Of a stretch of 64,000 nt of DNA, positions 1 through 64,000 are shown piece after piece. The notes beneath the pieces were generated by a model. It was not told the origin of the DNA, made no database searches, and saw only the letters and a program-made list of their open reading frames with translations. Numbering within the stretch: the first letter of the stretch is position 1; the number at the start of each line of letters is the position of its first letter. The stretch comes from a virus. Made by a program: the position numbers and the translations under genes. Location of the stretch: IMG/VR virus record IMGVR_UViG_3300037467_002824, positions 1 through 64,000 of that record; one strand, given 5' to 3'.

Positions 1-318
1 GGTGACAGCATTCTGAAGCACGAACTTCAACGTCAGAACGGTTTGGGCGGGATGCGCGACATCGTGTCGTTGCAGAAGCAGATGCTCGCCGACGCCGACC
101 CGGCACACCAGGCGGCAGTGCTTCAAGCCCTCGAAGGGGCAAAGCCGGTCGACATGAACGCCGAGATGATCGACGCGCTTCACGAGATGACCCTCAAGCA
201 GCCGACGCCGACCGCGGCTGGAATCAAGGGCATGGAAGGGGTCAAGACCGATCGCACCTTCCACGCGCCGGAAGCGTTTTCGAATTCGAGCGGCCACGCG
301 CCGGTGTCGAAGAAGTAA
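1..318 (+). CDS. 3' end of a CDS cut by the window edge (head-module protein, function unknown)
   Basis: Frame 1 is open from nt 1 to TAA 316-318 (track ORF 43..318 begins at an internal TTG). It ends 3 nt before the prohead protease gene. Confidence 0.4.
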   Translation, partial: GDSILKHELQRQNGLGGMRDIVSLQKQMLADADPAHQAAVLQALEGAKPVDMNAEMIDALHEMTLKQPTPTAAGIKGMEGVKTDRTFHAPEAFSNSSGHAPVSKK

Positions 319-321
319 CCG

Positions 322-2313
322 ATGAAGAAGATCATCGAGCTGCCCGAGCGTTTCGCGACCGGTGAGCCGACCGTCATGGTTCTCGCTCACTGGAACGGAC
401 GCACGCACGTCTACGAAAAGGCGGCGAGCTTCCGTTCAGAGGGCTACTCGACCAAATTCGCTTCGGAGGCGTTCGACTACGTCGCAGCTGTAGAGCCCGT
501 TCCGGGCGAGACCATGGTGCTCGTCAATGCGCTCGGCGTGTTCGAATACTACGACGACAACCGGAACGGAGACGGCTTCAACGAGATGCCGTACCGGGTC
601 GGCACGAAGCCTCTCTGCACCTGCGATGCTTGCCGCAACATCGACTGGGCTCGGGGCTGGGTCAACGACGAAGAAGTCGTCACCCAGCACTACAAGACTT
701 TCGAAAAGGGCGGCATCTACCAGCACCACGTGAACAAGGACCCGACGAAGTCCTTGGGCCGTGTGACAAAGGCTTTCTGGAACGCTCGCATGCACCGCAT
801 CGAGCTTCTCCTGTCGATCAAGAACGCGCTCGCCCCGGAGTGGGTCCAAGAGATCGAATCCGGTATCTACGCGCCGGTCTCGATGGGCTGCCATGTTCGG
901 TGGGATGTCTGCTCGAATTGCGGGCACCGCGCGCCGACCCGCAAGGACTACTGCGAGCATCTCAAGTTCGAGATGCGCAAGATCGACCCCGTAACCGGGG
1001 TAAGGAACTGCGCTCTCAACCCGTCCGCTCGGTTCTTCGACATCTCGAAGGTCTTCCGCCCCGCCGACCCGCAGGGCTTCATGATCAAGAAGGTGGCGGA
1101 GTCCGTCTACGAAATCCGCGTTGCGGCCGAACTCGGCGAGAAGGTCGCCATGTTCGAAGCCAAGCAGGCGCAGATCCGCAAGCTGGGTGACATTCAAAAG
1201 GTCATCGTCGGCGAAGTCGAATACGCCAAGCTCGACCCAGTGAAACAGATGATGCAGCGGTACCGGGCGAACACGATGCCCGGCTCCGTGATCGCGTTGG
1301 AACCCGCCGGCGACGCTGAAATCGGTGCGATGGCCGATCACACACTGCCGGAAGTCGCTTCGACGCTGGCAGAAAAGGGCGCAGGCCTTTCGACGAGCGA
1401 GCTGATGAGCGTGCTCTTCAAGCGTGCAGGCCTCGGGTCGCCGGACGCAGATCTGCTCGACCGAGCGGTGGTAATGCAGCCGCTCGTGACGGCTTTCTTT
1501 ACCCGGTTTCCCTCGGCAGCCGAAAAGCTTGCCACGATGGTCGAGATCGATCCGAAGCATGTTCGACCGGAACTCGCTCAGAAGTTGGGCGCCTGGTTGG
1601 ACAAGCGGGCCGGAATCGGCGACTACCTGATGAGCGCGGCCGGTCGTTCGGGCCTTCCGGGCACGCAGTGGATTCGGGACCGTGAAGCACCGAAGACGGA
1701 CATGCTCTACGTGACCGACCCGAATACCGGGCAGCGATACTCGACGACCCGCGGCGCGGCTATGGCCTCGCACGATGAAAACGCAAAGGCCGACCTTGTT
1801 CGCCGTGTCGGCGGAACCCTGGCTCTCTCAGGAGCTTACCGACTCGCGTTGGGGAAGATGCTTCCGAACCTCGGTTCGATGCACGGCGTCGTACGCCACG
1901 GCGTGCCCCTCGCCGCTGGCGCGTACACCGCTCACAAGCTGCTGAACCACTATCCGCAGGGGCGTCACCTCGTATCCGACGAAGGCTACGCAATCCCTAA
2001 CACCACCGAGATGGTGAAGGAAAACGCGTTCGATCCGGAGATCCCCGCCACGAAGTTCTTGGACCTGATCGCGTTTGACTACATCGAACGTCTCGGGCCG
2101 GGATTCAAGACGGCTTCGGATCTACCTGGTTTCTTGGCCGGAAAGATCTCGCAACGCGCACCCGAAAGTGCCGTTGTTCGCGGTTACCCGTTGGAAACGA
2201 AAGTAGCGGCTCTGTTCGGAGATCTAGAGGTGCGTTCCGAGGACCCGACCGACGCTCCCGACGTCGATCTGAACCACGCGTTCCACCGACTCGGTCTTCT
2301 GCTTGTGAAGTGA
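322..2313 (+). CDS. Prohead (capsid maturation) serine protease, HK97/S78-like, with ~360-aa C-terminal extension
   Basis: 663 aa. The N-terminal third shows S78 prohead-protease blocks: YQHHVNKDPTKSLGRV (His region), RIELLLSI, IESGIYAPVSMGCHV (Ser region). A Cys/His cluster (CSNCGH...DYCEH) follows the Ser block. First gene of a protease-scaffold-decoration-capsid order. Confidence 0.6.
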   Translation: MKKIIELPERFATGEPTVMVLAHWNGRTHVYEKAASFRSEGYSTKFASEAFDYVAAVEPVPGETMVLVNALGVFEYYDDNRNGDGFNEMPYRVGTKPLCTCDACRNIDWARGWVNDEEVVTQHYKTFEKGGIYQHHVNKDPTKSLGRVTKAFWNARMHRIELLLSIKNALAPEWVQEIESGIYAPVSMGCHVRWDVCSNCGHRAPTRKDYCEHLKFEMRKIDPVTGVRNCALNPSARFFDISKVFRPADPQGFMIKKVAESVYEIRVAAELGEKVAMFEAKQAQIRKLGDIQKVIVGEVEYAKLDPVKQMMQRYRANTMPGSVIALEPAGDAEIGAMADHTLPEVASTLAEKGAGLSTSELMSVLFKRAGLGSPDADLLDRAVVMQPLVTAFFTRFPSAAEKLATMVEIDPKHVRPELAQKLGAWLDKRAGIGDYLMSAAGRSGLPGTQWIRDREAPKTDMLYVTDPNTGQRYSTTRGAAMASHDENAKADLVRRVGGTLALSGAYRLALGKMLPNLGSMHGVVRHGVPLAAGAYTAHKLLNHYPQGRHLVSDEGYAIPNTTEMVKENAFDPEIPATKFLDLIAFDYIERLGPGFKTASDLPGFLAGKISQRAPESAVVRGYPLETKVAALFGDLEVRSEDPTDAPDVDLNHAFHRLGLLLVK

Positions 2314-2339
2314 ACCCGTCCCGTTACTCTTAGGGACGA
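2303..2339 (+). promoter_or_regulatory. Sigma70-like promoter with conserved downstream box
   Basis: TTGTGA-N16-TACTCT followed by TAGGGACGA. The 12-mer TCTTAGGGACGA (2328-2339) recurs at 8100-8111. Lies 20 nt upstream of the scaffold-like gene. Confidence 0.4.
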
Positions 2340-2359
2340 CTGACCAAAGGAAAGACCCC

Positions 2360-2968
2360 ATGGCGACCCAGCCCGCTCGCATCGAAGACATCATGCGTTT
2401 CCTCGACACCGAAGAGAACGCGAATACCAAGGTTGCCAGCGCGGCTCCGGCTGCGGCGGCACCGGCGCCCATGCAGTCGGCCCTCGCCGATGTGATGGCG
2501 ACGCTCGGTCAGTCGAAGGTGGCTTCGGAAGCGGCTCCGGCTGCGCCCGCGGCGCCGACGGCCGCTCCGGTCAACGACCTCGTGAAGATGGCCACGGAGA
2601 TCGTGGCGATCGACCGCGACGGCGAGATCAAGCACGCGCAGCTTGTGGGCGCGGCGATGGCCGATGCGTTCGTTGCCCGCATCAACCAGTGGGACACGGC
2701 AGCAGGCACCGGTGCGGACAAGACCGCGTCGGAAGCTTCGCAGCTGGAGAAGTTCGCCTCGGAGAACCCGGAAGCGTACCGCTCGGCGGTGCAGCAGGGT
2801 TACGCGGACGCGAAGTCGCTCATCGAGAAGGTCGGTCAGGACCTCTACAACCAGAGCTACTCGCGCGAGATCGAAGACATCCAGAAGACCGCGACGGAAC
2901 ACTTCGTCCACGGCTGGACCGCGATCCAGCAGGCCGATCAGATCCTCACCGCGCAGCAGGCGAAGTGA
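2360..2968 (+). CDS. Scaffolding-like protein (Ala/Pro-rich, helical)
   Basis: 202 aa. Low-complexity N-half (AAPAAAAPAP, AAPAAPAAPTAAP) and acidic helical C-half. Purine-rich AAAGGAAAG lies upstream of the ATG. Lies between the protease and capsid genes. Confidence 0.45.
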   Translation: MATQPARIEDIMRFLDTEENANTKVASAAPAAAAPAPMQSALADVMATLGQSKVASEAAPAAPAAPTAAPVNDLVKMATEIVAIDRDGEIKHAQLVGAAMADAFVARINQWDTAAGTGADKTASEASQLEKFASENPEAYRSAVQQGYADAKSLIEKVGQDLYNQSYSREIEDIQKTATEHFVHGWTAIQQADQILTAQQAK

Positions 2969-3073
2969 TGACCCGTGAGGAGTTGATCCGCCGCCACGCG
3001 GAGCTGCGCAAACAAGCGTTCGAAGCACTGGCGGCGCCTCTCCTCACCGCTCTTCAGGAGGCTCGGAAGTAGA

Positions 3074-3301
3074 ATGGGACGCCCCACTGCATCACTGGAG
3101 ACAGCCCTCGGTCAGCTCATGACCGAGACGCGCATCGGTCATGAAAAGGCCGCGGCGAAGGCTGCTCGCGTGAGCGTGCCGGCGCCAGCCCCCATCGCCT
3201 CCGAGCTTCGGAAGGTTGCTGCCCTCCTGCGTTCGGCACCCGAACCGGGAGTCACGTACGAAGACCTGAACCGCGTTAAGGAGGCTCTCTATGGACGCTG
3301 A
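3074..3301 (+). CDS. Hypothetical small protein (head operon)
   Basis: 75 aa. The ATG is 2 nt after a preceding stop. Ala-rich and helical, no motif recognised. Confidence 0.4.
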   Translation: MGRPTASLETALGQLMTETRIGHEKAAAKAARVSVPAPAPIASELRKVAALLRSAPEPGVTYEDLNRVKEALYGR

Positions 3302-3473
3302 TTCCAAGAGCCCCGAGGCCGAAGAGCTGCGCAAGCTTGCCGCAAGCCTCCGCGAAATGGGCGACAAGATCGAGAACGAGCGGACCGTGAAGGCTGCTCA
3401 TGTGCTGTGCGCGAGCAAGGGTTTGCTCCGTATGCAGCAGAAGGTGCGGGGCTGGTATGAACCTCTTGCATAA
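3291..3473 (+). CDS. Hypothetical small protein
   Basis: 60 aa. The ATG overlaps the end of 3074..3301 by 11 nt. Charged and helical, no motif. Confidence 0.35.
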   Translation: MDADSKSPEAEELRKLAASLREMGDKIENERTVKAAHVLCASKGLLRMQQKVRGWYEPLA

Positions 3474-3855
3474 GCTCGCGAACGTGCTCGACGCCACTGC
3501 GGATCATCTCGATGCGCAGACGAAGGTTGCGTTCCAGCAGGCGATGGCAGCGCCGGCCGTCTCTCCCGTTGCTCCGGCACCGGAAGAGAAGAAGGCGAAC
3601 GTGAAAGGCTCGGAGTACCTCTCGGAGGTCTACCAGGCTGTCACGGGTTCTGCGCCCGACGCCGCCGTACTCAACAAGCTCGCGTCAGACGATGCGATGC
3701 GTGACACGTTTTTGAAGCTCGCGGAGCACGCTGCAGGCGCCGAATCTCTCGGCGGTCCCGCAGAACAAACGGATGCACCGGAAGAGCCGAAGACAGCTGA
3801 AGAGCGTGTTCGTCGTGCGGGAGATCGCTTCGGCGATTGGATTCTCAACGGGTGA
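3457..3855 (+). CDS. Hypothetical acidic protein
   Basis: 132 aa from ATG 3457 (MNLLHKLANV...). The track ORF start at 3400 adds a Cys/Arg-rich stretch that looks non-coding. Ala/Glu-rich. Confidence 0.45.
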   Translation: MNLLHKLANVLDATADHLDAQTKVAFQQAMAAPAVSPVAPAPEEKKANVKGSEYLSEVYQAVTGSAPDAAVLNKLASDDAMRDTFLKLAEHAAGAESLGGPAEQTDAPEEPKTAEERVRRAGDRFGDWILNG

Positions 3856-3921
3856 ACACTTTTGCGTCCGAATTGTTTTCGGCGCCCCTAGTATTCTGAC
3901 AGCCACAGCGGAGACACACCG

Positions 3922-4437
3922 ATGACCGTCCTGAACAGCAAGTTCAATCTCGTGACCAAGGACTCGCTGCCCCTCGCGATGGGCGGCATCTGGGACGTAC
4001 TTGTCCCGAGCGAAATCGCACTGGCGAAGGCCGCGGGTTCGGGCGCGGGTGTTCCGGATTCCACCGGCACCATGCAGCTCGGTACGATCCCGGGCGGAAA
4101 GATCATGGAGCTGAACTCCAGCTTCCAGCTCGTTCTCGCGAACAGCCAGGATCTCACCGCCAACTTCCGCAAGATGTTCTGGGTCGTGTTCGAAGGCGAC
4201 GACGACTACTCGGGCGCGCAGGCGGGTGCGATCACCGTGGTTCACGGTGGCCTCCGCATGGAGACGACCGAGTTCGTGGTCGGCCCGACGTACACGCCGG
4301 GGATGCCGCTCATCGCATCGAGCGGCCAGCTGACCGTGAAGGCGGCAGCGAACGACCACATCCAGGAAGTCGGCTGGGTCGCGTCGGGCGTGAGCCAGGA
4401 CGGAATCCTCGACTGCTACCTCGCCCAGGGCATGTGA
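3922..4437 (+). CDS. Head decoration-like protein (positional call)
   Basis: 171 aa, beta-rich, with GGAGACA upstream of the ATG. It sits directly upstream of the major capsid gene, where gpD/DUF2190-type decoration genes usually lie. No diagnostic motif. Confidence 0.35.
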   Translation: MTVLNSKFNLVTKDSLPLAMGGIWDVLVPSEIALAKAAGSGAGVPDSTGTMQLGTIPGGKIMELNSSFQLVLANSQDLTANFRKMFWVVFEGDDDYSGAQAGAITVVHGGLRMETTEFVVGPTYTPGMPLIASSGQLTVKAAANDHIQEVGWVASGVSQDGILDCYLAQGM

Positions 4438-4522
4438 TCACCAGGCTCCGGTGAACATCGGGGCCTGAACAAGAGTTCGAAGAAAAGGACACGTTTCACT
4501 CGGAAAGAGTGGGAGCCGCGCG

Positions 4523-5443
4523 ATGAGCTACAAGACCGAAACCACGAATGTCAGCGCCCAGTACCTGAACGCCGCGTTCGTCCGGAAGATCACGGACGAG
4601 GGCAAGATCAAGGAAGCGGCCGTCGAAGGTACCGCTTTCATTCGCGAGAAGGTTCGTCAGGAATCCTTCGCGCGTGAGATCATCGTTCCCGTCGGTCTCC
4701 AGGACGACGAGATCGATCGTGACGTCAACCACGACCAGCCGAAGAAGATCGTGGAGAAGGAACCGGCGTCGATCGCGACGTACGTGCCCTTCACCGGGTC
4801 GGGCCCGCGTGTCTGGTTCCGTGGCCCGCGCTACGAGATCCGCTTCGCCAAGGTGGAGAGCCAGCGCTTCACCAAGTCGAAGTTCGAGCTGATGACGTAC
4901 CAGAACGACATCCGCAAGATCCTCAGCGACAACAGCGTGAAGGACATGGCGGACGTCGAGGATACCCAGTTCCTCAACACGATCAAGGCGATCATCGCCC
5001 TGAACCCCGCTCAGGTGACGCCGGCCCCTGCGTTCAACAGCGTGGCCTGGACGAAGGCGGAGCAGGCGATGGCAGCCCGCCGCCGCCCGATCGGCAAGTT
5101 CCTCATGACGAAGGAACTCTTCTACGAGGCGCAGAACCTCCCGGCGTCGGCAGTCGGTTACCAGGTCGCTGGTGATCACTACCACGACGGCATCGAGAAG
5201 GAAGAGCGCCTCTGGGGTATGCCGGTCGTGACCACGGTGAAGAGTGACATCTTCCAGTCGGTCCTCGGCAGCTCGCGCACCGCGTTCGTCTTCTCGCCGG
5301 AGAACTTCCTCGGGAACTTCTTCCTGCTCCAGGACGCGACGCTCTTCATCAAGCAGGAGGCGGACATCATCACGTTCTACTCCTACGAGTCGATCGGCCT
5401 CGGCATCGGCAACCGCCTGTCGGTTCAGCAGATCAACTTCTGA
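4523..5443 (+). CDS. Major capsid protein (HK97-fold type)
   Basis: 306 aa. Size, composition and position after protease/scaffold/decoration genes fit HK97-fold capsid proteins. GGGAG RBS. Followed by a strong hairpin terminator (5468-5508). Confidence 0.7.
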   Translation: MSYKTETTNVSAQYLNAAFVRKITDEGKIKEAAVEGTAFIREKVRQESFAREIIVPVGLQDDEIDRDVNHDQPKKIVEKEPASIATYVPFTGSGPRVWFRGPRYEIRFAKVESQRFTKSKFELMTYQNDIRKILSDNSVKDMADVEDTQFLNTIKAIIALNPAQVTPAPAFNSVAWTKAEQAMAARRRPIGKFLMTKELFYEAQNLPASAVGYQVAGDHYHDGIEKEERLWGMPVVTTVKSDIFQSVLGSSRTAFVFSPENFLGNFFLLQDATLFIKQEADIITFYSYESIGLGIGNRLSVQQINF

Positions 5444-5467
5444 TAGCGGCTCCCGCTGCTGTCCGGG

Positions 5468-5508
5468 ACGCCCCGCCAGGCTTATGCTTGGTGGGGCGTT
5501 CGCATTTT
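5468..5508 (+). terminator. Rho-independent terminator after the capsid gene
   Basis: 13-bp stem ACGCCCCGCCAGG / CTTGGTGGGGCGT (two G.U pairs), 6-nt loop CTTATG, then TCGCATTTT. Lies 25 nt after the capsid stop codon. Confidence 0.5.
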
Positions 5509-5517
5509 GAGGTGCTC

Positions 5518-5826
5518 ATGAATACCTGGCTGCAGAAGATCGCTCGCGCTGGCGCGATGGCCGCGAGCAACCAGTTCCTCGGCTCGAACTCGATGGCGAC
5601 CCCGGGTGCCGGAACGACTGCCGCTCCGAAGCTCCCGTCGCCGGCGCCGAACCTGAAGATGCAAACGCCGACCGCGGGCCCGCTCGACTCTTTGGGTGTC
5701 GCCCAGAACACGGGCGCAACGCTCAATCAGCAGACGATCTCGCACGGCGACAACCAGAACAAGGTGAACACCGCTCCGATCGTCCCTGGCATGATCCACC
5801 CGGCACACCCGAACCCGAACGCATGA
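5518..5826 (+). CDS. Hypothetical low-complexity protein
   Basis: 102 aa from ATG 5518 with GAGGTG upstream. Pro/Ala/Asn-rich. Confidence 0.4.
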   Translation: MNTWLQKIARAGAMAASNQFLGSNSMATPGAGTTAAPKLPSPAPNLKMQTPTAGPLDSLGVAQNTGATLNQQTISHGDNQNKVNTAPIVPGMIHPAHPNPNA

Positions 5827-6434
5827 GTGGCTACGCGCTCACTGATGAGAACGCACCGGGGCTGAACACCGGCACCGATCGCGAGATCGACGATCAGCCG
5901 CCTGGCAAGGACTGTCTGGGGCTCATCCCCGGCACCGGCGACGCCTACCCAGGCCGTCGCAATGCGACTGCGCGCCCGACTCTCGAAGAAGTTGCGTCCG
6001 CTCTGGCGGACCATGACCGCTTTCAGAGCTACGGCGGGTGGTCACCGACCAATGCCGTCGACGCCGACCCCTACCTCTACAACACGAGCGATCGTCAGCC
6101 GGTGATGCCGATGGAAGTCACGGGAGCCCTCTGGGATTACCTGGTTAAGGGTGCCGAGGATCTCAATTACTCAGGGCTTTTCGACACGGACCACATCGAT
6201 CCGCGCATGCCAGAATCCCTGCAGAATCTGCTTGACCAGGCCCTCCGAACGGGCACTGGCGTCACCGGCGATCAGGCGGTGGCGAAAGCATTCGACGACT
6301 TGCGCGTGATGGACAACGGAACCAGCACGATGAACACCCAGGGCGACGGTACCGCCGGCGCGCCCTTGTCAGGCAAGGAGGCGGCGATGCGGGCCCGACT
6401 GGACGCCCGTCGCCGATACAACGCGTGGCTCTGA
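5823..6434 (+). CDS. Hypothetical acidic protein (head/neck region)
   Basis: 203 aa. ATGA start/stop overlap with the upstream ORF. No motif recognised. Confidence 0.5.
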   Translation: MSGYALTDENAPGLNTGTDREIDDQPPGKDCLGLIPGTGDAYPGRRNATARPTLEEVASALADHDRFQSYGGWSPTNAVDADPYLYNTSDRQPVMPMEVTGALWDYLVKGAEDLNYSGLFDTDHIDPRMPESLQNLLDQALRTGTGVTGDQAVAKAFDDLRVMDNGTSTMNTQGDGTAGAPLSGKEAAMRARLDARRRYNAWL

Positions 6435-7258
6435 GCGTCGAATTCACCAAGACCACGCCGCTCATTCCGCAGGCGAACTTCATCCAATGGACGTTGAAGG
6501 GCGTCGCGCCCCAGGGCGATTACTGGTTCGACCTCTATCGCTCCGGCTCAATGCACGGACCGTGGGAACCGGTGGCGTCGAAGTTGAAGAACGTCTACTG
6601 CTACGTGGACAAGTTTCCTCAGCCGGCAACCACCGATCCGACGACGTTCCTTCGGCCTAACCACCTGGCGGTCACTCGGAACTTCTTCTACCGACTCACT
6701 GCGGTCTGCACGACTGGAGAGAGCGCGGAAGACGTCACCGAACTGACGCCGACGCTCGCCCCAAAGCAGAAGCAGCTTCTGCGGAAGCTCATTCACGATG
6801 AGTACATCCAGCTCCGGAAGTACACCGGTGTGCCAGTTGCCGTGCTCAAGCGAAAGCAGTGGGGAGCGCGCTGCGTGAAGTGCGTCGACAAGATCACGAA
6901 AGAGATCCTGCGAGCGCACTGCACAGACTGCTGGGGCACAGGCTTTCTGGGCGGATACTGGAACCCCATTCTGACCTACGCTCGACGGGCGCCCCTGCAG
7001 ACGAACATCCAGGTCGCGCCCGAGAACAAGGTGGAGTCGACGACCGCCCGGTTCATGATGTTGAATATCCCTCGCGTGGAACAGAGCGACGTGGTCGTCT
7101 TCCTGTCCGACGGACGTCGGTTCGTCGTCGACCAGCAGTCGGAAACGAGCCTTCGTACAGTCGCTGTCCATCAGACGGTGTTTGCCTTGGAACTGCCGCG
7201 ATCACACATCATCTACCGATTCCCGGTGGACGAGACCACGGTCCCGCCGTTGATGTGA
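6425..7258 (+). CDS. Structural protein with FN3-like N-terminus and zinc ribbon
   Basis: 277 aa. The GTG start overlaps the upstream stop. FN3-like pattern (IQWTLKGVAP..YWFDLYRSGSMHGPWE..FFYRLTAV) and CVKCV-x13-CTDCWGTG. Confidence 0.5.
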   Translation: MALSVEFTKTTPLIPQANFIQWTLKGVAPQGDYWFDLYRSGSMHGPWEPVASKLKNVYCYVDKFPQPATTDPTTFLRPNHLAVTRNFFYRLTAVCTTGESAEDVTELTPTLAPKQKQLLRKLIHDEYIQLRKYTGVPVAVLKRKQWGARCVKCVDKITKEILRAHCTDCWGTGFLGGYWNPILTYARRAPLQTNIQVAPENKVESTTARFMMLNIPRVEQSDVVVFLSDGRRFVVDQQSETSLRTVAVHQTVFALELPRSHIIYRFPVDETTVPPLM

Positions 7259-7265
7259 GGGCGCC

Positions 7266-8009
7266 ATGGGTGACGAACAAATCAAAGCTGTCTCACAGCT
7301 CGCGAAGATCGAAGGTCAGTCGGACGACATCTTCTACGGCAGCTCCCTGGCCTTGCAGGGAGTTTTCGTCGAAGTGATCCGGTCTCGGTTTCGTGGGGAA
7401 AATCTTACTCCGGACCTGCCTTACTACTGGGCGGCTGACCCGACGCCGGGGTCAGACGAGACCAACGAAGGCGGGCACCCGCGGAAGCTCTACATCGAGA
7501 GCGAGTACCTGGAGTTCCCCGACGCCAAGAACTACCGGCCGGCCATCCTAATCGACGCGGGAGAGTCCGGAGGCAATCGCGACGTGGTTGCGAACCGTGC
7601 CGGAGCCCACCGTCCGACTGGGATCGAAGGCGGCTACTTCCGTGACACGCACGCAATGGAAGTGCTTCTGATCGACGAGACCCGCGGGGGTTGCTCGATC
7701 CTCTCGGACATCGTCCGTATGCACCTGCTCGCCTGCCGTATGCTGATCCGAGAGGCGTTCCGCATCCACGAGATGACCGAACCCCGGAAGAGCAAGGTGG
7801 TACCGTATCGTCGCGACAAGGACCTCTGGGAATGCCAGCTGTCCTTCCAAGTCGAAGTCGAACTTCGATGGACGACGCGGCCCATTGCGCCAGTCCTTCG
7901 TGAGATCGCGGCGAACTTCCGTAACATTGGAGACGGCGACCTTTCCAAAGGCGCTCTTTCGATGGCGCTCTATAACGGCGCACCGCCGCCCATCAAAAAC
8001 AAGCCCTGA
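7266..8009 (+). CDS. Hypothetical structural protein (neck/connector region by position)
   Basis: 247 aa, starting 7 nt after the upstream stop. No motif. Confidence 0.5.
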   Translation: MGDEQIKAVSQLAKIEGQSDDIFYGSSLALQGVFVEVIRSRFRGENLTPDLPYYWAADPTPGSDETNEGGHPRKLYIESEYLEFPDAKNYRPAILIDAGESGGNRDVVANRAGAHRPTGIEGGYFRDTHAMEVLLIDETRGGCSILSDIVRMHLLACRMLIREAFRIHEMTEPRKSKVVPYRRDKDLWECQLSFQVEVELRWTTRPIAPVLREIAANFRNIGDGDLSKGALSMALYNGAPPPIKNKP

Positions 8010-8074
8010 TTCCGATTCAAAAACAGGCCCGTTTTTCAAACGGACTCTTTCCGCTCTGTCCCTGCGGATGTGCG

Positions 8075-8111
8075 TTGTGGAAACGGCCCTCGCCCCTATT
8101 CTTAGGGACGA
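8075..8111 (+). promoter_or_regulatory. Sigma70-like promoter with conserved downstream box
   Basis: TTGTGG-N16-TATTCT followed by TAGGGACGA, the same architecture as 2303-2339. Lies 34 nt upstream of the 940-aa gene. Confidence 0.4.
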
Positions 8112-8144
8112 ATCAACCGGCCCTCGGCCCCTCGGAGTTAGAAC

Positions 8145-10967
8145 ATGGCACGTCCTATCGTCCTCGTCTTCCAGGAGCTGGCGAACACGTCGATCACCCC
8201 CGTGACGCCGGACCTGCAGACGATCATCGTCGGGCCCGCGTACGTGATCAACGATTACCCGGACGACGCTGCGAACATCCTGCTGAGCGACGCATACGGT
8301 ACCGCTGATGGTGCTGCGAAGACGGCAGGTTCCGCAGTGGCGTACCAGCCGCCCGCTTCCGGTGTGACGACCATCGACGTCACTTCGTACCCGAACAACG
8401 CTGCGGGCGCGATCGTCGACCACGACAGCGTTCAGCTCTGGCTGAAGCTTCCCCGCGTCATCATGGGTTCGACGTACCTCGCTGGAGGTATTGCTCCGGC
8501 GATTGGCGCAGCGATCACCACGTCGAACGGCGCGCCGGACGACCTGAACAAGATCACCTTTGCGATCGGCCAGGACCTCGCTGCCACCTACGGCATCCAG
8601 GCCGGCGACATCATCATGCTCACCGACTCGGCGGGCAACACACTGAAGCGCACCGTTCTGTCGGTCGGTGAAGGCGGAACCACGGTCAACGCACTCCGCG
8701 TGACGCAGAACCTCCCGGCTTCGGGGTGGACCTTCGACAACGCCGGCGGCGCTCGTATCGAGCGTCAGCTTGTGACCCAACAGGTCTCGGACCCGAGCGG
8801 CACGATCCTCGTCTTCCCGGAAGCGACTTCGAACGAACTGCTCATCAAGGGCGGCATTCAGCTCGGAGTGACTGTGGCCGGCGTGACGGTACAGCGCACC
8901 GTGGCGTACGCGCAGTGCTACCTCGCCTACCGCGCGCTCCGTCAGGACCTCCAGCAGGTCGACAGCTGCAACGCGACCGAGATCGTTACGAAGGTCGGCA
9001 AGATCGACGCGCGCAACCCGCTCGCGGTCGGCCTCTTCTGCGCTCTTCAGAATTCGGGCTCGGTCCGGATCAACTTCTACGGCGTGTCGTCGAACGACGC
9101 ACTCGGTCACGCGAAGTTCCGTGACGCGGTCAGCTCGCGCAAGGACCTCTACACGATCGTCCCCCTGACGACCGACACGAGCACGCTGCTCGCCTACAAG
9201 ATCGACAACGAGACGCTCGCCGATCCGACGATCGCGAGCGACACGGGAGTCGTTCAGAAATTCCGTATGCTGCTCGGATCGGGCACGCTTCCGACGGATT
9301 CGACCGTGGCAGCAGGTTCGCCCCAGGCAACGCCGCAGCAGTCGGGCGCCAGCTCGACCAAGCATCGCACGATCAACGTTCTCTCGCCGGGCGGCGCGAA
9401 TCTCTCCGCGCTCGTTCCGGGCGACCTGGTGACGATCGGCCTCGTTCCCTCGGGTGGTACGTGGGCAGGCCGCCGCGGCACGCACTACGTGTCGCACCTG
9501 AACACGACGACGCAGTTCGAACTCGTTCCGACCAACGCGGCCTGGAACGACGCGGGTGACGACATCGGCCTCACGGGCGGCGGAAACCCGGGCGCCGAAA
9601 TCGTCGTGACTGACGCGTCGGGCCTGGCGGTCAAGTACAGCAAGCTCGCCTCGCTGTCGCGCACCGTCGGCGGTTCGACCATCGTCATCACGCACCGTAA
9701 CCCGGTTGTCTCGGGCGGTCCTTACCAGGTCGAGTACGTCGCCGGCGCGGCCCTGGCCGTGACGGTCTCGGGCTTCAACATCACGGTCACCTTCGTCAAC
9801 GCGACGACGACTTTCACGCAGGTGAAGGCCGCAATCGAAGCAGCGGCGGATGCGAACGCAGTGGTGACGGTCTCTCTGACCGGTGGCGGAGACCTCGTGA
9901 CGGCAGCGGCCCTGACGCCTCTCGCGCTCACCGGTGCGACGTCGGCGATCGGCACGGCCGTCAACGACAACTACTACGACATCCTTCAGGATGACACCGC
10001 AACGTTCCTCTCGTCGGGCGTGCTCCCGGGCGATCTCATCGAGATCCCGGCGAACCCGAACGACTACTCGAACAGCGCATTCGACGGAGCCTTCACCTCG
10101 TACGTCGTGACGAGCGTGATCAGCGAAAACCGCCTGAAGCTGACCCCCGCTTCGGACGACACAGCATCGGTTGCGACCGAAATCCCGCACGGCTACAGCC
10201 GCTCGGGTTCGGGCCTGATCGATGTGACGACTCCGACCGCGATCCGCTACCGCGTGCAGCGCGTTCTCAATAAGGACGCGCAGGTCACGGCGCTCATCGC
10301 ATACGCGCAGAGCTTCATGTCGAAGCGTGCCGCCCTCATCTGGCCGGATCAGTGCCTCGTCGCAGGCCTCGTCGACGGGTCGCTCCCGCGCTCTTCGCCG
10401 CTCGTGGCACAGTCGGCCGGCCCGCAGCCGGGCTACTACGGTGCGTGCTGGGTGGGCGGCGCGATGGCGGGTCTGCCGGCACAGCAGGGTCTTACGAACC
10501 TCGCGTTCGCCGGTGCGACCTCGGTGATCCACTCGACCGACTACTTCACCGATCCGCAGATCTCCAAGCTCTCGGATGGTGGATGGCTGGTACTGCAGCA
10601 GGACAACCCGATCGCGGCTCCGTACTGCGTCCACCAGCTGACGACCAACCCGTCGGCCGTGGAAACGGGCGAGATCTCGGTGGTGAAGGACCTCGACTTC
10701 ATCAGCGTGTACCTCGCAGGCATCCTGAACAGCTTCATCGGCCGGTACAACGTCACCGAGGACACCCTCTCGGAGATCAACCGGGCGGTGGTGCAGGGGA
10801 TGGAAAACCTCAAGCTCCGCAAGGTCGCGCGCATCGGACCGCCCCTCATCGAGGGCAAGGTCACGTCGCTCGCGGTCTCGTCGGTCAGCTCGGACCGCGT
10901 CGAGATCTACCTCGATCTCAAGATCCCGCGCCCGCTCAACCGCATCGGCCTCCACCTGGTGATCTGA
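8145..10967 (+). CDS. Tail sheath-like large structural protein
   Basis: 940 aa with a GGAG RBS. It is followed by tube-like and spike genes. The C-terminal ~90 aa (DFISVYLAGILNSFIGRYNV...DRVEIYLDLKIPRPLNRIGLHLVI) resemble the conserved sheath C-terminal domain. There are central Ala/Gly/Thr-rich insertions. The call rests on position and weak motifs only. Confidence 0.5.
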   Translation: MARPIVLVFQELANTSITPVTPDLQTIIVGPAYVINDYPDDAANILLSDAYGTADGAAKTAGSAVAYQPPASGVTTIDVTSYPNNAAGAIVDHDSVQLWLKLPRVIMGSTYLAGGIAPAIGAAITTSNGAPDDLNKITFAIGQDLAATYGIQAGDIIMLTDSAGNTLKRTVLSVGEGGTTVNALRVTQNLPASGWTFDNAGGARIERQLVTQQVSDPSGTILVFPEATSNELLIKGGIQLGVTVAGVTVQRTVAYAQCYLAYRALRQDLQQVDSCNATEIVTKVGKIDARNPLAVGLFCALQNSGSVRINFYGVSSNDALGHAKFRDAVSSRKDLYTIVPLTTDTSTLLAYKIDNETLADPTIASDTGVVQKFRMLLGSGTLPTDSTVAAGSPQATPQQSGASSTKHRTINVLSPGGANLSALVPGDLVTIGLVPSGGTWAGRRGTHYVSHLNTTTQFELVPTNAAWNDAGDDIGLTGGGNPGAEIVVTDASGLAVKYSKLASLSRTVGGSTIVITHRNPVVSGGPYQVEYVAGAALAVTVSGFNITVTFVNATTTFTQVKAAIEAAADANAVVTVSLTGGGDLVTAAALTPLALTGATSAIGTAVNDNYYDILQDDTATFLSSGVLPGDLIEIPANPNDYSNSAFDGAFTSYVVTSVISENRLKLTPASDDTASVATEIPHGYSRSGSGLIDVTTPTAIRYRVQRVLNKDAQVTALIAYAQSFMSKRAALIWPDQCLVAGLVDGSLPRSSPLVAQSAGPQPGYYGACWVGGAMAGLPAQQGLTNLAFAGATSVIHSTDYFTDPQISKLSDGGWLVLQQDNPIAAPYCVHQLTTNPSAVETGEISVVKDLDFISVYLAGILNSFIGRYNVTEDTLSEINRAVVQGMENLKLRKVARIGPPLIEGKVTSLAVSSVSSDRVEIYLDLKIPRPLNRIGLHLVI

Positions 10968-11536
10968 TGGAGCAGGCTTCGCTCGAAAAACTGGCCCGGT
11001 TTCAGGCTGCAATCCCGTATCTCTCCGAGAACGAGATCGCGGCCCGCTGGGCGGGTTTTTCCGACGGCGAGAAGGTGGCCTTCACGGCCGTCCTTCAAGC
11101 GGCGAAGCCTGTCCTCAGTCGGATCGGCGGGGCGATGGCCTCCGGTGCGAAGGCAATGGGCAGCGCTATGGGCGGCATGTTCGGCCGAGGGGCTGCCCAA
11201 GCAGCAACCACGGCAGCCAAGCCGGGTCTCCTGTCACGCGGCATCGACGCGATCGGTACCGGCATGACCGTCGCCGGCGCGGGCAGCGCCGCCTGGGGGG
11301 CCATGAACCCTTCCCAGCCGAAGACGGCCTCGCTCACCAAGCGCGCGCTGGCCATGGGTCTTCACGACGCTCTCGATCTGGGGGCCTACGGCCTTCTTGC
11401 GGCGGGCCCGGTCGCCGAAATCGCCAAGCCCGAATGGGCTGAACACAATCACCGACAACTCGCCGCGGCCGACGTACTCGGCCTCGGAATTCTTGCTCGC
11501 CACCACATTCCGGGTTTGAAGCCCGCAGGTCACTAA
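10967..11536 (+). CDS. Gly/Ala/Met-rich protein with hydrophobic C-half
   Basis: 189 aa from ATG 10967 (TGATG overlap with the upstream stop). GGAMASGAKAMGSAMGGMFGRG. Track ORF 10352.. is an out-of-frame extension inside the upstream gene. Confidence 0.45.
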   Translation: MEQASLEKLARFQAAIPYLSENEIAARWAGFSDGEKVAFTAVLQAAKPVLSRIGGAMASGAKAMGSAMGGMFGRGAAQAATTAAKPGLLSRGIDAIGTGMTVAGAGSAAWGAMNPSQPKTASLTKRALAMGLHDALDLGAYGLLAAGPVAEIAKPEWAEHNHRQLAAADVLGLGILARHHIPGLKPAGH

Positions 11537-11551
11537 GATTTCGGAGACGCC

Positions 11552-12331
11552 ATGACGTACCCCATCGGTGTAACCAAGGGCCTTGCAACCTGGAACTTCC
11601 AGCAGCACCACGTGGAGCGGCTGCAGGATAACGCTTCCTACGACGCCGCTCACCCGGACGACACCCTGCTGCTCGCCGGTCCGGCGCGCGCGGGATCGGC
11701 CAACGCCACTTCGAACACTGGCGGCCGGACGCTTCTCGCGCTCGGCATGTTCCAGTCGTTCAACTGGACGACAACCGCCCCGGTGCAGCCGATGATGGCC
11801 ATCGGATCGGGCCGTTCGTTCTATCTCCGCGGAAAGTCGCAGACGCAGTGGCAGATCACGCGCGTCATGCTGAACGGCCGCAACCTGCTCCGCGCGCTCT
11901 ACCACAGCGCCGTGGAAGCGGGCGTGGACGTCAGCCAGTTCGACGACCCCGCTGCATTCAGCACGAACGACGCGTTCTACACGAACCTCGACTCCGAACT
12001 GTACTACGTGCCGTTCGGCCTCGCGATGATCATGCGCTCCAAGGCGCACTCGCTCATCGCCTCGATGTACTTCGAGCTGTGCTGCATCGGTACCTGGGGC
12101 GCCGGCGTCCAGGCCGGCCAGGCTCTGATCGTCGAGTCGGTGTCGGGTCTCTGCGACCGCGTCAACCGCTTCGCGCCGTCGGACGAAGGCCGCCGCAACG
12201 GCGTGCCGCGCTCGACGATCGACTCGATCCTTGGCCTCGGCCCGACCACCCCGCCGCCGTCGGTCCGTGATTCGGTCGACACGTTCGACGACAGCGACAT
12301 CGCGGTCGCGGACGTCGCGTCCATCACGTAG
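11552..12331 (+). CDS. Tail tube-like protein (positional call)
   Basis: 259 aa with a GGAGACG RBS, lying between the sheath-like and spike genes. Beta-rich. A diverged paralogue lies at 42498..43286 (shared WNF, YDAAHPDD, L.GPA, NGR.L.RAL). Confidence 0.4.
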   Translation: MTYPIGVTKGLATWNFQQHHVERLQDNASYDAAHPDDTLLLAGPARAGSANATSNTGGRTLLALGMFQSFNWTTTAPVQPMMAIGSGRSFYLRGKSQTQWQITRVMLNGRNLLRALYHSAVEAGVDVSQFDDPAAFSTNDAFYTNLDSELYYVPFGLAMIMRSKAHSLIASMYFELCCIGTWGAGVQAGQALIVESVSGLCDRVNRFAPSDEGRRNGVPRSTIDSILGLGPTTPPPSVRDSVDTFDDSDIAVADVASIT

Positions 12332-12345
12332 TAATCTTGGGGAGC

Positions 12346-13881
12346 ATGTCTCCCCCACCTCCCGCCCGAAACGGCCGGTTCTCCGGCCGCCCCGCCAACC
12401 TCGGACCCGAGGCCACTGGCGACCCTCTCTCCCCCGATTCTCAAAACGTCCGGCGAGGTTCCACCTGGAACGAGCCGCCGCGCGCCATCCGCGAACGCGG
12501 CCGGATCACCTCCGTAGACGCCAATCGGCGAGCGTACCGGGTCATGACCCTGGGCGGGCGGAGTCTGACCTGCCTGCGTATCCAGGAATCTCCCCAGGAC
12601 CACGCGATGCTGCCGATCGGCACCGACGTGCGGATCGACTGGAGCCTGGGTCTCCCGTACATCGACGGAGTCCTTCCGTCCGAAGGTGACGTTCCGGATT
12701 CGACCCAGAATCCGGTCGACAACCCGACCGGCACCGAGGGTTTCGGGGTGAATGACCCGGTTCTCGACCGTAACTACGGCGCCAACGGCCGCGCGCCAGG
12801 CGCCCCGACTGACGTCCTCCCGGGAGACTTCGTCCGACGCAGCCCGGACGGAGCGACCGTCGCAGCAATGTCAGGGAAAACCGCTCTTCTTCACGGCGGG
12901 CACCTCGCCCAGCTCCTTCTCTTCGGCAACGAAGACAAGGCAGAGCTGATCGCAGGGATCTTCCGGCTGATCACCTGGATGGGCGAATCGAAGATCACCA
13001 ACGAAGGTGGCCGGACCTCCTTCATCTGGAGGGGCGGCGCCAACCAGCTGTCCGAAACGGGTTCAGATGAAGAACGCTACACGATCCACCTGGATGTGGG
13101 AGCAACGGGTAACCTGGTTAACTTCCGCATCACTACGATCGACCAGCAGACCCTTTTCCAGGCGCACATCACGGGCGAAGGCCACGTAGAGATCTTCGGG
13201 ATCGCGGGGCTGGACTCGACCTTCACGAATCGATCAGGCTCCGGCCACGTCCAGCGTTTCGACGGCGATGTCTCTCGTACATTCCAGGGTGCGGTGACGG
13301 AGACTGTGACTGGAAATCGTTCGACCACAGTCGAATCCGACGCGACCGAGGAATTTTCGAACAACCTGTCGCAACGGGTCGGGAACGACTGGAACGTCCG
13401 AGCCAACCGGAACGCTGAACTCAGCGCCGGTGGCGGCATGTCCCGTCGCGTCGTGGGCGACGACAACAAGCAGGTCGGCGGCAAAGAACTGAAGACGATT
13501 CAAGGCGATGCCGAAGACACCATCCGAGGGCACAAGCACTCGTATGCCGACGGCGTCAACGAGGTCAAGTCGGTCAACGACAAGGTCATGGTGACCTGTC
13601 AGAACGGCAATTTCGAGTGTGATGCCGGCGGCAACCTCGCGCGTTTCACCTGCCAAGCTATGGAAGTTGCTGGGAATACGAACAACGCGGTCCTCTACAA
13701 CGAACTGAACCAGATCCTCAGCGAGTTCATCTCGAACTACGTCGGTCACACTCATCAAGTCTCTACAGCAGGTTCTGCGACCGCTCAGACCGGTCTCGCA
13801 AGCCCGCCTATCGATTCCACTTCTGGTCTCAGCGCACGTCTTCCTCAGATGCAGTCCCAGAAATTGAAGTTGGGCGGCTGA
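12346..13881 (+). CDS. Baseplate central spike, gpV/gp5/VgrG-like
   Basis: 511 aa from ATG 12346 (GGGGAG RBS; track start 12337 is TTG). OB-fold pattern GRITSVDANRRAYRV..LPIGTDVRIDWSLGLPYIDGVLP, a beta-helix-like middle, and a C-terminal HxH apex motif NYVGHTHQVS. Confidence 0.55.
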   Translation: MSPPPPARNGRFSGRPANLGPEATGDPLSPDSQNVRRGSTWNEPPRAIRERGRITSVDANRRAYRVMTLGGRSLTCLRIQESPQDHAMLPIGTDVRIDWSLGLPYIDGVLPSEGDVPDSTQNPVDNPTGTEGFGVNDPVLDRNYGANGRAPGAPTDVLPGDFVRRSPDGATVAAMSGKTALLHGGHLAQLLLFGNEDKAELIAGIFRLITWMGESKITNEGGRTSFIWRGGANQLSETGSDEERYTIHLDVGATGNLVNFRITTIDQQTLFQAHITGEGHVEIFGIAGLDSTFTNRSGSGHVQRFDGDVSRTFQGAVTETVTGNRSTTVESDATEEFSNNLSQRVGNDWNVRANRNAELSAGGGMSRRVVGDDNKQVGGKELKTIQGDAEDTIRGHKHSYADGVNEVKSVNDKVMVTCQNGNFECDAGGNLARFTCQAMEVAGNTNNAVLYNELNQILSEFISNYVGHTHQVSTAGSATAQTGLASPPIDSTSGLSARLPQMQSQKLKLGG

Positions 13882-13935
13882 GCTGCGCTTCTATACTTCT
13901 GACGCATCCCGGGCGGGTGCAAGGAGACTTCGAAC

Positions 13936-15111
13936 ATGTACATGCGAGTTACGGTTACAGCTCTCGCGCCGTTCGCGCTCAACGACTACCTCGGCCTCGA
14001 AGCCCAGGACATCGGACGCGACCAGCCCTTCGTGAGCCAGTCGTTCAACGCCGGCGATGTGAAGACGTTCGACGTCTCGGAGAGCCAGTGGGCGCGCCTG
14101 CGCGCGGTTCTCGACAAGCTGTCGTACAAGATGTTCGGAGTGGTCGATGCGACGACCGGTCTCGCGACCGGCCAGTACCGCAACGTACTGACCTACTCCG
14201 CGGAGCCCATCCCGGGCAATCGCGCGCGCTTCCTTCAGGTGAAGGGCGCGGTTTCGCTCGCCTCGGCGACGAACACCCTCACCCTGAACGGTGAGAACCT
14301 GATCCGCGGCTACGCCGCGTCGGGCTCGATGGGCATCGGCACGGCGAAGCTCTCGTTCGCAGCGCAGCGCAAGGGCCCGGAAGCGAACGCCATCACCGTG
14401 GTGGTGCAAGCTGCGAGCGGCGCGGGCAGCGTGACCACGACGCAGACGGCCGACCTCAACGGCGTGAAGACGACCATCACGGTCGTTCCGGCTGCAGCAG
14501 GTCCGGGTGCAAACGCAATCGCGGCGCAGATCAACGCCGACTCGCTCGCGAACTTCTTCGTGCAGGCCACGGGCGGCGGCACCGGCACCGTCACCGCAGC
14601 CTCGGTTACCCTCTCGGGTGGCGAAGGCGCGGGCGTGGCATACGCCTACTACGTGAACAGCTCGGGCCAGCGCCTCACGGTGCAGGCTCGCAAGCCGGGT
14701 TGCAGCGGGAACCTCATCTCGCTCAAGATCCTCGCAGCTTCGGGTGCCGGATCGGTCGCGGTGACGGGCAACGACATCGTCGTGACGCCGGCAGCGGCGA
14801 GCGACACGGTCACCGCAGTGGTGGCACAGATCAACGCGGACACGGCGGCGAAGGCTCTCGTCGTGGCTTCGGGTGTCGGCGCGGCATCGACGGGCGTCAT
14901 CGCTCAGAACTGGCTGCACGGCGGCGCCGGCGAGGACGCAGTCCTCAAGGTCGGAAGCTACGTGGCAAAGATCACGACCTACACCGACTCGCAGGTCGTG
15001 GCGACGGTCGATGGCACGGCGCTCGCCGGCTACGCGGCTGGCGATTACGCCGTGGTCAACCTCCTGGTGGGCTTCTCGATCGTCGGTGCCCAGCAGCTGA
15101 TCAGCGCCTGA
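13936..15111 (+). CDS. Tail-associated protein with two Ala/Gly/Thr-rich modules
   Basis: 391 aa with an AAGGAG RBS. Contains two copies of a ~90-aa module (..GPEANAITVVVQAASGAGSV..AIAAQINADSLANFFVQATGGGTG..LSGG and ..GNLISLKILAASGAGSV..AVVAQINADTAAKALVVASGVG..LHGG) that is also present in three other ORFs. Confidence 0.5.
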   Translation: MYMRVTVTALAPFALNDYLGLEAQDIGRDQPFVSQSFNAGDVKTFDVSESQWARLRAVLDKLSYKMFGVVDATTGLATGQYRNVLTYSAEPIPGNRARFLQVKGAVSLASATNTLTLNGENLIRGYAASGSMGIGTAKLSFAAQRKGPEANAITVVVQAASGAGSVTTTQTADLNGVKTTITVVPAAAGPGANAIAAQINADSLANFFVQATGGGTGTVTAASVTLSGGEGAGVAYAYYVNSSGQRLTVQARKPGCSGNLISLKILAASGAGSVAVTGNDIVVTPAAASDTVTAVVAQINADTAAKALVVASGVGAASTGVIAQNWLHGGAGEDAVLKVGSYVAKITTYTDSQVVATVDGTALAGYAAGDYAVVNLLVGFSIVGAQQLISA

Positions 15112-15118
15112 TCAGCGC
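15097..15118. repeat. Tandem duplication of CTGATCAGCGC at a convergent gene junction
   Basis: CTGATCAGCGC occurs at 15097-15107 and again at 15108-15118. The two convergent stop codons are the halves of TGATCA (15109-15114). Confidence 0.8.
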
Positions 15119-15831
15119 AACCTTCCTCCGAGGCCCGAATTCTTCTTTCGGGCCTTAGCCTCCAGCTCCTTTTCCTCGTTCGGCGTCGGCGGCGTCGTAT
15201 TGACCATCTCGGCCACCTCTTCGGTGGTGGGTTCGGGCGGCACGATGACCGTCGGCATCGACGATTCCGCGCGCGCGAGCTTCATCAGCTCGGTCTCCTC
15301 TTCCGCACCCGGCGCCGTCAGCTGTCGCTCCATCGAGATGGTGGAGAGGCCGTCGGACAAGGGCACTTCGGTCGCGACGAGCGTTTCGATGCGTTGTGCC
15401 GCCGTCGTTCCGAGTTCTTCCGGCGTCGGTGCGCCCGGAGCGTCGGTCGAAGCCGACTGCGATTCCTCGGTGAGGAAGGCTTCGCCGTCTTCGCCCTTGG
15501 GGAGGTTCACCGCCTTGGCGCGCTGCTCGTTCGTGAGCTGTGCGAGATGACGCGCGGTTCCGACGATCGTCGGACCTCCCGCGGCCGGCCGATCACCCGC
15601 ACCCGGCGGAACGATCAGCTTCACACGGAGATCGAGTTCGTCCATGTCGTTCAGCGGTTCGAACCGTTCGATGAACAGCTCGCCGTAGCCCTGCACATGA
15701 CCGATCTCGAATCGGATCTTCCTGCGTTCGGTGCCCGGACCGACATCGAATTCCAGCCGCTGGCCGTCTTCGACCATCTCCAGAACCACATGGACCATGT
15801 CCATCTGATGCGACTCGCTTGCCTTACCCAT
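15112..15831 (-). CDS. Hypothetical acidic protein
   Basis: 239 aa from ATG 15831 (the track ORF extends to 16107 through a poor-looking region). Beta-rich N-domain (VHVVLEMVEDGQRLEFDVGPG..FEIGHVQGYGELFIERF) and an acidic Pro/Thr/Glu-rich tail. Confidence 0.45.
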   Translation of the reverse strand: MGKASESHQMDMVHVVLEMVEDGQRLEFDVGPGTERRKIRFEIGHVQGYGELFIERFEPLNDMDELDLRVKLIVPPGAGDRPAAGGPTIVGTARHLAQLTNEQRAKAVNLPKGEDGEAFLTEESQSASTDAPGAPTPEELGTTAAQRIETLVATEVPLSDGLSTISMERQLTAPGAEEETELMKLARAESSMPTVIVPPEPTTEEVAEMVNTTPPTPNEEKELEAKARKKNSGLGGRLR

Positions 15832-16060
15832 TGCTGTACCTCGTAGTAGACTCGTGGAATGTCCCAATGGACACAGAAGCCGACTATACTGCAGCTCGCA
15901 CAGGATGTCCCGATGACGTTGCTGCGTCTTCAACGTCTCGTCCTTCTCCAACGGCTGGTGCGTCTGAAGAAGCAGCTGGAGATGGAAGGCGTGGACACCT
16001 CGAAGATGTTCGGACCGGAACAGGCTGAAGAGCTTCGTAAGCTCTTCAACGGAGGCCGCC

Positions 16061-17809
16061 GTGGGTAATTGGCAGGCATTGGAAGTCACGCCGCCCCCGG
16101 GCGTCACTCAGTTGGGACAACTCCTTTCCACCGGGCTGAACACCTTCACGACCGCCCTTCAGTCGTTGAAAGTCACGCTGCAAACGACGCAGGCGCAAGC
16201 CGTAGATCCTGCCTCGACTCAACAGCAGGCAATCAACCAGGCCATCCAGGCCGCTGTGCAAGAGATCAAGACGTTGATCGATCAGCTCGTTCTCTCGACG
16301 GGCTGCTACGTTCTCGTGATCCCGGTTCCGAAGAAGTCGCTCGTCGATCCGCGTACCGTCACCGACGAACAGGACCGTAACCTGGTTAATCCGACCTACT
16401 TCCCGGTAGGCCCATTTCTTCAGCAGTTGCCGGCGGCTCAGCGCGCGCGACTCTACGACCGCATCGACTTTGCTCATCTCTTCGACCCCCGGGCTGGGAA
16501 CGTCGGCGGAAACGCGTACCTGATCAAGACGCTCGCGGAGTCGCTCTACGACGCCGGTGATCTTCAGCGTCCTCGTTGGCGCGGATCGATGTACTGGGCC
16601 ACATGTGAGCTGATCGTCGGCTCGCCCGACTACACGCAGATCGCGAACATGTTGCTCTTCATCGACAACCTGTTCAGCGGGGCGACCGCACGCAGTCAGA
16701 ACACGAGCCGCAGCCAGACCACGCTCGTTCCCACTTCCATGTCAGCGACAGTCGCCTACCCCGAATCTTCGGCGAACCCCGCCGTGATCCTCACGTGGCC
16801 GTCTCTCCCGGTCGGGCGGATTCTGTCGGCCTTCGAATCAGCAACGCTCACGCCGGTCCGCATGGCCGTGATTCGCTCGGAAGACTTCCGTGCACGCAAC
16901 GCTCTTCGTGTGAGCGACCTCTTCTCAGGAAACCTCACGCAGGGGACGACCGGTCAATACGGCGCACAGGTGATCTTCGAAGGAGACTTCGACGGCATCA
17001 CGAATCGGTTTGTGGACACCGGCCCGTTCGAAGACGGTCACGATTACTACTACCACGTGGCCTTTCAAACGCGGCTCTCCGTGCCGGGCTCGCAGCCGGT
17101 ATTGAACGACTACGCGGCGCTCTCACCCGCAGTCTCGCTCCACTACACGGTGCGCCAGCAGGCTCCGCTCACGCCGAGCGTACCGCCCGATTGGATGCGC
17201 ACCCCGTCGATCGTAGAACTCATCCCGCCCCTCGCGGACTTTCTCACTCGTGTGAAGGTCTACCTCGATAGCTTCGCCGCCGGTTCGCAGACATTCACCA
17301 ATCACCAACAGGCGTACGTCGAGTTCATCGACAAACAGATCGCGAAGTACACCCAGCAGGCGCAGACGATCGCCAACAACGTAGAGCGCTTGATTCAGAT
17401 CTTCAGCGCGCCGACCGGCGGCGGTGCCTACGTGCGTTTCGGCAATGGCCAGGGGCCGGTCGGGGACTTCATCGCGGACTTCGTCGAAGCGATCACGAAT
17501 CAGCAAGACGAAAACCGCCCGCCCTTCGACGACGGCACGGAGTTCACCGCCGGTATCGTGTTCCTCGCCGCAAGTCCGGACCCCGCGCAAGCCGCGTTGT
17601 CTCTCGGCTTTCTCCAAGCCCTTCTCAGTTCGGCCGCCGAACTGACGCCGGCGCAGACTGCCATCGCGCAGATCAACCAGACCGTCGCTCAGGCGGAGCA
17701 GGCCGCGCTCGACGCCCTTCTCGGGCCGACGGTTACGCCCTCGACCACTTTCGCGCTCGACGGCACGCCTCTTCCGCCCGGAACGCCCGACCCGAACTGC
17801 GCAACCTGA
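16061..17809 (+). CDS. Hypothetical tail/baseplate-region protein
   Basis: 582 aa. GTG start 5 nt after GGAGG. Gln-rich helical N-terminus. No diagnostic motif. Confidence 0.55.
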   Translation: MGNWQALEVTPPPGVTQLGQLLSTGLNTFTTALQSLKVTLQTTQAQAVDPASTQQQAINQAIQAAVQEIKTLIDQLVLSTGCYVLVIPVPKKSLVDPRTVTDEQDRNLVNPTYFPVGPFLQQLPAAQRARLYDRIDFAHLFDPRAGNVGGNAYLIKTLAESLYDAGDLQRPRWRGSMYWATCELIVGSPDYTQIANMLLFIDNLFSGATARSQNTSRSQTTLVPTSMSATVAYPESSANPAVILTWPSLPVGRILSAFESATLTPVRMAVIRSEDFRARNALRVSDLFSGNLTQGTTGQYGAQVIFEGDFDGITNRFVDTGPFEDGHDYYYHVAFQTRLSVPGSQPVLNDYAALSPAVSLHYTVRQQAPLTPSVPPDWMRTPSIVELIPPLADFLTRVKVYLDSFAAGSQTFTNHQQAYVEFIDKQIAKYTQQAQTIANNVERLIQIFSAPTGGGAYVRFGNGQGPVGDFIADFVEAITNQQDENRPPFDDGTEFTAGIVFLAASPDPAQAALSLGFLQALLSSAAELTPAQTAIAQINQTVAQAEQAALDALLGPTVTPSTTFALDGTPLPPGTPDPNCAT

Positions 17810-17832
17810 TCGATCTGCGCTAGAATCGAGGC

Positions 17833-18186
17833 ATGCCGAACTACGATTTCGCCTGCCCGAACGGTCACGAAGACTTCGAGGTCCGTTGCTCCATCGCAGC
17901 CAAGGACTCGGAACTGCACCGGTGTCCCGAGTGCAGAGAGCCCGGCCATCAAGTCATCACCCAGGCACCCGTCCTCTGCACTACTATTGTTCCGATGTAT
18001 CCGGGCTCGAAGGCCGTCTCTGCCGGCTTTCAGCACTCGCACGGACCTCGGCCCGCTACCAAGCTGGTCTCCGGTCCGGGCGGGATGTCGCGACCGAGGG
18101 AAGTCGATTCCAAGGTCGCCGAGATGTACCGGCCCGATCCGAAAACGTCGGTGAAAGAAGCTCTCAAGAATGCCGGCAAACCTTGA
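17833..18186 (+). CDS. FmdB-type zinc-ribbon protein
   Basis: 117 aa. MPNYDFACPNGH..HRCPECRE matches the MP.Y.Y.C..C...CP.CG zinc-ribbon family opening. TAGAAT box 6 nt upstream of the ATG. Confidence 0.55.
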   Translation: MPNYDFACPNGHEDFEVRCSIAAKDSELHRCPECREPGHQVITQAPVLCTTIVPMYPGSKAVSAGFQHSHGPRPATKLVSGPGGMSRPREVDSKVAEMYRPDPKTSVKEALKNAGKP

Positions 18187-19048
18187 CCAGATCGCAGCGG
18201 AATTCGAGAAAGAATCCGGAGCCGTTGGCGATCTGTGGCGCCGAGGACGCGGTGCGGCGGGCGGTCTTTGGAACGCTCTCCGCGGCGAGTTGCCGGATCT
18301 GAGCGAACACGCGCATCTGGTTCACCCGGCCACGCCGCCTCCTATCCCGACGGCGGCGCTGAAGCCGCCCGCGGCCCCGGTGAAGACGGTCGTTGACAGC
18401 ACGAAGGACGCTCTCAAGGGAGTGCCCTCTTGGCTGCTGGGCGGAACGCTCGGCGCGGCCACAGGTACGCTCGTTGACAGCGACGATCGCGTCCGGGGCG
18501 CGCTCAACGGCGCGGGAATCGGAGCCTTGGGCGGGTACATGTGGGACAAGCTTCCTGGCGCGCCCGCGGGTCACACTGTGACCGCCGCCGAAAAGCAGGG
18601 GTTCTTCACACCGTCGATCAGCACCGGAGGATCGCTCGGTCTTTCGTACTCAGGCGGAAGTGAACGCCTTCCAGGAACCTCTTCCTACGCTGGCCGTGAC
18701 GTAATCGAGCGTGCCGGCAAGGCCCTCGACGAGGGCAAGCCCTACGAGGACGTGGTCGCCGCCGGCGCGAAGAGCCCGAAGGTCACCTACCTGCCGATGG
18801 CAGCGGCTGTTCTCGGCGGCCTCGTAGGCCGAACCTTGAAGAACACCCCGACGGGCTGGCTGGGCGGCGGCGCGGCGGGTCTCGCAGCCGGGTACCTCGG
18901 AAAGAGTCGGATGCAGCAAGGAATCGACGCAGAATCCCAATCGGCCACGAAGGGATTGCTCATCGAGCGCGCGAACATGGGCGACCAGCATGCCCGGAAC
19001 GTTATCCTTCAGCACCACCAGGACCTCTTCCCCGGGAGCCGCCCATGA
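18170..19048 (+). CDS. Glycine-zipper protein
   Basis: 292 aa. Repeated GxxxG segments (LLGGTLGAATGTL, GAGIGALGGYMW, AAVLGGLVG, GGGAAGLAAGYLG). Confidence 0.5.
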   Translation: MPANLDQIAAEFEKESGAVGDLWRRGRGAAGGLWNALRGELPDLSEHAHLVHPATPPPIPTAALKPPAAPVKTVVDSTKDALKGVPSWLLGGTLGAATGTLVDSDDRVRGALNGAGIGALGGYMWDKLPGAPAGHTVTAAEKQGFFTPSISTGGSLGLSYSGGSERLPGTSSYAGRDVIERAGKALDEGKPYEDVVAAGAKSPKVTYLPMAAAVLGGLVGRTLKNTPTGWLGGGAAGLAAGYLGKSRMQQGIDAESQSATKGLLIERANMGDQHARNVILQHHQDLFPGSRP

Positions 19049-19431
19049 CGCAACTGTACATCGTCAACGGAAACATCCAGTTCGCGCCCGCGCCGGACGC
19101 GCAGAACGCCACGATCCCGATCTCGCAGCAGATTGCCTTCACCCAGCTGCACGTCGATCAGCTTGTGTACAACGCGCCGGCGTCGAACCAGCCGATCGCC
19201 CTCGGTACGATGACGAACCCGAAGGCCGTGTACATCGAAATCATCAGCGGCAGCTGTACACTCAAGCTGAACACCGCAGACGTCGGCGTCATCAACCTCG
19301 GACTCGGCGCGACGCCCCAGGTGACGGACCGTTCGAACTTCACGATGTCGAATCCGACCGGTCTCGGCGCCCTCGCCATGGTTCTCACCGTGGCCCAGGC
19401 GTGCGTCCTGAAGATCTATGCGGTTCAGTGA
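19045..19431 (+). CDS. Hypothetical beta-rich protein
   Basis: 128 aa. ATGA overlap with the upstream gene. No motif. Confidence 0.5.
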   Translation: MTQLYIVNGNIQFAPAPDAQNATIPISQQIAFTQLHVDQLVYNAPASNQPIALGTMTNPKAVYIEIISGSCTLKLNTADVGVINLGLGATPQVTDRSNFTMSNPTGLGALAMVLTVAQACVLKIYAVQ

Positions 19432-19773
19432 TCAGTTGCCCGAACCGCCGCTTGTCGTCGGGCTGATGACGAGCGGCGGGGCAACGAGTTCCGGCGAAGC
19501 GACGCCGGCGCGGTTGATCTGATTCAACGCCCCGTGCAGAACCCCGGGCTGTGTCATGGCACTCGGATCTTCCCCGTACTGACGGTTGGCTTCGAATGCC
19601 CGATCGATCGCGTCATTGAGATTCAGCTGGCGATACTCGCCGTCGAAGTCCGGATCAGGGGTAGCTCCGTGCGCTACCCCTTCATCCTCTGCCCTTTTGG
19701 CGTGAAACCGCTTCCGGGCCGCGATCGTTCCTTCGCGGACCTTCTCTCGCAGAAACGGGAACACGCGCGGCAT
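19432..19773 (-). CDS. Hypothetical protein (last gene of inverted block)
   Basis: 113 aa. Its stop abuts the stop of 19045..19431 on TGATCA (19429-19434). Confidence 0.5.
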   Translation of the reverse strand: MPRVFPFLREKVREGTIAARKRFHAKRAEDEGVAHGATPDPDFDGEYRQLNLNDAIDRAFEANRQYGEDPSAMTQPGVLHGALNQINRAGVASPELVAPPLVISPTTSGGSGN

Positions 19774-20354
19774 TACTTATGCGCGCCCGGCAACGCTCCC
19801 CAGAGACCCTGGCGGACGCTCTGACCGGCGTTCCCTGCGGCTTGCCGTGCTCGCTGCATGCCATTTGAAACGGCCTGCTGTGCGGGCGCCACGGCCGACC
19901 CTACGGCCGCGCGGGCCTTGGCCATCGGACCGCTCAGGAAGTGAGGTGCGTTCGCGAACTGCTCGCGCGTCAGCTGCCCCACCGCACCGGGCGAAACACC
20001 GCGATTCTTGAGCGCGCCGGCGAACTGCTGAACGTGCCCCTGATAGGCCTTCTGTCCGAGGTAGCCGCCTGCCCCGCCAACAGCCGCGCCACCTGCAGCA
20101 CCAACGCCTGCGCCGACGAGGCCGCGCTTCGCGCGCTGCATCATGGACTGATCCGAGGGACCGCTCAACGCGCCACCCGCGGCGCCAACGCCTGCTCCGA
20201 TGAGTGCGCCACGGCCTGCGAACGAGCGAGCCACCTGTCCCGGCAGCGACAAGAGCGGGGCAGCGTCCTTCTCGAAGTCCGCCCACGTCTCGTAGCCGAA
20301 CTCCTGCGCCGCCTTGTCCATTCCCTGCTTGTACGCGAGATCCTTCATGGTCAC
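19773..20354 (-). CDS. AY..G-leader glycine-zipper protein
   Basis: 193 aa. N-terminus MTMKDLAYKQGMDKAAQEFG. Zippers GALIGAGVGAAGGALSG and LVGAGVGAAGGAAVGGAGGYLG. GTGA overlap with the upstream stop. Confidence 0.55.
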   Translation of the reverse strand: MTMKDLAYKQGMDKAAQEFGYETWADFEKDAAPLLSLPGQVARSFAGRGALIGAGVGAAGGALSGPSDQSMMQRAKRGLVGAGVGAAGGAAVGGAGGYLGQKAYQGHVQQFAGALKNRGVSPGAVGQLTREQFANAPHFLSGPMAKARAAVGSAVAPAQQAVSNGMQRARQAAGNAGQSVRQGLWGALPGAHK

Positions 20355-21118
20355 CGTCCGAAGGCCTGTCCGGCCTGCTGTGCGAGGTCCTTGCCTGCAA
20401 TTGTAGCGCGTCCGAGGGCGCCTCCGCGCAGGTATCCGAGCAAGCCGCCCCCGACGGCACCGACACCAGCTCCGAGCGTCCCGCCCATGATCATCCGGCG
20501 TTCGTGCTCCTTGTCGTCAGCGTTGTCCGGGGTAGCCAGATGTCCGATTCCAACGCCGGCGGCGGCTCCGAGAAGACCGCCCCCGCCAACCCACTTCGGA
20601 ACCATCCCGGAACGGATGTTGGCAGCGACTTGTTCCGCCTCGGGCCCGTGAAGAACGTCTTTCGACAAGTGAACAGCCGCTTCCTGATGCGTCGGGATGT
20701 TCCCCATCTCGAAACGCTTCACGACGAATTCGCCGGGGCCGCTGCCTACCTGAATCACTTCGTGAGACGGCATGCCGTGATTCGCTTCGTTCAAGAACCA
20801 CTGCGCCTTCTCGGGCACGTGCGGTTCCGCGCTGAACACGCCGCGGATCTTGTCGAGAAGGCCTCCTCCAAGCGGCTTCAGCTTATCGACTTCTTTCATC
20901 ACGCCGCGCGAAGAGTCTTCGTGGAGCGACCGGATCTTCTCTGCCATGTCCGGCATCTCGCGGGAGAGTTCTTCCATATTGGAGAGGAACTCGGAACGGG
21001 GGATGCGGTTCAGGTCTTCGGCGAGCGACGAGCCGTGCTTCACGAATTCGCGCAAGCTAGCGTATCCTGCTTCAGCGAAGGCGCGTTCGATCCCCTGGTC
21101 ATAGGCGAGGTTTCGCAT
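20351..21118 (-). CDS. AY..G-leader protein with C-terminal glycine zipper
   Basis: 255 aa. N-terminus MRNLAYDQGIERAFAEAG. C-terminal GGGGLLGAAAGVGIG..GGTLGAGVGAVGGGLLGYLRGG. Confidence 0.55.
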   Translation of the reverse strand: MRNLAYDQGIERAFAEAGYASLREFVKHGSSLAEDLNRIPRSEFLSNMEELSREMPDMAEKIRSLHEDSSRGVMKEVDKLKPLGGGLLDKIRGVFSAEPHVPEKAQWFLNEANHGMPSHEVIQVGSGPGEFVVKRFEMGNIPTHQEAAVHLSKDVLHGPEAEQVAANIRSGMVPKWVGGGGLLGAAAGVGIGHLATPDNADDKEHERRMIMGGTLGAGVGAVGGGLLGYLRGGALGRATIAGKDLAQQAGQAFGR

Positions 21119-21124
21119 GGTGCC

Positions 21125-21616
21125 TCAGTAGTGATGGAAGCGAGACACGCTTCGGTAGCCTGAACCAAGCGAGCCGTAGCACGCTTCCATGTTCAGCTGG
21201 GTCTTGATGCCGCGTGCCATCCCCATGAACTCTTCGTCGCACATCTTGGCGATCTGGTTGTAGAACGCCTGCTTGTCGTCGACGCCGATCGGCGCAACGT
21301 CTCCGTCCTGTGCCGTAACCTGGTTACGAAGCTGACGGAACGCCTCCGACTTCATGAGAAAGGCCGCCGTACCCACCAGGAGTACCCACGGGTTGATCGA
21401 GTTCTGGTCGAGCAACGTGATCGGAGTGATCGCGTTGTACCTCGCCACCGTGAACTTGATGGCGCGATTCAGATCTGCGTCGGAATACTCGGGCCCGTCC
21501 AAAAGAACGTTGAGGACGCCCGTATTCGGGATCTGTCCGGCCACATCACGCAAGAAGCCGCGGACGTCATCCGTGGTAACGACGGGCGTGGTGACGGGGG
21601 TTCCGGTTACAGGCAT
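21125..21616 (-). CDS. Hypothetical structural-block protein
   Basis: 163 aa. Thr/Val/Pro-rich N-terminus. No motif. Confidence 0.5.
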   Translation of the reverse strand: MPVTGTPVTTPVVTTDDVRGFLRDVAGQIPNTGVLNVLLDGPEYSDADLNRAIKFTVARYNAITPITLLDQNSINPWVLLVGTAAFLMKSEAFRQLRNQVTAQDGDVAPIGVDDKQAFYNQIAKMCDEEFMGMARGIKTQLNMEACYGSLGSGYRSVSRFHHY

Positions 21617-21628
21617 CGGGATCTCCTA

Positions 21629-22414
21629 TCAGACGATTGCCGAAAAGCGTGCTTCGCGCTGGACGTTCACACGAGCCATGCCGGTCAAGGGCGAGGCCGG
21701 TACTACGAGGAATGCCTGACGCGGCAAGAGGAGGAACGACGCGTCGGCGAACGACACGAACGGTTGCCCGACGTTCACTGCGCCACTGAAGATCGTCGCG
21801 GTCTCGGCAGCGATCGGCTCCAGTCCGGCGTCGAGGTTCGCGATCTGGAAAGACACATTGACGGCGCCCACCATGCCTACGAACTGACACTCCATCTGAC
21901 GGATCACGAGCGGATCGGTCTGATCGAAGTAGAAAAGCCCTCCAGCTCCCGCCGTGGTGAACTTGAGCTGCGGCGCGACGATCGTCGGATCGGCGCCGCC
22001 TGCAAGAGGCGTTGCGGCAGCCGCCGCCACGACGCTCGTGCCACCGGCGTGAGCAACCACCGGCAACTGCTGCGTCGGATTCGACGAGTTGCGGAAGTTG
22101 TTGATCGCGTTCGCAACCTCATCAGCCGTAGCGAGGATGGCTCCTGCGCTGCGCCGAAGAATCACTCGAACGGAGTTCGCGCTGAGCAACTGCACGGTCG
22201 TGACTGGCACGACATTCGGCGCTCCCGAATCGAACTGTTCCACCGTGACACTGTTGCCGTCCAAGCCGTACGCACGTGCGCGGTAGCGGACCAACGCGCC
22301 GCCTCCGCCTACGTCCAATGACGCCCGCCCGACGTACGAGCCGTTGTACGTGCCCGGCCCCGTGAGGAGCTGCTGCATGGAGACAACGCTGCTGAGATCG
22401 AAAGAAACTGCCAT
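21629..22414 (-). CDS. Structural protein, paralogue of 31943..32698
   Basis: 261 aa. Shares with 31943..32698 the Ala/Gly module (..ILATADEVANAINNF..PLAGGADPTIVAPQLKF..GGLFYFDQT) and overall collinearity. Confidence 0.55.
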   Translation of the reverse strand: MAVSFDLSSVVSMQQLLTGPGTYNGSYVGRASLDVGGGGALVRYRARAYGLDGNSVTVEQFDSGAPNVVPVTTVQLLSANSVRVILRRSAGAILATADEVANAINNFRNSSNPTQQLPVVAHAGGTSVVAAAAATPLAGGADPTIVAPQLKFTTAGAGGLFYFDQTDPLVIRQMECQFVGMVGAVNVSFQIANLDAGLEPIAAETATIFSGAVNVGQPFVSFADASFLLLPRQAFLVVPASPLTGMARVNVQREARFSAIV

Positions 22415-22423
22415 GAGAGGTCC

Positions 22424-22978
22424 TCACACGGTGATCGTGATGATGTCGGGGCCGTAGCCAGAAGGCTTGAAAAACTGGATCACGTAGTTTGCGCCGACCG
22501 GCAGGTACGCCGGCGTGACCCAACGGCCATCGTCACGGGTCATCAGGATCGCATACGGCGTCGTGGTCCGCCCTTGTGCGTAGTCCGGCTGAAGATAGAT
22601 TCGGATCTCCGCTTGCGGGATCGGAGTTCCACCCGGGGCCAGATACCGGAGCGCATCGACGCCGCCGTAGTCGTGATCAACCCTCGCTCGATTGGCCAAC
22701 GCGGTGTCTTGAATCGCGCTGGGCGTAAAGGGAGCACTCTGCGCAATGACCTGAGTGAACGCGTTCAGCGCATTCACCTGGTAGAACGCGTCCAACGCGC
22801 CGGCGGAGTCGTCGTAGAAAAACCGATCCAGATTCGAATCGAAATTGGCCCCGGTTACGTCAGCCGGAATCGTAGCCAAAAGCCAGAACGGCCCCTGCTG
22901 ACTTTCTGCTCGAAAAATCTGATAGTTAGCGATGGCAGGATCTCCCGCCTTTCGCCAGAAAACGCGCACACTACTCAT
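22424..22978 (-). CDS. FN3-like plus CarboxypepD_reg-like structural protein
   Basis: 184 aa. N-terminal FN3-like pattern (VRVFWRK..IANYQIFRAESQQGPF..FFYDD..YQVNALN). C-terminal beta-sandwich pattern (IRIYLQP..GRWVTPAYLPVGANYVIQFFKPGY). Confidence 0.5.
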   Translation of the reverse strand: MSSVRVFWRKAGDPAIANYQIFRAESQQGPFWLLATIPADVTGANFDSNLDRFFYDDSAGALDAFYQVNALNAFTQVIAQSAPFTPSAIQDTALANRARVDHDYGGVDALRYLAPGGTPIPQAEIRIYLQPDYAQGRTTTPYAILMTRDDGRWVTPAYLPVGANYVIQFFKPSGYGPDIITITV

Positions 22979-23186
22979 CGCGGTTCACCACATCGGTGTG
23001 GATCAACTCTTGGTCGATCAGCTCTTCAAACGTGAGATAGTGCGGCCGTTGGAGAGGCGGAGCTGCGGGTTCTGGCGGCTGCGCTTCCGAATTCAGCTGC
23101 GCTGACGCGTCGATCGGCACGCGTGCCGCGTCCTCGCCGTCGAGGACGAATGCACCGTAGGCATCGATCGTGGGCGGCGAAGGCAT
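22971..23186 (-). CDS. Hypothetical small acidic protein (first gene of inverted block)
   Basis: 71 aa, overlapping the downstream gene by 8 nt. Pro/Ala/Glu-rich. Confidence 0.4.
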   Translation of the reverse strand: MPSPPTIDAYGAFVLDGEDAARVPIDASAQLNSEAQPPEPAAPPLQRPHYLTFEELIDQELIHTDVVNRDE

Positions 23187-23224
23187 GCTCGGTTCCTATC
23201 ATAGAGCCGAGGCAACGCCGCACA

Positions 23225-26200
23225 ATGAGCCTGGTTCCTAAGAGCGTAAACCTTCGGGCCCTGCAGATCGGTATCGAAACCTCTGGGGGCGGCTCCGGGT
23301 TCATTTCGGACGACGGCGCCACGCCGATGACAGCCGATTGGAACATCGGTGGGCACAAGATCACAAGCCTCCTTGACCCGGTTAACCCATTCGACGCGGC
23401 CACTAAGAACTACGTCGACCTGGTAGCTCAAGGGCTTACGGCTAAGCCAGCGGCCACGGTTACATCGCAAACGAACATCGTTTTGTCGGGTACACAGATG
23501 ATCGACGGAGTCAACACCGTCGATGGCAACATCGTTCTTCTGCGAGGCCAAACGGATCCGATCGAAAACGGTATGTGGGTCGTCCACGCCGGCGCTTGGG
23601 CCCGTCACGCGGATATGCCGGCAGGGTCGCACGCCGGCGGTTCGTTCGTATTCGTCGAACAGGGCGGTCTTTACGCCGACACCGGTTGGGTTTGCAGTTC
23701 GGACTCGCCGAACGACATCGTCGGTACGAACAATCTCAACTGGGTACAGTTCTCCGGCGCGGGCGCGTATAGCGCTGGTACAGGCCTCGATCTCACCGGC
23801 ACCCAGTTCTCAGTGCTTTACGGTACGACCGCAGGCACCGCTCTCGAAGGTTCTCAGGACGCGAACTACGTACACCTCACCGGAACCGAATTCGTCGGCG
23901 GGGCCAAGACGTTCACGAGTGGTCTCACGGTCCAAGGCACGGACTTCGTCGCGCAGACGAATGCGTACGTAGCCAGCCTGACGGCATACACACTTTCGAA
24001 CGACTTCACGGTTCGCTTTCCTGCCGCCTTCAACTTGAAGTTCCAGACGTGGAACGGCACGACCGCTACAAACGTCGCACGTCTCACGTCTACCTTCGGG
24101 CTACAGATCGGGGACACGACGACCTGGTCGTATCCGGGCGTCCTGATCGCGAACCAAAACGTCCGTGCCGGATCAGCAATCTACTCCATCGACCTGTTCG
24201 GTTTTCCAGCGATCATGCTCGGCGCGAACGGAAACGACGTTTCTCTGTCGTCATTCAGCTCGACGGGTGTTCTCTATCTGAACAACGCTGTTGCTGCTAA
24301 CACTGTCATCAACAGCGGCAACAACACGTTTCACGACATTCTCACGCTGACGTCGCCGACGATCTTCGTGACGCCCGCAGCCGGCTACGGCTCCGCGCTC
24401 GCGTTCAAGCCCGCCAACGCTGCCGGAACGGGTGTGGTCTCGGGCCGTATCACCTCGGTGTGGTCGAATGCAGGCGCTGGCACGGAAGTCGGCGCCATGA
24501 CGTTCCAGACCCTCACAGGCGGTTCGCTCACGGAGCGCATGCGCATCGCAGGGAGCGGCGGCGTCACTATCGGTACAAGCGGAACTGATCCCGGAACGGG
24601 TGTCCTGCGTGTTGAAGGAAACGAAATCCTCACCACAACCACAGCTGCAACAGGCGGTGCGCAGCTTGTTTCCTCTCCGACGTTCACGATGCGCGGCGCG
24701 GCGTGGAATGGCTCGTCGAGCGCGAATCAGGACGCAGCATGGGGGTACACGCCGCAGGGTACACAAGACGGAACGCTCGGCCTCTCGATTGGGGGTTCGA
24801 CCATCTTCCGTTTCCAACGAAGTGCTCAGTCATTCCCCGCTACGCAGGCAGCGATCGTTGTTGGTGTCGGAACGTTGAACGCGGTTGCGTTGGGAAGTTC
24901 TGAAGGCTTCGGCAACGTGTTCGAATACTACGACACGTTTACGATGGGAAAGTCGGATACGGCGGGACACGTTGGATATCTCGGGTTCACGCCTGACTCT
25001 TTCACAACACACCTGAAGATCTGGAGCACAGGCAACATTCGGATCGGTTCTACGAACACCGACCCAACCTACAAACTCCAAGTCGATGGCACAACGAATA
25101 CGACGTCCTACGCCGTTGTCTCACGTCTCATGGTCGCGGACGGCGTCTTCACGGCGAGTTCTGCGGACCCTGGTGCAGGGAACATTCTTCTGGGGAATGC
25201 AAAAACATTCTACGGACGAAACGCAGCGAACAACGCGAATCTCTCACTTCTGACTCTCGACAGCAGCAACAACGTTGTTCTCGGTAACAACGTCACGTCC
25301 CAATACGCGGTTGCTCGTGCGGTCAACGGTGGCGCGTTCATCGTCCAGAACGGGGTCGACAATTTCCACCGGATGCTCTCGGATGGCGGTACCTACGTCA
25401 TCGGACCGGCAGTTCTCGATACGGGGACGACGACGCCAGCCGCTTCGACGATTCGTACACCCAACATCGCATCAGCGTCCAACATCGCACCCGGTGCATT
25501 GAATCTCGCGACAGGTTCGGGACGCGGATCTGGCGCCACCGCCTTCATTGCGTTGCAGACGAACGTTCCGACAAGTCCAGGAACCGGTGCGCAGTCGGTC
25601 GTTTCTCGTATGACAGTCGGCGCGGGCGTGATGGTGAACGACGGTGTGTTCACGACCGCGTCAGATCCAGGGTACGGCAACGTTTTGCTGGGGAACACGA
25701 AGACTCTCTACGGACGGAATGCGGCGAACGGCGGAAACATTGGTCTCATTGGTCTCGATAGCAGCGACCGAGTAGTAATGGGAAACGCTACGGCCGGCGC
25801 GATGACGTTGCGCTTCCAGCAGCAAGACGGGCTGACCTTTCAGACCTGGAATTACAACAGCGGGGCGTACGAATCGATCTTCAACTGGGGCGGAACTGAA
25901 CTCACGATCGGTGGCGGATCCCAGATCGATGCGATCTATGTCGATGCCGGAGCAGCAGGAAGCTTGGTGCTGAGCGCCAACGGTCCCACACAAGTCTCGT
26001 TCGGCTCAGGTTCGATGAACTTCCAGAGTTGCGGATTCTGGTTCGGTGGTCTCGGAATCTACACGGCGAACCACACGATCGCGTACACCGAGAACGTAGC
26101 ATTGGGTGACGCGACGGGCGGGGCGTTCAACTTCCAGCTTCCGAACCCGAATCGTGCTGGATTCGGACTCTGGGTGAAGAACATCGGAACGGCCAACAAC

Positions 26201-26320
26201 GTGACTCTCGTCCGGAACGCGGCGGAGAAGATCAACGGTACCGCCGCCAACTTCGCGGTGACACCCGGAGTGGGCGGGTTCCTCGTATCGGATGGTACGG
26301 ACTGGCACTTTGTGCGATGA
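23225..26320 (+). CDS. Tail fibre protein
   Basis: 1031 aa from ATG 23225 (track ORF starts at 23123 without an RBS). The N-terminus ADWNIGGHKITSLLDPVNPFDAATKNYVD is the conserved tail-fibre opening. The body is long and Gly/Thr/Asn/Ser-rich. Confidence 0.7.
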   Translation: MSLVPKSVNLRALQIGIETSGGGSGFISDDGATPMTADWNIGGHKITSLLDPVNPFDAATKNYVDLVAQGLTAKPAATVTSQTNIVLSGTQMIDGVNTVDGNIVLLRGQTDPIENGMWVVHAGAWARHADMPAGSHAGGSFVFVEQGGLYADTGWVCSSDSPNDIVGTNNLNWVQFSGAGAYSAGTGLDLTGTQFSVLYGTTAGTALEGSQDANYVHLTGTEFVGGAKTFTSGLTVQGTDFVAQTNAYVASLTAYTLSNDFTVRFPAAFNLKFQTWNGTTATNVARLTSTFGLQIGDTTTWSYPGVLIANQNVRAGSAIYSIDLFGFPAIMLGANGNDVSLSSFSSTGVLYLNNAVAANTVINSGNNTFHDILTLTSPTIFVTPAAGYGSALAFKPANAAGTGVVSGRITSVWSNAGAGTEVGAMTFQTLTGGSLTERMRIAGSGGVTIGTSGTDPGTGVLRVEGNEILTTTTAATGGAQLVSSPTFTMRGAAWNGSSSANQDAAWGYTPQGTQDGTLGLSIGGSTIFRFQRSAQSFPATQAAIVVGVGTLNAVALGSSEGFGNVFEYYDTFTMGKSDTAGHVGYLGFTPDSFTTHLKIWSTGNIRIGSTNTDPTYKLQVDGTTNTTSYAVVSRLMVADGVFTASSADPGAGNILLGNAKTFYGRNAANNANLSLLTLDSSNNVVLGNNVTSQYAVARAVNGGAFIVQNGVDNFHRMLSDGGTYVIGPAVLDTGTTTPAASTIRTPNIASASNIAPGALNLATGSGRGSGATAFIALQTNVPTSPGTGAQSVVSRMTVGAGVMVNDGVFTTASDPGYGNVLLGNTKTLYGRNAANGGNIGLIGLDSSDRVVMGNATAGAMTLRFQQQDGLTFQTWNYNSGAYESIFNWGGTELTIGGGSQIDAIYVDAGAAGSLVLSANGPTQVSFGSGSMNFQSCGFWFGGLGIYTANHTIAYTENVALGDATGGAFNFQLPNPNRAGFGLWVKNIGTANNVTLVRNAAEKINGTAANFAVTPGVGGFLVSDGTDWHFVR

Positions 26321-26380
26321 TCACCTAGGCGAACAATAGCGACGTTTGCAGTAGCAGGGGTGTCGACAAACGGGAACTTC

Positions 26381-26408
26381 TTGTTCTAAGCGTCCAGTAC
26401 GATAAGAT
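26381..26408 (+). promoter_or_regulatory. Promoter-like element
   Basis: TTGTTC-N16-TAAGAT. The -10 box ends 6 nt before ATG 26415, which would give a leaderless-type start. Confidence 0.35.
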
Positions 26409-26414
26409 CCGGCC

Positions 26415-26753
26415 ATGTCCAAGCCGAAATACATCACCGTCTCCGAAGTCACGGGCTACAAGATCGCGCGTCTGATGGAGCGTCAGGAAAAGCTGCAAGC
26501 GCAGCTGCAGCTCATGCAGTCGCAAGCCAATCACCTTCAAATGCTCCTCACAGAGACCAAGAAGGACACGGCCTCTCTCATCGAGAGCGCGGGCTTGAAG
26601 AACCTCCGTCTGGGTTCGATCGTTCTCGAAAACGAAGGGGGCTACTCGACCGGAACCGTTCTCGACCCCGAAGGGAAACCGTTCCCGGTACCGGAACCTG
26701 CACCGGCCGAAGCACCTCCCCAAGCAGCCGACGCTGTGCCCGTAACCGGGTAA
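26415..26753 (+). CDS. Coiled-coil protein
   Basis: 112 aa. Heptad-rich LMERQEKLQAQLQLMQSQANHLQMLL followed by a Pro-rich tail. Confidence 0.5.
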   Translation: MSKPKYITVSEVTGYKIARLMERQEKLQAQLQLMQSQANHLQMLLTETKKDTASLIESAGLKNLRLGSIVLENEGGYSTGTVLDPEGKPFPVPEPAPAEAPPQAADAVPVTG

Positions 26754-26883
26754 ACGGTATCTGTAGACGTTCTGCACACTATCGAATTCGGGGCGCTGGG
26801 TATTTCGAAAGAAACGAAAGATCGACGTCCAGTAGCGCGACAATCTCACTCCAGATTCGGTACGCCGATGGCTATCATAGGCC

Positions 26884-27372
26884 ATGGCATCCCGAAACCC
26901 GCCTCGCCGCCGTGCCGTCCCTTCTGACAGCGGCGGTCAGAACGCCGTTCTCGCTGCCATCGGCCTCATCGACAACAAGATCGACAACGTGGCCGTGTCT
27001 GTTCGCGAGACCGATTCCAAGGTCACCCGTCTCCAGACCGAACAGTCTCAGCAGACCGTCACGCTGAACGGCGTGGACGCCCGCGTGCGCCAACTGGAAA
27101 CGGAAAAGATCAACGAGGCGCGTATCCAGCAGATCGAAGCGCGGGGGTCGGAAACCGAGAAGCGCGTGACGAAGCTCGAAAACGAGCACCGGGAATTCGC
27201 TCCGAAACAAGAGCAGATGGCCAAGGACCTCGCTGAGCTGAAGACGGACTTGAAGCCCGTTTCTCAGTTCGTGGATCGCGCCAAGTTCATGCTCCCGCTC
27301 ATCACAGGCATCGGCGGTGTGGCAGGTGCGGTCGTCACGGCGATCGTCTTGAAAGTCTTGAATCTGCACTAG
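26884..27372 (+). CDS. Tail-anchored coiled-coil membrane protein
   Basis: 162 aa. Long coiled coil (RVRQLETEKINEARIQQIEARGSETEKRVTKLENEH) ending in one C-terminal TM helix (FMLPLITGIGGVAGAVVTAIVLKVL). Confidence 0.5.
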   Translation: MASRNPPRRRAVPSDSGGQNAVLAAIGLIDNKIDNVAVSVRETDSKVTRLQTEQSQQTVTLNGVDARVRQLETEKINEARIQQIEARGSETEKRVTKLENEHREFAPKQEQMAKDLAELKTDLKPVSQFVDRAKFMLPLITGIGGVAGAVVTAIVLKVLNLH

Positions 27373-27381
27373 GAGGCTGCC

Positions 27382-27891
27382 ATGCGTTTCATCCGTAATT
27401 TTGTGGCGACGGTTCTACTGTTCGCCGTTCTTCTCAGCACTCCGAGCGCCTTCGCCGACGCCGCCGCTGCACCCACGGCGTGGTGGGCGCCGATTGCCGA
27501 TCGACTCATCGAAATGCTCGGCGTAGTTCTCGCCACTCTTCTCGGCGCCCTTCTTCTGAAGGGTCTGAAGAAGCTGGGTGTAAGCACCACCGCCGAGACT
27601 CAGGCTATGTACGATCAGGCTGTTTTCACAGCCATCGGTGCTGCCGAGGAGTGGGCTCACAAACAAGTGGCCCAGCACGGAAAGACCGCACCCAACGGTG
27701 ACGAGAAGCTCCAGCAAGCGGTGTCCGCAGCTCTCAAGCTGATCGATCAATACGGCTTGGAAAAGAAGGGGGAAGACTGGGTCAAGGACCGCATTCATGC
27801 AGTTCTGGGCATGAACCGCAGCCCGGTGCTCAAGTCCATCGCAGTTGGTACGCTTTCGAGCGTGACCCCGCCACCTCCCCCGCCCGCTTGA
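27382..27891 (+). CDS. Holin-like membrane protein (LL-H-type resemblance)
   Basis: 169 aa. Signal/TM segment FVATVLLFAVLLSTPSAFA, second TM LGVVLATLLGALLL, then AVFTAIGAAEEWAHKQ..GDEKLQQAVSAALKLI, which resembles the LL-H holin family. Confidence 0.4.
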   Translation: MRFIRNFVATVLLFAVLLSTPSAFADAAAAPTAWWAPIADRLIEMLGVVLATLLGALLLKGLKKLGVSTTAETQAMYDQAVFTAIGAAEEWAHKQVAQHGKTAPNGDEKLQQAVSAALKLIDQYGLEKKGEDWVKDRIHAVLGMNRSPVLKSIAVGTLSSVTPPPPPPA

Positions 27892-27922
27892 CGAATTCTT
27901 CGGGGTTTGAGACGCTCGTCTC

Positions 27923-28504
27923 ATGCCCCGAATGGACCTCGTTTTCTTCGACACCGAAACCACCGGTCTCCTTCCGGACAATCCCAAAGATCCTGTTCCG
28001 GGAATCATCGAGATCGCCTGTATCCGTACCACCCCGGACGCGAGCAGAATCATCGACGAATTCGAAACGAAGATCGTTCTCGAACGGGACCGTTATCCCG
28101 TCTCCGAGGACGCTTTGCGCATCAACGGCTACTCCGACGAGAAGTGGGCCGGCGCCATGAAACTCGAAGACGCCATGTTCCAGGTCGTGCAGCGCATGCC
28201 GTTCGGCGTGCAGCTCGCTGGCCACAACACCAGTTTCGACATCGGCATGCTGAAGGCCAGCATCCGTCGGGCCGGAATGGCCGTTCCGAAGTTCTACTAC
28301 CACTACGTGGACACGATGTCCCTCGGCCAGCCGCTCGTGGCCAAGGGCCATGTGGACAACGTGAAACTCGTTACCCTCTCGAAGTTCTTCGGCGTTCCCC
28401 ACGAAGCAGCCCACACCGCCATGGGCGACGTCAAGGCGACGCTCGGCGTGTATCGTGCGATCCTGAACTACTTCCCGCCCGGCCCCGAACCGACCGCCAC
28501 CTGA
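27923..28504 (+). CDS. DEDDh 3'-5' exonuclease (DnaQ-like)
   Basis: 193 aa. Exo I VFFDTETTGL, Exo II LAGHNTSFDIGML, Exo III HTAMGDVKAT. Confidence 0.85.
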   Translation: MPRMDLVFFDTETTGLLPDNPKDPVPGIIEIACIRTTPDASRIIDEFETKIVLERDRYPVSEDALRINGYSDEKWAGAMKLEDAMFQVVQRMPFGVQLAGHNTSFDIGMLKASIRRAGMAVPKFYYHYVDTMSLGQPLVAKGHVDNVKLVTLSKFFGVPHEAAHTAMGDVKATLGVYRAILNYFPPGPEPTAT

Positions 28505-28517
28505 TTACCCTTCCAGG

Positions 28518-28766
28518 GTGACCTCTCTCTTCGATCGACTCGTTGAAGCCTCCGGTCTTTCCCGAGTCATCGCTACGGGCGTACTCGAACGTGCCCTTCA
28601 TCGTGAAGGCATCGATCTCACCAAGCCCCTCTACCGATCCCACGTTTTCGCAGCTCGACACGCCATCCGTGACGCGTTGGCAGTCTACTTGACCGTGAAC
28701 GAACTCCACGAAGCCATGGCCCGCGTCGAAGGCCTCTGCCGGACTTCCTCAATCAGTTACACCTGA
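28518..28766 (+). CDS. Hypothetical small protein
   Basis: 82 aa. GTG start. No motif. Confidence 0.4.
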   Translation: MTSLFDRLVEASGLSRVIATGVLERALHREGIDLTKPLYRSHVFAARHAIRDALAVYLTVNELHEAMARVEGLCRTSSISYT

Positions 28767-28774
28767 GCAGCCGC

Positions 28775-28789
28775 GGCCGGCTATCATTG
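28775..28789 (+). promoter_or_regulatory. Conserved 15-mer GGCCGGCTATCATTG with a -10-like box
   Basis: TATCAT (28782-28787) lies 7 nt upstream of ATG 28795. The identical 15-mer occurs on the minus strand at 43681-43695, also 7 nt from an ATG. Confidence 0.35.
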
Positions 28790-28794
28790 AGGCG

Positions 28795-29670
28795 ATGAAC
28801 CCGGCACAGTCCGCATACAGCCTCGGGTTGGCGGTCGCTCTCGAAGAGGCGGGTTTGCTCAAGCACGCCCTCGCGATCAACCCGCGTCTGATGGGCGCCG
28901 GCATCGGTGCAGCTGCCGGCGCAGGCGTGGGCGCCGCAGCGGACTCTGGCAATCGTTGGCGCGGCGCGTTCCTCGGCGGTGTGGGTGGCGGCGCCCTGGG
29001 CTACGGGGCCGGTCACATGATGAGCCGTCCGGGCGCTGCGCCGCACGTTCCAACGCCGGCCGCTGCTCCACACCCCGGTCCGGTGGCCAATGCGATGACC
29101 GGTGCCCCGACCCTGGCCGCACACGCTGCCCCCGCTCCGCGAGCGTCACATCCGCCCTTGCCCTCGGCGCCTCCGGCCAATGCCTTCTCGACAATCACCC
29201 GCATGACCCCGCAGCAGCTCGCTGTCGAGCGAGCGCAAGGCATGGTCGGCCATGGCGGAGGCATTCCCACGAATGTCCACGAAGAACTCTCCCGCGCGCT
29301 GAACCCGCAGAAGGTTCAGCAGATGCACGCAGGGATCGGCCAGATGCTCAACGACGAGAAGGTGCTGAGCCAGAAGTGGCACACGCCAGGGTCGTTCCAT
29401 CTTCAGAGTCACCCGGATCTGCACGGCGCGATCATGCAGCATGTCGTAAGCCCCGAAGGCGTCTACAGCGGCAAGGCTCACGGTGCGCTCGCCTCGATGA
29501 TGGAAGCCGCGAAGGGCGAAGGCATCAACCTCACCCCGCATCACATCGACGCAATGGCACAGCACCCGATGTACCGGGAGCTGGCGGGCCTCGGCGGCGC
29601 CGCGCCGGTAGTTACCCCTTCGATCCGCGACATGGCCACCCCCGTTGCACGCCGGCGAATCGCAGCATGA
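28795..29670 (+). CDS. AY..G-leader glycine-zipper protein
   Basis: 291 aa. Leader MNPAQSAYSLGLAVALEEAG, zipper MGAGIGAAAGAGVGAAADSG..FLGGVGGGALGYGAG, a Pro/Ala-rich linker and a C-terminal globular domain. Confidence 0.55.
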   Translation: MNPAQSAYSLGLAVALEEAGLLKHALAINPRLMGAGIGAAAGAGVGAAADSGNRWRGAFLGGVGGGALGYGAGHMMSRPGAAPHVPTPAAAPHPGPVANAMTGAPTLAAHAAPAPRASHPPLPSAPPANAFSTITRMTPQQLAVERAQGMVGHGGGIPTNVHEELSRALNPQKVQQMHAGIGQMLNDEKVLSQKWHTPGSFHLQSHPDLHGAIMQHVVSPEGVYSGKAHGALASMMEAAKGEGINLTPHHIDAMAQHPMYRELAGLGGAAPVVTPSIRDMATPVARRRIAA

Positions 29671-30122
29671 GTTACGAAGACAACCTCCGGCTGGCTTACG
29701 GCTACGGCGTGAAGCTCGCACTCGCCGAGAAGAAGTTCGGCCCCTTCACGTTCAAAATCGATCGCCCCAAGGGCTACGTGAAGACGTGGAAGCGCCCGGA
29801 TGGCAGCGAGAAGAAGTACACGTACCCTGTGGACTACGGGTACCTGATCCGCCACACCGGCGAAGACGGGGAAGGCCTCGACTTCTTCGTTGGCGACGAC
29901 CCCTCGGCGCCCGTCGAGAGCTTCATGAAGCTCAAGCCCGGCCCCGGTGGCAAGCTGATCGAGGACGAGACGAAGTTCATGATCGGTCTGACCGAAAGTG
30001 AACGGAAGAAGGTCCTCGCTCTGTACGACAGCGGTGAGTTGAAAAACCACCGTGTCTACAAGACCGTCTACGATCTCGTCGACCGACTCAAAGACTTCAA
30101 GAACAAGAAGAGGACCACGTGA
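29667..30122 (+). CDS. AY..G-leader protein with inorganic-pyrophosphatase-like core
   Basis: 151 aa from ATG 29667 (ATGA overlap). Leader MSYEDNLRLAYGYGVKLALAEKKFG. YPVDYGYLIRHTGEDGEGLDFFVG parallels the family I PPase block YP.NYG(Y/F)I..T...DGDP.D.LV. Confidence 0.5.
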   Translation: MSYEDNLRLAYGYGVKLALAEKKFGPFTFKIDRPKGYVKTWKRPDGSEKKYTYPVDYGYLIRHTGEDGEGLDFFVGDDPSAPVESFMKLKPGPGGKLIEDETKFMIGLTESERKKVLALYDSGELKNHRVYKTVYDLVDRLKDFKNKKRTT

Positions 30123-30397
30123 ACTACCTGCAGCTCGCCTATGCCCAGGGCGTCAAGATCGCCGCCGACGAACTCGGACTCTCGTTCGAGGACATCATGA
30201 AGATGGCCGCATCGCCGCCCCCGATCCCCTCGGTCGTGGCCGCCACCTCGCGCCTCAAGGCCCTCGCCCAGGGCGCTGCGAAGCCGATGGCACAGGCTGC
30301 CACGCAGGTCGGCAAGCAGGTCCCGGTGGGCGCCGGCCGCTCCTTCCAGAGCGCCTTCACGCCCGACGTCCTCGCGCGTCTCGGCGGCGGAGTCTGA
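30119..30397 (+). CDS. AY..G-leader small protein
   Basis: 92 aa. GTGA overlap with the upstream stop. N-terminus (M)NYLQLAYAQGVKIAADELG. Ala/Pro-rich. Confidence 0.5.
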   Translation: MNYLQLAYAQGVKIAADELGLSFEDIMKMAASPPPIPSVVAATSRLKALAQGAAKPMAQAATQVGKQVPVGAGRSFQSAFTPDVLARLGGGV

Positions 30398-30413
30398 TAC
30401 AGTCCCCAGGGTG

Positions 30414-31868
30414 TCAACCGCCCTGGGGAAACAAGCTCTGGAACTGTCCGATCAGGCCCTGCTTCTGAGTCGCGAGCATGGCCAGGTACTCGTCCACGGC
30501 CTTGTCCTGCTGCCGCAGCCCGACGCGATGAAGGATGCCGGTCTGCTCCGGGTAAGTCGTGAGGTAACGACGGATCTGTACCTGACGCTCCTCGGGGCTC
30601 AGCATCTCGTGCGACTTGTACCGAACCCCGCGCCCGATGATCTGGTGGAGCTTCTCCTCGTTCCAGTGTGGGTCGAGCAGCTGCAAGAGCCGGGTCCCCT
30701 TGAGATCGAGGCCTTCCCCTCCGGCCGACGAGAGCAGGAGGGCTCGGATCTTCCCTTCGTTGTACGACCGCACGAGGTCTGCCTTCGTGCGCTCATCTTC
30801 CTGCCCCGTGAAGAGACCGTACGGAATGCCGCGCGCCTTAAGCAATTCAGCATACGGGTGGAGGCCCGCGTCGAGATAGTTCGAGTACGCAACGGCCTTC
30901 GCGCGCTCGTTTGCGGCTAGCGCTTCAGCCATGTCCTGGGCAGCGCGTTCGAGCTTCGGTTGATGAACTGGTCCGCCCGGCGCCATCGTCGCGGTCGTAT
31001 TCGCCACCTGTCGAGCAGCGTTCAAGAAGGCGTTCAACTGTCGTGCCTCCATGACGTTCGGAGGAAGACCCATGCGAACCTTCAATCGCAGCCAAAGCGG
31101 AGCCTTGTTCATGACGACGTCGTAGACCTCACGTTGCCGCGGGGTCATCGGAACCTTGATCGTCTCCTCGGCCTTCATCGGAAAGTTGGGGTCGTTCGGA
31201 TCGTTCGGGTGGTAGTCGACCCACTTCTGAAAGATCTCGCGCAGCTCCTGCTGCTTAGCCGGGTTAAGCCGGCTCACTTCACCCGGCTCGATGCCGAGAA
31301 CACGTCCCAAGAGGTTCGGGCGAACCTGCTCGTGCGTGATGTACCGGCTCTCGAACTGCTGCGGCGACTCCGGAAGCACTTGGCGTCCGGCGGCGATATT
31401 GATCGGCGACGCGATATCCGACGGGTGGTTGTAGAACGGGGTCGCCGTCATGAGGATGCGCTTCTGCGCTTGGGCCGCTCGCACGGCCTGCGCCGACGCG
31501 CTCTCTGCATCTCGGAGGCGGTGAGCCTCATCGACGATCAGCGTTCCGGTCTGGATTGGCTTACGAGAACGGGCCAATCCTTGAAGCGATTGTACGTCGA
31601 TATTCGGTCCCGTATTGGGCACCGTATGCTTGACGATTTCTTTCTGAAAGTTGGGACGAAGTGACGCCGGAACAACGGCAGTAGCCGGTTGCTTCAGCGC
31701 GTCGGCCGCCGCGATGCCCGTGCGGGTCTTACCACTTCCCAGGCCATGGACCACAACGAGCCCCGGCTGGTCCGGCTGCTGGATGCGTTCGACAACGCGG
31801 TCTTGGTGAGGCTGCCCTGGCGTCGCCAGTTCCGCAGCCTTCACAAAGTCTTCGATGCGAACACTCAT
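30414..31868 (-). CDS. SNF2/DEAD-like superfamily 2 helicase
   Basis: 484 aa. Walker A GLGSGKTRTG, DEAH box LIVDEAHRLR, C-terminal helicase motifs LLSSAGGEGLDLKG and QIIGRGVRY. Confidence 0.85.
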   Translation of the reverse strand: MSVRIEDFVKAAELATPGQPHQDRVVERIQQPDQPGLVVVHGLGSGKTRTGIAAADALKQPATAVVPASLRPNFQKEIVKHTVPNTGPNIDVQSLQGLARSRKPIQTGTLIVDEAHRLRDAESASAQAVRAAQAQKRILMTATPFYNHPSDIASPINIAAGRQVLPESPQQFESRYITHEQVRPNLLGRVLGIEPGEVSRLNPAKQQELREIFQKWVDYHPNDPNDPNFPMKAEETIKVPMTPRQREVYDVVMNKAPLWLRLKVRMGLPPNVMEARQLNAFLNAARQVANTTATMAPGGPVHQPKLERAAQDMAEALAANERAKAVAYSNYLDAGLHPYAELLKARGIPYGLFTGQEDERTKADLVRSYNEGKIRALLLSSAGGEGLDLKGTRLLQLLDPHWNEEKLHQIIGRGVRYKSHEMLSPEERQVQIRRYLTTYPEQTGILHRVGLRQQDKAVDEYLAMLATQKQGLIGQFQSLFPQGG

Positions 31869-31879
31869 GCTCCTATACT
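31851..31879 (+). promoter_or_regulatory. Promoter-like element in a divergent region
   Basis: TTCGAT-N17-TATACT on the plus strand, 64 nt upstream of 31943. On the minus strand the same box reads TAGTAT, 6 nt upstream of the helicase ATG. Confidence 0.35.
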
Positions 31880-31942
31880 AGCAACGCTACCAGTGCATCT
31901 CGTCGTTTCAAAGAAAAACGCCGATCTCTCGCGGAGAACCTC

Positions 31943-32698
31943 ATGATTCTGTTCGATACGGGTTCGACCATCTGCCTTCAGCAAACGGTGAGCGGGACCG
32001 GTGTCTACGACGGCACTCAGGTCGGCTACGCACGCTTGACCTACTCCAACGGAGGAGTGGTCTTCACCGTCCGTGCAACTCAGGTTGGGACCGCCGGCAA
32101 CGCGCTCAAGCTCGCACTCGTGGCACCGACGGACTCGACACAGACCGTCGCCGGATTCGATGGAACGACCGTGACGGTTTTCCTGAAGCGAACCGCCGGA
32201 GTCATCTCCGCCACCGCTGCGGAAGTCGTAGCCGCGGTCAATGCGCTCTTCTCGTCGAAGCCTTCATCCGATCTCAAAATGACCGCCGCGGTCGGAACCG
32301 CGGGTACGATCCCTGCGGTTCTCGCTGCAACGAGTCTCGCCGGCGGGATCGATCCCACCGTCGTGAACCCGGCCCTGCTGAAGTTCGCTCAGGCCACGAA
32401 CTCGAACGGCGGCATGTTCTACTTCGAACAGACCAGGGCATGGGTCATCAGCTCGGTAACCGCGCGCTTCTCAGCGGCCGGATTGCCGATCAAAATCGCC
32501 ATCGTAAACATCGACAACGCGCTTAACCCGGTTACGAACGAAGAAGTCGCCGTTTGGGAACCGACGACGACCGACAATTACGCGGCGTTGGAAGACATGA
32601 AGACGCCGGTGATGCCAGGTCAGGCGTTGACCATCACTGCTACCGCTCAAGGCATGGTGCGCGTAACTGCGCGGGCCGAATCACCCACCGCGTTCTGA
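31943..32698 (+). CDS. Structural protein, paralogue of 21629..22414
   Basis: 251 aa. ..VISATAAEVVAAVNALF..SLAGGIDPTVVNPALLKF..GGMFYFEQT is collinear with the minus-strand ORF 21629..22414. Confidence 0.55.
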   Translation: MILFDTGSTICLQQTVSGTGVYDGTQVGYARLTYSNGGVVFTVRATQVGTAGNALKLALVAPTDSTQTVAGFDGTTVTVFLKRTAGVISATAAEVVAAVNALFSSKPSSDLKMTAAVGTAGTIPAVLAATSLAGGIDPTVVNPALLKFAQATNSNGGMFYFEQTRAWVISSVTARFSAAGLPIKIAIVNIDNALNPVTNEEVAVWEPTTTDNYAALEDMKTPVMPGQALTITATAQGMVRVTARAESPTAF

Positions 32699-32706
32699 GG
32701 GACGCC

Positions 32707-34164
32707 ATGCCTTACAGCAACCCCTCCAGAAGCCGCAATGACGGTACACCCTACGTAAACCCGTCGAACGCCTGGACTCCCTCCAAGCTTTCGAACGTGA
32801 GTGACGTGTGGTTCTGGGGGCAGCCGTCCGTCTTTGGCGCGGATTGCCCGATCGAACCCACAAGCCCAAATGGGTTCGTGAACAAAATCAACAACTGGGG
32901 CGACCGTCGACTGAACGGTCACTCGGTCAAGCGCTTCGACGGCAACCAGGCCGGCATGCCGCAGTGGCTCGGCCGCTTCGGCCCCGTGCGTCGTCCCGCA
33001 CTGTATTTCAGCGGCTCAACGCTGCTCATCTCGTGCGTGAACAACGCCGGCGTGAGCACGCCCGTACAGACCACAGGCGGGTGGACGCTCGCAGCACGTA
33101 TCTGCCCCGGTGCGTCGAGCGGCGGATACTTCTTTGGCTTCGGTGGCGTAACTGCTGGTGTGGGCGCAATCGCTGGTACAGGCGTCGTCGTGAAGAACAC
33201 GGCAGGCCAAACGTTCACCAACACGGCAACAGTATCAAACGCGTACAACGAAACGGTCATCGTCGTGACGGTGCGCGGGACCGTCGTTCGTGTCTCGGTA
33301 AAGGACCTCGTCACCGGCGTAACGACGATTCAATCGGGTACGCTCGCTGCCGGGGCTGACTTCAACTCCGCTCTCTTCGTAGGTACGAACGGTAATGCGA
33401 CTGTGACTTTCGAAGGCAGCGTTAACGAGCTGCTGTTCGCGCGAACACCGTGCAGTGACACGGATCACGATAGTCTCTTCACATATTTGCAGAGCCCGTA
33501 TGCCACAGCGCTTGTGACGGTCGGCGGCACGATCATGTGGGGCTTTGGCGATTCTCGTATGGTGGGAATGGACGCAGGTGTTGGACTTGTCGAGATGATC
33601 GCGACCGGGATGACAACGCCTGGTCTCATTGCGCACAACGCGGGTCTTAGCGGACAAACCACCGGCGACATGGTCACCAACTTCAACTCGCGCGAAGGCA
33701 ACTTGATGATCGACACGGGTGCCTGCGGAATGCGTCAGATCGTTGTCGTCGAATGCGCGGTCAACACATGCGCCGTGCACCCTGGTAACGCAACGGCTGC
33801 GTTTGTTGACGTACAAAACTACGTTGCTTTGCTAAAAGCACGCGATGCTAGCGCACCAATGGTCTTCGGTAACGGTGGAGATCGCAGCGGAACCGGGATC
33901 TACGCTGAGAACCCGCTTTACCACACCGACTTCCCAACCTTCGCGCAAGCATATCTCGACAACGCAGCCCTGCTCGGGATCTTGATCGCCAATACCGCTC
34001 AAGACCCTCTTCTTGGCGCGCTCAATTGGCAACACAACCGAACGTATTGTGCCCTGGATGACTTCGGCGGCGGCAACACGGCGGAAGTCCACTTCTCACC
34101 GACAGGCGGCGCTGGCTGCGCGACGAAATACCGCAACGCGCTTCTGGGAGCGGGTGTTCACTAA
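32707..34164 (+). CDS. Tail-associated protein with C-terminal SGNH/GDSL hydrolase domain
   Basis: 485 aa from ATG 32707. SGNH blocks WGFGDSRMVG, NAGLSGQTTGDM, ECAVNT and EVHFSPTG. The beta-rich N-terminal ~250 aa may be LamG/concanavalin-like (a guess). Confidence 0.5.
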   Translation: MPYSNPSRSRNDGTPYVNPSNAWTPSKLSNVSDVWFWGQPSVFGADCPIEPTSPNGFVNKINNWGDRRLNGHSVKRFDGNQAGMPQWLGRFGPVRRPALYFSGSTLLISCVNNAGVSTPVQTTGGWTLAARICPGASSGGYFFGFGGVTAGVGAIAGTGVVVKNTAGQTFTNTATVSNAYNETVIVVTVRGTVVRVSVKDLVTGVTTIQSGTLAAGADFNSALFVGTNGNATVTFEGSVNELLFARTPCSDTDHDSLFTYLQSPYATALVTVGGTIMWGFGDSRMVGMDAGVGLVEMIATGMTTPGLIAHNAGLSGQTTGDMVTNFNSREGNLMIDTGACGMRQIVVVECAVNTCAVHPGNATAAFVDVQNYVALLKARDASAPMVFGNGGDRSGTGIYAENPLYHTDFPTFAQAYLDNAALLGILIANTAQDPLLGALNWQHNRTYCALDDFGGGNTAEVHFSPTGGAGCATKYRNALLGAGVH

Positions 34165-34198
34165 CCGGTCTCGTCTCGCTTATTCTTCATCAACCCCC

Positions 34199-34213
34199 CT
34201 AACCCGGTAAAGC
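34199..34213. repeat. 15-mer CTAACCCGGTAAAGC (copy 1)
   Basis: Lies 2 nt upstream of the endolysin ATG. The identical 15-mer occurs at 40650-40664. It is a half-degenerate copy of the TAACCNGGTTA palindrome family. Confidence 0.8.
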
Positions 34214-34215
34214 AC

Positions 34216-35142
34216 ATGAGAACGAAGTTCCCCCCTTCAGGGTTCATCCTGCAGCTCTACCGCGGGGCGAGCGGCTTCAGCTTCGACAAGCTCGTTGCCA
34301 ACATCGACCGCTACAAGGCCTGTGGCGTCACTGGTATTGCCCCTCATGGCTTCGAGGGAGACCTCGACGTCAAGAAGTTCGACAAGTACGCCCAGCTCGC
34401 GAAGTCGAAGGGTATGAATTGCTATGCCGCCTTCGGTCTCGGGCCTTCCAAGGCCTACGACCGCGGCGCGTGGATCGGGAAGGTCGCGCAGCACCCGGAC
34501 TGCGCCGGCGTCCTCTTCGACCTCGAAGGTGCCTTCGAAATCGCTGTCGGGAAGAAAGCTGCGGCCGACATCGGGGAGGGCTTCATCAGCCAGTTCCCGA
34601 ACGGCGTGGTGGACGTCTGGACCTGCGATCAGCCGTGGGCGTCGCCGGGCTTTCACTGGACCCGCTTCCCCTGGGAAGAGATTGCTCGCTACGTCGACGC
34701 GCGCGCCGCCCAGTTCTACTTCAACGACTGGAAGGGCAAGTCGCGTTACGACACGCTCAACCCGCGCTTCCATCACGAGTGGGACGTCCTGAACGCTCGT
34801 CTGCGCCGCTCGCGACTGGAGCGCCCTCTGATGATGACCTTCCAGGCCTACGGCTGGAGCGACATCTTCCCGGACTTCATCGACGCCCTTCTCGCAAACC
34901 CGACGTCGTTCTTCTGGTGCGACAAGGGTCTTCCGAACGAGAACGCCCTTCTCGGCATGCGTGTCGTCACCGAACTGGCGAAGCTGGGACACACCGGTCC
35001 GACCGCGGTGAAGGACTTCCAGAAGGCCTGGAACGCCGCGCATCCCAAGGAACAGGACATCGCCGAAGACGGCCGCTGCGGCTACGGTGAGACGATCCCT
35101 GCCCTCGGGATCGAGGTCACCGACGAGATGAAGACCGGCTGA
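34216..35142 (+). CDS. Endolysin candidate: glycoside-hydrolase-like barrel plus PG-binding domain
   Basis: 308 aa. Alternating beta/alpha pattern with acidic residues at strand ends (VLFDLEGAFE, VDVWTCDQPW). The C-terminal GPTAVKDFQKAWNAAHPKEQDIAEDGRCGYGETIPALG resembles PG_binding_1. Confidence 0.5.
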   Translation: MRTKFPPSGFILQLYRGASGFSFDKLVANIDRYKACGVTGIAPHGFEGDLDVKKFDKYAQLAKSKGMNCYAAFGLGPSKAYDRGAWIGKVAQHPDCAGVLFDLEGAFEIAVGKKAAADIGEGFISQFPNGVVDVWTCDQPWASPGFHWTRFPWEEIARYVDARAAQFYFNDWKGKSRYDTLNPRFHHEWDVLNARLRRSRLERPLMMTFQAYGWSDIFPDFIDALLANPTSFFWCDKGLPNENALLGMRVVTELAKLGHTGPTAVKDFQKAWNAAHPKEQDIAEDGRCGYGETIPALGIEVTDEMKTG

Positions 35143-35233
35143 ACCCGATTGACACCGCCCCGGTCAACCGGATAGCCTCGTCTCATTCGTCGCAGACCTC
35201 CTACCGCGCGTTCAGGGTCGATGTCGATTTTTC

Positions 35234-35262
35234 TGGACGCGCGGTAGGCAGGGCGCTAGTAT
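35234..35262 (+). promoter_or_regulatory. Weak promoter-like element ahead of the tRNA island
   Basis: TGGACG-N17-TAGTAT. It overlaps the 3' arm of an 11-bp hairpin (35200-35248). Confidence 0.3.
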
Positions 35263-35608
35263 TCAAATCCATCGATCCTCTCTGGGGTCATCTGAGTTCA
35301 ACACGGTTATCAACGCCGCGGTGTTCTTCGGGGGCCCCCAGAGGGGATCGGGGGACGGTTCTCAACGAGGTTTCTTCAGCCAAGTCGTCGCCCCAGCTGC
35401 AGCCGGGGATTCTGAAAAGAAGATGTGATAGGGGTGCACCGGAAGCTATCCCGCGCTGAGTCGCTCTCAGCTACACCATAGACGCAGCAGAAGTAATCTC
35501 GTTGAGCGCCGTACCTCGATTCCCGTGAAAGTTCAGCCATGTACCCCCTGCTCAACGGCCCCCTGAATCGCACCGCCGAGGTCAACTCCTCGGCAGCGGC
35601 GTACGTAT

Positions 35609-35680
35609 TCCAGGGTAGCTCAGCGGCAGAGCGATCGGCTGTTAACCGAATGGTCGTGGGTTCGATCCCCACCCCTGGAG
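35609..35680 (+). tRNA. tRNA-Asn (GTT)
   Basis: Hand fold: acceptor TCCAGGG/CCCTGGA, D stem GCTC/GAGC, anticodon loop CTGTTAA, T arm GTGGG-TTCGATC-CCCAC. CCA is encoded. Confidence 0.85.
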
Positions 35681-35712
35681 CCATCACCAAACGCGCCGGC
35701 GCCTCCAACGCC

Positions 35713-35784
35713 GGATCGTTGGCGTAGCGGCAGCGCACTCGCCTTTTAAGCGATGAGGCGCGGGTTCGATCCCCGCACGATCCA
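35713..35784 (+). tRNA. tRNA-Lys (TTT)
   Basis: Acceptor GGATCGT/ACGATCC, loop CTTTTAA, T arm GCGGG-TTCGATC-CCCGC. CCA is encoded. Confidence 0.8.
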
Positions 35785-35860
35785 CCATGAACACTCACAC
35801 GATGCGAGAACGCGAACAGGATTCCGAGCGGGCATAAGGCCCGCCTCGTTGAGTCCGTTC

Positions 35861-35932
35861 GCCCGCATCGTCTAGTGGCAGGACAGGCCGACTTTCAATC
35901 GGCAGAGCTGGGTTCGATTCCCAGTGCGGGCG
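35861..35932 (+). tRNA. tRNA-Glu (TTC)
   Basis: Acceptor GCCCGCA/TGCGGGC, D stem GTCT/GGAC, loop CTTTCAA, 4-nt variable loop, T arm CTGGG-TTCGATT-CCCAG. One extra nt lies between the D and anticodon stems. CCA is encoded. Confidence 0.75.
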
Positions 35933-35936
35933 CCAC

Positions 35937-36007
35937 GCCTTCGCGCATCGGGTATGCACCACCGGCTGTCTACCGGTCGGTCTGGGGTTCGAGTCCCCTC
36001 GGAGGCG
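35937..36007 (+). tRNA. tRNA-Asp (GTC)-like, atypical D arm
   Basis: Acceptor GCCTTCG/CGGAGGC, loop CTGTCTA (T at position 37), T arm TGGGG-TTCGAGT-CCCCT. The D region is only 17 nt, lacks a canonical U8 and has a GCAT/ATGC mini-stem. Confidence 0.5.
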
Positions 36008-36011
36008 CTAC

Positions 36012-36084
36012 GCGCGCATCGTCTATCGGTCAGGACAGCTGGTTCTCAACTAGCGAAGAGCGGGTTCGATTCCCCTTGCGCGCA
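36012..36084 (+). tRNA. tRNA-Glu (CTC)
   Basis: Acceptor GCGCGCA/TGCGCGC, D stem GTCT/GGAC, loop TTCTCAA, T arm GCGGG-TTCGATT-CCCCT (one mismatch). Confidence 0.7.
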
Positions 36085-36236
36085 TCGCCTTCACGACTAG
36101 GATTCAAGCAGCCATGAAGCTCTCACACACGACCAAGCTGACGCGGTGCCTCGGAGGGGCACTTGCGAGCGGTCGTGTGGGCACGCGACGGCGCTGACAG
36201 CCAGGCGATACGAAGCCTGGCAGCCAGTCCGATTAC

Positions 36237-36311
36237 GTGCCCGTAGCTCAATGGATTAGCAGCGCTGCGCTACGAACGCAGAGGTTGGGGGTTCGAGTCC
36301 CTCCGGGTACG
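36237..36311 (+). tRNA. tRNA-Arg (ACG)
   Basis: Acceptor GTGCCCG/CGGGTAC, loop CTACGAA, T arm GGGGG-TTCGAGT-CCCTC. CCA is encoded. Confidence 0.8.
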
Positions 36312-36315
36312 CCAT

Positions 36316-36387
36316 GCGCTTGTAGCTCAATGGAAGAGCACCGCCCTCCGAAGGCGGGGGCCGCAGGTTCGAGTCCTGTCAGGCGCG
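36316..36387 (+). tRNA. tRNA-Arg (CCG)
   Basis: Acceptor GCGCTTG/CAGGCGC, D stem GCTC/GAGC, loop CTCCGAA, T arm GCAGG-TTCGAGT-CCTGT. Confidence 0.8.
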
Positions 36388-36392
36388 CTACC

Positions 36393-36405
36393 TGAACCGG
36401 GTTCA
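36393..36405. repeat. Palindrome TGAACCGGGTTCA in a tRNA spacer
   Basis: Perfect 13-nt palindrome between tRNA-Arg(CCG) and tRNA-Gly(GCC). The identical 13-mer occurs at 45160-45172. Confidence 0.8.
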
Positions 36406-36410
36406 GATTC

Positions 36411-36482
36411 GCGGGTGTCGCTCAGTGGTAGAGCACCAGCATGCCACGCTGGAATTCGAGGGTTCGATTCCCTTCACCCGCT
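36411..36482 (+). tRNA. tRNA-Gly (GCC)
   Basis: Acceptor GCGGGTG/CACCCGC, D stem GCTC/GAGC, loop ATGCCAC, T arm GAGGG-TTCGATT-CCCTT, discriminator T. Confidence 0.8.
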
Positions 36483-36486
36483 CTTC

Positions 36487-36557
36487 GCGGACGTGGGTCA
36501 TAGGCTGATCTCTGGGTTTCCACCCCAGCTAAGCGAGTTCGAGTCTCGCCGTCCGCT
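36487..36557 (+). tRNA. tRNA-Gly (TCC)
   Basis: Acceptor GCGGACG/CGTCCGC, D stem GGTC/GATC, loop TTTCCAC, T arm GCGAG-TTCGAGT-CTCGC. Confidence 0.8.
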
Positions 36558-36573
36558 CTAAGTAAAGTTTCAC

Positions 36574-36602
36574 TTGCGTATATGTAAAGCCTCCTTTACA
36601 TT
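36574..36602 (+). promoter_or_regulatory. Internal promoter-like element of the tRNA island
   Basis: TTGCGT-N17-TACATT in an AT-rich spacer. It overlaps an 8-bp hairpin ATGTAAAG-CCTC-CTTTACAT. Confidence 0.4.
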
Positions 36603-36607
36603 TCGAT

Positions 36608-36684
36608 TGCGGCGTAGGGAAGTCAGGTCGTTCCCGCTGGCCTCATAAGCCGGAGATCGCAGGTTCAAATCCTGCCGCACGCAA
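36608..36684 (+). tRNA. tRNA with CAT anticodon (Met or Ile2), bulged acceptor stem
   Basis: 5' TGCGGCG pairs with 3' CGC(A)CGCA only if one A is bulged. D stem GGGA/TCCC with an 11-nt loop, anticodon loop CTCATAA, T arm GCAGG-TTCAAAT-CCTGC. Confidence 0.5.
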
Positions 36685-36798
36685 CCAAGCCAATGAACGC
36701 GTACATCGACATCACCCCGTGCCTATCGCTGGAGCAGTTGCTTAGCGGCGCCGGGGCGTTGTTGCGTGTGTAAACACACGACCCCGGCAGCAAGCTTC

Positions 36799-36880
36799 GG
36801 CCGGGTGGCGTAATGGAAGCCGCGCTGCGTTCAGACCGCAGTGTCCTTGTGACGTAGGGGTTCGACTCCCCTCCCGGCCA
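36799..36880 (+). tRNA. tRNA-Leu (CAG)
   Basis: Acceptor GGCCGGG/CCCGGCC, loop TTCAGAC, long variable arm, T arm AGGGG-TTCGACT-CCCCT. Confidence 0.8.
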
Positions 36881-36884
36881 CTCT

Positions 36885-36967
36885 CCGTGAGTGGCGTAAT
36901 GGCAGCCGCGCCAGCCTGAGTAGCTGGTGCCCGAAAGGGCGTGCAGGTTCGACTCCTGTCTCACGGA
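36885..36967 (+). tRNA. tRNA-Leu (GAG)
   Basis: Acceptor CCGTGAG/CTCACGG, loop CTGAGTA, variable arm GCCC-GAAA-GGGC, T arm GCAGG-TTCGACT-CCTGT. Confidence 0.75.
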
Positions 36968-36971
36968 CTAC

Positions 36972-37052
36972 GGCCTCGTGGTGAAACGGAAGACGCGCCC
37001 GGTTCAAACCCGGGTACCTACGGGTGTGAGAGTTCGAATCTCTCCGGGGCCA
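36972..37052 (+). tRNA. tRNA-Leu (CAA)
   Basis: Acceptor GGCCTCG/CGGGGCC, loop TTCAAAC, long variable arm, T arm GAGAG-TTCGAAT-CTCTC. Confidence 0.8.
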
Positions 37053-37069
37053 CTAAATTCACTGCCGAC

Positions 37070-37098
37070 TTGCATTTCGTTTTCACCCCTTCTATACT
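37070..37098 (+). promoter_or_regulatory. Internal sigma70-like promoter of the tRNA island
   Basis: TTGCAT-N17-TATACT, 31 nt upstream of tRNA-Ser(GCT). This is the best consensus match in the window. Confidence 0.55.
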
Positions 37099-37128
37099 GA
37101 CCCTCGTGAACCTCATGGATCACAATTT

Positions 37129-37215
37129 GGAGCATTGCCAGAGCGGCCGATTGGGCACGCCTGCTAAGCGTGCGGTGTCGCAAGGCACCCCTGCGTTCGA
37201 ATCGCAGATGCTCCG
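37129..37215 (+). tRNA. tRNA-Ser (GCT)
   Basis: Acceptor GGAGCAT/ATGCTCC, loop CTGCTAA, long variable arm, T arm CTGCG-TTCGAAT-CGCAG. Confidence 0.8.
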
Positions 37216-37323
37216 CTCGTGGTGTGTCATTACGACGACCACGAGCAGTCCGAAGCAGTTCAAGTCATCGCGCTCCTGAATCACTAGCTGTCCAAGACAT
37301 CGCCGTCTCGGACGGCGAATTCT

Positions 37324-37410
37324 GGAGCGGTGTCAGAGAGTGGTTTATTCCGGCGGTCTCGAAAATCGTCACACCTTCGGGTGTCGTGGGTTCGAATCCC
37401 ACCCGCTCCT
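37324..37410 (+). tRNA. tRNA-Ser (CGA)
   Basis: Acceptor GGAGCGG/CCGCTCC, loop CTCGAAA, variable arm CACACC-TTCG-GGTGTC, T arm GTGGG-TTCGAAT-CCCAC. CCA is encoded. Confidence 0.8.
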
Positions 37411-37493
37411 CCAGGAATACGATGAACACGTTGAGCAACACGATCCTGCGTCTGAAGCCCGGCCCCGAGGGAGAACCTCGGGAGCTGTTGCTT

Positions 37494-37566
37494 CCGGTCG
37501 TAGCTCAACTGGCAGAGCAAGCCCCTCTTAAGGGCGAGGTTGCGGGATCGTTGCCCGCCGACCGGA
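37494..37566 (+). tRNA. tRNA-Lys (CTT), unusual T loop
   Basis: Acceptor CCGGTCG/CGACCGG, D stem GCTC/GAGC, loop CTCTTAA, T arm GCGGG-ATCGTTG-CCCGC (A54/T58 instead of T54/A58). Confidence 0.65.
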
Positions 37567-37575
37567 CTGATGAAC

Positions 37576-37647
37576 GCGCGCGTGGTCTAATGGCTGGGCA
37601 CCTGGTTTACACCCAGGCTCATGGAGGTTCGATCCCTTCCGCGCGTA
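37576..37647 (+). tRNA. tRNA-Val (TAC)
   Basis: Acceptor GCGCGCG/CGCGCGT (G1.T72 wobble), D stem GTCT/GGGC, loop TTTACAC, T arm GGAGG-TTCGATC-CCTTC. Confidence 0.75.
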
Positions 37648-37685
37648 CCGGCAATCGAATGTGCACGCGAGTCGTCACAGTCGTC

Positions 37686-37752
37686 GCCGGTGTGAAGGTC
37701 AAGTCGATCTCTCATAAGGATCTGGCGGCGGGTTCGAGTCCCGCCACCGGCA
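37686..37752 (+). tRNA. tRNA-like with CAT anticodon and a reduced D arm
   Basis: Acceptor GCCGGTG/CACCGGC, loop CTCATAA, T arm GCGGG-TTCGAGT-CCCGC, CCA encoded. Only 13 nt (TGAAGGTCAAGTC) lie between the acceptor and anticodon stems. Total length 67 nt. Confidence 0.45.
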
Positions 37753-37787
37753 CCAATCGAAGGCCGAGAGAGCTGAATTGAAGCTCT

Positions 37788-37860
37788 CTCGGTGTAGCTC
37801 ACAAGGACGAGCAGCGGCGTTCTAATCCGCAGGAAGTCGGTTCGAATCCGACCACCGAGA
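37788..37860 (+). tRNA. tRNA-Arg (TCT)
   Basis: Acceptor CTCGGTG/CACCGAG, D stem GCTC/GAGC, loop GTTCTAA, T arm GTCGG-TTCGAAT-CCGAC. CCA is encoded. Confidence 0.75.
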
Positions 37861-37940
37861 CCAAGAAGATGAACCTCACGCGCACCACCACTACGACCGC
37901 CACTCGAACGCGAACAACGCGTTCGGTGGCAGCTGTATGT

Positions 37941-38013
37941 GCTGGTGTAGCTCGATTGGAAGAGCACTCGCCTTGTAAGCGAGAGACAGCGGGTTCGAAT
38001 CCCGTCACCAGCT
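37941..38013 (+). tRNA. tRNA-Thr (TGT)
   Basis: Acceptor GCTGGTG/CACCAGC, D stem GCTC/GAGC, loop CTTGTAA, T arm GCGGG-TTCGAAT-CCCGT. CCA is encoded. Confidence 0.85.
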
Positions 38014-38018
38014 CCAAC

Positions 38019-38091
38019 GCTGGTGAAGCACGTTTGGACGTGCACCCGCATGGTAAGCGGGAGGCAGTGGGTTCGAATCCCATCACCAGCT
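38019..38091 (+). tRNA. tRNA-Thr (GGT)
   Basis: Acceptor GCTGGTG/CACCAGC, D stem GCAC/GTGC, loop ATGGTAA, T arm GTGGG-TTCGAAT-CCCAT. CCA is encoded. Confidence 0.85.
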
Positions 38092-38096
38092 CCAAC

Positions 38097-38169
38097 GCCG
38101 GTGAGGCTCATGTGGATGAGCGCTGCACTCGTAACGCAGACTCAACGGGTTCGACTCCCGTCACCGGCT
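38097..38169 (+). tRNA. tRNA-Thr (CGT)
   Basis: Acceptor GCCGGTG/CACCGGC, D stem GCTC/GAGC, loop CTCGTAA, T arm ACGGG-TTCGACT-CCCGT. CCA is encoded. Confidence 0.8.
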
Positions 38170-38241
38170 CCAAGACCATGATGAACAAGAGCACGCCCCT
38201 CATTACCAACGCCTGCGAGTCGCTCGCAGGCAGCGGTGTAT

Positions 38242-38313
38242 GCGTGGGTAGCTCAATGGTAGAGCACTCGACCGATAATCGAGAGACGATGGGTTCGATC
38301 CCCGCCCCACGTA
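38242..38313 (+). tRNA. tRNA-Ile (GAT), C at position 33
   Basis: Acceptor GCGTGGG/CCCACGT (G1.T72), D stem GCTC/GAGC, loop CCGATAA, T arm ATGGG-TTCGATC-CCCGC (mismatched). CCA is encoded. Confidence 0.65.
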
Positions 38314-38357
38314 CCATGGGAGTTCTGGATCACTTTACCGCCGGCGCCTTCGCGTCT

Positions 38358-38431
38358 GCCGGTGAAGCTGACATGGTGACTAGCGCTCCCCTGAAGAGGG
38401 AGAGGAGTCCGTTCGATTCGGACCTCCGGCA
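38358..38431 (+). tRNA. tRNA-Phe (GAA)
   Basis: Acceptor GCCGGTG/CTCCGGC (one T.T mismatch), loop CTGAAGA, T arm GTCCG-TTCGATT-CGGAC. Confidence 0.7.
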
Positions 38432-38470
38432 CCTCGGTCCTCTTTGGCGACCCTTCGACGTATCCCGCAT

Positions 38471-38539
38471 GCGGGTACGCGCTGGGCGCCGTGCGAACTC
38501 CAAATCCGCTACGCGTCGGTTCGATTCCGACTACCCGTG
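38471..38539 (+). tRNA. tRNA-Trp (CCA), short D region
   Basis: Acceptor GCGGGTA/TACCCGT (G1.T72), loop CTCCAAA, T arm GTCGG-TTCGATT-CCGAC, CCA encoded. The D region is only 15 nt. Total length 69 nt. Confidence 0.55.
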
Positions 38540-38588
38540 CCATCATCTGCAGCAACCCGAGCAGCGCCCGTAACTGGGTCCACTGTAT

Positions 38589-38661
38589 TCGGGGATAGCT
38601 CAATTGGCAGAGCGGCGGCCTCTGACGTCGTTGGTTGAAGGTTCGACTCCTTCTCCCCGAG
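38589..38661 (+). tRNA. tRNA-Gln (CTG)
   Basis: Acceptor TCGGGGA/TCCCCGA (U1-A72, as in bacterial tRNA-Gln), D stem GCTC/GAGC, loop CTCTGAC, T arm GAAGG-TTCGACT-CCTTC. Confidence 0.8.
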
Positions 38662-38666
38662 CTAAT

Positions 38667-38739
38667 TCGGGAGTCGTCTAATTGGCAGGACACCCGCCTT
38701 TGAAGCGGGCCGGTGCGGGTTCGAGTCCCTCCTCCCGAG
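38667..38739 (+). tRNA. tRNA-Gln (TTG)
   Basis: Acceptor TCGGGAG/CTCCCGA, D stem GTCT/GGAC, loop CTTTGAA, T arm GCGGG-TTCGAGT-CCCTC. CCA is encoded. Confidence 0.8.
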
Positions 38740-38743
38740 CCAC

Positions 38744-38771
38744 TTGTATATCGTCTGAACTGGGTTACACT
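38744..38771 (+). promoter_or_regulatory. Internal promoter-like element of the tRNA island
   Basis: TTGTAT-N16-TACACT directly after tRNA-Gln(TTG). It lies 12 nt upstream of a 35-codon ORF (38784-38891) and 157 nt upstream of tRNA-Pro. Confidence 0.4.
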
Positions 38772-38928
38772 CTGGAAGTCATCATGAAGCGCTCGCACCA
38801 CATCGCAGCCCTGTTCGCCGCCGCCAAGGCGTGCGACGCGGCGGTGTATCGAGCGCCCGGCGCCCCGCAGCCTACCGTCGCTGGTCTCTGAGCTTCGCTC
38901 AGACCCAGCTGCAAACGACGGATGATTG

Positions 38929-39002
38929 CTGGGCGTAGCGAAGACAGGTATCGCGCTGCTTTCGGGAAGCAGAGATCGCAGGTTCGAGTCCTGCCGCCCA
39001 GA
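38929..39002 (+). tRNA. tRNA-Pro (CGG)
   Basis: Acceptor CTGGGCG/CGCCCAG, D stem GCGA/TCGC, loop TTCGGGA, T arm GCAGG-TTCGAGT-CCTGC. CCA is encoded. Confidence 0.85.
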
Positions 39003-39006
39003 CCAT

Positions 39007-39078
39007 CGGAGAGTAGCCGAATGGTTAGGCGCCTGATTTGGGATCAGGAAAGCGCAGGTTCGATTCCTGTCTCTCCGA
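39007..39078 (+). tRNA. tRNA-Pro (TGG)
   Basis: Acceptor CGGAGAG/CTCTCCG, loop TTTGGGA, T arm GCAGG-TTCGATT-CCTGT. Confidence 0.8.
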
Positions 39079-39087
39079 CTAGTACAC

Positions 39088-39158
39088 GGGCTCGTAGCTC
39101 AATGGGAGAGCTGCCGGTTTGCACCCGGCCGATGGGGGTTCGATTCCTCTCGGGTCCA
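39088..39158 (+). tRNA. tRNA-Ala (TGC)
   Basis: Acceptor GGGCTCG/CGGGTCC with the G3.T70 Ala identity pair, D stem GCTC/GAGC, loop TTTGCAC, T arm GGGGG-TTCGATT-CCTCT. Confidence 0.8.
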
Positions 39159-39168
39159 CTGAATTCTC

Positions 39169-39196
39169 TTGCATCCTGTTTGAAACACGCTAGGCT
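39169..39196 (+). promoter_or_regulatory. Internal promoter-like element of the tRNA island
   Basis: TTGCAT-N16-TAGGCT, 76 nt upstream of tRNA-Tyr. Confidence 0.35.
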
Positions 39197-39271
39197 ATTC
39201 ACGTGATCCTCACTCATTGTCATCGCCATTCGTATTGAGCGCCTCGGGCTGGCGGCCCGATAGACGCATAC

Positions 39272-39354
39272 GTGGCGGTGTACCCGAGTGGGATGGGCTC
39301 TGACTGTAGATCAGAGGGCTTTTGCCAGAGCAGGTTCGATTCCTGCCCGCCACA
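39272..39354 (+). tRNA. tRNA-Tyr (GTA)
   Basis: Acceptor GTGGCGG/CCGCCAC, loop CTGTAGA, long variable arm, T arm GCAGG-TTCGATT-CCTGC. Confidence 0.8.
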
Positions 39355-39356
39355 CT

Positions 39357-39428
39357 TTGATCGAGCACGAAGAGTCGAGTGGGAAGGCTGTGAACCTTCA
39401 GAAGCGGGTGCGAGTCCCGTCGATCAAC
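39357..39428 (+). tRNA. tRNA-His (GTG), unusual T loop
   Basis: Acceptor TTGATCG/CGATCAA, loop CTGTGAA, T arm GCGGG-TGCGAGT-CCCGT (G at position 55). No encoded G-1 pairs with C73. Confidence 0.6.
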
Positions 39429-39651
39429 CCAATATCATTCCTGCATGCGTGAGAAAATCCGTGAGCTACTTCGCCCTCTCGTTCCCTATCTGTACATCCT
39501 GTTGCTGTTGATCAGCGGCTGCATCGGGTGGGCGCTCCATGAAGCGCGTCACCCCTGATGTGCCCGAGGGTGAAGAGGCCGAACCACCGGATTGCAACCC
39601 CGGTCCAAGCCGGTTCAAGACCGGCCGGGCACTCCGCTATATGATTGACGC

Positions 39652-40272
39652 ATGCGCTACCTGATCGCTCTGCTGTTCGTGCTCGCATCCTGCGTGTCAC
39701 CCGATCCAGCTCACTACGGCACCAAGACCGTGGCGACCAACCTCTGCCGCGAGCCCCAAGCCACCTACGCTCGCAACGTGGAGAACCTCAACATGCTGGG
39801 TCTCTCGGCCTGGCATCTCCGCACCGACCTCGCGTCGACACTCGATGTCGAGATCGAGTGCAACGACTTCACCTCGGACTGCATGGACTTCCACATCTCC
39901 GCGGCGTGTGGTCCTCAAGCCGGCTACTACACCCTCGGCTCGTTCGCCGTTCACATCGACCCGGCGCGCGCCAACGGTGAGTTCGCCTTCTCGGGCGTCG
40001 CGAACCACGAACTGATCCACTGGTACATCTACAACGGGCCGCACCCGGAACGGGCGCGCATGCACATCTGTGAGTGCGGCGTGGCTGCTCCCGAGTGCTG
40101 GCCGGGCGACTGCGGGCACAACAACTTGATGAGCCCCGTTCTCGCCGGCCTCGGTACCTCCACGATGTCGAGCTGGAACGGCGACCTCGAATCGGCCGAC
40201 GTCGGAGAGATCACTCAGAACTTCCCGACCGAGATGGACCGCCGCTTCGTGCTCTGGGCGATCACGCCCTAG
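39652..40272 (+). CDS. Secreted lipoprotein zinc metalloprotease candidate (HExxH)
   Basis: 206 aa. Signal peptide with lipobox LFVLAS-C, zinc motif VANHELIHW, possible Met-turn NNLMSP, and 10 Cys. Confidence 0.45.
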   Translation: MRYLIALLFVLASCVSPDPAHYGTKTVATNLCREPQATYARNVENLNMLGLSAWHLRTDLASTLDVEIECNDFTSDCMDFHISAACGPQAGYYTLGSFAVHIDPARANGEFAFSGVANHELIHWYIYNGPHPERARMHICECGVAAPECWPGDCGHNNLMSPVLAGLGTSTMSSWNGDLESADVGEITQNFPTEMDRRFVLWAITP

Positions 40273-40616
40273 TCCTTCAGGACGTCTCGCATCAGAGCGT
40301 CCAGCTCCGCGTCACGCTCCCGTTGTGGGAGCGTCCAGTACACCTTCATCTCTCTCAACAGCGCCTCAGCTCGTTCTTCGATTCGACGGCTTGAATAGCC
40401 GTTGTGAAGAGCTTCGAGCAGTTGGTCGAGCACCTTCAGCCCCCGCGCCGCCGTGTACTTCCAGGCTTCGACCTCCATCTGGAGGTTGGCGTTAGCCACG
40501 CGCTCTTCGCCGAGTTCTTCGACGACGCGATCGTATTCCTCACGTCGAACCATCGCGCTCTCCTCATGGCGGTCGTCGCGATGGCGGCCGTCAGATTCAT
40601 GATAGTCGTTCCACAT
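40269..40616 (-). CDS. Hypothetical charged helical protein
   Basis: 115 aa. Its stop overlaps the stop of 39652..40272 on CTAG. Glu/Arg-rich helices. Confidence 0.5.
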   Translation of the reverse strand: MWNDYHESDGRHRDDRHEESAMVRREEYDRVVEELGEERVANANLQMEVEAWKYTAARGLKVLDQLLEALHNGYSSRRIEERAEALLREMKVYWTLPQRERDAELDALMRDVLKD

Positions 40617-40649
40617 GTGGCCCCGTTGCCCTTGTTCTACCCGTGTGAG

Positions 40650-40664
40650 CTAACCCGGTAAAGC
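40650..40664. repeat. 15-mer CTAACCCGGTAAAGC (copy 2)
   Basis: Located in the divergent intergenic region 40617-40756. Identical to 34199-34213. Confidence 0.8.
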
Positions 40665-40756
40665 TTCGTGCACGAATCCGGGCCGTGAATTCTGCTCCCT
40701 ATACTTGGGAGCGCCGTTCACCACGGAGGCCGCATGAATCTCACTACGGTCGTTCG

Positions 40757-41929
40757 ATGACGCGACGGGAACAAGAGGCACGCCGGAAGGCGTGGGCCCT
40801 GTACCGCGAAGGAAAAGGCCCCAAGCCAAAGCCGCGTCCGGCCTACCCCAGCGAGCTGAAGAAGCGCGCTCAGACGGGAAAGGCCAAGAAGAGTCCGGTA
40901 CGTATCGAGTACGTCGACCCGGTCGACAAAGAGGTCGAGCGTCGCAACTCGCTCTACTACAAGAACGAGCACGCGAAGATCGTCGAGATGCTCCGCGTCG
41001 AACGCGAACGCAACGCGTTCCTCGGCGCGCTCCGACGCGACAAGTCGACTCCCAAGATCATTCGCTGCGAGAAGTCGAGCGGCCTGCGAGAGATGACGGC
41101 AGTCTCGATGGCCTCCGACTGGCACGTCGAAGAGACGGTCCCCGCGGTGAAGGCAGGCTTCCGCAACGAATACAACATGTCGATTGCGGAACAGTCGATC
41201 AATCGATTCTTCCAAGCACAGATCGATCTCGTTCGACACCACCGCGCATCGAAGCAGGTCGTGATCCGCGACATGGTTTGCGCCTTCACAGGCGATTTGA
41301 TGTCAGGTTACATCCACCAAGAACTCCGTGAAACGAATGCGCTTTCGCCGACGATGACAGCGATCTGGCTGCGCCGGCGCATCCGCAACGGACTCATCAC
41401 ACTGCTCGACGCGCTCGATCTGCGGAACCTGCTGATCCCGTGGAGTTACGGAAACCACGGAAGAACGACCCCGCAGACGCAGATCTCTACCGGTGCCGAA
41501 AACAGCTACGAGCACATGCTCGGGTTGATGCTGGAAGACGACTTCCGTGACGACCCGCGCGTGAAGTTCGACACCTCGCCGACCGCTCACCAGTACGCAG
41601 AGGTCTACGACTTCACGCTGCACTTCCATCACGGCGACTCGCTCAAGTACGCCGGCGGCGTGGGCGGTCTCGGCATCCCGCTCCTCAAGGCCGTTCCGGC
41701 CTGGGACGAGATCCGCTACGCGCACTATCACCACATCGGCCACTTCCACCAGCTCCGCGACTACGGCCGCGCGATGGTGAACGGAAGCATGATCGGCTTC
41801 GGGCCGTACTCGCACTGGATCAAGGCCAGCTTCGAGGCACCTCAGCAGCTCTTCTACTTGCTCGATTCGAAGCGCGGCAAGTGTCACGTCACCCCGCTGT
41901 GGGTCCGTGAGGAACGGGAGAAGGCCTGA
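40757..41929 (+). CDS. Calcineurin-like metallophosphoesterase
   Basis: 390 aa from ATG 40757. Motifs SDWH, GDLMSG, GNHG, HFHHGD and GHFH occur in canonical order. A basic Lys/Arg/Pro-rich N-terminus precedes them. The gene is preceded by an 8-codon leader ORF (40734-40760). Confidence 0.7.
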   Translation: MTRREQEARRKAWALYREGKGPKPKPRPAYPSELKKRAQTGKAKKSPVRIEYVDPVDKEVERRNSLYYKNEHAKIVEMLRVERERNAFLGALRRDKSTPKIIRCEKSSGLREMTAVSMASDWHVEETVPAVKAGFRNEYNMSIAEQSINRFFQAQIDLVRHHRASKQVVIRDMVCAFTGDLMSGYIHQELRETNALSPTMTAIWLRRRIRNGLITLLDALDLRNLLIPWSYGNHGRTTPQTQISTGAENSYEHMLGLMLEDDFRDDPRVKFDTSPTAHQYAEVYDFTLHFHHGDSLKYAGGVGGLGIPLLKAVPAWDEIRYAHYHHIGHFHQLRDYGRAMVNGSMIGFGPYSHWIKASFEAPQQLFYLLDSKRGKCHVTPLWVREEREKA

Positions 41930-42492
41930 TGACTGCGATCGTTGCCGTCGAGACGCGAGGTGGAGCCTGGATCGGTTGCGACTCGTTCTGCGGGGACGAT
42001 CGCTTCAGAGACCTCTACGACCGACCGAAGTGGTCGGTCCACGCCAACGGCACGATCGTCATCGCAACCTCGGGCAACGTCCGCCCGGGTCAGATCGCCG
42101 AGTCCACGAAGGTCGGAGGGGCGCGTCGATCGCGCGAGACGGACGTGGCTTACGTCATCCGTACGATCGTCGAGCCGGTCCGGAAAGCCCACATCGACGC
42201 CGGCGTGATCGCGAACGACGGCCGCGGGGACGAGGGGCACATGCCGCACATGAACGCGGTGATCGTAGCCCTCGGCAAGGTCTGGATGATGGACGAAGAG
42301 TACGGGGTGTGGCGGTCATTGCGCCGTGTCGCAGCGGCCGGCGCCGGCGCTGAACACGCGCAGCTTTCGCTCGCTTCGAACACGAAGATGAACGCCAAGG
42401 CGCGCGTCGAGGCCGCGCTCCATGCGGCAGCGGACCACAACAACCTGGTGTGCGGTCCGTTCTACACGCTCTGGGTGCCTACGAAGAAGTAG
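41929..42492 (+). CDS. Ntn-hydrolase / HslV-proteasome-like protein
   Basis: 187 aa. ATGA overlap with the upstream gene. The N-terminus MTAIVAVETRGGAWIGCDS parallels the Thr1 start TTIV.V..G.V..GD of HslV/proteasome beta subunits. Confidence 0.4.
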   Translation: MTAIVAVETRGGAWIGCDSFCGDDRFRDLYDRPKWSVHANGTIVIATSGNVRPGQIAESTKVGGARRSRETDVAYVIRTIVEPVRKAHIDAGVIANDGRGDEGHMPHMNAVIVALGKVWMMDEEYGVWRSLRRVAAAGAGAEHAQLSLASNTKMNAKARVEAALHAAADHNNLVCGPFYTLWVPTKK

Positions 42493-42497
42493 ACCGT

Positions 42498-43286
42498 TTA
42501 CAACTTTCGTGCGTTATGAAGGGTAACGTACCAGAGGCCGCTTTCGTTACCCGAGAGGCCGTCGTCGCGCTGCACTGCGAGGTGCCGCATCTTCCTCCCA
42601 AGGAGATGATCGGCCACCTCTACCACCGTTCCGGTGACGTCTCCAACGTTCTTCCAACCTGGAAGGTTGGCCCTGAAGATAACCCTATCTCCCGGGCGAA
42701 AACCTGCCTTTTCGTGCCGTGCACGCTCCCGGGGAGAGAACACAGACTTCTTCCGCGTGAAGCGCTTCACGAGGTCCATCGCGCTCGACTTGATGAGCGA
42801 CGGGGGCGGCGGATCGAACTCCGTGGCGAGCCAGGGGAGGTCGTCCCGTGAGAGTTCCCGCGAGATGCTGTATGACACGTAGGCCTGGTCGTTAACCAGG
42901 TTGCTCCCCGCGCTGACCGTCATCGAGGTGTCCTGCATGTTGCAGTTCTCGTAGTAAGTCGCGCGAATCACCTGGCGATCCTTCGAGCGAAGAAGGACCA
43001 GAAGACCGAATTGCGCTTGCGTCGTGCCTGCCATCAAAGCGCGCTTCAGGGAGCGGCCGTTGATCGCCGGCCGCAGGAACGAGATCCCGCGCGAGTCGAC
43101 GTTCATCGCCGAAAGCATCCCGATGGCGAGCATGCCGCGGTCATTCACGGGATCGATCTGCGCCGCTTCTTCCACGGTCGCCGGACCGCTGAGGATCATC
43201 ACGTCATCGGGATGCGCCGCGTCGTAGGTCGAGATACCGGAAGGGGGAATCGGATCGAAATTCCAATCGTTCATGTACTGCCTCAC
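42498..43286 (-). CDS. Tube-like paralogue with C-terminal SH3/Tudor-like extension
   Basis: 262 aa. The N-terminal ~165 aa align with 11552..12331 (WNF, YDAAHPDD, LSGPA, LAIGM, NGRSLKRAL, RSK, Y.E.C). The basic C-terminal ~95 aa include GDRVIFRANLPGW..VTGTVVEV. Confidence 0.5.
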   Translation of the reverse strand: MRQYMNDWNFDPIPPSGISTYDAAHPDDVMILSGPATVEEAAQIDPVNDRGMLAIGMLSAMNVDSRGISFLRPAINGRSLKRALMAGTTQAQFGLLVLLRSKDRQVIRATYYENCNMQDTSMTVSAGSNLVNDQAYVSYSISRELSRDDLPWLATEFDPPPPSLIKSSAMDLVKRFTRKKSVFSPRERARHEKAGFRPGDRVIFRANLPGWKNVGDVTGTVVEVADHLLGRKMRHLAVQRDDGLSGNESGLWYVTLHNARKL

Positions 43287-43675
43287 GTGTGGTCGTGTTC
43301 GCAGTGCATCTTACCGTGCTCGCAGCACTCTTCACAAGATTCCAGGCCGTGTTCGCAGACGTCGTGGTCGGCGACCTTCGGCTCCGGCGGCTTGCTCTTC
43401 GCCTCGTGCTCTGCCTTGAAGCGCGCCAGGAGAGACTTGTGGTAACGATCCGCGTAGTCGCGAGCCTTCGCCACGTAATCCGGCTCCACGTCAGCTCGCT
43501 TCTGAGCGTACTCCCGCCCCTTCGCTCCGAAGCGCGCCGGCTGCCCGTCCTTCACGTCGTGATGGAGCGGACGCTCTACCGGAACGCCGGGTCTTTCCAC
43601 CCGCATTCCTGCGTCGTCCAGAGCGAGCTTCACGCCCTGTTCATAAGCCATCCGGAAGAGGGTGGTTGCGTCCAT
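43283..43675 (-). CDS. AY..G-leader protein with Cys/His metal-binding tail
   Basis: 130 aa. Leader MDATTLFRMAYEQGVKLALDDAG. C-terminal HDVCEHGLESCEECCEHGKMHCEHDH. TATCAT box 7 nt upstream of the ATG. Confidence 0.5.
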   Translation of the reverse strand: MDATTLFRMAYEQGVKLALDDAGMRVERPGVPVERPLHHDVKDGQPARFGAKGREYAQKRADVEPDYVAKARDYADRYHKSLLARFKAEHEAKSKPPEPKVADHDVCEHGLESCEECCEHGKMHCEHDHT

Positions 43676-43680
43676 ACCCG

Positions 43681-43695
43681 CAATGATAGCCGGCC
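43681..43695 (-). promoter_or_regulatory. Conserved 15-mer GGCCGGCTATCATTG with a -10-like box
   Basis: Minus-strand copy of the 28775-28789 element. TATCAT lies 7 nt upstream of ATG 43675. Confidence 0.35.
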
Positions 43696-43697
43696 GG

Positions 43698-45173
43698 CTA
43701 TGCGCTGCGGGCGAAGTCGTAGTGCTGACGGTCGACGCGGAGGTAGGACTTCAGGAAGGGGCAGTCATCCAGGACTTCGTCGGCGAGTTCCTGAGCGATC
43801 TTGCGGTAGGAGGGGTGGCCCTCCTTCTTCGAGCGCAGCTCGATGATGTGGAACAATTCCCGAAGGTTGGCCCGCAGGACGTACCGCACGTTGTAGGCGA
43901 GCGGGACGACGTACTGGGCTTCCCACGGCGAGACGTTCGCTAGGGCGGTCCAGACCGGCCGAACGGCTTCGAGCGCTTCCTGCATCTCGGCGTAGAGCCC
44001 GAGTTCATTGAGGAACGGGTCGATCGCGTAGTCCTCGTTGCAGGTGAGGAGCGGGTTCGTCTGGCTGACCATGCGATGGCGCTGAAGATCTCGCCACGCG
44101 CCGTAGTCACAGACGATCTCGAACTTCCAGGAGAGGTCCTCGAACGGCCGACCCGGGAGTTCGAACGGACCACGATCCTTGAGATACGCATCCAGAATCG
44201 GGCGAGCGTCCTTTTCGAGAGAGGTGCGGAACCTCGCCTCGGCGTGCTCCAACTCCGGACGCGCCTCCAGAAGGATCATGGACGCCAGCTTCCATAGGGC
44301 GTTCTGCGGGGCCTCCAGCTTCCTCACAGCGCGCCGCGCCTGGTTGATCGAGGGTTCGGGCCATCGGTCTTTGTCGATCGCCCGGATGAGCCCCAGGGTG
44401 GCCGGGAAGGACCGAGACGGCTCGACGTACTTGAGGAGGGTCGGCATCTCCGTCCGAGTCTCCTCCGCCATCGTGGCGCCGAGGACGCGTACCTCGTTCA
44501 GCGGGTGCCCGAGCATCTTCGAAAAGTGATGCTCGGCCCCTGTCCCGTTAAGGGTGACACCCAGGTTCGTAAGTGTCCCTGCGGGAAGGACACCGCGCAC
44601 CAGATCGAAAGCCTTCGTCTGGCACTGCTTGTCAGTCGCCGCCGGCTTGAGCTTCTTGAGCACCTTGGCCGCCTTCTTGGTGAGGGCGGAGTACGTCTTC
44701 AAGAGCTGGGTGGCGGCCTGCCGGTACTGTTCGAGCAACGCCGGCGGCAGGTTCGGGCTTCGAAAGAAGCTGTCGTCCTTGAATTCTACGTACCGCGTCG
44801 ACTTCTCGGTGTAGCTGCCCAGGCGCGAGTCTTCGATCGCCTTCGCTGCAAGGATCGAGCAATTCTCCACCGCCAGACGAACTTTGGCGTGTTCCGCGAC
44901 ACTCTTGTGGCCATAGCCGACCACGTACTTTTCATGGAACGCGCGAGCTTTGTCGCGCGCCAGCTGGAGATCTCCTCCATCAAAAGATCCCACGTGCACA
45001 GGGCGCAGAACCGCAAGATCTTGATCGGCCAGGAGCTTTTCGAGGTTCGTGCGGAGGTCATAGGGCGACCTGCTGTAGTAGGCGAACAGGACTGCTGCGA
45101 CTTCTTCAGGAAGATTACGCAACACGAAGACGTCCTGATCGAGATTCGAGACGAAAGGCTGAACCGGGTTCAT
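43698..45173 (-). CDS. thyX: FAD-dependent thymidylate synthase ThyX, tandem-domain form
   Basis: 491 aa from ATG 45173 (MNPVQPF; ATGA overlap). N-half: GHKSVAEH and SYTEKSTRY, but DSR in place of RHR. C-half: DLQRHRMVSQ and ANLRELFHIIELRS..HPSYRKIA (ThyX motif region). Confidence 0.75.
   Translation of the reverse strand: MNPVQPFVSNLDQDVFVLRNLPEEVAAVLFAYYSRSPYDLRTNLEKLLADQDLAVLRPVHVGSFDGGDLQLARDKARAFHEKYVVGYGHKSVAEHAKVRLAVENCSILAAKAIEDSRLGSYTEKSTRYVEFKDDSFFRSPNLPPALLEQYRQAATQLLKTYSALTKKAAKVLKKLKPAATDKQCQTKAFDLVRGVLPAGTLTNLGVTLNGTGAEHHFSKMLGHPLNEVRVLGATMAEETRTEMPTLLKYVEPSRSFPATLGLIRAIDKDRWPEPSINQARRAVRKLEAPQNALWKLASMILLEARPELEHAEARFRTSLEKDARPILDAYLKDRGPFELPGRPFEDLSWKFEIVCDYGAWRDLQRHRMVSQTNPLLTCNEDYAIDPFLNELGLYAEMQEALEAVRPVWTALANVSPWEAQYVVPLAYNVRYVLRANLRELFHIIELRSKKEGHPSYRKIAQELADEVLDDCPFLKSYLRVDRQHYDFARSA
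45160..45172. repeat. Palindrome TGAACCGGGTTCA on the HD-hydrolase/ThyX junction
   Basis: Perfect 13-nt palindrome, identical to 36393-36405. On the coding strand it reads ATGAACCCGGTTCAG, containing both the stop of the upstream gene and the start of thyX. Confidence 0.8.
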
Positions 45174-45781
45174 TCCCACGTCCTCTTGCCGTCGACCTTG
45201 CGCGAGGTCCAGCGACGCAGCTTGTGGAAGAGCATCGTGTATTCGATGAACGCCCGTTCCTGTGTCCAGCGCTCGACTCGCAGGTCGCGGATGAACTCGT
45301 CGTGGGTGCACTTCACGGAGCCGTCCGGGAAAAGCACCGGGATCTCGTTACCCCAAATGACGCGGTCGAGCCGCTTCACTTCCGGATACTCGCCCGGCAC
45401 GCTCCAGATCTGGTAGATCAGATCCTGCGTAGCTTTCTCGGCCTGTCGGTACATCTCCATCTCCGGGCGCACCTTGATCGGCTTCGGTACGTCGGGGAGA
45501 AACCCTTCGCTGCCGTCATGGAGCATCGCGCAGAACGCTTCTTCAAGAAGCCCGCAGCGCATCAGCTCGCGCGCCAGATAGACCGAGTGCTGGGCCACCG
45601 AATAGTGGAAGATCCCCTGGCCCTGGTACCGGCAGCAGTTCGACAGCCCGAGGACCATGTCCTCCAGGTGAAGGTCTTCCTTCTTCGGGGCGAAGGGATC
45701 GAACTTCGATCCCGACTGGGTGCAGATCGTGAAATGCGGATGCGTACCCGGGCTGTGCCCGGCGCCATTCGGTTCGCTCAT
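45170..45781 (-). CDS. HD-domain phosphohydrolase (YfbR-like dNMP nucleotidase family)
   Basis: 203 aa from ATG 45781 (ATGA overlap with the tdk stop). CCRYQGQGIFHYSVAQHS and AMLHDGSEGFLPDVPKP match the HD-domain His...HD...D pattern. Confidence 0.55.
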   Translation of the reverse strand: MSEPNGAGHSPGTHPHFTICTQSGSKFDPFAPKKEDLHLEDMVLGLSNCCRYQGQGIFHYSVAQHSVYLARELMRCGLLEEAFCAMLHDGSEGFLPDVPKPIKVRPEMEMYRQAEKATQDLIYQIWSVPGEYPEVKRLDRVIWGNEIPVLFPDGSVKCTHDEFIRDLRVERWTQERAFIEYTMLFHKLRRWTSRKVDGKRTWE

Positions 45782-46329
45782 GTGGCCTCGCTGAAACAGG
45801 CGCGGCAGCGCGCTTCGTACTCGTCGACGTCTCCCACGACGATCTGTGCCGTGGACATGTTCGGTTTCGGGATTCGGTAGGTTCGGTTCGCCGCCGCGCG
45901 GCGGCACTTGAAGCACACCGCGGTGAGCTTCAAGACCTCATCAGCGATCGCCATGAGCTGCGGCATCAAGCCGAAGGGGCGTCCGCGAAAGTCCATGTCG
46001 AGGCCCGCGATCACGACGGTAACGCCGCGATCGACGAGCGATTGAATTTCGGTGAGAAACGAATTCTCCTGGAAGAACTGTGCTTCGTCCACAGCCACCA
46101 AGCTCACGTCGGGCGCGACGCAGTCGGTGAGATTCGATCCGGTCGGAACCGAATGGATGACCGTTTCCGGAAGCATCGTCGCCAGCGAGCGCGACGTTCT
46201 CGTATTGGTCCGAGGTTGAAAGAGCTGCGTGTTGTATCGGCCGAAGTGCGCCCTTCGAACACGGCGCACCAACTCTTCGGTCTTGCCCGAGAACATCGGG
46301 CCCGTGATCACTTCGATTCGACCGGACAT
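45778..46329 (-). CDS. tdk: Thymidine kinase
   Basis: 183 aa. P-loop GPMFSGKTEEL, VAVDEAQFF, GLDMDFRGRPFG, and zinc-ribbon lasso CFKC..-x-..CRAC. Confidence 0.9.
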   Translation of the reverse strand: MSGRIEVITGPMFSGKTEELVRRVRRAHFGRYNTQLFQPRTNTRTSRSLATMLPETVIHSVPTGSNLTDCVAPDVSLVAVDEAQFFQENSFLTEIQSLVDRGVTVVIAGLDMDFRGRPFGLMPQLMAIADEVLKLTAVCFKCRRAAANRTYRIPKPNMSTAQIVVGDVDEYEARCRACFSEAT

Positions 46330-46472
46330 TTCTTCTTGGCTTCCTTGATCTCGAACTCAATGTTCTTGAGAGCACCTTCGAGAGCCCGGACAGCCTGGTT
46401 CAAGCAGTCCAAACGCCCGTTTTCTTTCGTCGCGGCCAGCCGCGCGGAGCGCGCGTACTTGAGCGCCTCCAT
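46308..46472 (-). CDS. Hypothetical small helical protein
   Basis: 54 aa from ATG 46472. The track start 46532 would overlap the upstream gene by 41 nt. Lys/Glu-rich. The 3' end overlaps the tdk start by 22 nt. Confidence 0.3.
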   Translation of the reverse strand: MEALKYARSARLAATKENGRLDCLNQAVRALEGALKNIEFEIKEAKKKCPVESK

Positions 46473-46491
46473 CACCAGCTTCCGCCGAAGC

Positions 46492-46812
46492 TCAGTCGGT
46501 GGCGCGGCCATACCGGGGCTCGATCTCTGCATTGGGGTCTTGGACCTTCACGTCAGCGTCCGTCATGGTCGTGACGTACTTGTAACGGCTGTCGTAGCGC
46601 TTGAGGCCAGGGGCCGGATACTGCGAACGCTGCTTGTCCAACTTCGCGAGCGCGCGGTTGTGTCGCCCCACAATCTCCGCGTGAACCGGAATGTACCGGT
46701 AGGCGAACCACACACCGAGAGAGTGGTTGTGGCGCCACTGCGCATATCGCGCGCCGAACGTGAGAAGCCATCGATAGAAGTGAAGGATGAAGGCCGGGAT
46801 GAAACGCATCAC
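46492..46812 (-). CDS. Hypothetical membrane-associated protein
   Basis: 106 aa. GTGATGA start/stop overlap. N-terminal hydrophobic helix FIPAFILHFYRWLLTF. Confidence 0.4.
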   Translation of the reverse strand: MMRFIPAFILHFYRWLLTFGARYAQWRHNHSLGVWFAYRYIPVHAEIVGRHNRALAKLDKQRSQYPAPGLKRYDSRYKYVTTMTDADVKVQDPNAEIEPRYGRATD

Positions 46813-47168
46813 TCTTCCTCCCCGCCGCCGAGGTCAACGCCCTTCTCGTCACAGAGACGAAGGCAGAAGTCGATCTTCGCCTGCTGCGCCTTCTTGGCGT
46901 CGTTGTACGGGCCCATCAGGTCCTGGACGATGGCCTTCGCTCCATTGAGCTTGTCGTCGGCCTCCATCTCTTCCTTGATGCGCTTGATGTTGTTGTTCGA
47001 CTGGACGATCGCCTGCTTCAGCTCGTCCTCGCTCATCTTCTCCGCCTCTTCGGCGAAGCCGACCGGCAGCTTCTTCAGGACCGGGTCCTTCGCCTTGGCC
47101 TGTTCGGCCTTGCGGCGTTCCTTGGCTTCACGTTCGACGGTCTTCACTGCGCTGTGAACGATTCCCAT
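46809..47168 (-). CDS. Lys/Glu-rich coiled-coil protein
   Basis: 119 aa. KERRKAEQAKAKD..KRIKEEMEADDKL and an acidic tail GGGEEE. Confidence 0.5.
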   Translation of the reverse strand: MGIVHSAVKTVEREAKERRKAEQAKAKDPVLKKLPVGFAEEAEKMSEDELKQAIVQSNNNIKRIKEEMEADDKLNGAKAIVQDLMGPYNDAKKAQQAKIDFCLRLCDEKGVDLGGGEEE

Positions 47169-47174
47169 AGTGAC

Positions 47175-47525
47175 CTACTTGGTATTGGTGGCGGCCTTGA
47201 CGAAATTCATGACAGACTCGGTCTTGCCGAGTTGCCGGCCCATGCGTGTTACCGCTTCGGGCGCCATGTCGGTGAGATGCTTCAGCATCTCGTTTCGGGC
47301 TTCGATGATCGGGTTATAGATCTCCAATTCGAGGACTGGAGGCGTTCCGTCCTTAACCCGGTTCAGGCGTACCCCGATCGTACGCGGAAGCGAGTAGAAC
47401 TTCAACACGGTCTCCAGCGCAGCCTGGGCTTCTTCGGCCGTGGGCTTCTTGCCAGCGAAACGCTGGTTCATGGCGCGAGTCAGGTCGTGCTTGACCTTGC
47501 GGACTTCGGCGCGGCGGTTTTTCAT
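47175..47525 (-). CDS. Hypothetical protein
   Basis: 116 aa from ATG 47525 (ATGA overlap with the upstream stop). Basic N-terminus. Confidence 0.45.
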   Translation of the reverse strand: MKNRRAEVRKVKHDLTRAMNQRFAGKKPTAEEAQAALETVLKFYSLPRTIGVRLNRVKDGTPPVLELEIYNPIIEARNEMLKHLTDMAPEAVTRMGRQLGKTESVMNFVKAATNTK

Positions 47526-47761
47526 CGGCCTTCCAACGTGTAACCGACCCGCTGGGCCTTGCGGTCGAAACGGACCTCGGCGACTCGCCACGCCGAGTCT
47601 TTGGCGAGGTCGTTGACGGCCTTCATCGCCCCTCTCAATTCCGCTTCAGCGAGCCAGCAGACTTCGATGTCGTCCCAATGGTCCGATACGGCGTCGACCG
47701 TGCGGCGGACGGCGTTGTCCATTGCTTCTCGAATATCGTTCTCATGGATAGATGCGCACAT
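47522..47761 (-). CDS. Hypothetical small protein
   Basis: 79 aa from ATG 47761. The longer track start 47839 would overlap the upstream gene by 59 nt. Confidence 0.4.
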   Translation of the reverse strand: MCASIHENDIREAMDNAVRRTVDAVSDHWDDIEVCWLAEAELRGAMKAVNDLAKDSAWRVAEVRFDRKAQRVGYTLEGR

Positions 47762-47780
47762 CGCATCTAGCCTTCTACGC

Positions 47781-48026
47781 TTACGCGTAGCCTTGTGGCA
47801 AGTGCCTCTTGAGCAGTTTCTCGGCGAGAACGCGGTCAAGCGGACCGACCCCGAGCGTCTTCTCGTCGTGGTCGAGGTCGACGTAGAAAGCTTCCTTGAC
47901 GAGCGGGCCGAACTGTGCCTCCAACTCCATCCAGATGGCGACTTCCATCACGGATGGCGGCAGTTCCAATTCCAGCACGGGCTCGATCACCCGCGTGAGG
48001 ATCTCCTCCGCCTGTTCGTCAGTCAT
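47781..48026 (-). CDS. Hypothetical small acidic protein
   Basis: 81 aa from ATG 48026, 1 nt after the upstream stop. Confidence 0.4.
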   Translation of the reverse strand: MTDEQAEEILTRVIEPVLELELPPSVMEVAIWMELEAQFGPLVKEAFYVDLDHDEKTLGVGPLDRVLAEKLLKRHLPQGYA

Positions 48027-48027
48027 A

Positions 48028-48387
48028 CTACAAGGGTACGATTCCGCGCCCCTTGCACGTCTCACAGACGTAGGTATCCGTGTCGAGACCGTTGGACTCT
48101 CGGTACATACCCCGTCCTTTACAGGTTTTACAGGGTCGCCCAAGCGAATCAATCAACTGATCAGCAAGGCGCGGATCGTTGACCGTAAACTCCACGGTCA
48201 ACCGCCCGTCATCGCCCACGTGCTGAACCTTCAGCTCGAAAGACGGTTTCCGCCGGCGGTCGAAAAGCTCACCGAGCACCTTGGTGAGATGCTCGGTGAG
48301 TTCCTTCTGGTTGAGAGCCTTGCCCTCGAACTGCTCCAGGCTCTTGCGTACGTAGTCGGCAACCTCGGACTGGGACCGCGGTTTCAT
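48028..48387 (-). CDS. Protein with DnaJ-type CxxCxGxG zinc finger
   Basis: 119 aa from ATG 48387 (GGAGGGTGG RBS). C-terminal CKTCKGRG-x15-CETCKGRG. Confidence 0.55.
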   Translation of the reverse strand: MKPRSQSEVADYVRKSLEQFEGKALNQKELTEHLTKVLGELFDRRRKPSFELKVQHVGDDGRLTVEFTVNDPRLADQLIDSLGRPCKTCKGRGMYRESNGLDTDTYVCETCKGRGIVPL

Positions 48388-48593
48388 CCACCCTCCGAAC
48401 GGGCCGCCAGGGCGGCTGCGACGGCCTGATCGATCTTCGCGCCGATCTCCTTTCGGAAGTAGTCGGCGGCCTTCTCGGCCAGTTCGATGTCGAAGTAGCG
48501 GTTCAGCTCCACGCCGCACACATACAGGATAGCGACGTCGTCGTCATCCTGCACTCGAAGAAGTTCAGAAGCCCACTCAGCTCCGTTCTTCAT
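48384..48593 (-). CDS. Hypothetical small acidic protein
   Basis: 69 aa. Its stop overlaps the downstream start. No motif. Confidence 0.4.
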   Translation of the reverse strand: MKNGAEWASELLRVQDDDDVAILYVCGVELNRYFDIELAEKAADYFRKEIGAKIDQAVAAALAARSEGG

Positions 48594-49248
48594 ACTGCGC
48601 CCCGAACTTCGTATCGTACTTGTCCGCGCAGATCTTCCCCTTGAACCACACCTGGAGGCCCGGGTTGCGCGCGCTGTCGTACTTGAAGTCGAGATCCTTC
48701 AGCTTGTGCGCCCGGTTCAAGTCCGGGAGCGTCGTCCGGAACCCTGCGTAGGCGCTCTCCAGACGCGACTGGAGTTCGTCGAACTCGCCGAACCAATCGC
48801 GCTCCTCAGTCACGTTGATCAGCTCCGCTACGAAGCGCTCGGGGGTCATCGGTTCGATCAAGATGAACTCCGGGGTGATTTCCGTGGTGACGAGCACCGG
48901 ACGCTTCACGAGCGTCGGCCGGTGGTTCGGCCCCACGAGCAGAACGATCGTTGCCTTGTCGATGAGCTGCTTACCCGGATACTGACACGAGAGCACGACC
49001 GACGCGCCCTTCTGGAAGAAGGGGTCGATGCTCTCCGCGAAGTGCTTCGCGTCGCTCACGATCACGTCGCCGCAGAAGAGCACTTCAGCCGGCGTCATGG
49101 CCTTCATGTCCTTCGCGAGTTCCATCGACCACTGCTGGCGGAACTTCGCGTCTTCGCCCACGACAACGACGAGGCTGCCCGCGGGTACGTCGATCGACAC
49201 GCCGGTCGAGAAGATTCGGTCCAGTTCCTGCTGTGTAACGCTATCCAT
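48577..49248 (-). CDS. Hypothetical protein
   Basis: 223 aa from ATG 49248. No motif recognised. Confidence 0.5.
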   Translation of the reverse strand: MDSVTQQELDRIFSTGVSIDVPAGSLVVVVGEDAKFRQQWSMELAKDMKAMTPAEVLFCGDVIVSDAKHFAESIDPFFQKGASVVLSCQYPGKQLIDKATIVLLVGPNHRPTLVKRPVLVTTEITPEFILIEPMTPERFVAELINVTEERDWFGEFDELQSRLESAYAGFRTTLPDLNRAHKLKDLDFKYDSARNPGLQVWFKGKICADKYDTKFGAQYEERS

Positions 49249-49507
49249 TGAAACCTCGCAGCGGCTCGGGTACGAGCGTGAGCTTACCCTTCTTCGACCG
49301 CTTTTCACGAAAACATTCGACGTCCGCTCCGTAGTTCTGAGGAACTTCCGGGAACGTATTGTGTTCTGGCGTCTTGCAGATGGCCTTCTCGGGCATCTCC
49401 ATCAAGACGTCATGTCGGCCTTCGAGCGTAACGCCCTGGGCCCGGAAAAGTTCCGCGCCACACTCGCAACAGCGAGCCACGAGTGTGTACGTCTCGGAGC
49501 TAGGCAC
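49241..49507 (-). CDS. Hypothetical small protein, possible zinc ribbon
   Basis: 88 aa. CCECG ... CKTPEH. Confidence 0.45.
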   Translation of the reverse strand: MPSSETYTLVARCCECGAELFRAQGVTLEGRHDVLMEMPEKAICKTPEHNTFPEVPQNYGADVECFREKRSKKGKLTLVPEPLRGFNG

Positions 49508-49973
49508 TCACCCGTCCGGTGGCCATGGCGTGGTAGTACATCGGTGAGGGGTCTTCCCTCGTTCGCCAACCGGAGCGGACGTACGTCGGGAAGGTCATGT
49601 ACGTCGACTCCATCGTGTCGAGCATCTTCAAGACCAAGTCGTTCACCAGATGCTGAGTGAGCGCCGCTTCCACGCTCGTGGGCACATCTGCATCAATGCG
49701 CAACGTACTCGCGTAGGCCGCCGGGAACTCCACCGTCAAGGTGTGGGTCGTCTCCCCCTTCGTGTAGACGAAGTTGCCGTGGTCGTTCACTTCGCAATGT
49801 GAGTTGAGCATCGCGATGATGTGCTCCAAAGGAGCACCGAGGCGGCGCTCTTCGACTGCGTACATCTCGCGCAGCGCCTCATCGGAGGTCGTGTTGGCTG
49901 CGACCGCGATGCGGGCTTCGCGAAGCACGTCGTCGAGCTTTTCTCCAGTGACAATGACGGTCATTCTCGACAT
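49500..49973 (-). CDS. Hypothetical protein
   Basis: 157 aa from ATG 49973, 2 nt after the upstream stop. No motif. Confidence 0.5.
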   Translation of the reverse strand: MSRMTVIVTGEKLDDVLREARIAVAANTTSDEALREMYAVEERRLGAPLEHIIAMLNSHCEVNDHGNFVYTKGETTHTLTVEFPAAYASTLRIDADVPTSVEAALTQHLVNDLVLKMLDTMESTYMTFPTYVRSGWRTREDPSPMYYHAMATGRVSA

Positions 49974-49975
49974 GT

Positions 49976-50332
49976 TCAATTCCCCGAGCAAGAGTTGCAG
50001 ATCGCGTAGCCGTCAGGCGTCCACTTCGAAGCCTTCCGGGTGCACTTCCATACATCACAGATTCGCCCTTCGTTCAAGAGGGGCTGGTCCTGTGGAAGCA
50101 TCTTCGTGGAGTAGTTGAGGGCCGCCGCGTGGTCCTTGCAAAGCCAGCCGTACCGGCGCATCTCACCTTCGGCCGTCGTCCCCCGGCACCGGTGTGTAGC
50201 GGGCTTGCAGCAGGGATGCTTCTGGGGCGCCTGCCCCACGTAGTAGCCGCATCGCCCTGGGATGTCGCGCCAGGGCCGGGCCGTTGACTTGAAGCGGGGC
50301 GGGGGAATGTGGCTAGCGCGTTTGTCACTCAT
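49976..50332 (-). CDS. Cys-rich basic protein
   Basis: 118 aa with 11 Cys (CGYY, CCKPATHRC, CKDH, CDVWKC, CNSC). The palindrome GAACCCGGTTA lies 12 nt upstream of the ATG. Confidence 0.5.
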   Translation of the reverse strand: MSDKRASHIPPPRFKSTARPWRDIPGRCGYYVGQAPQKHPCCKPATHRCRGTTAEGEMRRYGWLCKDHAAALNYSTKMLPQDQPLLNEGRICDVWKCTRKASKWTPDGYAICNSCSGN

Positions 50333-50344
50333 GGGGAAAACCCG

Positions 50345-50355
50345 TAACCGGGTTC
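50345..50355. repeat. Palindrome-family site TAACCGGGTTC
   Basis: Located in the 50-nt spacer between 50383..50763 and 49976..50332, 12 nt upstream of the downstream ATG. Confidence 0.7.
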
Positions 50356-50382
50356 ACCCAAAAGTGTACGGACCTCAACGGG

Positions 50383-50763
50383 TCACGCCAAACCACCGCG
50401 TGAATTGATGGGAGTCGTGCTGATCGGGCCCTCGTCCTCGAACCGGAGGGTCCGGACGGTAATCAGACCGTCGAAAAGAATGACGATCCGGAAATGACCT
50501 TCGGGCAGCTCGGCACGCACTTCTTGCGCCACCTTCGGGAAGGTGTCTTCGATGTACGTGGCGTAGTGTTTGCGGGGGATGATCCGGACGTTGAACACGC
50601 GGACTTCCGGGGTATCGCCGCCGGGAACGATCAGGGCGATGTACTCCGCGTAGTCCTCGCCCTTCTCGATCAGCTCGTCGATACGGTTCCGGATGGCCCG
50701 AACACCCTGGTGGAGGATCGCCGCCAGGGTGGCTTCGGGGGTTTCGTCCGCGCGTTCCATCAC
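50383..50763 (-). CDS. Hypothetical protein
   Basis: 126 aa. GTGATGA-type start overlapping the upstream stop. No motif. Confidence 0.5.
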   Translation of the reverse strand: MMERADETPEATLAAILHQGVRAIRNRIDELIEKGEDYAEYIALIVPGGDTPEVRVFNVRIIPRKHYATYIEDTFPKVAQEVRAELPEGHFRIVILFDGLITVRTLRFEDEGPISTTPINSRGGLA

Positions 50764-51233
50764 GTCCCTACGCGCTCGTCCGTTCCGTCCCAGACGAACT
50801 CACCGTCTTCACCCACCGGGAAGTGGGCGCCGCATCCGCAGCAGAAAGTCCCGCTGTAGAAGCTAGGATCTCGTGCGTAGGTCTCGGCCAGCTTCCAGCC
50901 CATGGTGGTGACGACGCCACAGCCGCCGTCGATCTGCTTCTGGGTCCAGTAGCGTCCCGTCAGAGGGCGTTCACTTTCGGGGTACTCCTCGAACTTCACG
51001 TACCCGTACTTGCCGTGCTGCTCCATTTCTTCGAAGGTGAGATCTCGCAGCGGGTACTTCGGTTTGCGGCCGACGTGAATGTACTTGTCACGCACCGGAC
51101 GGACGAAGCCCTTGGCGCGCTCCTCGTCTGAGAGGACGACGTAGCCCTTCTGCTGACCATTCGGCTTCAGGTCTCGATTGGCGTCGCCGTCGGGGCCGCG
51201 CTCACCGATCACTTCGGTTTTCTTCTCGTCCAT
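50760..51233 (-). CDS. Hypothetical protein with C-terminal Cys cluster
   Basis: 157 aa from ATG 51233. GGCGVVTTMG..FCCGCGAHF. Confidence 0.5.
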   Translation of the reverse strand: MDEKKTEVIGERGPDGDANRDLKPNGQQKGYVVLSDEERAKGFVRPVRDKYIHVGRKPKYPLRDLTFEEMEQHGKYGYVKFEEYPESERPLTGRYWTQKQIDGGCGVVTTMGWKLAETYARDPSFYSGTFCCGCGAHFPVGEDGEFVWDGTDERVGT

Positions 51234-51235
51234 GA

Positions 51236-52399
51236 TCAGCCCTCGAACTTCTTCCAGAGCCCCGGCGTACGGAACTCGTCGACGGGGACGTAGAACATCT
51301 CGTTCGTGTCCGCCCACTGCATGAACGCGAGGTTCGCGCTCGTCTTGTGGCCGCGTCGACGTCCCGTGCCGAGCACGTAGGCGAGGCGCTTGCTGCTCTC
51401 GTGGGTGTAGAAGCCCTCAGTGAGAACGAAGAACTTCGTTTCCGGCTCCCAGGCGGTGCCCGTCCACACTTCGCGCGTCCCGGCGTTCTCACGCAGGGTT
51501 CCGACTGCCATCGGCACCGGGCCCATGGCGGGTTCGGTCTTCGCCGAGCGTTCGAGCAGGCGCTGCTTGTAAAGACTCACGAGGAGTTCGGTCCCCGTGA
51601 TCATCACAGCGCCTTCCGGCCCGTGCGGCGTGACCTTGAGCCGGGCGAGCACCTCGCGGTGGTCGTCGGCCGTGATCGCGCCGGTGGCGGCTGCCGCGCC
51701 AACGAGGTTCTCAGCGGTCCGGCGCATCTCTCCGAGGGTCTCGTCGTTGATCGCACGACCGCGGTACTGCCTATCGAGTTCGCGGAACCCGATGAGCCAT
51801 GCTGGTGCTGACACCGGGTGGGCACGAGTCGACTTCTCACGGTCGTATGAGACGGCGGTGTCTGAAGTCTTTCCGCTGAGATGGTTCAACAGCTCTCCCG
51901 AGTCGCTCACGAGGTTCATGAGGTACGGGCCCTTCTTGCGCGGAAACTGATCGTCGAAGTCGGCGCCGTACCAGTACGGGCGCTTCGTCGTGTCCGTGAC
52001 GAAGTCCTGCGCCTCGTGACGAACTTCTACGTCGCCGTGGAAGCCTTCTGCCGCCGGCGGCGACTGCATGTAATCGTCGACGATCGCCTTGGACGGGAGG
52101 ATCTTCCGCAGGATGCTCTCCTGCTGCATCGTCTCCCGAATCAGAGCGGTGCCCGCCGCCGCAGCGTCTGCGAGAGCCTTCGCTTTCGCATGCTCCTTGT
52201 CGATGAGTTCGTTCATCAACGCTGCGCTGACCCGTTTACCCCAGTATGCCGGATCGCTGGCGTAACGATCGATCAGCTTCTGGTGTTCCAACGTGATGGC
52301 CTCGCCATCTTTGACGTACGGCGGGATAGCCATGGAGGGGAAAAGAGGACCTGCTCCCGAGAGCGGTGCGATCCCTACCATTCCTTCAGTGATCTTCAT
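51236..52399 (-). CDS. Hypothetical protein
   Basis: 387 aa. ATGA overlap with the upstream gene. No motif recognised. Confidence 0.55.
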   Translation of the reverse strand: MKITEGMVGIAPLSGAGPLFPSMAIPPYVKDGEAITLEHQKLIDRYASDPAYWGKRVSAALMNELIDKEHAKAKALADAAAAGTALIRETMQQESILRKILPSKAIVDDYMQSPPAAEGFHGDVEVRHEAQDFVTDTTKRPYWYGADFDDQFPRKKGPYLMNLVSDSGELLNHLSGKTSDTAVSYDREKSTRAHPVSAPAWLIGFRELDRQYRGRAINDETLGEMRRTAENLVGAAAATGAITADDHREVLARLKVTPHGPEGAVMITGTELLVSLYKQRLLERSAKTEPAMGPVPMAVGTLRENAGTREVWTGTAWEPETKFFVLTEGFYTHESSKRLAYVLGTGRRRGHKTSANLAFMQWADTNEMFYVPVDEFRTPGLWKKFEG

Positions 52400-53163
52400 G
52401 CCCAGAACTCCTTGTCTTGGACGAGCGAGTCTACCGCATGTTCGAGGTCCGTGGGAGACCCGTTGTTGTCGATCTTGCCGTCCACGAGGGCCTTGAAGTT
52501 CTCGTAGGTGGGCTCACTGGCATGGGTGTCCCCAGAGGGCTTCACGCGCCCGCTGGCGTCGACCCAGATGGCCTTGCCGCCCCAGTGGTGGGTCGCCCAG
52601 ATCTCGTTGTCGAAGCGGCAGTCGGTGACCGCCACGCCGACCGGCACGTCCACCGGGTAATCCGGGATGTCATCGAGCGAGAGACCGTACTCGCGGCTGT
52701 AGCCGAAACGGCCGGTCTTCAGGTTCGAGATCGTCACGCCGAGAGCGTCGACCCATACGTTCACGTAGACCGAGCGGCCCCACTCGGTGCCCATGCGCTG
52801 CAGGAAGTAGCGCGCCGTGCACTTCTCACGGTTCGACGCGAAGTGGGACAGCTCGCGGTAGAGGGCGATCCACGCTTCTTCCTGATGCTTCGGCGGGAAG
52901 AGATTCAGAATGCGCTGCTTGTTGGCAAGGATGCGATCCTCGCATTCGGCCCAATACTCGTTCGTGAAGACGCGGTCGTCGCGGGTAGCACGGAGCTTCG
53001 ACTCACCGAACATCACGTGCATCGGAAGATCGAAGATGAGACCCGTGGTGCGCTTCAGTTCGTCAGCGAGCGCCGCCACGATCCAATTGTGCTTCACTCG
53101 CAGGATCTCTGCGATCGTGTCCTTGCCGACGCCCATGTTTCCGACGAGTCCGAGAACCTTCAT
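52396..53163 (-). CDS. Deoxynucleoside monophosphate kinase-like P-loop protein
   Basis: 255 aa. The N-terminus MKVLGLVGNMGVGKDTIAEIL parallels T4 gp1-type dNMP kinases (G....GKDT). Confidence 0.5.
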   Translation of the reverse strand: MKVLGLVGNMGVGKDTIAEILRVKHNWIVAALADELKRTTGLIFDLPMHVMFGESKLRATRDDRVFTNEYWAECEDRILANKQRILNLFPPKHQEEAWIALYRELSHFASNREKCTARYFLQRMGTEWGRSVYVNVWVDALGVTISNLKTGRFGYSREYGLSLDDIPDYPVDVPVGVAVTDCRFDNEIWATHHWGGKAIWVDASGRVKPSGDTHASEPTYENFKALVDGKIDNNGSPTDLEHAVDSLVQDKEFWA

Positions 53164-53396
53164 CGCTTTACTCCTGCAAGGGCCACTGCCAGTTCGAGAG
53201 CTTTCCGTTCAGCCCCGCGCCACGATCCCGCGGGGGCTCTACACGTCCACCCACCGCGGTATACGATCACTTCGAAGAGGCGCTTGTCCAGCCTGTGGAC
53301 ATTCACCGTGATCGGGTGGGTTCGGCCTACGCGTACCTGGCCGTAACGGTGAAGACCGTCACAACAGTTACCCGTCCATTCGATGGTGGGAGCCAC
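53160..53396 (-). CDS. Hypothetical small protein
   Basis: 78 aa. Its stop overlaps the downstream ATG (ATGA). Confidence 0.4.
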   Translation of the reverse strand: MAPTIEWTGNCCDGLHRYGQVRVGRTHPITVNVHRLDKRLFEVIVYRGGWTCRAPAGSWRGAERKALELAVALAGVKR

Positions 53397-53452
53397 GCAA
53401 TATCACTACGTCAGCTGGGCCCGCATTGTAAAGAACCGAGCCTTAACCCAGT

Positions 53453-56098
53453 TCAGCGCCGCTTGAAACGCCAGGTGGCACGGTAGGCCCACGCCGCACC
53501 GTAGTCCGAGTCTTTCCAGGCGCCTACCGACCAGTGCGGTAGATGGCCAGAGAACGGTTCGATCGCGCCTCCCGCGTTGCCAGTGATCATCTCACTCAGC
53601 GTGACGAGATCCGAGAGATTGGCGTGGTAACCGGCGGTAGAAGCGAGCGCTTCCCCGATCGATCCGATCGACTCAGAGAGATTCACTACGTACCCCGCGT
53701 GGACCGCAAGCGATTCGCTCAGCGTTACCGTCTCGGCAAGCGCGACAGTCGTTCCCCACTGCGATTGCAACGCTTCAGCATTCGACACTGTCTCGGCGAG
53801 GCCTTCTGTGAAGGCTGCGCTCGATGCCATCGACTCCGAGACGTTCACCGTCTCAGCGACGTTCGAAGAAAGTCCTGCGCTGGCCGCGACAGCCTCCGAG
53901 TTGGCAACCGTCTCGTTAAGCGCAGCGGACATGCCAACACTCGTCTGAACAGCTTCACTGGTCGTAACGGTCTCGGATACCGACGCTGTCGAACCTTGGC
54001 TCACTGCAGCGCTCTCCGAGAGATTGATCGTCTCGGAAAGGCCAAGGCCAAGATCGACGCGGACTACGACAGCCTCCGTCCAAGAGACAGTCTCGGAAAG
54101 ATCGACGTTCGTTCCACCGCCATCAGTACCCACCGATTCGATGAGGGTGACCGTTTCACTGACCGCCGGGTTGTACGTGGCTTGGGCGGCAACCGCTTCT
54201 GAAGTCGTGACCGTTTCCGAGACCCCAGCTGTTGCGTCTTTCTGCGCAACCAGGGCTTCGCTTGTTGTCACCGTCTCCGAAACCGACGGGGTCGTCGCGA
54301 CCTGCGCCGATACCGCTTCCGCGTTCGTGACGGTCTCACTGACGTTGGCCGAGAAGCCCTGCGAGGCTGCGGCTGCTTCACTCAGGGTGACGGTCTCACT
54401 CACGGCGCCGGTCGTTCCACGTGACGCCGCCAACGACTCACCCACCACGCCAACGTTCTCGGATACCGCACCCGAGGTGGCCATCTGCGCAGCGACCGCT
54501 TCAGTCCACGAGACCGTCTCGGACAAGCTGACGGAGTCCGCGTCCTGCACCGCTGCGGCTTCCGAAAGAGCCACTGTCTCGTTCACCGCAGCGTTGAGCC
54601 CAGCGCTGGCCGCCACGGCTTCTGCCACCGTCACCGTCTCGGATACACCGGCGATGTTGCCCTTCGAGGCCGCCACGCTTTCGGCGTTGGTTACCGTTTC
54701 GCTGAGGCCCTCGGTCGCGGAAAGCTGCGCCGACACGGCTTCGGCGTTGGTCACCGTCTCCGAAACCGACGGCGTTGCCGCCAGCTGTGCTGAGACCGCT
54801 TCACTGTTCGAAACGGTTTCGCTGACGCCTACGGTGGCGCCGCGAGTGGCAGCAAGAGATTCAGCGAGAGAGACACTCTCACTAACCCCAGTGGTAAACC
54901 CTACGCTGGCTGCGAGCGCTTCGGCCACGCTCACGCTCTCAGTAGTCGAGACAATAGCGGCGTAGGCGGCAAGAACCGCTTCGGCGAGGGACACGCCTTC
55001 GCTCACGCCTACGGTCGCGTCTTTCTGCGCGGCCAAGGCTTCCGTCCAAGCGTCGGTCTCGCTCACGCCCACGGTAGCCGCGAGCACTGCCGAGAGCGAC
55101 TCGTTCCACGTCGTCCACGTCTCGGAAACGCCGACCGTGACTCCCCAAGCTGCCGCGAGCGATTCCCCGACCGCGCCAACGCCTTCGGTTACATCAACAG
55201 TGGTCGCTTTCGTCGCCGCAACGGCTTCGGTATTCGCAACCGTCTCACTTACGCCGACGTTCGCGGCGTAGCCCGCTGCAACCGCTTCACTGTTCGAAAC
55301 TGTTTCCGAGACGGGAACTACGTACCCAAGGAACTGCGCCAGCGATTCCGAGAGCGTGACGGTCTCTGAAACCCCTGTGGTCATTCCCTTCGAAGCCGCT
55401 ACCGACTCCGAAAGAGAAACCGTCTCAGACACATTACCGGTGTAGGCGGTGCTGCCCGCAGTAAAGGTCGGCGTCGTAATAAACGAGTTCGAACCAATCT
55501 GAATGACAACGTCACGGCTGGTATTGCCGCCCGCACCTGTGATGTTCCAGATAGGCTTGACGAACAGATATTCGTTTGTGAACGTAACGCTGCTCGGCGC
55601 GACCAAAGTACAAGTTGTGACTTGGGCAGCCGATGTCGTCAGGTTGACGACGCCTGCGTGAGAACCACTGCTACGGGTATCGATCGACGTGATGAGTGTC
55701 GGGCTCGATCCATCTGCATTTGCGCTCTTGTAGAGCCAGAATTCGAGCTGACCGTCTTGATCACTGCCGCTAGAAACCGCGATTACCGAAATGGACAGCT
55801 GCCACTGATCCGTAGTCCCATTCGCACCGAACGTTCCACTGAACGCACTTTGCGAACGAAAGCAATCGCCCGTGGTGTTGTTGGGAGCGGTTGCACTAGA
55901 CGGATAGGTTGTTGAGAAGACCGTCGCCGCCTGCTTGACGCCGAAGTCCATCAAACCGTAGTTGCTGGCCGCTGTCTTGGCGACCGTCCAACCCGTGCTC
56001 GTAGTGGCAGAACCAGGCGCAGACCCGCCGTCTTGCAACTGGCCGTGGTTGGCGCCTGTTGCGACAGAGTTCAGCAGATAGAACGTCTTGATCGCCAC
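53453..56098 (-). CDS. Repeat-fibre protein: 222-aa N-domain plus 31 x ~20-aa repeats
   Basis: 881 aa with a GTG start. Beta-rich N-domain, then 31 tandem units of consensus VSETV(T/S)x(S/A)EAVAAxxxxxxG, then a basic aromatic tail WAYRATWRFKRR. Confidence 0.65.
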   Translation of the reverse strand: MAIKTFYLLNSVATGANHGQLQDGGSAPGSATTSTGWTVAKTAASNYGLMDFGVKQAATVFSTTYPSSATAPNNTTGDCFRSQSAFSGTFGANGTTDQWQLSISVIAVSSGSDQDGQLEFWLYKSANADGSSPTLITSIDTRSSGSHAGVVNLTTSAAQVTTCTLVAPSSVTFTNEYLFVKPIWNITGAGGNTSRDVVIQIGSNSFITTPTFTAGSTAYTGNVSETVSLSESVAASKGMTTGVSETVTLSESLAQFLGYVVPVSETVSNSEAVAAGYAANVGVSETVANTEAVAATKATTVDVTEGVGAVGESLAAAWGVTVGVSETWTTWNESLSAVLAATVGVSETDAWTEALAAQKDATVGVSEGVSLAEAVLAAYAAIVSTTESVSVAEALAASVGFTTGVSESVSLAESLAATRGATVGVSETVSNSEAVSAQLAATPSVSETVTNAEAVSAQLSATEGLSETVTNAESVAASKGNIAGVSETVTVAEAVAASAGLNAAVNETVALSEAAAVQDADSVSLSETVSWTEAVAAQMATSGAVSENVGVVGESLAASRGTTGAVSETVTLSEAAAASQGFSANVSETVTNAEAVSAQVATTPSVSETVTTSEALVAQKDATAGVSETVTTSEAVAAQATYNPAVSETVTLIESVGTDGGGTNVDLSETVSWTEAVVVRVDLGLGLSETINLSESAAVSQGSTASVSETVTTSEAVQTSVGMSAALNETVANSEAVAASAGLSSNVAETVNVSESMASSAAFTEGLAETVSNAEALQSQWGTTVALAETVTLSESLAVHAGYVVNLSESIGSIGEALASTAGYHANLSDLVTLSEMITGNAGGAIEPFSGHLPHWSVGAWKDSDYGAAWAYRATWRFKRR
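53558..55432 (-). repeat. Coding tandem repeat, ~60-nt period, 31 degenerate copies
   Basis: In-frame 20-21-codon units inside 53453..56098. All six frames stay open across the region. Confidence 0.8.
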
Positions 56099-56101
56099 GA
56101 A

Positions 56102-56383
56102 TCACTCGATCCTCTCGAAGCGATACGTACATTCCGGATACAGTGCGACGTGCTCCGGTTTGGACGGCCAGACGTTACAACCGTTCAGGTACAACGCAGA
56201 ATCACGGCCTACGCACTCACCCAAACCGTCTTCTCGGCGCGCGAAATAGACGCACGGCCCCTGTTCGCTTTGGCAACAGGCGCCACAGCGGCAACAGTAA
56301 CCGGTGCGCCGCACTCTCCGCCCGTCTGCGAGGACGAACTCCTGCGGCTCTTCCTCCTGCAGGACGGGCAACGCGTAGGGCAT
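56102..56383 (-). CDS. YkgJ/UPF0153-type Cys-cluster (CxxCxxCC) protein
   Basis: 93 aa. GYCCRCGACCQ matches the CxxCGxCC signature of the zinc/iron-chelating YkgJ (FliB-related) family. Further Cys at ECVG, NGC and PEC. Confidence 0.55.
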   Translation of the reverse strand: MPYALPVLQEEEPQEFVLADGRRVRRTGYCCRCGACCQSEQGPCVYFARREDGLGECVGRDSALYLNGCNVWPSKPEHVALYPECTYRFERIE

Positions 56384-56384
56384 A

Positions 56385-57068
56385 TTACCCCAGCGTGATG
56401 GTGAATGTGATCGTGAGGGTGTCGGTGTTGGCGAGCGTGCGCTGTGTGAACGACAGCGCGTGGTTCATCGTGCCCGAGGAGGACGCGGTGAAGAGCGCAG
56501 CCTTCTGAGCCGACTGGGCACCGGTGGCCGTGAAGACCTTCTGGATGGTCGTCGTGTTCGTACCACCCGTATGGGCGTAGGTGCCCTGGGCGCGCGTGAG
56601 GCCGTTGGCCGCAATCTCGGTCGAGAGAGTGGTCGAGGCCGAGGTCTCGGTCAGCGTGTCGTTCGACAACGCGATGTAGTTGAGACCGTTGGTGCCGAGG
56701 CCCGACGTGCCGTATCCCTGCAGGTGCAGAAAGTCACGGCCGGCGGTGGTGATGACGTTGTACGTCTCCTCGACCGATACGACTTCGTAGCTGTCGGGGT
56801 CGGGCTGGAGACGAAGGCCGACGACGGTGGCGTCCCAACGCGCTTCCGCGGTCGGGAACATAACCAAACGATCGGCTGCTTCCTCGACCTGCTCGCGGGT
56901 GTAGACCTGCCCGCCGAGTCCGAAGAAGCGCATCGCGCGCCGATGTTCGATGGTGCCCTTGGCACGAGGAAGCGCGATCGGCTCTTCATCGAGCCGAACG
57001 TTCGCGGCGTAACCGCTCTGAACTGCAGCGCTATTGCCGATTGACTCGTTGAGATTGATCCCGCTCAT
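56385..57068 (-). CDS. Beta-sandwich protein carrying one copy of the fibre repeat at its N-terminus
   Basis: 227 aa. The N-terminus INLNESIGNSAAVQSGYAANV resembles repeat units of 53453..56098 (NLSESIGSIGEALASTAGYHAN; NSEAVAAGYAANVG). The C-terminal part (NVITTAGRDFL..YIALSNDTLTETSASTTLSTEI..KAALFT..DTLTITFTITL) looks like a fibre/receptor-binding jelly roll. Confidence 0.5.
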   Translation of the reverse strand: MSGINLNESIGNSAAVQSGYAANVRLDEEPIALPRAKGTIEHRRAMRFFGLGGQVYTREQVEEAADRLVMFPTAEARWDATVVGLRLQPDPDSYEVVSVEETYNVITTAGRDFLHLQGYGTSGLGTNGLNYIALSNDTLTETSASTTLSTEIAANGLTRAQGTYAHTGGTNTTTIQKVFTATGAQSAQKAALFTASSSGTMNHALSFTQRTLANTDTLTITFTITLG

Positions 57069-57122
57069 GTCCCCAGTATAAGGGCGAGCTAGGGTGACCT
57101 GGGGAAAAGGGCGAGCGACTGA

Positions 57123-57473
57123 TTACCGACTTGGCGGCGCGGTGGTGCAAAAGCGATTGAAGTCCTCGCCTTGCGCGTTTCCCAGAAAAATGAAAATTGC
57201 TCCGAGGATACCGACGCCGAGAGACGCGCCGCCGACTGCGTAACGAACGTCGCCGCTGGTCGGAAAGGCGGTGAGGATGCCGCCGCTCCCGCCGGCGAAG
57301 GCCGCGCCGGCGCCAAGGGCCCCGAAAACACGCCGACGGGTCAGCATGTCCCGGCACTGTTGATCGGACATGGCGATGAGCGCGCCGCGCATTCCAGGCA
57401 TCGGTTGCACGAGCGCACGAGCCTGCGTCGCGGCGCAGCCGCCGAGGGCCAAAGAAAGGGCCAGCCACTTCAT
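57123..57473 (-). CDS. Lipoprotein with glycine-zipper segment
   Basis: 116 aa from ATG 57473 (ATGA overlap). Signal peptide and lipobox MKWLALSLALGG-C. GALGAGAAFAGGSGG and GGASLGVGILGAIFIFLG. Confidence 0.55.
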   Translation of the reverse strand: MKWLALSLALGGCAATQARALVQPMPGMRGALIAMSDQQCRDMLTRRRVFGALGAGAAFAGGSGGILTAFPTSGDVRYAVGGASLGVGILGAIFIFLGNAQGEDFNRFCTTAPPSR

Positions 57474-57997
57474 CGGCGCACCACCTCTCGCCAGTCCTCC
57501 CAGCGGGTCAGGCGGCTTCGATCGGTGACGTGCTGGTTGTAGGGGCAGTCGAAGACGACGTGCCGCCAGTAGGGCTCCAGGACGCCCGTGATCTCGGGCT
57601 TGTCGTCGATGAGGATATCCCCCCGGACAACGGTCTTGTCGTGAGTGAAAATCGCCTTCCGCGCGATCTCCGGACCGAAGTGCCGGCGGAGCCAGGCCGT
57701 CTTCTCGGTCGTGCAGTGATCCGATGCCGCCGGCGTGGAGCAAACGAAGACCACATGGCCGTCCGCCACGATCTCCTGGATGGCCTGCTGTGCGCCCGGG
57801 ATCACGGGCAGATTCGCAAAGAGGCCCTCTTCGAACATCACCGGATCGATCAGGTGGTGATGCGATTCGGGGATGTGGTGGGACATGTTCCAGTTCTTCC
57901 ACTCGTCCAACCCCGGGAAGCCCTTGTTCTTCCAGGCCTGGCGGAAGCCTTCGACGAAGTTGGCGAGAACGCCGTCCATATCGACCAGTACGATCAT
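57470..57997 (-). CDS. 5'(3')-deoxyribonucleotidase (HAD superfamily, NT5C-like)
   Basis: 175 aa. HAD motif I VLVDMDGVLANF, motif II VFVCSTP, motif III/IV K..ILIDDKPE. Confidence 0.8.
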   Translation of the reverse strand: MIVLVDMDGVLANFVEGFRQAWKNKGFPGLDEWKNWNMSHHIPESHHHLIDPVMFEEGLFANLPVIPGAQQAIQEIVADGHVVFVCSTPAASDHCTTEKTAWLRRHFGPEIARKAIFTHDKTVVRGDILIDDKPEITGVLEPYWRHVVFDCPYNQHVTDRSRLTRWEDWREVVRR

Positions 57998-58230
57998 CGT
58001 TGACCTTTCACGATCTTCAGCGTCTCACGCGGCGCCACCACGGTGCACTTCGCCTGGATCTCCGCGATCCGGCGTTTCGGAATGTCGTAGTGCGGATAGC
58101 TGGCCCCGCTGTGAAACCAGCATCGCTTGATTCCCAAGTCATCTGCCATACGGTGGAGGTTCTCGACCGTATAGGGCACGCAGACCAGATGCCGCATGCT
58201 GTCGCAGTAGTACGTCAGGCCTTCGATCAC
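57994..58230 (-). CDS. DUF4031-like protein
   Basis: 78 aa from GTG 58230 (GTGA overlap; the track ATG 58281 would overlap the upstream gene by 55 nt). HLVCVPYTVENLHRMADDLGIKRCWFH..YPHYDIPKRR fits the DUF4031 pattern (..HL..D...ELH.FA..IG....W......HYDI). Confidence 0.5.
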   Translation of the reverse strand: MIEGLTYYCDSMRHLVCVPYTVENLHRMADDLGIKRCWFHSGASYPHYDIPKRRIAEIQAKCTVVAPRETLKIVKGQR

Positions 58231-58607
58231 AGGTAACCTCTCAGTTCGCCTGGATACTTGGCTCGGTCGAACTGTTCCCAAGCTTCTTCGACCGAGCCTC
58301 CATGCCCGTAGATGGTCAACGTGGCGGGAGAATCCTCACGAAGTGATACCGAGACTTCGACCCGGGCCCAGTAAGTCCAGCAGCCCGCAGGATCTTCAGG
58401 TGACGGGAAGATGTGAACTTTCGAAGTCACCCAGTAGTGCCACGCAGAGCACTTGATGTCCGCAATCTCCACCTTCTGAGATCGGAGGGCCCGATCCAGC
58501 TGTGCTTCGTGCAGCGCGGTCCAGAAGGGCGCCATGTCGAGGCCGGGCGAGCTGTGGATGAGCGCCGTCCAGCCCGGGACATCGATCTCTTCGTAAGAGA
58601 AGTTCAT
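58227..58607 (-). CDS. Hypothetical protein
   Basis: 126 aa from ATG 58607 (ATGA overlap). Trp-rich. No motif. Confidence 0.45.
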   Translation of the reverse strand: MNFSYEEIDVPGWTALIHSSPGLDMAPFWTALHEAQLDRALRSQKVEIADIKCSAWHYWVTSKVHIFPSPEDPAGCWTYWARVEVSVSLREDSPATLTIYGHGGSVEEAWEQFDRAKYPGELRGYL

Positions 58608-58840
58608 CCGCCACAGGCCTTGATGATCCCGAAGATCGCGGCGAGCCAAAAAACAGAGAGCGTGATGGCCATGAGCGCGTTGGCCGGACTCGACCAATGC
58701 TCTCCTTCACCGAGGTCTCTCGAAGTAAAGCTCTGGACGGGCTTCGGATGTGTCGGTTTGGGCGGAACGCTGCTGATGCGGTCGATTCGCCAATCCTGGC
58801 CGGAGCGGCGGAACTCCGCGCGACGGTGTGCTCGGTTCAT
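58604..58840 (-). CDS. Small tail-anchored membrane protein
   Basis: 78 aa. Basic N-half and C-terminal TM helix LMAITLSVFWLAAIFGIIKA. The palindrome TAACCGGGTTA lies immediately upstream. Confidence 0.45.
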   Translation of the reverse strand: MNRAHRRAEFRRSGQDWRIDRISSVPPKPTHPKPVQSFTSRDLGEGEHWSSPANALMAITLSVFWLAAIFGIIKACGG

Positions 58841-58843
58841 GGT

Positions 58844-58854
58844 TAACCCGGTTA
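58844..58854. repeat. Palindrome TAACCCGGTTA filling an intergenic spacer
   Basis: Occupies the 11-nt gap between the stop of 58852..59169 (its TAA is part of the motif) and ATG 58840. Confidence 0.8.
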
Positions 58855-59169
58855 GCGTGCCTTGCGAAAAACAGTGAGCAAGGGCGCTCCGGTATTATCG
58901 TCGAACTCCGACGTGATGGGAAGGAACGACAGGATATTCCTGTATTGCTCGGACCAGGCCACGACGCACCAGATGCCGTTCACCCGCAGGAGCCAGATCG
59001 AGCGCTCGAACGTCTGCCGCACCATGAACCGGGTGTTGGCAGAATCCGCGCGCTCGATCTGTCCGCAAAGCCAGCGGTAATCGAACAGGGTGAGGTCCAG
59101 TCCGTACCGCTCGCGGGCACGTTCACGGCAGTGGACGAAGTGGCGGTAGAACCGCTTGCCCACTCCCAT
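58852..59169 (-). CDS. Hypothetical protein
   Basis: 105 aa. Arg/Trp-rich. No motif. Confidence 0.45.
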   Translation of the reverse strand: MGVGKRFYRHFVHCRERARERYGLDLTLFDYRWLCGQIERADSANTRFMVRQTFERSIWLLRVNGIWCVVAWSEQYRNILSFLPITSEFDDNTGAPLLTVFRKAR

Positions 59170-59174
59170 GAAAA

Positions 59175-60020
59175 CTACTCGTCGGAACCGTGCGTGTCGT
59201 ACGCCGACCCCGAGTCGTCGTTGGCCTTTTTGGAGACCTTGTCCATGATGTCCTTGTCCACGATGGGCGTGTCCACCGCGTTGACGACCTGCGCTTGGGG
59301 ATCGCTGGTCGACATCGAGCTGGCCACCACGCTGCGGAGGGCTTCGTCACTCATGCCGACCGCTTGGCCCACATGACCCATGTTGCCGTAGATCCCGCGG
59401 ACGTTACGCCCGAGGTTCTTCTGCTCGCGATAGACCTGCGTTCCGACCGACGCCATGCGCACTGCGTCCATCATGCCGCCCGCGCCCTTGGTCGCGTTGT
59501 AGTTGATGGCGTTGTTCGCATCCATGCCCATCGCCTTCGCGGTGATCACGCTGTCGATGTTGGCACCGATCATCGTGAACTCGTACTGCCACTGTTCACG
59601 AGCCTTCTCGATGAGCGTACGGAGACGGTTGCCTACGTACTCCTTCGAGGCGTTCTCCTGGCCGTCAGTGATGACGGTGAAGAGCACCTTCCCGGGCTTC
59701 ATATCTTCGGGCATCGTCTTGATGCGATTGAAGACACGCAGCACGGTCATGCCGAGCGCGTCGTTGAGAGCGGTCCAGCCGCCACCGCCTTCGCGGTAGG
59801 CTTCTTCGGTGAGCGGCGGCACGTCCTTCAGGTCGACGGAGTCGTGAACGACCGCGACGCTGTTGTCGAAGAGCGTCAGCGAGAACATGCACTCGCCGTC
59901 GACCTTCTTTTGATCTTCGAGGAGCTTGTTGAATCCGCCGACGGTCTCGGCGACGAGACCCATCATCGAGCCCGAACGGTCGATGATCACATTGAACGAG
60001 GTGAGGTTGTTATTGGGCAT
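59175..60020 (-). CDS. von Willebrand factor A (vWA) domain protein
   Basis: 281 aa. MIDAS DRSGSM, WTALNDAL, VITDGQENAS. Confidence 0.8.
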   Translation of the reverse strand: MPNNNLTSFNVIIDRSGSMMGLVAETVGGFNKLLEDQKKVDGECMFSLTLFDNSVAVVHDSVDLKDVPPLTEEAYREGGGGWTALNDALGMTVLRVFNRIKTMPEDMKPGKVLFTVITDGQENASKEYVGNRLRTLIEKAREQWQYEFTMIGANIDSVITAKAMGMDANNAINYNATKGAGGMMDAVRMASVGTQVYREQKNLGRNVRGIYGNMGHVGQAVGMSDEALRSVVASSMSTSDPQAQVVNAVDTPIVDKDIMDKVSKKANDDSGSAYDTHGSDE

Positions 60021-60261
60021 CGGAAACTTCTTTCTTCTTGAGTTCGTCGAGCGGATGTTCGGTGCTCCACCAAACCATCACGCCCTCCGAGTTGGGGAAC
60101 TTCTGTTCGTGACACAGCACTGCATTCAACATGCAGCTCTCGTCCCAGCCGGGGGACGACTCCTTCGATGGTGCCTGTGTTTTCGAAGTTTTGCCACAGG
60201 CCGCACAGACCCAGATCGTACCAGGGGCACAAGGCTCACGTAGATTCGGCATGGTCCTCAC
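60010..60261 (-). CDS. Small Cys-rich protein
   Basis: 83 aa. CAPGTIWVCAACG...C..LCH. Overlaps the vWA start by 11 nt. Confidence 0.4.
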   Translation of the reverse strand: MRTMPNLREPCAPGTIWVCAACGKTSKTQAPSKESSPGWDESCMLNAVLCHEQKFPNSEGVMVWWSTEHPLDELKKKEVSDAQ

Positions 60262-60595
60262 TACGCGCAGCGAGAACAGCTTTCTGAACGGTCTCGAAGA
60301 CCATCTTGGTGAGATCCTTGCGAGAGCCGGCCGGTAGCCGCTCGCTCAGGTTCTTGGCCATGATCGTCCACTGCTTGAAGATCTCCTCGTCGGTCAGCAT
60401 GGGCGCGTCGGGCTTGGTGCCGTCCACGGCCACAGCCATCTGACTCGATCCGCCTTCCGGTGTGTCCATGATCGACCAGAGGAGGAACTTGTGGGTGCCG
60501 CCTACGTTCGGCCCCATCGCCATCACCTGCTGCTTGGTGAGACCTTCGGGATGATGATGAACTTCGTAGGTGATGTAGTAGCGAGTCTCGCTCAT
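60236..60595 (-). CDS. Hypothetical protein
   Basis: 119 aa from ATG 60595 (ATGA overlap). No motif. Confidence 0.45.
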   Translation of the reverse strand: MSETRYYITYEVHHHPEGLTKQQVMAMGPNVGGTHKFLLWSIMDTPEGGSSQMAVAVDGTKPDAPMLTDEEIFKQWTIMAKNLSERLPAGSRKDLTKMVFETVQKAVLAARSEDHAEST

Positions 60596-60828
60596 CGCTT
60601 GTCCTTCTCGGGCACATTGCCGTGCCAGCGGTTGATGGTTTCCAGCGGCCGGGCCTGCTCCGCCGGGCACTGCGACTTGTCGGGATCGTTGTGGCCCGTG
60701 AAGTTGATCTTCTTCGCGACCCGCTCTTCCTGCTTCTCCGGATAGTGGTCGCAGTATTCGCATTCACCCGGCGCGTGAAGAACCTTGCTGTCACAGTGGG
60801 GATAGGGTGCTTTGTACTTCTCGCTCAT
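60592..60828 (-). CDS. Small Cys/His-rich protein
   Basis: 78 aa. HCDSKVLHAPGECEYCDH. Confidence 0.45.
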   Translation of the reverse strand: MSEKYKAPYPHCDSKVLHAPGECEYCDHYPEKQEERVAKKINFTGHNDPDKSQCPAEQARPLETINRWHGNVPEKDKR

Positions 60829-60998
60829 GTCGAGGCTGGTGCTTTCTCCTCCGTAGGAGGCAGGGTGTCGCGTTCTTGGATTCGATTGCCGAGGCGATCG
60901 TATCGATCTCGTGAGTCGAACGGTTCGAGGATTACTCGGTACTGGGCGGTTTCAAGTCGCTTCTTCCAGACCTCGGCTTGTAAGAGTTCGGTGAACAT
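60825..60998 (-). CDS. Hypothetical small protein
   Basis: 57 aa. Strong AAGGAGGAG RBS just upstream of ATG 60998. ATGA-type overlap downstream. Confidence 0.45.
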   Translation of the reverse strand: MFTELLQAEVWKKRLETAQYRVILEPFDSRDRYDRLGNRIQERDTLPPTEEKAPAST

Positions 60999-61185
60999 GG
61001 CTCCTCCTTGAATGCTTGATCTTCGAAGTGCTGACTGTGGGCAAGCATCCGATCGCACATGTAGAGCAAGGGTTCGGCCAGTTGATTCAGAGCCCACCCG
61101 AGGATGCGTAGAACACCCCCGAGCAAGAGGATGGGCGTCGCCATGAACATCAGCGCGGACGAGGCGAGCGCGTACTTGAGTCGGT

Positions 61186-61695
61186 TCATTTCTTTTCGTC
61201 TCCAAAGAGACGGAGGTCCAGCTCTTCACCCGTGTCTACTTCGTCCGGACCAAAGTTCGGATCTTCGAGGGCGGCCCGCACGAGCGGGTCTTCGCCCCAG
61301 CAGATCTGGCAGCCATGACAGCCGGGGTGACCGAAGTGATCGCCGTAGGTACGATTCGGTTGAGGAATGGTCATCACCAGCGAGATGCGTTCGTGGCGGG
61401 TGCCGCTCGCTGGAATCAACACGTCAACTGCGATGCCCTCCTCGACGAGGTAGGGATCGCGCGTCAGCACCACCGGTTGCGGCACCGTACCGATTGCCGG
61501 ATCGAAGCAATCGGCGTAGGTGCCCTTACGCGTCATCGGATGACGTGTCTTTCCCTGCTTGGTGCAGCACGCTTTGAATTCGAGGATCTTCTCACCGAGG
61601 TGGCAACGGCAGGTGCACGTCCAGTAGAACGGTACCGTGCCTTCCGGCGGCGCGTTGGGATCACGATCCTTGTGACGAGGCTTTCCTTTGCCCAT
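61186..61695 (-). CDS. Cys/His-rich protein
   Basis: 169 aa from ATG 61695, 1 nt after the upstream stop. WTCTCRCH, KACC, HPGCHGCQIC. Confidence 0.5.
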   Translation of the reverse strand: MGKGKPRHKDRDPNAPPEGTVPFYWTCTCRCHLGEKILEFKACCTKQGKTRHPMTRKGTYADCFDPAIGTVPQPVVLTRDPYLVEEGIAVDVLIPASGTRHERISLVMTIPQPNRTYGDHFGHPGCHGCQICWGEDPLVRAALEDPNFGPDEVDTGEELDLRLFGDEKK

Positions 61696-61696
61696 G

Positions 61697-62125
61697 TCAC
61701 TTCTCCACTCGGATGAGTCGTCCATAGATCTGACGAGCGGTGACCCATCCGTTGATGTGGCCTTTGTTGTTGGAGATCTGGAACTGGTCGCCCTGCGTGG
61801 CCGAAACGAGATGGAGGAACTGCCTTCCGTGGACCGTGCAGAGCACGATGTCATCCACTTCCGGCAGCTCTCCCTCGCTGAATGGAGCCACTGTACAGAG
61901 CTGTCCAGACTTGATGCGCGGAACCATGGAGTTGCCGTGGGGACGGAACGACACGGGCCTTCCAGCGCGGAGTTCTTCGATGTATCGGGATGCCCAGCCC
62001 ATGTCTTCGTTCCTCGGTTCTTGGCCTTTCGACCCCTCAAAGAAACCGAGCCCGCCACATTCCGGGCAGGCCCAATCTCCTTGGTCGTCAGCTAGGCCCG
62101 ATCCGTTACAACATTCACAGATCAT
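61697..62125 (-). CDS. S24/S26 (LexA/signal-peptidase-like) domain protein with N-terminal zinc finger
   Basis: 142 aa. N-terminal CECCNGSG-x9-CPECGGLG. Peptidase-like core HGNSMVPRIKSGQL..VDDIVL..ISNNKGHINGWV..IYGRLIRV (Ser and Lys candidates). Confidence 0.6.
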   Translation of the reverse strand: MICECCNGSGLADDQGDWACPECGGLGFFEGSKGQEPRNEDMGWASRYIEELRAGRPVSFRPHGNSMVPRIKSGQLCTVAPFSEGELPEVDDIVLCTVHGRQFLHLVSATQGDQFQISNNKGHINGWVTARQIYGRLIRVEK

Positions 62126-62129
62126 GTCG

Positions 62130-62140
62130 TAACCGGGTTA
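62130..62140. repeat. Palindrome TAACCGGGTTA filling an intergenic spacer
   Basis: On the coding strand it reads TAACCCGGTTAcgacATG. The TAA is the stop of 62138..62767 and the ATG starts 61697..62125. Confidence 0.8.
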
Positions 62141-62767
62141 TTTCTTCTTGCGGGTCGACAACGCGCCCTTGGCGAGCGCCGGTTCCTTGGGCTTCTTCTC
62201 GACGATCAGATGAGGGGCCGCCTTCTTGAGCGCGAGGGCGATCTTGTCGCCGGTCTTCTCATTGATATCATCGAGATGAATCATCATGCTGATGCGTCCC
62301 TTCGTCTCCTGGTTCCAGGGCGTTGAGAACTTGATCGGCGTACGATCGGTGAGGCCGTGCTTGGCATTCAGTTTCCGCGCCAAGTCCTTGTTGAAGGCTT
62401 CGGTCTCCTTGCGCTCTTGGGACTTGAGCGCGAGTTCCTTTTCGTCGTTCACGTAGGCGCGAATGCGCTCGACCACCTTGGCGACGTCGAAGCCGTTCTT
62501 CTTCGATTCGCGAATGTAGAGGCGTTTGCGGTAGTGATCGGCCGGCCCGAAGACCAGCTTGAGGGGCGAGCCTTCGGCGGCGTAGAGGCCCTGACGTTCG
62601 AACTTGAACGACGTCTTGATCTTGTCGAACGCTACGTCATAGCCGTAGCGAACCTCCTTCGTATGATCCGGGAATTCGACGGTGATGCCGGCAGCCTTCA
62701 CGCCGTCGAAGATCTGCTTCTGCAGCTTTCGTGCTTTATCGAGATCACTCTGGAACATCAGCGACAC
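62138..62767 (-). CDS. Basic Lys-rich protein (possible nucleic-acid binding)
   Basis: 209 aa. Lys-rich throughout, with tail KKPKEPALAKGALSTRKKK. Confidence 0.5.
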   Translation of the reverse strand: MSLMFQSDLDKARKLQKQIFDGVKAAGITVEFPDHTKEVRYGYDVAFDKIKTSFKFERQGLYAAEGSPLKLVFGPADHYRKRLYIRESKKNGFDVAKVVERIRAYVNDEKELALKSQERKETEAFNKDLARKLNAKHGLTDRTPIKFSTPWNQETKGRISMMIHLDDINEKTGDKIALALKKAAPHLIVEKKPKEPALAKGALSTRKKK

Positions 62768-63195
62768 TCCGTGGGTTCGGGAAACGCCTTGTTGGTCAGT
62801 TTCGTCGCGGCGACCAAGGCCTGGTTCCGCGTGCGTCCACGGCCACGCTCGTAGGAGTAGCGGCGCATGAAGTAGAGGCGTGCGACGTGTTCGTCTTCCC
62901 TCTCGGAATAGAAGTCATCGTTGACTTGAGTGACTTCGTTGAGAACGGTGCTCGGCATGGCCAACACCTTGTAAAGGGCCGCGTCCGTGCCCCCGTCCTC
63001 TTCATCCAGAAGGATTTTCCTCTTGCCCCCCGCCGAGATGAACGCTGCGCCTACCGCGCAGTATTCGTACTTCGGGCGCTTCCCTTCGTGGTCACGATCG
63101 ATGTCGATGTAGAGACTGTCGATCAGCCCCTTGCCCTTGAAGGTGTCGAGGAGGAACGCCAGTTTCTTGAAGTGTGTCTTGATGGGCTTTGCCAT
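62758..63195 (-). CDS. Hypothetical protein
   Basis: 145 aa from ATG 63195 (AGGAGAG RBS). The track ORF extension to 63435 is Arg-rich junk. Confidence 0.5.
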   Translation of the reverse strand: MAKPIKTHFKKLAFLLDTFKGKGLIDSLYIDIDRDHEGKRPKYEYCAVGAAFISAGGKRKILLDEEDGGTDAALYKVLAMPSTVLNEVTQVNDDFYSEREDEHVARLYFMRRYSYERGRGRTRNQALVAATKLTNKAFPEPTECR

Positions 63196-63203
63196 GATCT
63201 CTC

Positions 63204-63446
63204 CTACCAGATCGAGGGATGTACGACTACGGTGAATTCGATGTCCGTCGCCATGGCGGCGTACACCTGTTCGGCGCGCTTCTTCGCACGCTCTTGGTCG
63301 GTTTCTTTGCCTGATGCCTGAGCGCCCTTGTAGGACAGCTCGATGTACCAACGCCCGTCGGCATAGGCGATGAGGTGTCCACGGCCCGGGAAGGCGCGCA
63401 GACGCGGCCCGGAGGCCGCTTGGTCGAACTCCCACTCGATGGGCAT
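63204..63446 (-). CDS. Hypothetical small protein
   Basis: 80 aa. No motif. Confidence 0.45.
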   Translation of the reverse strand: MPIEWEFDQAASGPRLRAFPGRGHLIAYADGRWYIELSYKGAQASGKETDQERAKKRAEQVYAAMATDIEFTVVVHPSIW

Positions 63447-63447
63447 G

Positions 63448-63648
63448 TCAGTACCTCAATTCCAGGCTGAGCTTCAGCATGATGAGCAGGTCGTCCACGT
63501 CGTAGTCCGAAGACGGGAGCATCCGCAGTTCTTCGAGGCGGTTGCGGAACGGCGAGGGGATGCGGAGCCGCATCATCACGTCGTCCAAGAGCGGCACGAA
63601 GACGTTCTCTTCGTACCAGGCATTACTGAGGGGTTCGAGCGGCATCAT
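63448..63648 (-). CDS. Hypothetical small protein
   Basis: 66 aa from ATG 63648, which overlaps the upstream stop. The track start 63807 lies inside the upstream gene. Confidence 0.4.
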   Translation of the reverse strand: MMPLEPLSNAWYEENVFVPLLDDVMMRLRIPSPFRNRLEELRMLPSSDYDVDDLLIMLKLSLELRY

Positions 63649-63863
63649 CGACCGAACCAGGCCGAGAGGATGGCGGTCTTGCCCGAGGCGATCATGACCT
63701 CGTACCAGTTGGTCGGATAGCCGTCGTGGTCCTTCTTCACCTTGTTGGTGAAGGCCTCGTATTCGGCGTACGTCGGCATACGGCCACCACCTTGGGTGTC
63801 GAACCAACTGTTGATGGTCTTCATCTCTTCATCCGTCAGCTTGTCCGCTTTGGTTTCGTCCAT
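63645..63863 (-). CDS. Hypothetical small protein
   Basis: 72 aa. Acidic N-terminus. No motif. Confidence 0.45.
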   Translation of the reverse strand: MDETKADKLTDEEMKTINSWFDTQGGGRMPTYAEYEAFTNKVKKDHDGYPTNWYEVMIASGKTAILSAWFGR

Positions 63864-64000
63864 CGCGTTTCTCCTTCTCGATGCGTTTCTTGAGTTCGCG
63901 TGCCTCCTTGAGAGGCAGCGGAGGATGTTGGGTGGAGCCGTCCACCACGACGTAGTAGCCAGGGCACCAGACGAGGCGCCTGCGACCGCTACCGTTCTTG
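63829..64000 (-). CDS. 3' end of a CDS cut by the window edge
   Basis: The minus frame is open from 64000 to TGA at 63829-63831 (..WCPGYYVVVDGSTQHPPLPLKEARELKKRIEKEKRDGRNQSGQADG). It overlaps the next gene by 35 nt. Confidence 0.3.
   Translation of the reverse strand, partial: KNGSGRRRLVWCPGYYVVVDGSTQHPPLPLKEARELKKRIEKEKRDGRNQSGQADG

Follow-up and report, generated by a model that had tools for sequence, protein, structure and literature searches.

A possible beads-on-a-string fibre module in a metagenomic phage, with a Cys-cluster protein linked to its jelly-roll head

The window analysed here, a 64,000-nt stretch of the IMG/VR virus record IMGVR_UViG_3300037467_002824, comes from an uncultured phage of 191 kb and encodes on its minus strand an 881-aa protein with a long array of 20-aa repeats, against which two smaller genes are packed. 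Which of these neighbours belongs to the repeats, and what might the three products build together? The anatomy proposed by the sequence-only reading was confirmed from the ORFs: the 881-aa protein (53453–56098, minus strand) consists of a beta-rich 222-aa head, 31 repeat units and a basic Trp/Arg tail. Directly upstream are the genes of a 93-aa CxxCGxCC protein (56102–56383, minus strand), a divergent YkgJ/PF03692 relative by its Cys pattern and family profile, and of a 227-aa protein, p227 (56385–57068, minus strand), a putative ‘bead’ judging from its homologues, AF2 model and Foldseek matches. The gaps are 3 nt between the 881-aa ORF and the 93-aa gene and 1 nt between the 93-aa and 227-aa genes; as described earlier, this is a tightly packed, real module. 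The GTG start of the 881-aa ORF is credible, since its N-terminus, MAIKTFYL..., matches those of homologues. Nor is the repeat array likely to be a collapsed artefact, a concern raised at the outset: TRF reports only one 36-nt array and the copies have diverged at the DNA level, which makes assembly collapse unlikely, the Logan and JGI assemblies agree over the 881-aa gene with 0/2646 mismatches, and the module is present on 12 contigs of ~191 kb. Homologues were not found in any of 50,697 GenBank phage records, and 185,579 species genomes contained only three relatives.

The repeats span aa 223–846 (53561–55432, minus strand), as defined by unit delimitation and by residue autocorrelation, which reaches 0.386, 0.314 and 0.287 at lags 20, 40 and 60, respectively, over a background of ~0.08. 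The units are 20 aa long, a few having 21 aa, and follow the consensus V-S-E-T-V-[TS]-[LNVW]-[SA]-E-[AS]-[VL]-A-A-[SQ]-x-G-x-T-x-G, with an alternating hydrophobic/small-polar pattern through 31 regular copies. Glu occupies unit position 3 in 30 of the 31 repeats and position 9 in every one, and the region has a net charge of ~-65, with 8 K/R in 620 aa. The earlier view that this is not a described fibre repeat held in Pfam, PHROGs and NCBIfam searches, which returned compositional matches only: Mis12 at E 0.078 in Pfam, nothing in PHROGs and a ‘serine-rich’ NCBIfam model at 54.8 bits, its cut-off being 650. No match to the repeat was obtained from PDB sequences either. Collagen, fibritin heptads, pentapeptide or hexapeptide beta-helices and the adenovirus shaft were considered and set aside, no curated repeat or fibre model being matched. 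This same 20-aa unit recurs in 62 proteins from metagenomes, where it accompanies LamG_3, GDSL, SH3_3, DUF1080 or deacetylase domains, and the number of units in the relatives seen ranges from 5 to more than 35. The AF2 model of the 881-aa protein is confident in the head and has pLDDT of 26–57 over aa 223–881, so that no autonomous fold is predicted for the repeats. This prediction would suit a rope that is threaded through beads but is not discriminating, since a homotrimeric fibre shaft would score likewise and low monomer pLDDT fits it equally. Such a shaft, a triple beta-spiral or beta-helix made of the 20-aa units with p227 as its chaperone, adaptor or tip, is in our estimation unlikely, yet it deserves serious weight, most phage fibres being trimers. 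Its electrostatics would be unusual, with ~62 Glu stacked and the basic partner missing in the chain.

The head (aa 1–222; 55433–56098, minus strand) is a putative CBM-like jelly roll according to AF2 and Foldseek. In agreement with the beta-rich domain described earlier, it is modelled as an all-beta sandwich with pLDDT of 80–93 in the core, and it matches the cocaine-esterase (CocE) C-terminal jelly roll (E 9e-4 to 9e-3), further CBM16, CBM22, CBM4, MAM and C1q domains, and the CBD of the short fibre of cyanophage A-1(L) (E 0.03). The length of the query model, 881 residues, accounts for the low TM values. At the other end, a basic Trp/Arg-rich tail is delimited by composition (aa 847–881 plus the stop codon; 53453–53560, minus strand), the last 39 aa having a pI of 9.98, 4 Trp and 6 Lys/Arg; it is a possible virion anchor. 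Similar W/K/R-rich ends are found in P0012, P0038, P0046 and P0061, and the C-terminal ends across the proteins carrying the 20-aa unit fall into several unrelated classes. Apart from the jelly roll, the 881-aa protein has no globular domain. Neither an Ig-like collar or collar homologue nor another recognisable anchor was found, which counts against a rope-and-bead fibre.

Judging from gene neighbourhoods, it is p227 with which the repeats are conserved. In all 24 other informative loci, collected from IMG/VR, Logan, JGI, NCBI and GTDB MAGs, a p227 homologue lies upstream of a 20-aa-repeat ORF on the same strand, at a distance of ~0–4 kb. The sole element common to these p227-linked ORFs is the ETVxLSE-type repeat; their other domains vary. 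Strict linkage of this kind is also typical of fibre–chaperone pairs, and thus compatible with a homotrimeric shaft. By contrast, the Cys protein, which had been paired with the repeat fibre, is absent from all 24 loci and is not co-conserved with that fibre. Its gene accompanies the N-terminal jelly-roll domain instead, being immediately upstream of an N-domain gene in 5/5 contexts examined from the Cys side and in L037 from the N-domain side. What lies downstream of the Cys gene is any of four different repeat types or no repeat; L004 encodes a standalone 231-aa N-domain with the Cys gene, and L027, L030 and L037 have other repeats. The N-domain itself is present in 13 of 71 matches, often with other repeat types. 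As the N-domain proteins of L001 and L002 are found without the Cys protein, this coupling is not obligatory. The gene context thus indicates that the module holds two separate couplings, p227 with the repeats and the Cys protein with the jelly roll, and the first interpretation needs to be rewired accordingly.

That interpretation held that a FliB-like enzyme of the YkgJ type modifies or matures a Ser/Thr/Glu-rich fibre of which p227 is the tip. The CxxCGxCC motif is literally there (C30-x2-C33-G-x-C36-C37), and among 68 sequences 6–7 Cys are invariant, including C30, C33, C36, C37, C44 and C57, and conservation is 90% or higher at C69 and C85. Membership of the YkgJ family stands through relatives and not through the protein's own match: Pfam gave no match for the 93-aa protein and its four closest relatives even at E<=10, the family profile found 205 relatives, and PF03692 was matched by 22 of 68 profile-found relatives (best E 1.1e-8), so that membership is transitive only. 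PF03692, which we take to include FliB, shares with the present proteins the N-terminal CxxCGxCC and further conserved Cys; the subfamily described here differs in that its members are phage-borne, have 80–130 aa and show a specific linkage to the gene of a fibre-head jelly roll. Together with the operon-like tight spacing, the motif and this membership speak for a modifying enzyme. Against it, the Cys protein is missing beside every other bead-plus-repeat pair and travels with N-domains bearing different repeats or none, its 93 aa hold little, and no domain, besides the Cys cluster, and the conservation of the p227 C-terminal domain is far too high for a receptor-binding tip. We consider the modified-fibre explanation improbable, and a FliB-like activity of the Cys protein is pure conjecture.

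More than 834 homologues make up the p227 family; none has a name or a Pfam domain. The conserved C-terminal domain of p227 (aa 93–227; 56388–56792, minus strand), delimited by family alignment and DSSP, shows 55–84% identity across the family, with R159, K189, R210 and H203 among the invariant residues. In the AF2 model (mean pLDDT 79.9), DSSP assigns a helix at 108–119 followed by six strands. The beta-sandwich proposed earlier for this domain is therefore upheld, and the fibre-tip assignment is not, the fold being nearer to a whisker ‘bead’ by Foldseek. Indeed, the best and only coherent PDB matches are whisker chains of phages Bas63 (9mt4_K/L/I/M; probability 0.91–0.98, target-normalised TM 0.57–0.61, rmsd 3.3–4.0 A) and Sf14 (9c39_K), a predicted resemblance at TM ~0.6; these entries, within the top seven matches, are alone in having high probability (0.85–0.98; TM 0.56–0.61). 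The best solved-structure match is thus a stoichiometric bead rather than a chaperone, which argues against a homotrimeric shaft, whereas BFVD matches to proteins with tail-fibre or tail-collar-fibre annotations would suit it. Counting against a bead–rope relationship, Foldseek E values are only 0.07–0.19 with ~100 of 227 residues covered. No sequence homology was detected: hhalign of the p227 family with Sf14 gp31 gave a probability of 0.1%, hmmsearch with the p227 and repeat-unit HMMs scored below 0 against Sf14 gp30, gp31 and gp38, and the best E in a profile search of PDB sequences was 0.42. GP4 chains were absent from the top 50 Foldseek matches.

The N-terminus of p227 contains a rope-like segment (aa 4–36; 56961–57059, minus strand; tblastn) of ~1.5 copies of the 20-aa unit, in which NLNESIGNSAAVQSGYAANV resembles unit 3 of the repeats, VSETVSNSEAVAAGYAANVG; the tblastn alignment between the repeat region and this N-terminus spans 38 aa at 39% identity. 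In the family as a whole this signal is weak, the unit HMM reaching at least 5 bits in 6/114 N-termini against 0/570 shuffles. If the repeats formed a homotrimer, this segment could co-assemble with the shaft or dock p227 on it, or p227 could recognise the repeat as a chaperone during folding; however, it is the C-terminal domain that is conserved and repeat-linked, the N-terminal likeness being weak and variable. Two features of p227 speak against threading of the repeats through it. In the AF2 model, strand 37–45 is packed on the protein's own C-terminal domain with pLDDT of 85–96, and the sandwich may thus already be complete. Moreover, the C-terminal domain has a net charge of ~-3 and, the repeats being acidic too, gross charge complementarity is absent.

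Linkage to the repeat, together with the whisker-like predicted fold, leads us to propose that the 881-aa protein is a giant rope and p227 its bead, forming a two-component ‘beads-on-a-string’ virion fibre with an accessory factor; we judge this interpretation to be the likeliest of those weighed, though by itself nearly evenly balanced and tilted slightly to the negative side. The 881-aa protein would be the string, with the CBM-type jelly roll as a functional head at its N-terminus and the short basic tail possibly attaching it to the particle. Its 31 amphipathic units, short beta-strands of the pattern V-S-E-T-V-x-L-S-E-A-V-A-A with a Gly/Thr linker, would not fold by themselves. Instead, many p227 C-terminal domains, roughly 31 to 60 per rope, would clamp successive units by beta-strand augmentation, stiffening the rope into a fibre in the same way as Bas63 gp5 and Sf14 gp31 act on the rope of the collar protein and GP4 Fiber-1 on its rope protein. 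The 93-aa protein may be a metal-binding, YkgJ-type partner of the jelly-roll head, serving as a folding or assembly factor or as a modifier. Both partners are unusually conserved, with two near-invariant Glu per rope unit and R159, K189 and R210 in the bead, an observation in favour of the proposal.

The genomic setting bears on whether the product belongs to the virion at all. The module lies inside a minus-strand block, flanked by dNMP kinase and 5'-nucleotidase (NT5C) genes, and, as noted from the start, it is remote from the tail genes: those for the sheath and the baseplate hub, on the plus strand, are ~35 kb away. This placement among nucleotide-metabolism genes counts against a virion fibre. 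It would suit a moron or early function, such as an intracellular or cell-surface scaffold, and no promoter or terminator was found at the locus that would mark the module off. In other phages, the pair of p227 and repeat genes is found inside structural operons, where it follows the portal in L001 and L018, baseplate genes in L002, L017 and L031, the terminase in L023 and the sheath in L019. Past the portal, the gene order of L001 and L018 mirrors that of Sf14, portal -> gp30 (rope/collar) -> gp31 (whisker). Furthermore, all three proteins lack a signal peptide, as judged from their sequences, and the Bas63 decoration protein is also encoded >10 kb outside the structural module (PMC12609058). 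We therefore regard a non-virion role as very improbable.

If the rope-and-bead proposal is correct, it may extend to a large, metagenome-only family of phage appendages built by templated hetero-polymerisation, a generalisation that we advance tentatively and consider more doubtful than not. Fibre length would be set by the count of 20-aa units in a single rope polypeptide, one universal, highly conserved bead would be recruited through strand complementation, and the cargo heads (CBM-like jelly roll, LamG, GDSL esterase, SH3, deacetylase) would be swappable, with a dedicated YkgJ-type metalloprotein specific to one head class. With ~31–60 beads, the fibre could reach roughly 200 nm, an upper bound from 620 residues at ~3.3 A per residue, the standard geometry. 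The beads-on-a-string design would then be a widespread, modular construction principle of uncultured phages rather than a curiosity of three. The bead and the 20-aa repeat, two ‘hypothetical’ families of considerable size, would thereby gain a role, and it would be explained why a short repeat is kept in proteins with nothing else in common. The design would also offer a programmable scaffold for display or phage engineering, with repeat number determining length and an exchangeable head. The pairing of Cys protein and jelly-roll head, in turn, provides a concrete, testable client for the YkgJ-type family, whose function is largely unknown.

In chaperone-usher pili, donor-strand complementation completes an incomplete beta-sandwich with a strand of another polypeptide. 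By conceptual analogy only, the N-terminal extension of p227 resembles the strand that p227 would bind; the pilus proteins belong to another fold family of a secreted bacterial system and have no homology to p227. The closer precedents are three cultured phages (GP4, Sf14 and Bas63; 2023–2025), in which the design has so far been known only in much shorter form; at its upper bound, the fibre proposed here would exceed those of Bas63 or GP4 in length by an order of magnitude. For the Ralstonia podophage GP4 (Fiber-1 and its rope; Zheng et al. 2023, J Mol Biol 435:168258), an indirect comparison drawn from the summary in PMC12609058, bead and rope are encoded by different genes, as here, and together form a fibre, but that rope holds five bead dimers, far fewer binding sites than in the present array, and is interlocked at the tail with an Ig-like collar. 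The whisker subunits of Bas63 are incomplete sandwiches completed by the rope as ‘beads on a string’ (PMC12609058). In this bead fold, an N-terminal helix and a small sheet accompany the sandwich. Like the p227 model, Bas63 gp5 (PDB 9MT4) and Sf14 gp31 (PDB 9C39) are small beta-sandwich subunits with a preceding helix, although sequence similarity is not detectable; bead and rope genes are adjacent in Sf14 (gp30/gp31) and linked here, both the known and the proposed rope are non-globular successions of short beta-strands, and these Ounavirinae are myophages, as is the present phage. The Ounavirinae rope, by contrast, occupies ~45 aa at the N-terminus of a collar protein of the Ig-like type and binds 4 beads of 107–110 aa, whereas the rope proposed here from its genes has 620 aa in 31 regular units, is C-terminal to a CBM-like head without a collar domain and would be met by a bead core of ~135 aa with a variable N-terminus.

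The three genes of the module lie on the minus strand in the order p227 (227 aa, 56385-57068), Cys protein (a 93-aa CxxCGxCC protein, 56102-56383) and 881-aa protein (53453-56098); the intergenic spacing is 1 nt and 3 nt, respectively, and the arrangement is exactly that of the sequence-only reading. They belong to a window with a G+C content of 61.7% and are located in its minus-strand replication and nucleotide-metabolism block, which encodes a SNF2 helicase, ThyX, a dNMP kinase (52396-53163, minus strand) and NT5C (57470-57997, minus strand). The myovirus structural block, including a sheath-like protein (8145-10967) and a baseplate hub (12337-13881), is on the plus strand. A promoter and terminator scan of 52900-58400 found neither, and no terminator was detected between the gene for the 881-aa protein and the metabolic genes downstream of it. 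A 78-aa ORF that begins with GTG and matches no family (53160-53396, minus strand) follows directly downstream of this gene and runs into the 5' end of the dNMP kinase gene. On the other side of the module, a 116-aa ORF (MKWLALSLALGGC...; 57123-57473, minus strand) starts with an ATG that overlaps the stop codon of NT5C, and its 3' end lies 54 nt before the p227 gene. It combines a lipoprotein signal and lipobox with a hydrophobic C-terminal segment (VGGASLGVGILGAIFIFLG), an architecture resembling that of a unimolecular spanin or a superinfection-exclusion lipoprotein, and has no match in NCBIfam.

No match was obtained in 50,697 GenBank phage records, either with 10 kb of the window as a megablast query or with the 881-aa and 227-aa proteins in tblastn, where the low-complexity filter may blunt the repeat query. 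Searches of Pfam, PHROGs and NCBIfam with the three proteins returned nothing usable; the p227 family and the repeat of the 881-aa protein are absent from all three, except for a weak PHROGs match of p227 to a family of unknown function (phrog_5417, E 4e-4). Both are also nearly absent from 185,579 species genomes, with three matches, all of them in MAGs.

The 881-aa protein consists of an N-terminal domain, or head (aa 1-222), a repeat region and a basic Trp/Arg tail. The earlier claim of 31 units of 20 aa is borne out: autocorrelation reaches 0.386 at lag 20 against a background of ~0.08, and 31 units can be delimited at aa 223-846, with the consensus V-S-E-T-V-[TS]-x-[SA]-E-[AS]-[VL]-A-A-[SQ]-x-G-x-T-x-G, in which two Glu are essentially invariant. 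An assembly artefact is excluded, because the repeat copies are diverged at the DNA level, the gene is identical base for base in the Logan and JGI assemblies of the same ~191-kb phage, and the module is present on 12 contigs. In the AlphaFold2 model, based on a 32-sequence alignment, the head is a confident all-beta domain (aa 1 to ~215, pLDDT 80-93), and the repeats and tail have no confident structure (pLDDT 26-57). According to Foldseek, the head resembles galactose-binding-like/CBM jelly rolls, with matches to the cocaine-esterase C-domain (E 9e-4), CBM16/22/4, MAM and C1q, as well as to the carbohydrate-binding domain of a cyanophage short fibre. The 71 database relatives form two overlapping sets. 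The 20-aa unit is found in 62, fused to differing globular domains (LamG_3, GDSL esterase, SH3_3, DUF1080, polysaccharide deacetylase), and the head in 13, where the repeats behind it are often of another kind, for example a His-rich 22-mer (P0020) or a 14-mer (P0011). Thus, head and repeat are independent modules. The tail is a weak candidate for a virion anchor. As a universal anchor, a basic C-terminus was rejected, since the C-termini of such repeat proteins form several classes: among the 48 that end no more than 90 aa past the last repeat, net charge is at least +2 in 15 and at most -2 in 18. A small Ig-like beta domain is encoded just 3' of the repeat-protein gene in two related loci (L001, 12840-13166; L002, 12331-12588) and fused to the C-terminus of the repeat protein in P0035, P0016, P0031, P0041 and P0045 (ending ...GEGKIRVLPSSL); gene fission or fusion of this kind points to a third partner in some of the cassettes. 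A further large surface-type protein of the phage, unrelated to the 881-aa protein, is encoded elsewhere in the window (1065 aa, 23123-26320, plus strand); it strongly matches PHROG families for head decoration, virion structural proteins and tail fibres (phrog_2647, E 5e-32).

The Cys protein and its four closest relatives matched no Pfam model at E <= 10. A profile of these five sequences recovered 205 small proteins among 1.84 billion representatives, and 22 of 68 relatives match PF03692 (CxxCxxCC, YkgJ family; best E 1.1e-8), so that the proposed assignment to the YkgJ family is correct through transitive homology. The family has seven invariant Cys. In every retrievable context (L003, L004-6, L027-29, L030), its gene abuts the start of a gene for the head domain, whatever follows that domain: the same 20-aa repeats as in the window (L003), unrelated repeats (L027 and L030) or nothing, as in L004, where the domain is a standalone protein of 231 aa between collagen-like genes. 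The same pairing was recovered from the side of the head domain in a PhiTE/E217-like myovirus (L037), in which an uncalled Cys-protein ORF (5703-6008; E 4.8e-29 against the family HMM) is located directly upstream of a gene for a protein with tandem head domains. A YkgJ-type protein paired specifically with the jelly roll of a fibre head appears not to have been described before. In the same myovirus, the region 5342-9300 has the gene order of the window: a small beta-rich protein of 124 aa, the Cys-cluster ORF and a 1099-aa protein comprising two tandem head domains and 'GTLAATDLxDTSAIAG' units of ~20 aa, which look like a diverged form of the repeat. The 124-aa protein has no significant similarity to p227; it may nevertheless be a divergent counterpart of it.

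By contrast with the Cys protein, p227 travels with the repeats. Loci were collected through p227 relatives (19 from IMG/VR, 3 from GTDB genomes and 2 through short family members), and a further 2 were reached through relatives of the repeat protein. In all 24 informative loci (leaving out L019 and L024, which end too early to tell), an ORF with ETVxLSE-type units lies on the same strand 0-4 kb downstream of the p227 homologue. No Cys-protein relative was found in these 24 loci, and only L001 and L002 have the head domain. The Glu positions of the repeat unit are altered in some loci, among them L012, L025 and L037. Two couplings thus meet in the window module: one joins p227 to the repeats, the other the Cys protein to the head. 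The tight three-gene module of the sequence-only reading is real, but the idea that its YkgJ enzyme modifies the repeat fibre is improbable, as this protein accompanies the head and is missing where p227 and the repeats occur together. The p227-repeat pair follows the portal gene in L001 and L018, baseplate genes in L002, L017 and L031, the terminase gene in L023 and the sheath gene in L019, and behaves as a mobile structural cassette. Although its neighbours in the window phage are metabolic, as a non-virion role might predict, this placement in the structural regions of other phages argues for virion association and leaves a non-virion role very improbable. A recurrent ~145-aa protein (M..Y.....TTAT....A.IR....G.K..L.E......) is encoded between the two genes in several loci (L002, 9521-9994; L010, 12570-12998 and 13011-13460; L012, 10459-10890; L022, 6482-6928); it is absent from the window and may be an optional cassette component.

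p227 has over 834 homologues; they are unnamed, and no Pfam domain is recognised in any of them. Its C-terminal ~135 aa are 55-84% identical across the family, with many invariant residues, and its N-terminal part is variable. The AlphaFold2 model (pLDDT 79.9) shows a beta-sandwich preceded by a helix (108-119), and the only coherent fold group matching it in the PDB comprises the whisker subunits of phages Bas63 and Sf14 (9c39_K). With the Bas63 whisker (9mt4 chains K, L, I and M), the probability is 0.91-0.98 and TM is ~0.6 over ~100 residues; Foldseek E-values to whisker subunits are modest. In BFVD, 31 matches have E < 1e-3, mostly uncharacterised phage and archaeal-virus proteins of 120-190 aa, a few of which carry the annotation tail fibre or tail-collar fibre. 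Among PDB sequences, similarity to the p227 family profile is confined to 26la_U, an unnamed 171-aa 'Structural protein' (E 0.42 over 30 residues), for which no literature source was traced. In chain U of 26la and 44nx, the conserved helix motif is aligned (NVITNAGRDFL vs NLIPQVGVDFL), and this chain could be the closest solved relative of p227, if it is a phage fibre component. The N-terminus of p227 contains ~1.5 units resembling the repeat, a weak signal across the family, which suggests strand exchange between p227 subunits or a cis-bound pseudo-substrate.

We tentatively favour a model in which the 881-aa protein serves as a giant rope with p227 as its bead, because p227 matches whisker subunits in predicted fold, the only element of the repeat proteins to which it is strictly linked is a short, conserved repeat resembling beta-strands, no autonomous fold is predicted for the repeats, and both partners are encoded separately. 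Scaling the Sf14 ratio, or assuming one bead per unit, a rope would carry ~31-60 beads, and the CBM-like head would be the functional end, probably binding glycans. Against the model, gross charge complementarity between bead and rope is absent, p227 has its own strand 37-45 packed onto its C-domain in the AlphaFold2 prediction, and neither p227 nor the repeats have sequence similarity to known whiskers or ropes. A homotrimeric repeat shaft, with p227 as chaperone or adaptor, would account nearly as well for the p227-repeat linkage and for the low pLDDT; we consider it rather unlikely.

For the bead-and-rope model, the closest systems functionally are the whisker-collar of Bas63 and Sf14 and the Fiber-1-rope of podophage GP4. 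The Bas63 whisker monomer has an N-terminal helix, a small sheet and an incomplete sandwich (PMC12609058). In Sf14 (genome MF327003 in our comparison), four whisker monomers share a rope that spans approximately residues 1-45 of gp30 (PMC12609058); in GP4, a separate rope protein carries five Fiber-1 dimers (PMC12609058). The 'beads on a string' of the E217 paper was rejected as a parallel, as the phrase describes an ordinary tail fibre. Since sequence membership fails and the module has no collar, it falls outside those families; it could at best represent a novel, much larger variant of their construction principle.
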